DNA of 33,263 bases, taken from contig JANJWY010000046.1 of the NCBI GenBank assembly GCA_024709285.1, positions 1-33,263 of the forward strand. The letters are read 5' to 3'. A model generated the notes under the pieces. It saw only the letters and a program-made list of their open reading frames with translations. It was not told where the DNA came from and did no database searches. This DNA comes from Erysipelotrichaceae bacterium (GTDB lineage Bacteria; Bacillota_I; Bacilli_A; Erysipelotrichales; Erysipelotrichaceae). The position numbers were made by a program, and so were the translations under genes. Below are positions 1-33,263 of this stretch, one piece after another (the first letter of the stretch is position 1; every line of letters begins with the position of its first letter).

Positions 1-224
1 AGGAATTCATCGTAAATGAAGGATTTGTTGAATTAGATTTGGCACATGCTTCCCAATATGTTCTTACTCCGGTTAAAATATCGATATTTAGTGATTTTGG
101 CATGGTACTGTTGGGGGTCATCGCATTGCTGTCAGCTTTGATGATCTTGGTGTTTATTATGATGTCGTTAAAAATCCGCACATTGAAACGTCGGATAAGC
201 CGAAAAAATGAAATTGCCGCTTAG
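1..224 (+). CDS. 3' end of an ORF that starts upstream of the window; C-terminal membrane anchor, function unknown
   Basis: The frame is open from nt 3 (EFIVNEGFVELDL...), so the tracked ORF 39..224 is probably only a tail. It has a hydrophobic stretch FGMVLLGVIALLSALMILVFIMM followed by a basic tail KIRTLKRRISRK. A terminator overlaps the stop. Confidence 0.5.
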   Translation, partial: EFIVNEGFVELDLAHASQYVLTPVKISIFSDFGMVLLGVIALLSALMILVFIMMSLKIRTLKRRISRKNEIAA

Positions 225-236
225 CGGCTTTTTTCT
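213..236 (+). terminator. Rho-independent terminator
   Basis: Stem GCCGC (216-220), loop TTA, stem GCGGC (224-228), followed by TTTTTT. Confidence 0.7.
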
Positions 237-265
237 TTGACGAATGAATGATTATTGTTTATGAT
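237..265 (+). promoter_or_regulatory. sigma-A type promoter for tex
   Basis: TTGACG (237-242), exactly 17 nt, then TATGAT (260-265). It lies inside the 5' extension of the tracked ORF, which argues for the ATG at 290 as the true start. Confidence 0.6.
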
Positions 266-289
266 GATATAGCTGAAAGGTGGATTCTT

Positions 290-2431
290 ATGGAACAACA
301 CTATCAATGGATTGCGAGTCAGCTGAATATCAGTGTCTTGCAGGTAAAAAGTACGCTTGACTTGCTTGAAGAGGGGAATACGGTCCCTTTTATAGCGCGA
401 TATCGCAAAGAAGCAACAAAAGGATTGGATGAAGAACAGATTCGTTCTATTTCCGAGCATTATCAATATCAGAAAAATCTGGCAAAACGAAAAGAAGATG
501 TTTTACGTCTGATTGCTCAGCAAGGCAAGATGACAGATGAAATTTTGGCTTCTGTCAATGGCTGTACGCAGCTTTCTGAAGTGGAGGATATTTATCGTCC
601 GTATCAGCAGAAACGCAAAACGAGGGCATCGGAAGCGATTGCCAATGGCTTGCAGGGTTTTGCGGATTGGATGATGAGTTTTCCTATGGAAGGCGAGGTC
701 AAAGAAAAGGCAAAAGAATATCTGAATGACAAAGTTGAGACTGTCATCGATGCGATTGCCGGTGCGCAGCACATTATTGCGGAAATCATAGCTGATGATC
801 CCGATCATCGGAAGATGATTCGTTATGCCATGTTAAAACAAGGGATGATCGTCAGTAAGTTCAAAAAAGGTGGAGTTGACGAACAACAGACCTATCGGAT
901 GTATTATGATTTCAGCGAACGCGTTTCAGCAATCGCGCCTCATCGGATCATGGCGATCAATCGAGGTGAGGAGGTAAAGGTTTTGAATGTGAGTCTTGTT
1001 TTTGAACAAGATATCATCATGGAGAAAATCATTGCCAAAGTAGTTAAAAACCGTAACAGTATTGCATCTTCCTATGTGATCGATGCCATCAAAGACGGTT
1101 GCAAGCGATTGGCATTTTCCCAATTGGAAAGAGAAATACGTAATCTGTTAAGTGAGAAAGCGCATGAACAGTCTATCGATGTATTTTCAAAGAATCTGGA
1201 ACGGCTGCTTGTCGTTCCGCCATTGAAAGATAAAATGATTCTGGGTGTCGATCCGGCGTATCGTACGGGATGCAAACTGGTCGTGATCGATCAGACCGGT
1301 AAAGTCTTGGATATTCGTGCCATTTATCCTCATCAGCCTGTCAACAAGCGCACAGAAGCCATGGATGAGTTATTGATGTTATGTAAGAAGTATCCCATCG
1401 ATATCATCGCTATCGGCAACGGAACTGCGTCTCGTGAAACAGAGACTCTGATCGCTGAGTTTATTGCTCAAAACAAACTGAATATAAGTTACACGATCGT
1501 TTCTGAAGCCGGCGCATCCGTATATTCTGCTTCTCCCTTAGCCAGAGCGGAATTTCCGGATTTACATGTTGAACAGCGTTCAGCAATTTCTATTGCCCGG
1601 CGAATTCTGGATCCTTTGGCAGAACTGATCAAAATCGATCCTCAATCAATCGGTGTCGGACAGTATCAGCACGATTTGCCGGTCAGCAGATTAAAAGAAC
1701 GCCTGGATTTCACTGTATCGAAAACAGTCAATCGCGTCGGTGTTGATTTAAATACGGCATCACAAGAATTACTTACTCATATTTCCGGTCTTAACAAAAC
1801 GATGGCCAAAAATATCGTCGAGTATCGTGATGAAAACGGCCGCTTCAAAGATCGCAGTCAATTATTGAAAGTGAAGGCAATCGGTGAGAAAGCATTTGTT
1901 CAGGCGGCCGGTTTCTTGAGAATCAAAGAAGGGAAGAATTGGCTCGATGAAACAGCAATTCACCCGGAAAGCTATCCTATCGTCGAGCAATTGATGAAAC
2001 AGCTGGAACTGCAAAATGCTTCGGAAGAACAACGTATATCAAAGCTTAAAAGTGTAAATATTACTCAAACGGCCAAAGCGCTTAACAGTGATGAATATAC
2101 GGTTTCGGATATCATTGCCACATTGTTATCGCCAAAACGTGATTATCGTGATCAATATGACGGACCATTATTGAGAAAGGATATTTTGACTCTCAATGAT
2201 CTGAAAGAAGGCATGAGGTTGGAAGGGGTCGTACGTAACATCGTCGACTTTGGCGTATTTGTTGACATCGGACTGAAAAACGACGGTCTTGTTCACATCT
2301 CAAAATTAAGTAATAATCGGGTGCGCCATCCTTTGGATATCGTATCAATCGGTGATATCGTTACGGTAACCGTTATTGGTATCGACTTTTTACGAAACAA
2401 AGTTCAGCTTTCGCTGATCAATGAACAATGA
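290..2431 (+). CDS. tex: Tex-like transcription accessory protein (YqgF/RuvC-like, HhH and C-terminal S1 domains)
   Basis: The N-terminus contains LLEEGNTVPFIARYRKEATKGLDEEQ, typical of Tex. The C-terminus has an S1 motif (GVVRNIVDFGVFVDIGLKNDGLVHISKL). GAAAGG RBS at 275-280 precedes the ATG at 290; the track start 248 sits within the promoter. Confidence 0.9.
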   Translation: MEQHYQWIASQLNISVLQVKSTLDLLEEGNTVPFIARYRKEATKGLDEEQIRSISEHYQYQKNLAKRKEDVLRLIAQQGKMTDEILASVNGCTQLSEVEDIYRPYQQKRKTRASEAIANGLQGFADWMMSFPMEGEVKEKAKEYLNDKVETVIDAIAGAQHIIAEIIADDPDHRKMIRYAMLKQGMIVSKFKKGGVDEQQTYRMYYDFSERVSAIAPHRIMAINRGEEVKVLNVSLVFEQDIIMEKIIAKVVKNRNSIASSYVIDAIKDGCKRLAFSQLEREIRNLLSEKAHEQSIDVFSKNLERLLVVPPLKDKMILGVDPAYRTGCKLVVIDQTGKVLDIRAIYPHQPVNKRTEAMDELLMLCKKYPIDIIAIGNGTASRETETLIAEFIAQNKLNISYTIVSEAGASVYSASPLARAEFPDLHVEQRSAISIARRILDPLAELIKIDPQSIGVGQYQHDLPVSRLKERLDFTVSKTVNRVGVDLNTASQELLTHISGLNKTMAKNIVEYRDENGRFKDRSQLLKVKAIGEKAFVQAAGFLRIKEGKNWLDETAIHPESYPIVEQLMKQLELQNASEEQRISKLKSVNITQTAKALNSDEYTVSDIIATLLSPKRDYRDQYDGPLLRKDILTLNDLKEGMRLEGVVRNIVDFGVFVDIGLKNDGLVHISKLSNNRVRHPLDIVSIGDIVTVTVIGIDFLRNKVQLSLINEQ

Positions 2432-2961
2432 ACGAACGTTTAAACAACATTTTTGCCTTATCTGGCACAGAAAATTTAAGGATAAGAAGGGCTGAAAACG
2501 CGGACATTCAAATCTTACAGGGAATTTGTGATGCTTGGATTGAAAAAGGGTTCTTTGAGGGGGATACTTTGCCGTGTGACTATGTTGAACAGTGTTTGAA
2601 AGCTGGTGATTTACCACCCATCAGCAATGCAGATAAAGAAAACTATGCTCTGTTCGCTGTTGAAAATGATGATAAAATCATTGGACTGTTTGATCTTTAT
2701 GATGGCTATCCCGAAGTGAATTCTGCTTGGATCAGTTTGTTTTTATTGGACATTGAATACAGAAGCAGAGGCATAGGTAAAAGACTGATTCGAGTGATAG
2801 CAGATGAATGTCGCAAAACCGGATTTAAATCACTAGGACTGGCTGTTTCCATGAATAACCGCATTGCTTTAAAATTCTGGGTCAACTCTGACTTTAAGGA
2901 AATTTCAGGGATTTACGGAGATTTGAAATATCCTGTCATGGGTTTAAAGATGAAACTATAA
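2428..2961 (+). CDS. GNAT family N-acetyltransferase
   Basis: The acetyl-CoA binding motif YRSRGIGKRLI (R-x-x-G-x-G) sits in a 177-aa protein. An ATGA start/stop overlap with tex suggests translational coupling. Confidence 0.75.
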   Translation: MNERLNNIFALSGTENLRIRRAENADIQILQGICDAWIEKGFFEGDTLPCDYVEQCLKAGDLPPISNADKENYALFAVENDDKIIGLFDLYDGYPEVNSAWISLFLLDIEYRSRGIGKRLIRVIADECRKTGFKSLGLAVSMNNRIALKFWVNSDFKEISGIYGDLKYPVMGLKMKL

Positions 2962-2987
2962 AACAGCACATACGTGCTGTTTTTTTA
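2960..2987. terminator. Rho-independent terminator, probably bidirectional between convergent genes
   Basis: Stem ACAGCAC, loop ATAC, stem GTGCTGT. It is flanked by AAA upstream and TTTTTTT downstream. Confidence 0.7.
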
Positions 2988-3015
2988 ATTATATCTCACC
3001 TTTAGAATGACTTTG

Positions 3016-3444
3016 TTATAGCTGATTCCTTAATTTCTTATATGTGTAGATACCGTGAATTCCGATAATGACTGTAAGTACATCGAAGATGATTATGCTG
3101 GCAAAAACGATGATTAAAGGCCATCCGGTTGCAGGAGTACTGCCATCCGCAATACCGGTCACCACAGCGACATACTGTCCGCCTACAAACATAACTACCA
3201 GCAATATGGCCATCGAGCAGATTCTCTTCTTGTAAATATTGGTTTTACAGGCAATCAGGGTCAGTATTCCGGTTCCTGCCAAAACGATCGGAAATATTTC
3301 CAAGGGGATCAGAAAGTCGATAATAAGCTTGCCTTCTTTGATTAAGTGAAATATTGAAAGAATCAACATAAAGACGATCGGTGCCAGAAGTAAAAATGTG
3401 CCAAGTAGCGTCGCAATCCGTAATGCCTGTTCTTTGAATTTCAT
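3016..3444 (-). CDS. Polytopic membrane protein (about 4 TM segments), function unknown
   Basis: Four long hydrophobic segments. I moved the start to the internal ATG (MKFKEQ...) because GGAGGA lies 7 nt upstream of it; the track start 3459 overlaps that RBS. Confidence 0.6.
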   Translation of the reverse strand: MKFKEQALRIATLLGTFLLLAPIVFMLILSIFHLIKEGKLIIDFLIPLEIFPIVLAGTGILTLIACKTNIYKKRICSMAILLVVMFVGGQYVAVVTGIADGSTPATGWPLIIVFASIIIFDVLTVIIGIHGIYTYKKLRNQL

Positions 3445-3591
3445 TTTTTGTTCCTCCATTGTTATTTGCTTCTACAAACAGAGGGTACTTACTTCTATCA
3501 TATATATTATAGCACTTTTTTTCACAAATCATAAAGTTCTTCACTGATGGTTTTGTGTATTGCTTACTATTCTCTAAATCATTCAAATGTA

Positions 3592-3600
3592 TGGTATAAT
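3592..3600 (+). promoter_or_regulatory. Extended -10 promoter element for the 51-aa small ORF
   Basis: TGgTATAAT at 3592-3600. There is no good -35. Confidence 0.4.
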
Positions 3601-3690
3601 ATTAATGCAGTGATTCTCATGAAACACAATCATGAAAAAGAAAACGATTCGATATGAATCTGTTTTGATTCTCTAAAAGGAGGAGATAAA

Positions 3691-3846
3691 ATGAAGTTTA
3701 AAGGAAATCTTGGAATGACTCTATTGGCTGCCTGGCTTATAATTACCGGTGTCAATGCGTTAGTCGACCTGTCGATCCCATCATTTGGTGTCATTATGGG
3801 TGCATTGGCCATCGCATCCGGAATCTTGCTGATCATGCGCAAATAA
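3691..3846 (+). CDS. Small two-TM membrane protein, 51 aa (below the ORF-track length cutoff)
   Basis: AAAGGAGGAG RBS at 3677-3686, then ATG at 3691. Translation: MKFKGNLGMTLLAAWLIITGVNALVDLSIPSFGVIMGALAIASGILLIMRK. TAA at 3844-3846 is followed immediately by a terminator hairpin. Confidence 0.6.
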   Translation: MKFKGNLGMTLLAAWLIITGVNALVDLSIPSFGVIMGALAIASGILLIMRK

Positions 3847-3871
3847 AAGCCGGGGAATACCCCGACTTTTT
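3845..3871. terminator. Bidirectional Rho-independent terminator shared by the convergent small ORF and SRAP gene
   Basis: AAAAGCCGGGG, loop AATA, CCCCGACTTTT. There is one mismatch. The A-tract and T-tract flank the stem on either side. Confidence 0.6.
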
Positions 3872-3872
3872 A

Positions 3873-4445
3873 CTAGAACAGACGTTGCTGAATCCGCATG
3901 GAAGAAATATCGAAATTCCACTTACGCGGCATCAGCACGGCATTATTTTCTATATTGAAACTTAAGTAAGGATCGATTTCCTGTTTTTTAAGAAAAACCG
4001 GCTGACGATTATGGATAGCTTCAAAATCCGACTGTGCAGCCTGAGTCAATATGGCAAACATCGACTGATTATCCTTTATCTGATATATGCCAGCCATGTA
4101 TTGAACGGATTGATCTTTTAAGCGCACCAGATAGCGCTCTTTATGTTGATTCCACTCATAAAATCCGGATGCCAAGACGATGCAACGGTACTGCTCAAAA
4201 GAGGACTTGAAGAAAGGGCTGCTCGAAACAGTTTCCTGACGGGCATTAATGATCCGTCCTTTATCATCCCATTTGATAAATCCCCACTGCATCCCGGTCG
4301 TTACCAGGGATTCTTTTTTTATGATCACCAGTGAAGACTGAGTAGGGAAGACCTCTTTGGTCGAAAATTTTGTGCCCGGCTCTGCCTTGGCGACCCACTC
4401 TTGCATCTCCTCATCTTTTTCAACAAATAAATAACGTCCGCACAT
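3873..4445 (-). CDS. SOS response-associated peptidase (SRAP / YedK / DUF159 family, abasic-site crosslinking)
   Basis: Starts MCGRY from the ATG at 4445, with a GGGAG RBS 7 nt upstream; the track TTG start would bury the catalytic Cys2. The family motifs are all present: INARQET, GFYEW, IHNRQPV. Confidence 0.85.
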   Translation of the reverse strand: MCGRYLFVEKDEEMQEWVAKAEPGTKFSTKEVFPTQSSLVIIKKESLVTTGMQWGFIKWDDKGRIINARQETVSSSPFFKSSFEQYRCIVLASGFYEWNQHKERYLVRLKDQSVQYMAGIYQIKDNQSMFAILTQAAQSDFEAIHNRQPVFLKKQEIDPYLSFNIENNAVLMPRKWNFDISSMRIQQRLF

Positions 4446-4447
4446 CT

Positions 4448-4687
4448 TCAATCTCCCTTCTCGATAAACCAGCGATCATCCTCAAGAAACAAATACCGGC
4501 TTACTCCTTGAATGATACACGTATACCGGACACCGGCCCCGCCGGCCTTCAGTGAAGCTGCCAAAGTCACCTGAGTAACCTTATCTATAGCATATTTTAC
4601 ACCATTTTTCCAAATGATGACCAACGGTTTGATTTTTCCGTCCGCCTGATGGTGCACGATCACATCTACATACATTTTACCTGCCAT
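4448..4687 (-). CDS. 79-aa protein of unknown function, translationally coupled between the Y-family polymerase and SRAP
   Basis: Both junctions have stop, AG, then ATG: TAG-AG-ATG after the polymerase and TGA-AG-ATG before SRAP. I recognised no domain. Confidence 0.55.
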   Translation of the reverse strand: MAGKMYVDVIVHHQADGKIKPLVIIWKNGVKYAIDKVTQVTLAASLKAGGAGVRYTCIIQGVSRYLFLEDDRWFIEKGD

Positions 4688-4689
4688 CT

Positions 4690-5943
4690 CTATTCACCCG
4701 CCTTAAAATAACCCTCCGGAAAGATGACATGCTCTCCCTTGGGATTAAACCCGCTCAATAACGTATCTGACTTCATACAACCCCGCTGAATCCGATAAAA
4801 ACCAAACCGCTGACGTACCTGATCAAACGCCTTATCAATGGCCGACTCACGCTCGCGCAAGGCCTGATCAGTAAAAAATGACAGCTGAACAGCACTGCTT
4901 CCGACACTCAAGTCACTGGCCTTGATACCGATGCTGCGCAACGGCTTAGAAAAATCAATGTTCTCGCGAAACAGCCGCATGGCACTCTGAGCGATCTCAC
5001 GGCTGATATCTGTGGGATACTCCAGTTTGCACTGCCGGGTGAAATGCTCAAGCTCATTGTCCCTGACATACACCGTCACCGTCGAACACTTAAACTGATG
5101 ATCCCGCAACCGGGCCGCCACACTCTCCGCAAGGACATGAGTAATGATACCGATATCCTGCCAAGTGGTCAAATCGCGCGGAGCCGTCGTGCTGTTACCG
5201 ATGGATTTGACATAGGGCTCATACAACTGCGGCAATACCGGACTGTGCTCCTCACCATTGGCAAAAATCCATATATATTCGCCCCATTTGCCCAACCGCC
5301 GCTTTAAAAATGCCAAATCGGCATTCGCCAGATCACCGATGGTATAAATCCCGTAACGATGGAGTTTTTTAGTCGTTGCATAACCCACATACAATAAATC
5401 ACTGACCGGTAAAGGGAAAACGATGTCTTTCATATTTTCACGTGTGATGACTGTCGTCGCATCCGGCTTTTTGTAATCCGAACCCAGCTTGGCAAACACC
5501 TTGTTAAAACTGACACCGACCGAAGCGGTGATCCCCAACTCCTGACGGATCGTCTGCCGGATCTCATCCGCAATTTTCTTGCCATCCCCAAACAAATGCA
5601 CGCTGCCCGTCACATCCAGCCAAGCCTCATCAATCCCGAAAGACTCGATGCGATCGGTGTAACGGGAAAAAATATCCCTCACCTTCTGTGAAAAACGCAT
5701 ATAGAGACTGAAGCGGGGAGGAACGACGATCAATCCCGGACATTTGGACATGGCCTGCCAAATCGCTTCACCGGTTTTGATATCATACTTCTTTGCCGGC
5801 TGATTTTTTGCTAAAATGATACCGTGACGTTTTTCGATGTCACCGCCCACCGCCATCGGCACATTGCGCAGAGAAGGATTGTAAAGACATTCCACCGAGG
5901 CATAAAAACTATTCAAGTCACAATGCAAAATGACTCGTTCCAT
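4690..5943 (-). CDS. Y-family (UmuC/DinB/PolY-like) translesion DNA polymerase
   Basis: MERVILHCDLNSFYASVECL...AVGGD...IDEAWLDVTG are classic Y-family palm motifs. AAGGAG RBS lies 8 nt before the ATG at 5943; the track start 5952 is upstream of that RBS spacing. Confidence 0.9.
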   Translation of the reverse strand: MERVILHCDLNSFYASVECLYNPSLRNVPMAVGGDIEKRHGIILAKNQPAKKYDIKTGEAIWQAMSKCPGLIVVPPRFSLYMRFSQKVRDIFSRYTDRIESFGIDEAWLDVTGSVHLFGDGKKIADEIRQTIRQELGITASVGVSFNKVFAKLGSDYKKPDATTVITRENMKDIVFPLPVSDLLYVGYATTKKLHRYGIYTIGDLANADLAFLKRRLGKWGEYIWIFANGEEHSPVLPQLYEPYVKSIGNSTTAPRDLTTWQDIGIITHVLAESVAARLRDHQFKCSTVTVYVRDNELEHFTRQCKLEYPTDISREIAQSAMRLFRENIDFSKPLRSIGIKASDLSVGSSAVQLSFFTDQALRERESAIDKAFDQVRQRFGFYRIQRGCMKSDTLLSGFNPKGEHVIFPEGYFKAGE

Positions 5944-5963
5944 ACATATCACTCCTTACCTAT

Positions 5964-5992
5964 ATTTTACTTGAAAATAATTCAAGTAGCAA
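5964..5992 (-). promoter_or_regulatory. sigma-A type promoter of the polymerase operon
   Basis: On the minus strand: TTGCTA (5992-5987), 17 nt, TAAAAT (5969-5964). Confidence 0.5.
5968..5988. promoter_or_regulatory. Palindromic operator 1 (TACTTGAA-N5-TTCAAGTA)
   Basis: It has perfect 8-bp inverted arms. It fills the spacer of the minus-strand promoter and touches both hexamers. Confidence 0.55.
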
Positions 5993-5996
5993 TAAA

Positions 5997-6017
5997 TACT
6001 TGAAAAATATTCAAGTA
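5997..6017. promoter_or_regulatory. Palindromic operator 2 (TACTTGAA-N5-TTCAAGTA)
   Basis: It has the same 8-bp arms as operator 1, centred 29 bp away. It covers the -35 and spacer of the repressor promoter. Confidence 0.55.
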
Positions 6018-6028
6018 ATTGCTATGAT
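6000..6028 (+). promoter_or_regulatory. sigma-A type promoter of the XRE/S24 repressor gene
   Basis: TTGAAA (6000-6005), 17 nt, TATGAT (6023-6028). Confidence 0.55.
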
Positions 6029-6044
6029 ATAGTCGGGTGATACT

Positions 6045-6641
6045 ATGACACTAAAAGACCGTCTGAGACAGCTCCGTAAAAAAGCCGGTTATTCCCAGGA
6101 AGAGCTGGCCAAGCGCTTTGGCTATAAGTCGTTTACAACGATTCAAAAATGGGAAGACGGCACTTCGACACCGCCGATGTCCGTTTTGCAACAGTTGGCC
6201 GCATTGTATCATGTTTCTTTTCAGCAGCTGCTGGGAGAAAATGATACGCTGGTATCCATTCCGGTCTTGGGTGTGGTCCGGGGCGGATTGCCAATCGATG
6301 CTTACGAACAGGAAATTGACAGTTATCCGACCGCAGTCGATGAACCGGGAGAGTACTTCTATTTGCGCGTTGTCGGTGATTCGATGATCAATGCCCGGAT
6401 TTTCGAAGGGGATGATGTTTTTGTCCGACGCCAGTCATCCGTTGCGCAAGGCGATATTGCTGTCATCATGATTGAGGACGAAGCAACCCTCAAGCGGGTG
6501 TATTTCAAAGAGAATCAGCTGATTTTGCAACCGGAAAACGATAAATATGAGCCAATGACCTTTACGCCTGAGCAAATTGAGCAAAAACGTATCATGATCA
6601 TCGGTAAAGTATTGCACAACCGCATATCATTTACAAAATAG
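6045..6641 (+). CDS. LexA-like autoproteolytic repressor with XRE-type HTH plus S24 peptidase domain (HdiR / phage-CI architecture)
   Basis: The N-terminus LRKKAGYSQEELAKRFGYKSFTTIQKWEDG is an HTH_3-type motif. The C-terminus has GDSM (Ser113) and LKRV (Lys150), 37 residues apart as in the LexA Ser/Lys dyad. Confidence 0.85.
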   Translation: MTLKDRLRQLRKKAGYSQEELAKRFGYKSFTTIQKWEDGTSTPPMSVLQQLAALYHVSFQQLLGENDTLVSIPVLGVVRGGLPIDAYEQEIDSYPTAVDEPGEYFYLRVVGDSMINARIFEGDDVFVRRQSSVAQGDIAVIMIEDEATLKRVYFKENQLILQPENDKYEPMTFTPEQIEQKRIMIIGKVLHNRISFTK

Positions 6642-6651
6642 GAGATATAAA

Positions 6652-7515
6652 ATGACACTTGATCAGATTATGGAGATGTCCAAAGAAATTTTTGAGCAGG
6701 GAATCGTCGGATTTGCTATTGCATTGCTTTCGATTTCCATCATGACGTTTATTGCAATCAAAGCCGGCAAGCGCTTTTTTGCTTCACTTCAAAAACGCAA
6801 CCGGATTGATGAAACGACTCGGCGCTTCTCATTTCGGCTTTTTTCGGTATTTATCTATACATTTGCCATTTTTGGTATAGTGACTCAGATCATTCCTTTA
6901 AAGAGTACGGCACTTTCACTTTTGGCAGGTTCCGGGATCGCCGTTCTTTTTATCGGTTTTGCTGCCCAGGAAGCATTTTCAAATATCATTGCCGGGTTCT
7001 TCATTTCGTTTTTTCGGCCTTTTTCTGTCGGTGATTTAGTTACTTTGCCGGGGCAGAACATTACCGGCAGAGTTGAGGATATCAATTTGCGGCACACGGT
7101 TTTACGTACCTTTGAGAATAATCGCATCATCATTCCGAATGCGACGATGAATAAATCGGTATTGGAGAACAAAGATACAGTCGAAAAAAGAGTGTGTAAT
7201 TTCCTTGTGCTGTCGATCAGTTATGATTCGGATGTGGATAAAGCGAAAGACATCATCGTTGAGGAAGCCCTTGCTCACGAGAAACTGATCGATGTCCGCA
7301 GCGAAGAAGATATTCAAAATAACATACCTCAGGTTAATCCGGTATTATTTTCGCTGAATAATTCGAGTGTCGATTTAAGGGTTGGATTGTGGACAAAAGA
7401 TTCATCCGACGGATATTTTATGCTCGGTGATCTACGCGATTCAATCAAGAAAAGATTTGATAAAGAGGGTATCGAGATTCCTTATCCTTATCAAAATGTG
7501 GTTATCAGAAAATAA
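6652..7515 (+). CDS. MscS-family small-conductance mechanosensitive channel
   Basis: There are three N-terminal TM segments, then the pore/beta-domain signature GFAAQEAFSNIIAGFFISFFRPFSVGDLV...GRVEDINLRHTVLRT. Confidence 0.85.
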   Translation: MTLDQIMEMSKEIFEQGIVGFAIALLSISIMTFIAIKAGKRFFASLQKRNRIDETTRRFSFRLFSVFIYTFAIFGIVTQIIPLKSTALSLLAGSGIAVLFIGFAAQEAFSNIIAGFFISFFRPFSVGDLVTLPGQNITGRVEDINLRHTVLRTFENNRIIIPNATMNKSVLENKDTVEKRVCNFLVLSISYDSDVDKAKDIIVEEALAHEKLIDVRSEEDIQNNIPQVNPVLFSLNNSSVDLRVGLWTKDSSDGYFMLGDLRDSIKKRFDKEGIEIPYPYQNVVIRK

Positions 7516-7523
7516 TCTGAATC

Positions 7524-7561
7524 AAGACCGAACCCATGTACTTAAGGTTTCGGTCTTTTTC
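7524..7561 (+). terminator. Rho-independent terminator
   Basis: AAGACCGAACC pairs with GGTTTCGGTCTT with one bulge, followed by a T-run. Confidence 0.65.
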
Positions 7562-7641
7562 TTGGGTAGGGTATTTTTGTTGAGGTTTATTTTTGCATGG
7601 CGATAAGGTATAATATCTTATTGTAGAACGGAGGAATCTCC

Positions 7642-10581
7642 ATGTTTTTGAAGAGAATCGAAATGCACGGATTTAAGTCGTTCGCTGACAAAGTCACGAT
7701 CAATTTTGATCATCCCGTGACTGGTGTCGTCGGTCCCAACGGATGTGGCAAGAGCAATATAACCGATGCCATACGCTGGGTTTTGGGGGAACAATCGGTT
7801 AAGTCCATGCGCAGTTCAACCATGACGGATGTCATTTTTACGGGCAGTGCCCAACGCAGAATGGTCAATATGGCAGAAGTAACGCTCGTGTTTGATAACA
7901 GCAGCCGTTCGTTGGCCAGTGATTATCATGAAGTAGAAATTACCCGCCGGATACACCGTAGCAGCCATGAAGGTGAGTATTATATAAACAAAGTTCCTTG
8001 CAGATTGAAGGATATTTTGGACTTGGTTACCGACAGCGGATTAGGACGTGATTCACTAAGCATGATTTCACAAGGAAGTATCAGTCAGTTTGCCGAAGCC
8101 AAACCTGCAGACAGACGGCTGATATTTGAAGAGGCTGCCGGAGTTGCCAAATATAAAAAGCGTAAACTGGAATCTTTGAGTAAGTTAGAACGTACCCAGG
8201 AAAATATGGATCGGGTATCAGATATCATCAGCGAGCTTGAAAGACAAGTGCTGCCATTGAAAAAAGCAGCAAAAAAAGCTGAAATTTATACTGAAAAGAA
8301 AAATGAACTTCAACAGATCGAAACGGCTGTATTAATTAACGATATTGACAGGCTAGATCAAGAAATTGATTCTGCAAACAAAACATTATTCGATTTGCAG
8401 TCGCGAAGTGTAATGGCAGAAACCACGATTCAGGTACATGAGACGGCGAATCAGGAAAACCGTCAGCTGACACATGATCTTGATCGTCAAATCAATGCCC
8501 TTCAAGATGAGATGTTAAAAACAGTATCAGAAATTCAGACACTTGAAACCCGTAAGATTGAGTTGGATGAAAAACGCAAATATACCATGGAAGTTGCGAA
8601 TGCGGAAGAGAAAGCAGTAGAACTGAAAGCATTATTGGAAGAAGCCAATGCAGAATTCAAAGACAGAGCTAACCGATTACGCCAATATCAGGCGGACATC
8701 GATTTATTTACCCAGCAAAGCATTGAAATTAATCGTCAGTTAGTTGATTTGCAATATGATGTGGATGAAACGCAAAGCCGGTTACGTCGTTTGAACTCAA
8801 GAAAAGATGTCCTGCAGAACATGCTTCAACGGCCGTTTATGTTGCAGGCAGGTGTTTCTGCTGTGCTGGATGCGAAAAATTCGTTGCCGGGCATTGAAGA
8901 TGTCGTTGCGAAAATCATTAAGCCGATGCAGGGTTATCAGGAAGCGGTATCGGTGGCTTTGGGTGGTGCTCAGTTCGACATCGTATGCAGTGATGATGTT
9001 TCAGCTCGACGGGCAATCAGTTTTTTAAAGAAAAATCAGAGCGGACGTGCGACATTTATACCCTTAAGTGTTCTTCAGCCAAGATCATTAAATCGTGATA
9101 TTCGCATCATATGCGAGAATACCGCCGGATTTCTGGGCGTGGCCAGTGAATTTGTGACATGTGAAGAGAAATTCCAATTAGTAAGCGATGCCTTTTTGGG
9201 TAATGTCATCATCAGTGATACATTGGAAAATGGAAATCAAATCGCTTCACTCATCCGATATCAGACAAAAATCGTTACTCTGGAAGGGGATGTGATCCAT
9301 CGGGGCGGAACGATGACCGGAGGCCGAGGGAAAGACCATGTGTCTTTATTGACGGTTTCAAAAGAAATGGATGAAGTTCAGATAAGCATCGACAATACCC
9401 TTGCACAACTCAATCAAAAAGAAGGTTCTCTGCAAAAGTCACGTAATCGCAAAAACGAGATTGATCAGCAATTGATGGAACGTCGGATTTCAGCTGCGCA
9501 AATCGAGCCGGTATTAGAAGCAAAGCGCGCAAAATATGAACGTCTGAAAAATGATTTGGAAACCCTGACTCCTTATATGGAAAGCGGTGAAGTCAGTTTT
9601 GCCGACAATTTGATTGACATGTTAAATAATGCTTATTCCCGAAGAGATGAGATAACGACTTCTATCCGGTTGAAAAGGGATCAACGCTTAAAACTTGGTT
9701 CGGAAATCGAACGTAAAGAGCAACAGATCCGTCAGATGCGGCGTGACTTGAATGCTATTGTGATTCGGGAACGGGAAGTGGGAATCGACCGTGCGAAAAT
9801 GGAAACAAAAGTTGAATCCTATTTACAGCGTCTGGCTTCCGAATATCAAATGACATACGATTATGCTAAAAGCATACGGGGTGATTTCATCGTTGAAAAT
9901 GCGAATGAGAAAGTCAAAGAGTTACGAAGTCAAATCGAAGCACTTGGTAATATCAATATGAATGCACCGGATGAGTTTGCTGAAGTCAATCAACGATACG
10001 AGTTCTTGAACGAACAACTACACCAATTGCAGGCCAGCCGTGACCAACTGCTGAAAATCATTGAAGATATGGATAAAGTAATGATCGATCAGTTTTCGGC
10101 AATGTTTGCCAGAATCAACCATGAACTGACAGATGTTTTCCATGCACTTTTCGGAGGCGGAAAATGTCGTTTGGTTTTGGAAGATCCCAACGATCTGCTG
10201 AATACAGGTGTGGATATCGATGTTCAGCCTCCGGGTAAAAACATTCAAAACATCCGTTTGTTTTCCGGTGGTGAAAAAGCGCTGATTGCCATTTCTGTGT
10301 TGTTTGCAATATTAAAGGCACGCCATGTTCCTTTATGCATTTTTGATGAAATTGAAGCTGCACTTGATCCAGGAAATGTCGAGCGATTTGCCAGATATCT
10401 GAAAAAGTTCAGCCAGATCACGCAGTTTATCGTAGTAACACATCGTCCGGGAACAATGGCGCAATGCGACATTCTGTATGGAGTAACCATGCCTCATCAC
10501 GGTGTATCGCAAATGTTGAAAGTTCGTTTGGCGGATGCAGTTGAACTTGCAGAAAGTGAGGAAGAACATGGGATTTCTTGA
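7642..10581 (+). CDS. smc: Chromosome segregation ATPase SMC (short 979-aa form)
   Basis: MFLKRIEMHGFKSFADK, Walker A GPNGCGKSN, long coiled-coil middle, signature LFSGGEKAL, Walker B LCIFDEIEAALD. GGAGGA RBS. Confidence 0.95.
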   Translation: MFLKRIEMHGFKSFADKVTINFDHPVTGVVGPNGCGKSNITDAIRWVLGEQSVKSMRSSTMTDVIFTGSAQRRMVNMAEVTLVFDNSSRSLASDYHEVEITRRIHRSSHEGEYYINKVPCRLKDILDLVTDSGLGRDSLSMISQGSISQFAEAKPADRRLIFEEAAGVAKYKKRKLESLSKLERTQENMDRVSDIISELERQVLPLKKAAKKAEIYTEKKNELQQIETAVLINDIDRLDQEIDSANKTLFDLQSRSVMAETTIQVHETANQENRQLTHDLDRQINALQDEMLKTVSEIQTLETRKIELDEKRKYTMEVANAEEKAVELKALLEEANAEFKDRANRLRQYQADIDLFTQQSIEINRQLVDLQYDVDETQSRLRRLNSRKDVLQNMLQRPFMLQAGVSAVLDAKNSLPGIEDVVAKIIKPMQGYQEAVSVALGGAQFDIVCSDDVSARRAISFLKKNQSGRATFIPLSVLQPRSLNRDIRIICENTAGFLGVASEFVTCEEKFQLVSDAFLGNVIISDTLENGNQIASLIRYQTKIVTLEGDVIHRGGTMTGGRGKDHVSLLTVSKEMDEVQISIDNTLAQLNQKEGSLQKSRNRKNEIDQQLMERRISAAQIEPVLEAKRAKYERLKNDLETLTPYMESGEVSFADNLIDMLNNAYSRRDEITTSIRLKRDQRLKLGSEIERKEQQIRQMRRDLNAIVIREREVGIDRAKMETKVESYLQRLASEYQMTYDYAKSIRGDFIVENANEKVKELRSQIEALGNINMNAPDEFAEVNQRYEFLNEQLHQLQASRDQLLKIIEDMDKVMIDQFSAMFARINHELTDVFHALFGGGKCRLVLEDPNDLLNTGVDIDVQPPGKNIQNIRLFSGGEKALIAISVLFAILKARHVPLCIFDEIEAALDPGNVERFARYLKKFSQITQFIVVTHRPGTMAQCDILYGVTMPHHGVSQMLKVRLADAVELAESEEEHGIS

Positions 10582-11533
10582 TCAGCTCAAAGAAAAGTTT
10601 ACTAAAAAAGCAGATAAAGATATATATCTTTCCGGGTTTGAACGGTCAAATCAGCTTCTTCGCAGTCGTATGTCCAATCTTTTCGATCTAAACCGAAGCC
10701 AGGATGAAGATTGGTTTGAAGAACTGATGATGGTATTGGTTGAAAGTGATATCAGTGTAAGTACAGCAAACAACATTATTGAAAAATTTAAAAAGGAACT
10801 TAAGAAGTCCGAGTTTTCAGTCAGTGAGTCCAAGCAGCTGTTGATATCAATCATGTCTGATTTCTATGGAGACTTTCCGTTGGATTTGATGTTGGCATTG
10901 CAAGGTCCGACTGTCGTATTGATCGTTGGCGTCAATGGCAGCGGTAAAACGACAACCATAGCCAAACTGGCACAAAAGTATAAAAATGAAGGTTTAAGCG
11001 TGGCGGTCGCTGCAGGTGATACCTTTCGGGCTGCTGCTATCGAACAGCTCAGTACTTGGGCAGCGCGCATCGGAGTGCCGTGTATCGCAGGCAAACCTCA
11101 ACAAGATCCGGCTTCTGTCATGGTGGATGCATGCCGGTATGCCAAAGAAAATAACATAGACGTCTTGTTGTGTGACACTGCCGGACGGCTTCAAAACAAG
11201 ACAAATCTGATGAATGAACTGGCTAAAATGTTTCGGGTGATCGGTCGTGAGATCGAAGGCGGACCGCATGCCGTGTGGCTGGTGCTTGATGCAACGACCG
11301 GTCAAAACGGTTTATCGCAAGCCAAAGTCTTTATGGAAGCAACGGAAGTCGGCGGTATCATTTTGACAAAAATGGACGGAACCGCTCGCGGAGGAATTGT
11401 CTTAACGATCAAAGAGGAAACGGGCATCGGCGTTATTTTCCTGGGACTTGGTGAGAAACCTGAAGATTTACGTCCATTCGACAAAGACAGTTATCTTTAC
11501 AGTTTGTTTGAAGGTAAAAACCATGTTCGATAA
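10568..11533 (+). CDS. ftsY: Signal recognition particle receptor FtsY
   Basis: GVNGSGKTTT, DTAGR and TKMDGTARGG SRP-GTPase motifs. I chose the start at MGFLDQLKEKF (GAGGAA RBS upstream). It overlaps the smc stop by 14 nt. Confidence 0.9.
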   Translation: MGFLDQLKEKFTKKADKDIYLSGFERSNQLLRSRMSNLFDLNRSQDEDWFEELMMVLVESDISVSTANNIIEKFKKELKKSEFSVSESKQLLISIMSDFYGDFPLDLMLALQGPTVVLIVGVNGSGKTTTIAKLAQKYKNEGLSVAVAAGDTFRAAAIEQLSTWAARIGVPCIAGKPQQDPASVMVDACRYAKENNIDVLLCDTAGRLQNKTNLMNELAKMFRVIGREIEGGPHAVWLVLDATTGQNGLSQAKVFMEATEVGGIILTKMDGTARGGIVLTIKEETGIGVIFLGLGEKPEDLRPFDKDSYLYSLFEGKNHVR

Positions 11534-11855
11534 AACCCGCCGGATGAATGATCTGCTGGACTGGTATGAGGAACTTTTGACTCAGCATCAGCGTGAGGTC
11601 ATGCATATGTATTATCACGATGACTATTCGCTTCGCGAAATCGCTGAAGTACTGAGTATAAGCCATAATGCCGTTTTTGATATCATTAAAAGAGTTGAGA
11701 AATTATTGAACACATTTGAAGAAAAAATCGGAGCTCTTGACTTTTATCAGAAAAATCAGCAAATGATCAGTGACTTAAAAGCTTTGAATGACGAGTCTGT
11801 CCGTGCTATAATAACCACGTTTGAAAATAATATCAAAGGAGAAAAAAATGAGTAA
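11523..11855 (+). CDS. ylxM: YlxM/UPF0122 small helix-turn-helix protein
   Basis: MFDKTRRMNDLLDWYEELLTQHQREVMHMYYHDDYSLREIAE is typical of YlxM. It overlaps the ftsY stop by 11 nt; the track start 11448 lies inside ftsY. Confidence 0.8.
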   Translation: MFDKTRRMNDLLDWYEELLTQHQREVMHMYYHDDYSLREIAEVLSISHNAVFDIIKRVEKLLNTFEEKIGALDFYQKNQQMISDLKALNDESVRAIITTFENNIKGEKNE

Positions 11856-13044
11856 AGTTATATCAGTAAATGCAGGAAGTTCATCCCTTAAATTTCAATT
11901 GTTCACCATGCCGGAAGAAACCGTATTGACCAACGGGATCGTTGAGCGAATCGGATTTGAAGATGCCATATTCACCATTAAATTTGATGGTCAGAAGGTA
12001 ACCGTCACACAGCCCATTGCTGATCACAAAGTAGCTGTATCTTTATTGCTTGAAGCATTGGTAAAACACGGCATCGTTGCTTCCCTTGATGAAATCGTAG
12101 GTGTCGGTCATCGTGTCGTTCATGGCGGAGAACTGTATTCGACATCTATTGAAATCGACGATAAAGTCGAATCAGATATCGAAAGTCTGTCAGATTTAGC
12201 ACCTTTGCACAATCCGGCAAACCTGATCGGATACCGCGCGTTTAAAAAAGAGCTGCCATTAGCTCGTCATGTCGCGGTTTTTGATACAGCGTTTCATCAG
12301 ACGATGCCGAAAGATATTTACATGTATCCCTTACCGATGGAGTTTTATAAGCAATATAAAATCCGCCGTTACGGGTTTCACGGTACATCCCATTTCTATG
12401 TATCCCAGCGTGTTGCTGAGTTAATGGGTAAAGCTGTTGAAACATTGAATATCATCACTTGTCACCTTGGTAACGGAGCTTCGATCTGTGCCATTCAAAA
12501 CGGTAAATCCGTAAATACTTCGATGGGATTTACACCTCTGGCGGGTATTATGATGGGCACGCGCAGCGGTGATGTCGATCCAGCGATTCTGACCTTCGTT
12601 ATGGACAAAACCGGTAAAAGCGCAAAAGAAGTCATCGATATTTTCAATAAGAAATCCGGTATGCTCGGTGTCAGTGAAATGTCTTCCGATGCTCGTGAAA
12701 TTGAACGGGCTTTTGAAGAAGGAGATCCAAGTGCAATTTTGACCCGCAACCTGTATGCCAACCGTATTGCTCAAACCATTGGCAGTTACTTTGTGCAAAT
12801 GGGAGGAGTAGATGCAATCGTATTTACCGGTGGTGTCGGTGAAAATGATTACGGTGTTCGCTATGATGTTACCAGCCGGATCGCTAAAGCATTGCACATT
12901 GAGTTTGACATCGATTTGAATCGCAAGGTCCGCGGTAAAGAGGTATTATTATCGAAAGAGAATTCAAAGGTTCAAGTGTGGCTTGTTCCGACCAATGAGG
13001 AATTGGTCATTGCCCGTGATACCTTTGCTTGTCTGGGATTATAG
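11848..13044 (+). CDS. ackA: Acetate kinase
   Basis: MSKVISVNAGSSSLKFQLF at the N-terminus, plus GFHGTSH and HLGNGASI motifs. AAAGGAG RBS. It overlaps the ylxM stop by 8 nt. Confidence 0.95.
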   Translation: MSKVISVNAGSSSLKFQLFTMPEETVLTNGIVERIGFEDAIFTIKFDGQKVTVTQPIADHKVAVSLLLEALVKHGIVASLDEIVGVGHRVVHGGELYSTSIEIDDKVESDIESLSDLAPLHNPANLIGYRAFKKELPLARHVAVFDTAFHQTMPKDIYMYPLPMEFYKQYKIRRYGFHGTSHFYVSQRVAELMGKAVETLNIITCHLGNGASICAIQNGKSVNTSMGFTPLAGIMMGTRSGDVDPAILTFVMDKTGKSAKEVIDIFNKKSGMLGVSEMSSDAREIERAFEEGDPSAILTRNLYANRIAQTIGSYFVQMGGVDAIVFTGGVGENDYGVRYDVTSRIAKALHIEFDIDLNRKVRGKEVLLSKENSKVQVWLVPTNEELVIARDTFACLGL

Positions 13045-13046
13045 TC

Positions 13047-14012
13047 ATGTTTGACGGATTACTGCACGAAATCGAAAAAGCACCGGTTATCTGTGTGTTT
13101 CGACATCTGATTCCGGATGCCGACGCTTTGGGCAGTCAGTGGGGACTGGTCGAATGGTTGCGGCTGACCTATCCGAATAAAAGAGTATTTGCTTTGGGTA
13201 AACATGTCGGTGTAAAACCGGAAATGTTTCCAGTCCCCGATCAAGTGAATGATGATGTGATTTCGGAGTCACTGGCCATTGTTTTAGATACGGCCAATGC
13301 CAAGCGTGTGGATGATCAGCGCTATCAGCTGGCAAAAACGATCATTCAAATCGATCATCATCCGCTTCATGAGACTTTTGGCAATAAGAAATATATTTTT
13401 GAACATCGGGCGGCTACCTGTGAGATCATAGCCGAATTTCTCGAGGCAAATGTAGTCAAGCCGCTGCCTAAAAAAATCGCAGAGTATCTTTATATGGGAT
13501 TGCTGACTGACACTCTGAGATTTTCGACGAACAACACCTCGGCGCATACATTGCGAATTGCCGCATATCTGGCTCAAAGTGATTTAAACTTTTCAAAACT
13601 CAACGAAGAAATGTTTTCAGTTTCATCTCAGGAATACCGTTTTTCCAATTACTTGCGCACCAATGCCGTCATTGAACCATGCGGGGTGGCCTATAGTTTT
13701 GTTACCCTTGAAACCATGGAGGAATTTGGCGTCAGTGCCAATGATGCAAAAGAACGCATCACCGATTTCGGTGGTGTACGAGATTTTGAAGCATGGGCAT
13801 TATTTATCGAACACAATGAAAACGGCCGTCGCTTTTTCAACGGATCGTTGCGATCAAAGCAGATTGCCGTCAATGATATTGCCCAGAATTACCGTGGGGG
13901 AGGGCATCGCAATGCCGCTGCCGTTAAGGAATGTTCTAAAGAAGAAGCTTTGGATATTATTGAGAAGTGCTGCTTACGAATAAAGGAGGCAAAGCACAAT
14001 GACACAGTTTAA
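13047..14012 (+). CDS. nrnA: DHH/DHHA1 phosphoesterase (NrnA-like nanoRNase / pAp phosphatase)
   Basis: DADALGS, IDHH and GGGH motifs in about 320 aa. The ATG lies 2 nt after the ackA stop. Confidence 0.75.
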   Translation: MFDGLLHEIEKAPVICVFRHLIPDADALGSQWGLVEWLRLTYPNKRVFALGKHVGVKPEMFPVPDQVNDDVISESLAIVLDTANAKRVDDQRYQLAKTIIQIDHHPLHETFGNKKYIFEHRAATCEIIAEFLEANVVKPLPKKIAEYLYMGLLTDTLRFSTNNTSAHTLRIAAYLAQSDLNFSKLNEEMFSVSSQEYRFSNYLRTNAVIEPCGVAYSFVTLETMEEFGVSANDAKERITDFGGVRDFEAWALFIEHNENGRRFFNGSLRSKQIAVNDIAQNYRGGGHRNAAAVKECSKEEALDIIEKCCLRIKEAKHNDTV

Positions 14013-15651
14013 ATTTAATTTTGGCAGTAGAATCCGGGTCAACCGAAGCACTCCGAAAAAAAACGGACATTTGTTAGCCGGAGTTCTTACGTTGGCCGGA
14101 CTGTTTGTTTATGATTATATTACGCTGCCCGCATGGAATTTCAGAAGCCCTGCATTTATCTTCATGTTGGCATTCGCGTTGTTTGCTTTTGCGACCATCG
14201 ATCAGATTTTTACACTGAGTATCAACCGTATCTCAAAAACGGCTTACATGCTTGGAACGCTTTTGATTGCCTATGTACTGGTGTTTGGCTTTCTGAGTTC
14301 TGAATTCCTCAATGCCAGAAAATTCCGTGAACAAATCGTCATCAAGGAGGTTAAAGATTTCTCCAGCGACTTTACCACGATTGCCCTGAACCGGATTCCG
14401 GTGGTTGACAAGGAAACGGCTCAACAATTAGGTGACAAACAAATCGGTACGATACAAGGGTTAGGATCTCAATACTATGTCGATCCTGAATACACTCTTG
14501 TCAGTTCATATGATCAGATTTTCCGTGTATCTCCGCTTCAATACCGTGAATTTTTCAAGTGGCTTCAAAACCGCGACGATGGAATTCCGGGATTTATTCG
14601 AGTCAATGTGACAAATCCGACGGATGTGACATTGGTTTCTTTGACCGAAGGAATGAGATATGCACCAAGCGCCTTTTTCTCGCAGGATTTACAAAGGCAT
14701 GTCCGGTTTAAATATCGCAGTAAAATCCTCAGTGAATACTCCTTTGAAATCGATGATTACGGGAAACCTTATTGGGTCATTTCGGTCATCGAACCGCAGA
14801 TCAATGTGTTTGGCGGTTTAAATGCCGTTGGAGCTGTCATCGTAGATCCGGTTGACGGAGATACTCAATATTACGATATCGATCAGTTGCCAAACTGGGT
14901 CGATCGTGTTCAGCCAACTGACATTGCTTGGGCGCAGATTGATAACTGGGGTTACTATATTAACGGTTTCATCAATACGCTTTTCAATCAGAAAGACATG
15001 TTACAGACTACCGAGGGCTATAACTATGTTTCCATTGAAGGTCAGACTCATGTTTTCAGTGGCTTGACATCCGTCGGATCTGATCGTTCAATCGTCGGAT
15101 TCGCTCTTATAAATCTAAGAAGCAGAGAAGCTACGTTTTATCGGATTGGCGGTGCTGATGAATATTCAGCAATGAGTTCTGCCGAAGGACAAGTACAGGA
15201 TTTGGGATATCGTTCGACATTCCCGATCCTTCTGAACATCTCGTCCATTCCGACTTATTTTGTTTCACTCAAAGATCAGGAAGGTCTGGTTAAGATGTAC
15301 TCATTTGTTGCCGTAAGCAACTATGCGGCCGTAGGTGTCGGTGGATCGATTGCTGATGCTCAACGGGATTATATGATGAGATTAAAGGAAGTCGGCATGA
15401 TCGTTGATGATCAGGAAACCTATAAAACGCTGAATCTGACAGTGGCGTCCGTTCACACAGCCATTGTTGATGGCAGCACGATTTACTATTTGACTTTTGA
15501 TGAGGATACCCGATTGTTCGTTGTACCGCTGTCTGTTTCTTTAGAAGTCGTCTTTGCTTCCGAAGGCGATGAAGTACAACTGAGTTTCTTCGATATTGAT
15601 GGCAATGTCATCATCGTTGATGAATTTGATCATCTGTCTGTGGATTATTGA
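13999..15651 (+). CDS. Membrane protein with 3 N-terminal TM segments and a ~450-aa extracytoplasmic domain, function unknown
   Basis: AAAGGAGG RBS. It overlaps the nrnA stop by 14 nt. I recognised no catalytic motif. Confidence 0.65.
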   Translation: MTQFKFNFGSRIRVNRSTPKKNGHLLAGVLTLAGLFVYDYITLPAWNFRSPAFIFMLAFALFAFATIDQIFTLSINRISKTAYMLGTLLIAYVLVFGFLSSEFLNARKFREQIVIKEVKDFSSDFTTIALNRIPVVDKETAQQLGDKQIGTIQGLGSQYYVDPEYTLVSSYDQIFRVSPLQYREFFKWLQNRDDGIPGFIRVNVTNPTDVTLVSLTEGMRYAPSAFFSQDLQRHVRFKYRSKILSEYSFEIDDYGKPYWVISVIEPQINVFGGLNAVGAVIVDPVDGDTQYYDIDQLPNWVDRVQPTDIAWAQIDNWGYYINGFINTLFNQKDMLQTTEGYNYVSIEGQTHVFSGLTSVGSDRSIVGFALINLRSREATFYRIGGADEYSAMSSAEGQVQDLGYRSTFPILLNISSIPTYFVSLKDQEGLVKMYSFVAVSNYAAVGVGGSIADAQRDYMMRLKEVGMIVDDQETYKTLNLTVASVHTAIVDGSTIYYLTFDEDTRLFVVPLSVSLEVVFASEGDEVQLSFFDIDGNVIIVDEFDHLSVDY

Positions 15652-15676
15652 GCGCGCAAGCGCTCTTCTTTATTTC
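15650..15676 (+). terminator. Rho-independent terminator
   Basis: Stem GAGCGC, loop GCAA, stem GCGCTC, followed by TTCTTTATTT. Confidence 0.65.
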
Positions 15677-15678
15677 TG

Positions 15679-15687
15679 TGATATAAT
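15679..15687 (+). promoter_or_regulatory. Extended -10 promoter element upstream of dnaE
   Basis: TGaTATAAT at 15679-15687. Confidence 0.4.
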
Positions 15688-15713
15688 ATAAATACATTGA
15701 AAAGAGTGATGTT

Positions 15714-18700
15714 GTGAGCGTTCATCTGTATACCTTAAGCCATTTTTCACTTCTGCAAGGGCTTATGTCTATAGAACAATTAGTAATTACCGCGAAGAAA
15801 CGCGGCTTTTCAGCAATTACATTAAGTGATTTAAATACTCTTTTTGGAGTACCGGAATTCATCAAGCAGTGTAAAAAACATGAAATAAAGCCTCTGATCG
15901 GCTGTATCATTGATTTTGAATATCAACAGCAATCTGTTCCTGTCATATTGATTGCCAAAAATCAAAAGGGCTATCAGCAGCTGATCCTTCAATCAACTTT
16001 AGCCAATCAGTCAAAGACTAAGGTTGCTCTGTCAGACACACTTAAAGACTATGACCAGCTCATCGCCATCGTTCTTTCAGAAGGCGGGTGGCTGGAAGGT
16101 GAGTTCATACAAAATGACCAGAAAGCACTTTATGATAAGCTGGATATCTTAAAATCGGTGTTCAGTGATATCTACATCGGATTGTCCACCAATGAGTCAC
16201 CCTTTTGGAAACAGCTGAATCAGTGGGCTAAAGGAATGATTGCCTCTAAGGGATTAAGAACTGTCGCCGTACCGAAAGTGTATTATGCGGATGAGGAAGA
16301 TTATGAGGCCTATCGGATCGTTCGAGGGATCCGATCGGGATTGACCATTAAAGATAAATCACTGATACATCAACCCCATCGCCATATGCTGGATACAAGT
16401 GAAATGGTAACCTTATACGACATTGATGATTTGATTGCCAGTGACGAAATCGCACAAAAATGTGATGTGATCGACATTAATAATATGACTTCATTACCGA
16501 AATTTCCTTTGAATGAGGGTGTCAACAGTAAACAGTATCTGACACAATTGTGTCTTTTCGGATTAAAGAAACGTTTCAACGGAGAAGTACCGGATGGATA
16601 TCATGCACGTTTGAAATATGAGTTGGAAGTCATAACTTCAATGAATTACGAAGATTACTTTCTGATAGTATGGGACTTGATCCGCTTTGCCAAAACACAG
16701 GGAATATATGTCGGTCCGGGAAGAGGTTCTTCTGCCGGCTCTCTTGTTGCGTTTGTATTGGGCATTACTCACGTAGATCCCATCGTATACGACTTGTTGT
16801 TTGAACGTTTCTTAAATCCCCAGCGCATTTCCATGCCTGACATCGATATCGACTTCCCTGATAACCGCAGAGATGAAGTGATTCGCTATGTCAAAGAGAA
16901 GTATGGAGAGAATCACATTGCCCATATTGTGACATTTGGTACTTTGGCAGCAAAGCAGTGTTTGCGTGATGTCAGCCGTGTATATGAAATTCCTTTAAGA
17001 GATGTGGATATGTTGAGCAAAGCGGTTCCTAATGCAATTAAGATATCACTTCAGGAAGCATACGATCAGTCTGACCGTTTTCGCACCGCACTTTCCTCGG
17101 ACATCGCTTTACAACGAGTTTTTGAAATGGCAAAACAGCTCGAAGGACTGCCTCGTCATGTGTCGACCCATGCCGCCGGTATCGTTATGTCCAAGTATCC
17201 GCTTCAAAAGGTTGTGCCATTAATTTCAGTCGAAGAAGATTTATTTTCAACCCAGTATTCCATGGAATATCTCGAAGACATCGGCTTAATTAAAATGGAC
17301 TTCTTGGGATTGAGAAACTTAACGATCATCGATGAAATCGTCAATCGGATGGATGTGTCCATTGACATACTGAAAATACCGCTCGATGATCAAAAGACGT
17401 ATCAACTGATCAGCAATGGCGATACGGTCGGTGTCTTTCAACTCGAATCCGAAGGGATGAAGTCATTGATTCGCAAAATGAAACCGGATCGCTTTGATGA
17501 TATCGTGGCAACCATCGCTTTGTTTCGTCCGGGTCCGATGGAGAATATTCCTTTGTATTTGAAGATGAAAGCAGAACCTTCGAAAATCACTTATTTGCTG
17601 CCACAATTAGAGCCAATCTTAAAATCTACCTACGGCATCATGATTTATCAGGAGCAAATCATGCTTGTGACCCAGCGGATTGCCGGTTTCAGTTTGGCGA
17701 AAGCAGATATCCTGCGCAAAGCCGTCAGTAAGAAAAAAGAAGATGAAATCCTAGCATTAAAACAGGATTTTATTTCCGGTTGTGTAAATAACGGAGTCAA
17801 TGAAAATGTTGCTATAACACTTTTCGATTTGATTTTGAAATTTGCAAATTATGGTTTCAATAAATCACATTCAGTGGCTTATGCACTTATTTCCTATCAG
17901 ATGGCTTATTTGAAAGCAAATTACCCGCTATTGTTTTATACCAGCCTTTTAACCAGTGTTATTGGTACGGAAGGGAAAACTTCAGAGTACCTGGATGAGT
18001 GCCGTCAGCGCGGTGTCAGAGTTTTGCCTCCTTCGGTAAATTCAAGTAAAGACAAGTTTGTCATCGAAGGAAAGGCGATCCGTTTTCCGATCGTTGCTGT
18101 TAAAGGAATCGGACAGGCTGCTTATTCGCTTCTGAAAAATGAACGCGATGAGCGTGGGATTTTTACCGATTATTATGATTTCGTTGCACGAATGCTTGTC
18201 CACAGGTTTCAGAGCAAGTGGATAGAGACACTGATCTATGCCGGTGCATTGGATGAGTTCAATCTGAGCCGGGCGACGATGATCGCGTCATTGGATGATG
18301 CAATCAGTTATGCTGATTTGGTGAGAATCGAGATCAGCGGTCAAAGCCGGATCGATCTTCAGCTGGTCAGCCGACCGATTCCAATCGTAGTAAAAGATCA
18401 GCCGTTATTGCGAAGTGAGAAGGAAAAGGAAGTTCTGGGATTTTACCTTGGAGAACATCCCTTGCTTTCTGTTCGGGCAAACAGTAAAATTAAGTATCCG
18501 CATATAAGTCAGCTGACGGGCAAAGTCGGTGATGTGACATTTATTGCGATGATACAGAGAGTCAAGACGCACCGCACCAAAAAAGGAGACATGATGGCTT
18601 TTGTCGGTGTCGGGGATGAAAGCAGTTTTATGGACTGTGTATGCTTACCCAATGTTTATCAGAAAGTCTGGGAGTTATTGCAAAAGGGAGCAATTGTTGA

Positions 18701-18767
18701 AATCAGCGGCAAAATGGAGGAAAACGGCAGTTGTCTTGTCAGAAATATCCTCTTGAAGCCTCAGTAA
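15714..18767 (+). CDS. dnaE: DNA polymerase III alpha subunit (DnaE type)
   Basis: The N-terminal PHP domain begins VHLYTLSHFSLLQG. PGRGSSAGSLVAFVLGIT, MPDIDIDF, HAAGIV and NKSHSVAYA are DnaE signatures. GTG start. Confidence 0.95.
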   Translation: MSVHLYTLSHFSLLQGLMSIEQLVITAKKRGFSAITLSDLNTLFGVPEFIKQCKKHEIKPLIGCIIDFEYQQQSVPVILIAKNQKGYQQLILQSTLANQSKTKVALSDTLKDYDQLIAIVLSEGGWLEGEFIQNDQKALYDKLDILKSVFSDIYIGLSTNESPFWKQLNQWAKGMIASKGLRTVAVPKVYYADEEDYEAYRIVRGIRSGLTIKDKSLIHQPHRHMLDTSEMVTLYDIDDLIASDEIAQKCDVIDINNMTSLPKFPLNEGVNSKQYLTQLCLFGLKKRFNGEVPDGYHARLKYELEVITSMNYEDYFLIVWDLIRFAKTQGIYVGPGRGSSAGSLVAFVLGITHVDPIVYDLLFERFLNPQRISMPDIDIDFPDNRRDEVIRYVKEKYGENHIAHIVTFGTLAAKQCLRDVSRVYEIPLRDVDMLSKAVPNAIKISLQEAYDQSDRFRTALSSDIALQRVFEMAKQLEGLPRHVSTHAAGIVMSKYPLQKVVPLISVEEDLFSTQYSMEYLEDIGLIKMDFLGLRNLTIIDEIVNRMDVSIDILKIPLDDQKTYQLISNGDTVGVFQLESEGMKSLIRKMKPDRFDDIVATIALFRPGPMENIPLYLKMKAEPSKITYLLPQLEPILKSTYGIMIYQEQIMLVTQRIAGFSLAKADILRKAVSKKKEDEILALKQDFISGCVNNGVNENVAITLFDLILKFANYGFNKSHSVAYALISYQMAYLKANYPLLFYTSLLTSVIGTEGKTSEYLDECRQRGVRVLPPSVNSSKDKFVIEGKAIRFPIVAVKGIGQAAYSLLKNERDERGIFTDYYDFVARMLVHRFQSKWIETLIYAGALDEFNLSRATMIASLDDAISYADLVRIEISGQSRIDLQLVSRPIPIVVKDQPLLRSEKEKEVLGFYLGEHPLLSVRANSKIKYPHISQLTGKVGDVTFIAMIQRVKTHRTKKGDMMAFVGVGDESSFMDCVCLPNVYQKVWELLQKGAIVEISGKMEENGSCLVRNILLKPQ

Positions 18768-18769
18768 CT

Positions 18770-18791
18770 GATTTCACACCGATTTCACACC
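18770..18791 (+). repeat. Perfect tandem direct repeat, 2 x GATTTCACACC (11-bp period), upstream of the response regulator
   Basis: 18770-18780 and 18781-18791 are identical. A degenerate third copy, TTCTACAC, follows. Confidence 0.6.
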
Positions 18792-18821
18792 AATGTTCTA
18801 CACTAATGTGGAGGTGAAACT

Positions 18822-19490
18822 ATGGCTAAGATTTTAGTTGTCGATGATGAAATACGCATTCGCGATGTTGTCAGCGAATATGCAACGGCCTATGGCTATC
18901 AAGTCGTTCAGGCTCAAGATGGTTTGGAAGCCTTAAAAAAACTGGATAAAGAAAAATTTGACATTGTCATATTAGATATTATGATGCCCAACCTGGATGG
19001 CTTTTCAGCTTGCAAACAAATCAAAGAAAAGCAGAATGTACCCATTATTATGTTAAGTGCACGTCAGGAAGAATATGATAAACTTTTGGGATTTGAGTTA
19101 GGAATCGATGATTATGTCGTAAAACCGTTTTCTTTAAAAGAACTTATGGCCAGAATCAAGTTGGTCATTGAGCGATATCATGGCAAAGAGAGCAAAACTG
19201 TCTCCTTTGATGGATTGACCATTGATTTCGATGGCCGCAATGTCTTTATCGATAATCAGAAAGTGAATATGACGCCCAAAGAATTCGAATTGCTGCTGTT
19301 TTTGGTCAAGCATAAAAATCAGGCACTTTCACGTGATGTTTTGCTTGATAAAGTTTGGAATTACAATTATTTCGGCGATGACAGAACCGTCGATACTCAT
19401 GTGAAGATGCTTAGGCACAGTTTGAAACACTATCGTCACATGATCGTAACTGTGCGCGGTACGGGGTACAAGTTTGAGACCAAACACTAG
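18822..19490 (+). CDS. OmpR-family response regulator
   Basis: The receiver domain has DDE...D(ILD)...K. The C-terminal winged helix has LTPKEFELLLFL...RGTGYKF. GGAGGTG RBS. Confidence 0.9.
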   Translation: MAKILVVDDEIRIRDVVSEYATAYGYQVVQAQDGLEALKKLDKEKFDIVILDIMMPNLDGFSACKQIKEKQNVPIIMLSARQEEYDKLLGFELGIDDYVVKPFSLKELMARIKLVIERYHGKESKTVSFDGLTIDFDGRNVFIDNQKVNMTPKEFELLLFLVKHKNQALSRDVLLDKVWNYNYFGDDRTVDTHVKMLRHSLKHYRHMIVTVRGTGYKFETKH

Positions 19491-20895
19491 GGGCATACGC
19501 TTTAAAACATGGTTATATCTGTTTTATCTGACGATCAGCATCCTTGCTTTGCTATGGGCGCTGCAGATCGTCTTTTTAAAGCCGTACTATCGTAACATGA
19601 AGATTACCGACATCCGAAATGTTGCCGGAGCGATAGAAGAGAGTCTTATTTCAGATAAACTAAGTGAAAATATCGTGCAGATAGCTGTTGAAAACAATGT
19701 CTGTGCGGTTATTTACAATAAGAACTACCAGATGGTGTACTCTGTGGATTCCTTGGGGGTCAACTGTTTTCTTACGCGATCACCCATCTCAGATCAGAAA
19801 GCTTTTATCGAGGAGTATGTAATTGAGGCTCAAGCCGTTGCGGGTTCAGATTATTACTTTACGATGCAAAACACCAATTTCCGTCAGGAAATGATTTTTT
19901 ACGGCAAGGAAGTCAAAGTAAATCTGACCGAGTTTTATATATTTATCAATGCTCCCATCGAACCACTGGACTCAACCATATCGATTCTGCAAGATCAGTT
20001 TATTTACGTTACGATTGCCGTACTCTTTTTGTCTACTGTTATATCCGGTATCATTTCATTTCGAATTGCCAGACCGCTGGCAAACATGACGGAGAGTGCA
20101 AGGAAGCTAGCCCATGGAGATGTCAATGTTAAATTTGATTATGGCGGATACAGTGAAATTGATGATTTGGCGGATACCTTGAACTTTGCGACCATTGAAC
20201 TGTCTAAGATGGATGAACTGCGCCGGGATTTGATTGCCAATGTGTCTCATGATATCAAAACACCTTTGACCATGATCAAAGCTTATGCGGAGATGATCAA
20301 AGAATTATCCGGAGATAACCCAGTCAAACGAAATGAACACCTGGATATCATATTAAGTGAGGCAAATCATTTAAACCGATTGGTCAACGACATGCTTCAA
20401 TTATCATTGAATCAGTCAAACAAACTCACTATTGATACGACACAGTTCTTTTTGAAGAAGAAAATGACTGAAATCGTCGGGCTTTTTGCCGGGTTTACGG
20501 ACTCAGGTCAAGTTGAAATCGAAATGAACATTGATCGCAAGATAAAGGTTGAGGCTGATGAAATCAAATTCGGTCAAGTAATGTTCAACTATATCAATAA
20601 TGCGATCCGTCATATCGGTGAGGATAAGAAAGTCATCATCAAAGCAGAAATAATTGATAAAACTGTCCGAATATCTGTCATAGATCACGGATCTGGCATT
20701 GAACCCCTTCATTTGCCATATATTTGGGACAGGTACTACAAAATCGATAAAAATTACACCCGTGAATCGGATGGCGGAACGGGTTTAGGACTTGCCATTG
20801 CCAAATCAATTTGTGTCGCTCATAACCTGAACTTTGGCGTAATCTCTTCAGAAGGAGAGGGAGCCACGTTCTTTGTAGATTTACCGCTGGTCTAA
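19474..20895 (+). CDS. Sensor histidine kinase (2 TM, HAMP, HisKA, HATPase_c)
   Basis: H-box ANVSHDIKTPL, N-box NYINNAIRH, G-boxes DHGSGI and GGTGLGLAI. The TTG start overlaps the regulator stop by 17 nt. Confidence 0.85.
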   Translation: MRPNTRGIRFKTWLYLFYLTISILALLWALQIVFLKPYYRNMKITDIRNVAGAIEESLISDKLSENIVQIAVENNVCAVIYNKNYQMVYSVDSLGVNCFLTRSPISDQKAFIEEYVIEAQAVAGSDYYFTMQNTNFRQEMIFYGKEVKVNLTEFYIFINAPIEPLDSTISILQDQFIYVTIAVLFLSTVISGIISFRIARPLANMTESARKLAHGDVNVKFDYGGYSEIDDLADTLNFATIELSKMDELRRDLIANVSHDIKTPLTMIKAYAEMIKELSGDNPVKRNEHLDIILSEANHLNRLVNDMLQLSLNQSNKLTIDTTQFFLKKKMTEIVGLFAGFTDSGQVEIEMNIDRKIKVEADEIKFGQVMFNYINNAIRHIGEDKKVIIKAEIIDKTVRISVIDHGSGIEPLHLPYIWDRYYKIDKNYTRESDGGTGLGLAIAKSICVAHNLNFGVISSEGEGATFFVDLPLV

Positions 20896-20950
20896 AATTT
20901 ATTTTTCAATATCCGTCGGTTTGTTGTATACTAATTGCTAAGGTGATTGT

Positions 20951-21637
20951 ATGAACAGAACGACGGATTTTTTACCGGGAAGCAAATTCAAGATTTTTCA
21001 GCACAAGGATATGTTTCGTATCAATACAGACACCTTTGCGCTTGCGACCTTCATGATGATCAAAAAAGGTGAGATCGTCTTGGATATCGGTACAAATAAT
21101 GGTGCATTATTAATCGAAGCCTCCCGTTTTAGCCCGAAAGAACTGATCGGTGTCGACATTTTTGACGAAGCTACAGATATAGCCAGAGAGAATTTTAATG
21201 AGCTCCATATCGAAAATTATCGTCTTTATACTTGCAGAGTTCAGGATTTGACTGTTGAACCTGTAGATGTCATTTTATGCAACCCACCGTATTTCAACCA
21301 GATGAATAAGGCAAACCGCAATCCCAATCCATATCTTGAAGCGGCCCGACATGAGATATTTTTACCATTGGTCGAACTGCTTGACTGTGTAAACAGAGAT
21401 TTGAAATCACACGGTCGTTTCTATTTGATTCATCGATAAGATAGTTTTGCTGAAAAAAAAAATGAAGCAGACAAAAGAGGGTTGGCACTGAAAAAATGCA
21501 TGCCGATCATCGATCATCGTAAGAAGAACAGTCATGCCATATGCCTTGAATTTATCAAGGGCGGCAATCAGGGGCTGATATTTATTAATCCGATGGAAAT
21601 CGGAAAGGAGACAGACAATGACGGGTACGTGGATTAA
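20951..21637 (+). pseudogene. NPPY-type SAM-dependent methyltransferase (YabB / tRNA m6A37 TrmN6-like) interrupted by one in-frame TAA at 21437-21439
   Basis: It has DIGTNNGAL (SAM motif I) and CNPPYF motifs. After FYLIHR-TAA the same frame stays open for 65 more codons, DSFAEKKNEADKRGLALKKCMPIIDHRKKNSHAICLEFIKGGNQGLIFINPMEIGKETDNDGYVD. From memory, this aligns without gaps to the C-terminus of B. subtilis YabB (HRPERLLDIF...ILVEGIKDGK). Confidence 0.6.
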
Positions 21638-22340
21638 TGTTGCTGCCATCATGATCGGCAGCTGTGTGGGGTTGTTTCTTAAAAGAGGCATTTCTGATAA
21701 GTTGGGCGGAAGCTTGATGCAAGCTGTCGGACTTTGTGTAGTCATCATCGGTATTTCCGGAGCATTGAAAAGTGAAGACATGATCATTACGATCGTTTCA
21801 TTGGCTTTTGGTGCGTTGGTAGGTGAATCCATCGATATTGAAAAGAAAATGGATACTTTTGCTCAAAAAATTGAAGATCGTTTCAGCAATGGAAAGGAAT
21901 CCGGATGGTTTGTCCGCGGATTTGTGACAGCATCACTGTTGTTTGCTGTCGGAGCTATGGCAATCGTAGGATCGATTGAAAGCGGACTCAATGGTAATCA
22001 CGAAATTTTAATCACGAAGTCTTTATTGGACTTTATTGCTTCAATCGTACTGACTGCGTCATTGGGGATCGGAGTTTTTTTCTCGGCTTTTGTCATACTG
22101 ATTTATCAAGGTTCTATCACATTGGGATCTACTTTGCTTACCACCTTATTTTCATCGAATCTGACCATGGTTATTACCGCAATGTCTGCGGCCGGCTATA
22201 TACTGATTTTTGGGCTGGGGCTGAATATGCTGAAGATAACAAAATTAAAAATCGGCAATTTTGTTCCTGCGATTTTCTTTCCGATTTTGTATTACAGTCT
22301 GATATTACCAGCTATTGAGTTTGTGTTCAGTTTTTTATGA
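21618..22340 (+). CDS. DUF554 (YdfK-like) membrane protein
   Basis: The N-terminus GTWINVAAIMIGSCVGLFLKRGISDKL and the overall polytopic layout fit DUF554. GGAAAGGAG RBS. Confidence 0.75.
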   Translation: MTGTWINVAAIMIGSCVGLFLKRGISDKLGGSLMQAVGLCVVIIGISGALKSEDMIITIVSLAFGALVGESIDIEKKMDTFAQKIEDRFSNGKESGWFVRGFVTASLLFAVGAMAIVGSIESGLNGNHEILITKSLLDFIASIVLTASLGIGVFFSAFVILIYQGSITLGSTLLTTLFSSNLTMVITAMSAAGYILIFGLGLNMLKITKLKIGNFVPAIFFPILYYSLILPAIEFVFSFL

Positions 22341-22365
22341 CATGAATGTCAGTTAAGAGAGAAGT

Positions 22366-22383
22366 ATTGTTAATTCATTAACA
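22366..22383. promoter_or_regulatory. Candidate Rex (NADH/NAD+ sensing repressor) operator
   Basis: TTGTTAA-TTCA-TTAACAA is a perfect match to the clostridial Rex box TTGTTAA-N4-TTAACAA. It ends 6 bp upstream of the predicted -35 of the hydrogenase operon. Confidence 0.55.
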
Positions 22384-22389
22384 AAGTTA

Positions 22390-22417
22390 TTGAAAAATTC
22401 ATGACATATGTTAGAAT
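22390..22417 (+). promoter_or_regulatory. sigma-A type promoter of the hydrogenase operon
   Basis: TTGAAA (22390-22395), 16 nt, TGtTAGAAT (extended -10, hexamer 22412-22417). Confidence 0.5.
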
Positions 22418-22546
22418 ATAACCATGATAAGATCTTTATTGTAGAAGCAGCAGAAGAGTAATAGGCTGCACGAAACTATTTTTTTTAGATATATATGTGA
22501 ATAATATAACAAACATCAAAGGGTGTTTGTTTTGGAGGTAAAAGTG

Positions 22547-23041
22547 ATGCTGGAAGACAGACACCAACCATGTAATGGACACCTTCTATTTAATCAACAG
22601 GAAGTAATCAAAATCATTGATTTGTTTGACAGTAAAAGAAGCAACTTGATTCAGATTCTGCATCAGCTTCAAAATCTTTATGGTTTTTTACCGATTGAAA
22701 TTTTAGTTCAGGTGTCGAATAAAATGAGTGTTCCACTGTCTGAGGTTACCGGTGTCGTTTCATTTTATTCCTTCTTTTCTACACAGCCACGAGGCAGACA
22801 TACGATAAGAGTCTGTTTGGGAACTGCCTGTTATGTCAGAGGGGGAAAGAAGATCATTGAAAAAATTCAGGAACTATTGCAGGTTGATCTTGGTGGTACA
22901 ACCGAAGATCAGCGATTTACATTTGAAATAGCCCGTTGTATCGGGGCTTGCGGTTTAGCGCCGGCAGTAATGATTGACAATGAGGTTTATCGTCAAGTCA
23001 ATAGTAACAAACTCAAATCCATACTTGCTAAGTATGATTAG
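22547..23041 (+). CDS. hydC: NuoE/HydC-like [2Fe-2S] thioredoxin-fold subunit of a multimeric [FeFe]-hydrogenase
   Basis: Cys pattern CLGTAC...CIGACGLAP. GGAGG RBS lies 8 nt before the ATG at 22547; the track start 22523 is upstream of the RBS. Confidence 0.8.
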   Translation: MLEDRHQPCNGHLLFNQQEVIKIIDLFDSKRSNLIQILHQLQNLYGFLPIEILVQVSNKMSVPLSEVTGVVSFYSFFSTQPRGRHTIRVCLGTACYVRGGKKIIEKIQELLQVDLGGTTEDQRFTFEIARCIGACGLAPAVMIDNEVYRQVNSNKLKSILAKYD

Positions 23042-23049
23042 GAGGTAGT

Positions 23050-26000
23050 ATGAAACAGATCATAAACACGATTCACCAGCTGAATCAGCTTAAAACACAA
23101 TATCTTTTTGATATGTCATTTTACTCGCATCAGATTCTTATATGTGGTGGTGCTGGATGTGTATCTTCAAACTGTGACAGTGTCAGTGCTGCCGTAGATG
23201 AGAAACTTAAAGAATTAAAGCTATCTGAAAAGGTTAAAGTATATCAGGTGGGATGTATGGGTATGTGTGCAGTCGGTCCGATTATGCTGATTTTGCCTGA
23301 GAAAACATTTTACACCCATTGTACACCGCAAAGCGCTAAGCGAATCGTGGTCAATCACATCGTAAATAAAAAAATACTTCTTGAACACACATTTTATGAT
23401 CAAAGCCTGAAGAAACATGTTCCTTGTATCGATGATATCGATTTTTTCAAGACTCAGATAAAAATCGCTTTAAGGAACTGCGGATCAATCGAAAACGATT
23501 CAATCAAAGCTTACATTGCTAAAGACGGATACTTCGCCATTGCTAAGATACTCAAAGTTTTCAGTGCAGAAAAGGTGATTGAAGAAATCACAAATTCGGG
23601 GTTGAGGGGACGTGGCGGTGCAGGATTTCTAACAGGAGTAAAGTGGAAAGCTGGTTATCTGGCAAAAAGCGATCAGAAATATATGATATGCAACGCGGAT
23701 GAGGGTGATCCTGGTGCATTTATGGATCGTTCGATCATTGAGGGTGATCCTCACTCAGTAATTGAAGGAATGATGATCGGCGGATATGCGATTGGAGCAT
23801 CCAAAGGATATATTTATATCCGAGCCGAATATCCCCTGGCAATCAAACGATTAAGTTACGCACTTGAAGAAGCGAGAGAATTTGGTTTGCTCGATCGCAA
23901 AATTTTTGAAAGCAATTTCAGTTTTGATATAGAAATCCGGATTGGCGCCGGTGCTTTTGTCTGTGGTGAAGAAACCGCTTTAATCGCTTCCATTGAAGGC
24001 AAACGAGGAGAACCGAGTCAGAAACCGCCATATCCTTTTCAGAAGGGTGTATTTAAAAAGCCGACAATAATTAACAATGTTGAAACATTGGCCAGTATAC
24101 CTGCTATCATGTTAAAAGGAGCAGCCTGGTACAGTCAGTTTGGCACGGAAAGCAGTAAAGGAACCAAAGTTTTTGCTCTGGCCGGAGATATCGTAAATAC
24201 AGGTATCGTTGAAGTACCGATCGGCACACCGATTGGAGATATTCTGTTTAACATCGGCGGAGGTATCAGTGGTAAAAAGAAATTTAAAGCGGCTCAAATC
24301 GGCGGACCATCCGGCGGATGTATCACACTTGAAAATCTCAATACGCCAACCGATTATGACCAATTAGCGAAACTGGGTGCAATCATGGGTTCGGGTGGTC
24401 TGATTGCCATGGATGAGGATACCTGTATGGTAGATACGGCGAGATTCTTCATGGATTTTATTCAAGATGAATCATGCGGAAAATGTCTGCCATGCCGTTT
24501 AGGTACTAAGCAAATGCTTGAAATATTAGAACGCATCACCCAAGGAAAAGGTGTTGAGGGCGATATAGAAATGCTGATCGAATTGGGCGAGACCATTCAA
24601 CAAACAGCCATTTGCGGTCTGGGTCAGTCAGCACCCAATCCGGTATTAAGTACGATCCGTTATTTCAAAGAGGAGTATCAGCAACACATTCGTGATAAAT
24701 TTTGTAAAGCCGGGGTTTGCTCAGATTTATTCATTTCGCCTTGTGAAAACACATGTCCTGCAAATATTAATGTCCCAGGATATATACGCTTGATCGCTGC
24801 CGGAAGATTTTTGGATGCTTACCAGCTGATCCGACAGGAAAATCCGTTTCCGGCGGTCTGCGGTCGGATATGCACGCGTCCCTGTGAATCGAAATGTCGC
24901 CGCTCAATGACTGACGAAGCTGTCGCAATATGTGATTTAAAGCGATTTGCCGCGGACTATGCGTATAGAAATGAAAAAGAGATTCTGATAGATGCGATCA
25001 TGACTAAAAACGGTAGGAAAGTTGCCATTATAGGGGCTGGTGCATCTGGGCTTACCTGTGGGTATTATCTAGTCAGAAACGGTTATGAAGTGGATGTGTA
25101 TGAACAAGAAAGTGTCGCCGGCGGTGTGCTTGCTTTTGGAATTCCGGAATACAGATTGCCAAAAGAAGTCTTAGCACACGAAATCTCACTCATTGAGAAA
25201 ACCGGAGTAAGAATTCATTTAAATACACAGATTGGAAAAGATATTGCTTTTGAACAATTAAAGAAAGACTATGATTCCGTTTATGTTGCTACAGGAACAC
25301 AGTTTCCTGAAAAAATCCGTGTTGAGGGAGAAGATTTACCGGGTGTGATTCATGGCATAAACTTCTTGAAGGAAGTTAATTCAAATATGAAATATCGGAT
25401 TGATGGCAAAGTCATTGTCATCGGGGGAGGAAACACGGCGATTGACTCAGCCAGAACCGCTCTTCGTTGCGGAGCCAGTGAAGTCATCGTTCTTTATCGC
25501 CGTACCATCGATGCCATGCCGGCATATGAAGCTGAAATTCATGAAGCAGTGTCCGAAGGCGTCCGTATTATTGAGTTGGCATCACCTAAACGTTTTATCC
25601 AAGGTCAAAATGGAAGCGTATCTCAAATAGAGTGTTTCAAGATGCAACTGGCTGAATTTGATAATTCCGGAAGAAGAAAATCAAAAGCCATTGAAAATTC
25701 AACTTTTAAAATCGATGCAGATTTGGTCATAGTTGCGGTAAGTCAGTATTCAGATTTGCCTTTTATCAAAAAAGAGGAAATCGGCGTTACACGTTGGGGA
25801 ACGTTTGTTGTTGACGGCAAAACGCTGATGACAACGATGGATGGTGTTTTTGCCGGAGGCGATGTTGCACGCGGACCGGATACTGTCATACAGGCAATAG
25901 CTGATGGTAAAAAGGCGGCTGAGTCAATAGACAGGTATTTAGGAGGAAAAGGATTACTGAATAAAGGGATGCGGATTGATTTGCCAACGGTTGCAGATGA

Positions 26001-26148
26001 AGATGAAATCGTTGCACTGCATCGCTTTCCGTTGGATATTTTAGATGTTGAACACAGAAAAAGCAGTTTCAGTGAAGTTGTTTTAGGATATCACAAGCTC
26101 AATGCAATGGCAGAAGCCATGCGTTGTCTGCATTGTGACCGGAGGTAA
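23050..26148 (+). CDS. Fusion protein: NuoF/HydB-like FMN/NADH/[4Fe-4S] module (aa ~1-547) plus GltD/NfnB-like [4Fe-4S]/FAD/NAD(P)H module (aa ~548-1032)
   Basis: N-terminal part: GGAGCVSSNC...GCMGMCAVGP, GLRGRGGAGF, NADEGDPGAF, ESCGKCLPCR. C-terminal part: PCENTCPANINVPGYIRLI...NPFPAVCGRICTRPCESKCRR, VAIIGAGASGL, VIVIGGGNTAIDSARTALRCGASEVIVLYRR, GVFAGGD. Confidence 0.85.
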   Translation: MKQIINTIHQLNQLKTQYLFDMSFYSHQILICGGAGCVSSNCDSVSAAVDEKLKELKLSEKVKVYQVGCMGMCAVGPIMLILPEKTFYTHCTPQSAKRIVVNHIVNKKILLEHTFYDQSLKKHVPCIDDIDFFKTQIKIALRNCGSIENDSIKAYIAKDGYFAIAKILKVFSAEKVIEEITNSGLRGRGGAGFLTGVKWKAGYLAKSDQKYMICNADEGDPGAFMDRSIIEGDPHSVIEGMMIGGYAIGASKGYIYIRAEYPLAIKRLSYALEEAREFGLLDRKIFESNFSFDIEIRIGAGAFVCGEETALIASIEGKRGEPSQKPPYPFQKGVFKKPTIINNVETLASIPAIMLKGAAWYSQFGTESSKGTKVFALAGDIVNTGIVEVPIGTPIGDILFNIGGGISGKKKFKAAQIGGPSGGCITLENLNTPTDYDQLAKLGAIMGSGGLIAMDEDTCMVDTARFFMDFIQDESCGKCLPCRLGTKQMLEILERITQGKGVEGDIEMLIELGETIQQTAICGLGQSAPNPVLSTIRYFKEEYQQHIRDKFCKAGVCSDLFISPCENTCPANINVPGYIRLIAAGRFLDAYQLIRQENPFPAVCGRICTRPCESKCRRSMTDEAVAICDLKRFAADYAYRNEKEILIDAIMTKNGRKVAIIGAGASGLTCGYYLVRNGYEVDVYEQESVAGGVLAFGIPEYRLPKEVLAHEISLIEKTGVRIHLNTQIGKDIAFEQLKKDYDSVYVATGTQFPEKIRVEGEDLPGVIHGINFLKEVNSNMKYRIDGKVIVIGGGNTAIDSARTALRCGASEVIVLYRRTIDAMPAYEAEIHEAVSEGVRIIELASPKRFIQGQNGSVSQIECFKMQLAEFDNSGRRKSKAIENSTFKIDADLVIVAVSQYSDLPFIKKEEIGVTRWGTFVVDGKTLMTTMDGVFAGGDVARGPDTVIQAIADGKKAAESIDRYLGGKGLLNKGMRIDLPTVADEDEIVALHRFPLDILDVEHRKSSFSEVVLGYHKLNAMAEAMRCLHCDRR

Positions 26149-26151
26149 CCT

Positions 26152-27936
26152 ATGATCAACTGTACCATTAACAATAAACTGATTCGAGTAGAAGATAATA
26201 CGACGATCTTAGAAGCATGCAGAAAAAACGGAATATATATTCCGAGTTTGTGTAATCTTGATAAGATATGTAATTTCGGGACATGTCGTATGTGTATTGT
26301 TGAAGTTGAAAAAGCGAAAACGTTGCAAGCGGCTTGTGTAACGATGGTTCAAGAGGGCATGATCATTAAGACAAACACGTTGAAAGTCACTTCAATGCGC
26401 AAAGTGCTTTATGAACTGCTTTTGTCCGATCATAAACAGCAATGTCTGAGCTGTTCAAGAAATTTAACTTGTGAATTACAGGCTTTGGGAAAAACACTGG
26501 GCATCAAAGAAAGCAGATTCAACTCTTTTGAATCACATCGTAAAAGTGAAATAAGCGTTTCGATTACCAGAGACATGGATAAATGCATACTTTGCCGAAG
26601 ATGTATCAGTGTTTGCAATGAGATACAAGGTGTCGGTATCCTTCATGCTCAAAACAGAGGATATGATACTGTGATTTCCCCGGCCAATGAGTTTGACCTT
26701 GCACAGACGGATTGTATTTACTGCGGTCAGTGCACGATGGTATGCCCTGTTGGAGCTTTGATGGAAACTGATGCCACCGAAACTGTCAGAATAGCTTTAA
26801 ATGATCCGAAGATTCACACGGTCGTCCAGGTAGCACCGGCAATCAGGGTTGCAATCGGTGAAGAATTTGGTTATCCTGCCGGAACACCGGTTACGGGCAA
26901 ACTGTTCTCTGCCTTGCGGGAGTTGGGCTTTAATGACATATTTGATACCAATTTCGCAGCGGATCTGACTGTCATTGAAGAGGGTACAGAGTTTTTGGGC
27001 AGAATTGAAAATGCTTTACTGAAAGGGCAAAGTAAACTGCCGATGGTTACTTCTTGTTCTCCGGGTTGGATAAAATACTGTGAACACAATTTCCCGGATC
27101 ATCTGGATCATTTATCAACGTGTAAGTCTCCGCATATGATGCTTGGATCACTTGTAAAGTCATACTATGCCAAAAAGATTGATGTTGATCCAAGAAATAT
27201 GTTTGTTGTTTCAGTTATGCCATGCACAGCCAAAAAGTTCGAAATCACCCGTGATGAAATGACGTTTGAAAAGCTAAGCAATGTTGATGCTGTTCTTACT
27301 ACTCGTGAATTGGCATCGCTGATAAAATCAGCGGGAATCGATTTTACACTGCTTTCAGACAGTGATGCAGATAATCCTTTAGGATTCAGCAGTGGTGCTG
27401 CGGATATATTTGGTGTGACCGGGGGTGTAATGGAAGCAGCTTTGCGCACCGCATATGAACTCATCACTGGACGTGAGGTGCCGTTTGAACACTTGCATTT
27501 GCAGCAGATTGAAGGATTGGATCCCATAAAAGAAGCATCGATAAAAATTGCTGATCCATTACCGGCATTTAAGTATTTAGAAGATCAGACTTTGCGTATC
27601 GCAGTTGCTAGCGGAGTAAAGAATGCTGAAAAACTGATGAAACAGATTGCGGATGGAACTTCACCATATCACTTTATCGAAATCATGGGATGTCCGGGCG
27701 GTTGTATCAGCGGCGGTGGTCAACCCCGATCTAAGGATCCATTGGTGGCTCAAAAACGTCTGGAAGGATTATTTGCTGAGGATAATCGGAAAGAGATTCG
27801 AAAATCACATCAAAATGCTTTTGTAAATGAGCTTTATGAAGCATTTCTGTTAAATCCCAACAGTCACATTGCTCATGAGTATTTACACACCCATTACGTT
27901 CGTCGCGGTAAGTTCAATGAATTTCTGAAGAAATGA
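26152..27936 (+). CDS. hydA: [FeFe]-hydrogenase catalytic-subunit homolog (M3-type: 2Fe-2S, His-ligated 4Fe-4S, 2x 4Fe-4S, H-domain) with a variant L1 motif
   Basis: L2 is VMPCTAKKFE (Cys358) and L3 is EIMGCPGGCISGGGQP (Cys514, Cys518). L1 reads TSCSPGW (residues 300-306) rather than TSCCPxW. The N-terminus has ferredoxin-type Cys clusters. Confidence 0.8.
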   Translation: MINCTINNKLIRVEDNTTILEACRKNGIYIPSLCNLDKICNFGTCRMCIVEVEKAKTLQAACVTMVQEGMIIKTNTLKVTSMRKVLYELLLSDHKQQCLSCSRNLTCELQALGKTLGIKESRFNSFESHRKSEISVSITRDMDKCILCRRCISVCNEIQGVGILHAQNRGYDTVISPANEFDLAQTDCIYCGQCTMVCPVGALMETDATETVRIALNDPKIHTVVQVAPAIRVAIGEEFGYPAGTPVTGKLFSALRELGFNDIFDTNFAADLTVIEEGTEFLGRIENALLKGQSKLPMVTSCSPGWIKYCEHNFPDHLDHLSTCKSPHMMLGSLVKSYYAKKIDVDPRNMFVVSVMPCTAKKFEITRDEMTFEKLSNVDAVLTTRELASLIKSAGIDFTLLSDSDADNPLGFSSGAADIFGVTGGVMEAALRTAYELITGREVPFEHLHLQQIEGLDPIKEASIKIADPLPAFKYLEDQTLRIAVASGVKNAEKLMKQIADGTSPYHFIEIMGCPGGCISGGGQPRSKDPLVAQKRLEGLFAEDNRKEIRKSHQNAFVNELYEAFLLNPNSHIAHEYLHTHYVRRGKFNEFLKK

Positions 27937-28029
27937 ATAATTAATGGTTCTTAATTACAATTCCTGAATTTGATTCTATACAAAATAGAGGGTATCGAGT
28001 ATAATATATAAGCGAAACGTTTGTTCGAA

Positions 28030-28058
28030 TTGACGAACGCTTTTGCATGTGTTAAACT
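28030..28058 (+). promoter_or_regulatory. sigma-A type promoter of rplU-prp-rpmA
   Basis: TTGACG (28030-28035), 17 nt, TGtTAAACT (extended -10, hexamer 28053-28058). Confidence 0.55.
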
Positions 28059-28163
28059 GACGAAGTTGTACGTCCTAGTGACTGCAACCGCACTTGTTTG
28101 GGTCTAAGTGAGAAATCCACCCAAAGAGGCGAGTCTGAGAAAAAAATGAAGGAGGTGCACGTA
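28059..28163 (+). ncRNA. Structured 5' leader, probable ribosomal protein L21 leader (autoregulatory cis-element of Firmicutes)
   Basis: The ~100-nt untranslated leader lies between the promoter and the rplU RBS, and contains the hairpin TTTGGGT...ACCCAAA. The call rests on position and on known L21 leaders upstream of rplU-ysxB-rpmA; it was not aligned to a covariance model. Confidence 0.45.
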
Positions 28164-28475
28164 ATGTACGCAGTAATCGAAACCGGTGGAAAACAATTAA
28201 AAGTCGAGGTCGGTCAAACCATTTTCGTTGAGAAACTGGATGTTGCCGAAGGAGATGTCGTAACATTCGACAATGTATTGGTTTATTCCAACCGTACGAC
28301 CAAAGTAGGAACTCCCTATATTAAGGGAGCCAAGGTAACCGCTAAAGTTGAGAAACAAGGCAAGGCTAAAAAAATCATCATTGTGAAATACAAGCCGAAA
28401 AAAGGTTCTACCCGCCGCAAACAAGGTCATCGTCAACCGTATACGAAATTAACCGTCGAAACAATCGAGGCTTAA
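28164..28475 (+). CDS. rplU: 50S ribosomal protein L21
   Basis: Starts [14 protein letters not shown] with an AAGGAGGTG RBS. The track start 28098 lies in the leader. Confidence 0.95.
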
Positions 28476-28479
28476 TCGT

Positions 28480-28797
28480 ATGATTCAGGTGCACGTCAAA
28501 AAAACCAAGGAAGATCAGATTACCTTCATCCGTATCAGCGGACATGCTGAATATGATGTCAAAGGTAAAGATTTGGTTTGTGCAGCAGTCAGTGCTATCG
28601 GCGTTGGTGGACTTAATTCGCTTGACAAGATGGCTACCGGATCGGTCAAAGATGAACTGAATGACAATAAAATCGAAATCACAGTTGTCAGATTTGATGT
28701 CGCTCAGCAAAACATACTTAAAACAATGCTTTACCAGTTGGAAACGGTAGAGTACTCATATTCCAAATATATTCAAATTACGAAACAGGAGGTGTAA
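28480..28797 (+). CDS. prp: Ribosomal-processing cysteine protease Prp (YsxB family)
   Basis: It has the SGHAEY...[10 protein letters not shown] catalytic His/Cys motifs and sits between rplU and rpmA. Confidence 0.9.
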
Positions 28798-28801
28798 GGC
28801 C

Positions 28802-29086
28802 ATGAAATATGTATTAGACATTCAGTTGTTTGCTTCTAAAAAGGGTGTCGGTTCAACTCGTAACGGACGCGATTCTCATTCGAAACGCTTAGGCGCAAAG
28901 AAGTCAGATGGACAATTTACGTTTGCCGGATCAATTTTGTATCGCCAACGTGGTACTAAAATTCACCCTGGAACCAATGTGGGCAGAGGCGGGGACGATA
29001 CGCTGTTCGCTTTGACGGACGGGATCGTGAAATTCGAACGCTTGGGTCGCAACAAGACAAAAGTTTCAGTTTATCCAAACGCATAA
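28802..29086 (+). CDS. rpmA: 50S ribosomal protein L27 with a cleavable N-terminal extension
   Basis: [25 protein letters not shown]; the Prp cleavage motif LFA/SKKG is present. Confidence 0.95.
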
Positions 29087-29088
29087 AA

Positions 29089-29108
29089 ATCCCCGTCGGG
29101 GATTTTTT
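29089..29108 (+). terminator. Rho-independent terminator
   Basis: Stem ATCCCC, loop GTC, stem GGGGAT, followed by TTTTTTT. Confidence 0.75.
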
Positions 29109-29124
29109 TAAAGGAGTTTAAGAA

Positions 29125-30399
29125 ATGTTTATAGATCGAGTAAAACTTAAAATAAAAGCAGGAACAGGCGGTAATGGGATCGTCTCTTTCCGCAGGGAAA
29201 AATATGTCCCTTTGGGTGGACCCTATGGCGGTGATGGCGGCAATGGAGGCAATATCGTCTTTATTGTCGACACTCATAAATCTACGCTGTTGGACTTGCA
29301 TTACAAAAAGCACTTGAAAGCGGATGACGGAGTCAATGGCAAAACCAAAAAAATGACTGGTGCCCGTGGAGAAGACAATGTTTTAGCCGTACCTCAGGGA
29401 ACGATCATTAAAGATATATCAACAGGTACTGTAATTGCTGATTTGGTTCATCCGGGTCAAAGTGCTATCATCGCCCGTGGCGGACGCGGGGGACGCGGCA
29501 ACTGGCATTTTGCGACCAGTCGTAATCCTGCGCCGGACTTTTGTGAAAAAGGGGAGCCGGGTGAGGAAAAGGAAATCCAGGTCGAACTGAAACTGCTTGC
29601 TGATGCCGGACTTGTCGGATTTCCATCCGTTGGCAAATCAACGTTCTTATCTGTCGTCAGTGCTGCCCGCCCGGAAATCGCAGATTACCATTTTACCACC
29701 ATCGTGCCGAATCTAGGGGTCGTGGGTATCAATGACGGACGCTCATTTGTTCTGGCAGATTTACCGGGATTAATTGAAGGTGCCCATCAGGGTAAAGGTC
29801 TGGGACATCAGTTTTTGCGTCATATCGAACGGTGCAGGGTCATCATTCACGTCGTTGACATGGGTGCACAGGACGGTCGTGATCCGGTAGAAGATTATCG
29901 CATCATCAATGAAGAACTGGGACAGTATCAATACCGTTTGCTTGAGCGACCTCAAGTCGTCGTCGCAAACAAAATGGATTTGGATCATGCGAAAGAGAAT
30001 CTCAAGCGTTTTAAAGAAGCATATCCGGATGTACAGGTATTTGAGGCTATCACTCTGATTCGCGAAGGATTGGATGCGGTATTATATCGTGTTGCCGACC
30101 TGCTTGATGTCACACCGATATTCTCACTGATGGAACCGGATGAAGACCGTGTCGTGTTTAAGTTTGAAGCTGAAAGACCGGCATTTGAAATTGAGCGCAT
30201 TGGTGATCATCAATGGCGTTTGTATGGGGAAGCCATCGAAAAACGTTATCTGCAAAGCAATCTTGATACAGAGGAAGAGCTTATCCGCTTTTCAAAAGTA
30301 TTGCGGATGTGGGGTGTCGACGATGCGTTGCGCAAAGCCGGAGCAAAAGATGGCGATGTCATTGCATTGATGGACATTACCTTTATTTATGTCGACTAG
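29125..30399 (+). CDS. obg: GTPase Obg/CgtA
   Basis: MFIDRVKLKIKAGTGGNG with a glycine-rich Obg fold, G1 motif GFPSVGKST, DLPGLIEGA, and NKMD. Confidence 0.95.
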   Translation: MFIDRVKLKIKAGTGGNGIVSFRREKYVPLGGPYGGDGGNGGNIVFIVDTHKSTLLDLHYKKHLKADDGVNGKTKKMTGARGEDNVLAVPQGTIIKDISTGTVIADLVHPGQSAIIARGGRGGRGNWHFATSRNPAPDFCEKGEPGEEKEIQVELKLLADAGLVGFPSVGKSTFLSVVSAARPEIADYHFTTIVPNLGVVGINDGRSFVLADLPGLIEGAHQGKGLGHQFLRHIERCRVIIHVVDMGAQDGRDPVEDYRIINEELGQYQYRLLERPQVVVANKMDLDHAKENLKRFKEAYPDVQVFEAITLIREGLDAVLYRVADLLDVTPIFSLMEPDEDRVVFKFEAERPAFEIERIGDHQWRLYGEAIEKRYLQSNLDTEEELIRFSKVLRMWGVDDALRKAGAKDGDVIALMDITFIYVD

Positions 30400-30423
30400 A
30401 TATCCTTCAGGATATCTTTTTTT
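30398..30423 (+). terminator. Rho-independent terminator
   Basis: Stem AGATATCC, loop TTCA, stem GGATATCT (perfect 8 bp), followed by T7. Confidence 0.8.
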
Positions 30424-30434
30424 GTGATTGAGTA

Positions 30435-30443
30435 TGCTATAAT
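30435..30443 (+). promoter_or_regulatory. Extended -10 promoter element upstream of ruvA
   Basis: TGcTATAAT at 30435-30443. Confidence 0.4.
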
Positions 30444-30458
30444 GATAACGGTGATAAA

Positions 30459-31040
30459 ATGATTGCATTTATAAGAGGAAAAGTTCACGCCTTTGGCTTG
30501 GATTGGGTTATTCTGGATACCCAAAGCGTCGGATATCGGATTGGATTTCCGCGCCCGGAAGTACTTAGCCTGAATACAGAAATCTTGCTTTATACTTATC
30601 AGCACATCCGCGAAGACGAGATCAGTCTTTACGGGTTTTTATCTATGGATGAATTACGGCTTTTTGAACAGCTGCTTTCCGTGAAGGGATTGGGTCCGAA
30701 AACCGCCCTCAATATGCTTACAGCCTCATCATATGTTCGGATCATTTCTGCCATTGAATCCAGTGATGTAACTTTCTTAAAAACCATGCCTGGAATCGGT
30801 GCTAAAACGGCATCGCAAATCGTGCTTGATTTAAAAGGAAAACTGATTGAGACTGAGAAGAAGGATAGTAAGGCTTCGGTTGAGATCCAAGATGCAATCG
30901 CTGCTTTGAAATCATTGGGTTACAAAGCATCTGAACTTGCCGGAATCGAAAAATACCTGATATCTTTGAATCTGAGCAGTGTTGATGAATTGATCAAAGC
31001 CGGATTACAATTTCTACTTAAACGCAAAGGAGGTATCTGA
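30459..31040 (+). CDS. ruvA: Holliday junction branch migration complex subunit RuvA
   Basis: MIAFIRGKV...VGYRI...LYGF...[13 protein letters not shown]...LPGIGAKTA (HhH motifs). Confidence 0.9.
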
Positions 31041-32044
31041 TGGATCGGATTTTAAGCAGTGAAGTCAGTATCACGGATGAAGAAGCAACGCTTCGTCCGT
31101 TTAGTTTAAACGAATATGTCGGACAAACCTCTTTAAAAGATAATTTAAGAGTTTTTATTCATGCAGCGAAAGGACGCAATGAAGCATTGGATCATGTATT
31201 GCTTTATGGCCCTCCGGGACTAGGCAAGACTACCTTAGCACACATTCTCTCGCACGAGATGAATACCAGTATCCGAATTACCAGTGGGCCCAGTATCGAA
31301 CGAGGGGGAGATTTGGCGGCTATTTTGAGCGGTCTTGAAGCCGGAGACGTCTTATTCATCGATGAAATCCATCGTTTGCCAAAAGCTGTGGAAGAAGTGC
31401 TTTATCCGGCAATGGAAGATTACTGTATCGATATCGTGGTAGGAAAAGATGCTTCGACCCGATCGATTCGCTTAGAACTGCCTCCATTTACTTTGGTCGG
31501 GGCAACGACCCGTGCCGGTGATTTAACCGCTCCTTTACGCGATCGATTCGGAATCGTTTCCAAACTGGAATACTACTCAGCAGATGAGTTAGCGCAAATC
31601 GTCGCACGTACTTCCCGTGTTTTAGAAACAGCAATCAGTCAGGATGCCATTGTCGAAATTGCTAAGCGTTCGCGAGGTACACCGCGAATTGCCAACCGGC
31701 TGTTTCGAAGGATCCGTGATTTTGCGCAAGTCTATAATGAAAATATGATCAATCTGGATATTACCAAGATCGCTCTGGATCGTTTGAAGGTCGATGACTT
31801 GGGTCTTGACGAAGTGGACATCCGCTATCTTAGAGGTATCATTGAGCGATTCAAGGGCGGTCCGGTCGGATTGGATGCTTTGGCCAGCAGTATTTCTGAG
31901 GAGCCGATGACGTTGGAAGATGTTTATGAACCTTATCTTATTCAGATCGGATTTATCAATCGCACAGCACGCGGCAGAGTTGCGACATCGAAAGCTTATG
32001 AACATTTGAAGTTATCATATAATCAGCCTTTATTTGAGATGTAA
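31040..32044 (+). CDS. ruvB: Holliday junction ATP-dependent DNA helicase RuvB
   Basis: [12 protein letters not shown], Walker [10 protein letters not shown], Walker [10 protein letters not shown], and [10 protein letters not shown]. It has a TGATG overlap with ruvA. Confidence 0.95.
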
Positions 32045-32090
32045 AAAAAGCAGGCGTAACTGTGACAATATCACAGACGTCTGCTTTTTG
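32045..32090 (+). terminator. Rho-independent terminator (long hairpin)
   Basis: GCAGGCGTAACTGTGA, loop CAATA, TCACAGACGTCTGC. It is preceded by A7 and followed by TTTTT. Confidence 0.7.
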
Positions 32091-32123
32091 TTTGTGTAGA
32101 CTTAAGTAGGCAAGGAGGAAACT

Positions 32124-32432
32124 ATGAAAATAGCAAAAATCAATGAAGAAAACTTTGTTCAAGAAGTATTACAGAGCAATCGTCCGGTCATCGTCGATTT
32201 TTATGCGGATTGGTGCGGACCGTGCAAAATGATATCTCCCATCCTTGAAGAAATCGCTTATCAGCAAAACGAAATCAAAATCGCTAAACTGGATGTAGAT
32301 GCATACCCTGCCTTAGCTCAACGATTCGGTGTCATGAGCATTCCGACAGTCATTGCTTTCAAAGGCGGAAAAGAATATAAGCGCCGTATAGGATTTGCCA
32401 ATAAGCAAATACTGTTGGATTTAGTCAGATAA
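32124..32432 (+). CDS. trxA: Thioredoxin
   Basis: WCGPC active site in a 102-aa protein. AAGGAGGA RBS. Confidence 0.9.
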   Translation: MKIAKINEENFVQEVLQSNRPVIVDFYADWCGPCKMISPILEEIAYQQNEIKIAKLDVDAYPALAQRFGVMSIPTVIAFKGGKEYKRRIGFANKQILLDLVR

Positions 32433-33104
32433 CTGCTGAGTCAACTCTTCAAGCTTAGCTAAATCGGTAATTCTTATTTTTCCCCGATACATTTGAATGA
32501 TCCCTTCACTTTGAAGATACTTGAGAATGCGGGTAATGACTTCACGCGCACTACCCAACTCCTTGGCGATGGCATCATGTGTCAGATTCGCAATCAGGCC
32601 ATCATTTTGATTAGCTGTATCGAAAATAAACCGTGCAATTCTTGCCGGCATCGGAGAAAATGCGATTTGTTCCATCGTCCACATCACGTCGGAAAAACGC
32701 TGTGCCAGCAAGTCCAGGGTGAATTGCCGAAACAACGGATTGACCGGATTGATAAGCTCGATGGTTGCAGTCGGGATAATCAGCACGGTCGTGTCGCTTT
32801 GCGCGGTCAGATGAATATCAAATTGCATATTCTTTATAAGACACGAAGCACTCATTACGCATACATCGTAGTTATACAACCTATACAATGTGACTTGCTT
32901 GCCATTGGCAGACTGAATAAATGCCCGCAGCTGTCCATTGACTACTGCCACTAACCCCGAACAGGCTTTACCACCGTGCAAAATCGTTTCATCCTTACGG
33001 AATCTTTTGATCAGTGCTGTATTGCGGATCAACTGAATATGTTCGCCACTGCAATTGGCAGTGATCGGAAAATACGTAGATACCAGGTTTTCGTGAGTTT
33101 TCAT
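32421..33104 (-). CDS. Crp/Fnr-family transcriptional regulator
   Basis: It has an N-terminal cNMP-binding-like beta-roll and a C-terminal HTH (THDAIAKELGSAREVITRILKYLQSEG). There is no N-terminal Fnr-type Cys cluster. Confidence 0.8.
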   Translation of the reverse strand: MKTHENLVSTYFPITANCSGEHIQLIRNTALIKRFRKDETILHGGKACSGLVAVVNGQLRAFIQSANGKQVTLYRLYNYDVCVMSASCLIKNMQFDIHLTAQSDTTVLIIPTATIELINPVNPLFRQFTLDLLAQRFSDVMWTMEQIAFSPMPARIARFIFDTANQNDGLIANLTHDAIAKELGSAREVITRILKYLQSEGIIQMYRGKIRITDLAKLEELTQQLSD

Positions 33105-33137
33105 GCCATAAAACTCCTTTCAGAAAGAGGAAAAACC

Positions 33138-33263
33138 ATGTTCAATTTTTTAAAGGGAAGTAACCGTCTAAATCAGGCTGAAGCCTATCAAATGCTTAAA
33201 GCTGATTCATCCATCTTGGTCGTAGATGTCCGCACACCGGAAGAATTCCGCGAAGGGAAAATT
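33138..33263 (+). CDS. 5' end of a rhodanese-domain protein (runs off the window)
   Basis: AGAGGA RBS, then MFNFLKGSNRLNQAEAYQMLKADSSILVVDVRTPEEFREGKI. VDVRTPEEF..G.I is the typical rhodanese N-terminal motif. The frame is open to the window end. Confidence 0.6.
   Translation, partial: MFNFLKGSNRLNQAEAYQMLKADSSILVVDVRTPEEFREGKI

Follow-up and report, generated by a model that had tools for sequence, protein, structure and literature searches.

The 33,263-nt stretch of Erysipelotrichaceae DNA analysed here (the window) carries, on its plus strand, a three-gene operon that the ORF list and Pfam resolve as hydC-hydB-hydA, with a hydB-gltD fusion as its second gene. hydC (22523..23041) encodes a NuoE-like subunit with a thioredoxin-like [2Fe-2S] domain (Pfam 2Fe-2S_thioredx, PF01257, E 1.5e-47; NCBIfam HoxE/NuoE models also match), in which all four Cys are present, as the pairs CLGTAC and CIGAC. 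Its true start is probably GTG 22544 or ATG 22547, 3' of GGAGG at 22534-22538. The fusion gene (23050..26148) starts at an ATG and encodes 1032 amino acids without an internal stop. The third gene, hydA (26152..27936; 594 aa), encodes an [FeFe]-hydrogenase catalytic subunit (Pfam Fe_hyd_lg_C, E 2.8e-92, and Fe_hyd_SSU). Only 8 nt separate hydC from hydB (23042-23049) and 3 nt separate hydB from hydA (26149-26151), so that the gene order and gaps given in the initial annotation stand.

Upstream of hydC lies a perfect palindrome, TTGTTAATTCATTAACAA (22367..22384, not assigned to a strand), a candidate operator of Rex and the sole match in the window at up to two mismatches; the name relies on its match to the consensus for this NADH/NAD+-sensing repressor. 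One-mismatch versions occupy the same relative position upstream of five orthologous operons and are also found at two further loci. It is followed by a promoter-like site with extended TG (TTGAAA-16 nt-TAGAAT; 22390..22417, plus strand), which is promoter-like by consensus match only (10 of 12 positions) and scores highest among the matches in 21400-28600. No hydE, hydF or hydG maturase gene was found within the 33-kb window, and no NfnA-like gene in the operon or the window.

The HydB core and the junction

The fusion protein is homologous to HydB of Acetobacterium woodii, Thermoanaerobacter kivui and Thermotoga maritima and to StnB as far as the hinge, at about residue 561 (nt ~24732) in the alignment to solved HydB structures, rather than the 547 of the initial annotation. 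The best match is 7q4v_B (E 1.4e-211), and the span aligned with A. woodii HydB, residues 23-561, runs end to end. The N-terminal thioredoxin-like [2Fe-2S] domain (the B5 site; 23125..23349, plus strand; Pfam 2Fe-2S_thioredx, aa 26-100, E 3e-8) has C32, C37, C69 and C73 as its ligands, the last two present in all 70 family members and the first two in 63. The FMN/NAD(H)-binding domain (23587..24102, plus strand; Complex1_51K, aa 180-351, E 2e-47) is close to A. woodii HydB throughout: its CNADEGDPGAFMDR block is identical there, and its GRGGAGF (aa 187-193) has GRGGGGF as the counterpart. An SLBB match (aa 375-423) is followed by the [4Fe-4S] B1 domain (24433..24687, plus strand; NADH_4Fe-4S, aa 462-546, E 2.5e-34), which contains ESCGKCLPC (aa 474-482) and whose ligands C476, C479, C482 and C522 are each found in 70 of 70 family members. 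Next comes the hinge motif HIRDKFCKAGVC (24685..24720, plus strand), conserved across the fusion family and aligning with HIRDKKCPAGVC of A. woodii HydB and with the HIRDKKC-x4-C equivalents in T. kivui HydB and StnB. Its H546, C552 and C557, together with C459, match the Zn/B2 site of Bfu enzymes, whose Zn ligands and signature His have been described (PMC12018979). As judged by its ligand residues, the core thus retains all the hallmarks of a bifurcating BfuB: the N-terminal [2Fe-2S], the FMN/NAD(H) site, B1, and the signature His with the Zn-hinge Cys.

The junction lies a few residues past this hinge, at the point where canonical HydB begins its two-cluster ferredoxin-like domain. In a comparison with canonical HydB from four loci, the unfused relatives (~62% identical) run on from the junction with two CxxCxxCxxxC motifs, whereas the fusion runs on with the PCENTCP of Fer4_20. 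The B3/B4 domain (2x CX2CX2CX3CP) is absent, and Fer4_20 and Pyr_redox_2 stand in its place; Pfam, structure alignments and the unfused relatives all uphold the proposed replacement by a GltD/NfnB-like module. To our knowledge, all characterised Bfu/HydABC-type enzymes reduce ferredoxin via the C-terminal two-cluster domain of HydB. In published structures ferredoxin is reduced at this B3/B4 domain of HydB/NfnB, which receives its electrons from the swinging C1 cluster (PMC10021017; PMC12018979; PMC10482914), and one survey describes the BfuBC cofactor set as absolutely conserved (PMC9304861). From that rule the fusion family departs, and does so in a conserved fashion.

With B3/B4 gone, and with it the known ferredoxin site, one may ask whether the enzyme is simply a non-bifurcating hydrogenase with two independent ports, NADH/FMN and NADPH/FAD, each exchanging with H+/H2 and with no obligatory coupling between them. 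A ferredoxin-independent, NADH-linked HydAB(C) is described for Syntrophus aciditrophicus and Syntrophomonas wolfei, and at the potentials given in PMC9304861 both nucleotides would be reduced exergonically at high H2 without coupling. We consider this rather unlikely: the N-terminal [2Fe-2S], which S. wolfei-type HydB reportedly lacks, occurs here and in most family members, and the signature His and Zn hinge, reportedly absent in non-Bfu HydB homologues, are kept and conserved.

The GltD/NfnL module

The segment that replaces B3/B4 is, by its motifs, a complete module of ~470 aa, with two predicted [4Fe-4S] clusters, an FAD site and an NADPH-type GGGNTAID...YRR site; this domain content supports the two distinct nucleotide/flavin sites suggested at the outset. 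Its profile matches are Fer4_20 (aa 550-641, E 1.7e-25) and Pyr_redox_2 (aa 657-953, E 6e-28), so that, together with Complex1_51K and NADH_4Fe-4S, every domain model named in the initial annotation finds its match, and the quoted motifs are all present in the protein. The GltD/NfnL-type iron-sulfur domain (24697..24972, plus strand) contains PCENTCP (aa 564-570) and CGRICTRPCESKC (aa 604-616). The FAD and NADP(H) Rossmann domains (25018..25908, plus strand) contain GAGASG (aa 662-667), IPEYRLP, GGGNTAID (aa 792-799) and YRR (aa 816-818). A C-terminal helix with RCLHC (26029..26139, plus strand) corresponds, after circular permutation, to the helix and CxxC that stand N-terminally in NfnB/NfnL; it aligns with residues 7-43 of T. 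maritima NfnB, with the end of the StnC GltD insert (~residue 566) and with the corresponding position of 9bov_A. The eight Cys for the two clusters are thus 565, 569, 604, 608, 612 and 616, plus 1026 and 1029, each conserved in 67-70 of the 70 family members.

The module can be aligned with StnC, NfnA-Bfu, T. maritima NfnB and Pyrococcus furiosus NfnL (E 1e-117 to 1e-96). In the PDB ranking the Bfu-associated inserts come first, namely 9bov_A (E 1e-117), NfnA 9n5u_A and StnC 8oh5_C, all of which share the end points PC...CP to RCLxC with the fusion module; the two Nfn proteins, from T. maritima and P. furiosus, rank after them. YRRTIDAMPA of the fusion is YRRTIDEMPA at the same position of StnC, whose use of NADPH is experimentally established.

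These likenesses also bear on a four-substrate hybrid of HydABC and Nfn, in which ferredoxin would dock at the distal GltD [4Fe-4S], so that H2, NAD(H), NADP(H) and ferredoxin are interconverted and the FAD is perhaps a second bifurcating site. We regard this as a possibility, and a fairly doubtful one. The likeliest binding place of ferredoxin in NfnAB is close to the distal NfnB cluster (PMC5861303). All eight Cys are present in the window module, as they are in T. maritima NfnB, while StnC is one Cys short and has Lys170 or Cys114 instead. Every bifurcation hallmark is kept in the HydB core as well. The Arg of IPE(Y/F)RLP, onto which we tentatively map the FAD-N5 Arg (R201 in NfnB, R239 in StnC; PMC10482914), is conserved here; T. 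maritima NfnB, P. furiosus NfnL and StnC have it as well. Since the FAD of StnC is non-bifurcating (PMC10482914), however, conservation of this Arg cannot show that the FAD bifurcates. Against the four-substrate hybrid stand also the ranking of the module, nearest to the non-bifurcating Bfu-type inserts rather than to NfnB, and an operon that is without an NfnA-like partner.

HydA

HydA comprises, by Pfam, a [2Fe-2S] domain, a NuoG-type [4Fe-4S] domain, two more [4Fe-4S] sites, the H-domain and a small-subunit-like tail. It scores 830.5 bits against the NCBIfam model FeFe_hydrog_A6 (NF040763; cutoff 765), and its best PDB matches are the T. kivui (E 3.6e-170) and A. woodii HydA1 (E 5.9e-166) proteins. 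Of the H-cluster motifs, L2 (MPCTAKKFE, 27217..27243, plus strand) and L3 (EIMGCPGGCISGGGQP, 27679..27726, plus strand) are intact. L1 (TSCSPGW, 27049..27069, plus strand) has Ser in place of the usual second Cys, as it does in all 120 of the closest homologues and in A. woodii HydA1 (PDB 7q4v_A), where the Ser ligand leaves the infrared signature of the H-cluster apparently unaltered and the complex is active (PMC10021017). HydA looks catalytically competent from its sequence. It has no GltD insert; the NuoG-like subunit of this operon is a full HydA.

The competence of HydA bears directly on the choice, left open initially, between a hydrogenase and an Stn-like NADH/NADPH transhydrogenase that would use the HydA homologue as a mere iron-sulfur scaffold. 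For the transhydrogenase one can point to the shared building blocks, since HydBC-like parts and an NfnB-like part are what Stn is made of. That description of Stn in the initial annotation is only approximately correct: GltD sits in the NuoG-like StnC, and StnB is a HydB-like protein of the ordinary kind. StnC is without an H-domain and bears the GltD insert itself, and StnB keeps B3/B4, all of it unlike the situation here, where L1, L2 and L3 are all intact and agree with those of the active A. woodii HydA1 and HydA scores above the cutoff of the curated group A6 hydrogenase model. The hydrogenase is favoured, and a transhydrogenase seems to us very improbable.

Family and distribution

Fused proteins of full length were collected from genome contigs of several phyla, 70 in all, and conservation of the cofactor ligands among them argues for selection on the fusion. 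A single ORF that unites two genes may always be suspected of being an assembly or frameshift artefact. We found nothing in support of that suspicion. Homologues at 98-68% identity, from many independent assemblies, have the same length (~1031-1034 aa), and residues on both sides of the junction are conserved across the 70 fused genes and several phyla. These comparative data already refute an artefact, whose probability is negligible, and the ORF is uninterrupted, as first described.

The pair of NuoE and NuoF-GltD lies upstream of HydA in Bacillota, Synergistaceae, Desulfovibrionaceae and Holophaga/Geothrix, and upstream of an FdhA-type formate dehydrogenase in Dehalococcoidales and delta-proteobacterial MAGs; the FdhA-type enzyme of one delta-proteobacterial locus carries selenocysteine. 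By its gene neighbours, then, the pair is a generic module. A canonical HydABC operon directly adjoins the fusion operon in several genomes (seven loci), an arrangement which implies that the two are not redundant. The HydB-GltD fusion in a HydABC-type operon is thus a widespread arrangement, currently annotated only as 'NuoF' or 'FAD-dependent oxidoreductase', and a literature search found no published description of, or biochemical data on, any fusion member.

Proposed mechanism and energetics

The reading that we favour, at about an even chance, is that the operon specifies an [FeFe]-hydrogenase of the HydABC/Bfu type, cytoplasmic and with altered wiring in HydB; NAD(H) would react at the FMN, and NADP(H) at an FAD placed on the former ferredoxin branch. 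The canonical branch runs from the mobile HydC [2Fe-2S] through B3/B4 to ferredoxin; here it would run from that cluster through the two GltD clusters and the FAD to NADP(H). Overall this would give 2 H2 + NAD+ + NADP+ <-> NADH + NADPH + 2 H+, and soluble ferredoxin would not be required. We infer the branch assignment and the ferredoxin independence, and where the GltD clusters lie in relation to the C1 cluster of HydC is deduced from chain connectivity only, an AlphaFold2 monomer model being of low confidence and too poor for use (pLDDT 59.7, pTM 0.46). Ferredoxin could still be a substrate of the fusion enzyme.

If the palindrome is a Rex operator, its presence would point to an enzyme that disposes of surplus NAD(P)H by evolving H2 at low H2 partial pressure. 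With physiological potentials of -280 mV for NADH and -380 mV for NADPH (PMC9304861), we calculate an average of ~-330 mV for the two, which drives H2 formation only below ~100 Pa H2. At high H2 the reverse direction would be feasible. H2 uptake needs no coupling, however, so that the benefit of a bifurcating core is not obvious, and this counts against the reading that we favour.

A more general proposal, to which we hold less firmly, would make NuoE plus NuoF-GltD a distinct type of Bfu core, phylogenetically widespread, in which the low-potential branch is wired to a covalently attached NADP(H) flavoprotein. Such enzymes would carry out ferredoxin-free con/bifurcation between NADH and NADPH; the window would hold the hydrogenase version and the FdhA-linked relatives the formate dehydrogenase version. 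If the NADP(H) module does sit on the low-potential branch, the family would serve as a natural test of the way in which the second electron leaves the FMN/[4Fe-4S]/[2Fe-2S] bifurcation site, and would offer a ferredoxin-free route from H2 or formate to both pyridine-nucleotide pools. Metabolic reconstructions would then change for numerous fermenters not yet in culture, among them Erysipelotrichaceae, Oscillospiraceae, Christensenellales, Synergistaceae and Dehalococcoidales, and the enzyme may be of interest for engineering NAD(P)H-driven H2 production.

Comparison with known systems

The HydABC/FeFe-Bfu enzymes of A. woodii, T. kivui and T. maritima resemble the window operon in having three subunits with corresponding roles, and they share with the fusion HydB the N-terminal [2Fe-2S], the FMN site, B1 and the Zn hinge; where they have the ferredoxin-reducing B3/B4 domain, the fusion has its GltD/NfnL module. 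HytA-E/FdhA of Clostridium autoethanogenum, an NADP-specific bifurcating hydrogenase/formate dehydrogenase, and the NADP-using T. kivui HydABC are likewise [FeFe]-hydrogenases of several subunits in which H2 is coupled to NADP(H), as is predicted for the fusion enzyme, but they do so at the single NuoF-like FMN site, still require ferredoxin and have no GltD module. The non-bifurcating HydAB(C) of S. aciditrophicus and S. wolfei are possibly ferredoxin-independent, their HydB having a lost or altered ferredoxin site, as in the fusion. That HydB reportedly lacks the N-terminal [2Fe-2S] domain or the C-terminal clusters, and it has no second flavin/nucleotide module. In contrast, both the N-terminal [2Fe-2S] and the Bfu signature His are present and conserved in the fusion.

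StnABC/NfnABC (Sporomusa ovata, Caldicellulosiruptor saccharolyticus, Thermococcus sibiricus) also combine a HydBC-like core with a GltD-type NADPH/FAD module, and their inserts are the closest to the window module (E 1e-117 to 5e-108), with the circular permutation and C-terminal RCLxC in common. In these enzymes, however, the module lies inside the NuoG-like subunit (StnC, 1172 aa), where it feeds the mid-potential input chain, rather than being attached to the HydB C-terminus; their NuoG-like subunit lacks an H-cluster, whereas the window operon has a true HydA; and StnB/NfnB, unlike the fusion HydB, reduces ferredoxin at its two C-terminal [4Fe-4S] sites. On these grounds (the placement of GltD, the H-cluster motifs of HydA and the lack of B3/B4) an identification of the operon as Stn was rejected. 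With NfnAB/NfnSL of T. maritima and P. furiosus, the C-terminal half of the fusion shares homology to NfnB/NfnL (E 8e-99 and 2.5e-96), including two [4Fe-4S] sites and the FAD and NADPH motifs; the differences are the NfnA/NfnS partner, which has no counterpart here, and the N-terminal helix and CxxC of NfnB, found C-terminally in the fusion. The group A2 enzymes, HydDB, are GltD-linked dimeric [FeFe]-hydrogenases made of HydA and a separate GltD protein, and are not known to have NuoE- or NuoF-like subunits. In the window, by contrast, GltD is fused to a full NuoF-like HydB within a trimeric HydABC operon.

The operon and the fusion ORF

Three tightly packed genes on the + strand, separated by gaps of 8 nt and 3 nt in the ORF calls for the window, make up the operon: a NuoE-like ORF of 172 codons (22523-23041), the hydB-gltD fusion ORF of 1032 codons (23050-26148) and a hydA ORF of 594 codons (26152-27936). 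The listed start of the NuoE-like ORF is a GTG at 22523, with a GGAGG lying downstream of it at 22534-22538; the true start is likely to be the GTG at 22544 or the ATG at 22547, just past that GGAGG. Six Pfam domains follow one another along the fusion ORF: a thioredoxin-like [2Fe-2S] domain (aa 26-100), the Complex1_51K FMN domain (aa 180-351, E 2e-47), NADH_4Fe-4S (aa 462-546, E 2.5e-34) with SLBB between these last two, Fer4_20 (aa 550-641, E 1.7e-25) and Pyr_redox_2 (aa 657-953, E 6e-28). The initial annotation had described a NuoF-like hydrogenase subunit fused to a GltD/NfnB-like module, and this is confirmed: every motif that it quoted is where it was said to be, Pfam domains cover both halves, and the profiles that it proposed for fixing the domain boundaries (Complex1_51K, NADH_4Fe-4S, Fer4_20 and Pyr_redox_2) all match.

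A perfect 18-nt palindrome, TTGTTAATTCATTAACAA, lies at 22367-22384, directly upstream of the operon's best promoter-like site. Each of the five orthologous Erysipelotrichaceae loci (L001-L005), as well as L028 and L029, has a version with one mismatch at the corresponding position. We take the palindrome to match the clostridial Rex operator consensus and to be a candidate Rex site. If it is one, the operon would be switched on when NADH accumulates, which would fit a role in reductant disposal.

Elsewhere in the window, an SOS-type cluster (3873-6641) comprises genes for a SRAP peptidase (3873-4451, - strand) and a DinB/IMS polymerase (4690-5952, - strand) and, divergent from both, one for a LexA-like HTH/S24 repressor (6045-6641, + strand). 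An ORF of 550 aa (13999-15651), in the interval between a DHH/DHHA1 gene and the gene for DNA polymerase III alpha, gave no Pfam hit at E <= 1e-3. Downstream of hydA and ahead of the L21-Prp-L27-Obg genes there is an L21_leader (Rfam RF00559, 47.9 bits, 28076-28146); the TTG (28098) called mechanically as the start of the L21 ORF falls within it, so the real L21 start should lie further downstream.

Conservation of the fusion

The protein database holds thousands of relatives of the fusion protein. The best 120, from which lengths and identities were taken, are all 1012-1099 aa long (nearly all ~1031-1036) and 98-68% identical to it; they come from Erysipelotrichaceae MAGs (the closest), Mobilitalea sibirica, and Clostridiaceae, Oscillospiraceae and Christensenellales assemblies, and they bear only generic names ('NADH-quinone oxidoreductase subunit F', 'FAD-dependent oxidoreductase', 'hydrogenase'). 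A locus scan limited to one genome per species yielded 80 loci, 70 of them with full-length fusions that were used for alignment. In these 70, ligands C69 and C73 of the N-terminal [2Fe-2S] cluster are present in 100% and C32 and C37 in 90%, while the B1 [4Fe-4S] ligands (C476, C479, C482, C522), the hinge residues (C459, H546, C552, C557), the Cys of the GltD module (565, 569, 604, 608, 612, 616, 1026, 1029) and the FMN, FAD and NADPH motifs are invariant or nearly so. Clustering at 50% gives about a dozen clusters that cover both halves of the protein. An assembly or frameshift artefact is excluded by the same-length relatives, the 70 full-length fusions and these clusters taken together. 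The fusion is real and under selection.

A neighbour-joining tree of the NuoF part, crude and without support values, groups the fused proteins into a single large clade, inside which four unfused HydB are nested, a placement that suggests domain swaps. Proteins of ~650 aa (P0309, P0318, P0326, P0333, P0377, P0385, P0387 and P0390) match only residues ~428-1031 of the fusion; consisting of the C-terminal [4Fe-4S] four-helix domain of NuoF and a GltD module, and resembling NCBIfam PRK12771, they could be either an intermediate stage in evolution or a family of their own.

The two halves and their junction

Residues 23-561 of the fusion align end to end with residues 2-542 of A. woodii HydB (E 1.4e-211); the other solved B subunits (NiFe-Bfu B, T. 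kivui HydB, StnB and C. saccharolyticus NfnB) also align end to end. All alignments to solved HydB/BfuB end at HIRDKFCKAGVC, so that the HydB-like part, although present as the initial annotation had it, extends to residue ~561 rather than 547. The His of this motif and three Cys form the Zn (B2) hinge that joins the four-helix bundle to the ferredoxin-like domain, and the hinge His, which non-Bfu HydB homologues lack, is found in nearly every Bfu B subunit (JBC 2025, PMC12018979). Throughout the FMN/NAD stretch the fusion is near the NAD-dependent A. woodii HydB: the CNADEGDPGAFMDR block is identical, and GRGGAGF stands against GRGGGGF. Because of the HydB/BfuB alignment, the hinge His and Cys and the match at the FMN/NAD site, the N-terminal half is a bifurcating-type BfuB core.

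What follows the hinge in unfused relatives (L074, L075, L078 and L079, ~62% identical) is a pair of CxxCxxCxxxC motifs, the B3/B4 ferredoxin-like domain. Published structures site the reduction of ferredoxin at that domain, which is fed by the swinging C1 [2Fe-2S] cluster of HydC/NfnC (PMC12018979, PMC10482914, PMC10021017). In the fusion chain that domain is missing: the last hinge Cys is followed by about seven residues and then by the PCENTCP of Fer4_20.

The best PDB matches of the C-terminal 470 residues are GltD-type inserts in A subunits of Bfu enzymes, namely 9bov_A (E 1e-117), C. saccharolyticus NfnA (3e-115) and S. ovata StnC (5e-108), followed by T. maritima NfnB (8e-99) and P. furiosus NfnL (2.5e-96), with glutamate synthase small subunits (4e-75) the weakest of those listed. 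The proposed GltD/NfnB-like identity of this half is borne out by the alignments to these inserts, NfnB and NfnL at E 1e-117 to 2.5e-96. The module is circularly permuted: the N-terminal helix and CxxC of NfnB (PDB 4ylf_B residues 7-43) correspond to fusion aa 994-1030, ending in RCLHC (26029-26139), and the GltD inserts of StnC and 9bov_A have the same ending. The NADPH-site strand reads YRRTIDAMPA, against YRRTIDEMPA in StnC, which is experimentally NADPH-dependent. The Arg of IPE(Y/F)RLP is tentatively taken as the counterpart of the FAD-N5 Arg that has been discussed in NfnB and StnC; being conserved alike in bifurcating NfnB and non-bifurcating StnC, it is uninformative on FAD bifurcation. 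Several loci (L004 8420-9619, L005 11939-13138, L022 3961-5214 and L038/L039 ~1030-2264) also have, near the operon, GltD/NfnB-like genes that stand alone and share 35-40% identity with the fused module; in L039 one of them is closely preceded by a 278-aa ORF.

HydA and its competence

In the HydA ORF, Pfam identifies every domain expected of a group A [FeFe]-hydrogenase; the protein scores 830.5 bits against the NCBIfam model 'NADH-dependent [FeFe] hydrogenase, group A6' (cutoff 765), and is nearest to T. kivui HydA and A. woodii HydA1. Its L2 and L3 H-cluster motifs are canonical, and the residues aligned with the proton-relay Cys of CpI and its neighbours are present. L1 reads TSCSPGW where TSCCPGW is usual; since the same variant occurs in all 120 of the 120 closest HydA homologues and in A. 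woodii HydA1, it is not a sign of degeneration. In the A. woodii enzyme, which is active as a complex, Ser301 stands in place of a Cys ligand of the H-cluster [4Fe-4S] and leaves the infrared signature apparently unchanged (Katsyv et al., PMC10021017). That TSCSPGW marks a lost H-cluster ligand in an inactive, Stn-like scaffold is ruled out by its presence in 120/120 homologues and by the active A. woodii HydA1.

The initial annotation had left the choice between hydrogenase and Stn-like transhydrogenase to the catalytic competence of HydA. With the A6 cutoff passed, L2 and L3 canonical and L1 as in an active enzyme, the sequence evidence favours a hydrogenase, and a Stn-like transhydrogenase becomes very improbable. 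No hydE, hydF or hydG was found among the ORFs scanned in the 33-kb window, which is uninformative because maturase genes are often sited elsewhere in the genome.

Partners and neighbouring operons

The gene order NuoE, fusion, full-length HydA recurs in Bacillota, Synergistaceae, Desulfovibrionaceae, Dethiosulfatibacter aminovorans DSM 17477 and Holophaga/Geothrix. The gene 3' of the fusion aligns with no more of HydA than the N-terminal Fe-S part in Dehalococcoidales, other Chloroflexota, delta-proteobacterial MAGs, Desantisbacteria and Hydrogenedentota. At the two loci scanned with Pfam, one from Dehalococcoidales (L047, 8981-11737) and one from a delta-proteobacterial MAG (L039, 9134-11845), an FdhA-type molybdopterin formate dehydrogenase is encoded 3' of the fusion; an in-frame TGA in the latter (10193-10195, context CARL-U-HS) indicates a selenocysteine. 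Since the partner is HydA in some lineages and FdhA in others, the NuoE and NuoF-GltD pair would thus be a generic two-nucleotide module with at least two low-potential partners, H2/H+ and formate/CO2.

At L034-L037, L068, L071 and L080 the same genome has a canonical HydABC operon, with an unfused HydB and a HydA ~47% identical to that of the window, next to the fusion operon on its upstream side. This adjacency argues that the two are probably not redundant.

A proposed mechanism

The best explanation, held with middling confidence, is a HydABC-type hydrogenase with an NADP(H) module on the former ferredoxin branch. H2 would be oxidised or formed at HydA and NAD(H) would react at the FMN; the electron that in canonical enzymes reaches ferredoxin by way of C1 and B3/B4 would here be handed by the two GltD clusters to FAD and on to NADP(H). 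We infer this three-part mechanism as the simplest reading of the anatomy. From the potentials given by Schut et al. (PMC9304861; NADH -280 mV, NADPH -380 mV, H2 -414 mV, ferredoxin -500 mV), our own arithmetic has NADH plus NADPH evolving H2 only below ~100 Pa, with H2 uptake into both nucleotides exergonic at higher H2.

Ferredoxin might still be bound by the GltD module at its distal cluster, as it probably is in NfnAB (PMC5861303), making the enzyme a four-substrate hybrid; we consider this possible though distinctly less probable. It is more doubtful still that the two nucleotide sites work independently, without coupling. Sequence cannot separate these two readings from that of an NADP(H) module on the ferredoxin branch, and an AlphaFold2 monomer model of the fusion (34-sequence alignment; pLDDT 59.7, pTM 0.46) is of too low quality to show how the two halves are placed.

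Comparison with known systems

In the open-access literature on Bfu, HydABC, Stn and Nfn we found neither a description nor a biochemical characterisation of a HydB-GltD fusion, an earlier mention elsewhere being possible; a survey states that the BfuBC cofactors are absolutely conserved (PMC9304861). As a rewiring of this well-studied family of enzymes, the fusion is real, widespread and conserved. The initial annotation gave Stn as HydABC-like parts plus an NfnB-like part; the parts are right, but their arrangement differs from that of the operon. StnC (1172 aa) is NuoG-like, lacks an H-cluster, and has its GltD module inserted past the N-terminal [2Fe-2S] domain. StnB, an ordinary HydB homologue, retains its two C-terminal [4Fe-4S] sites, and Stn uses ferredoxin as a substrate. 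In Stn the GltD module is the mid-potential electron input, whereas chain topology would put that of the fusion at the low-potential output position.
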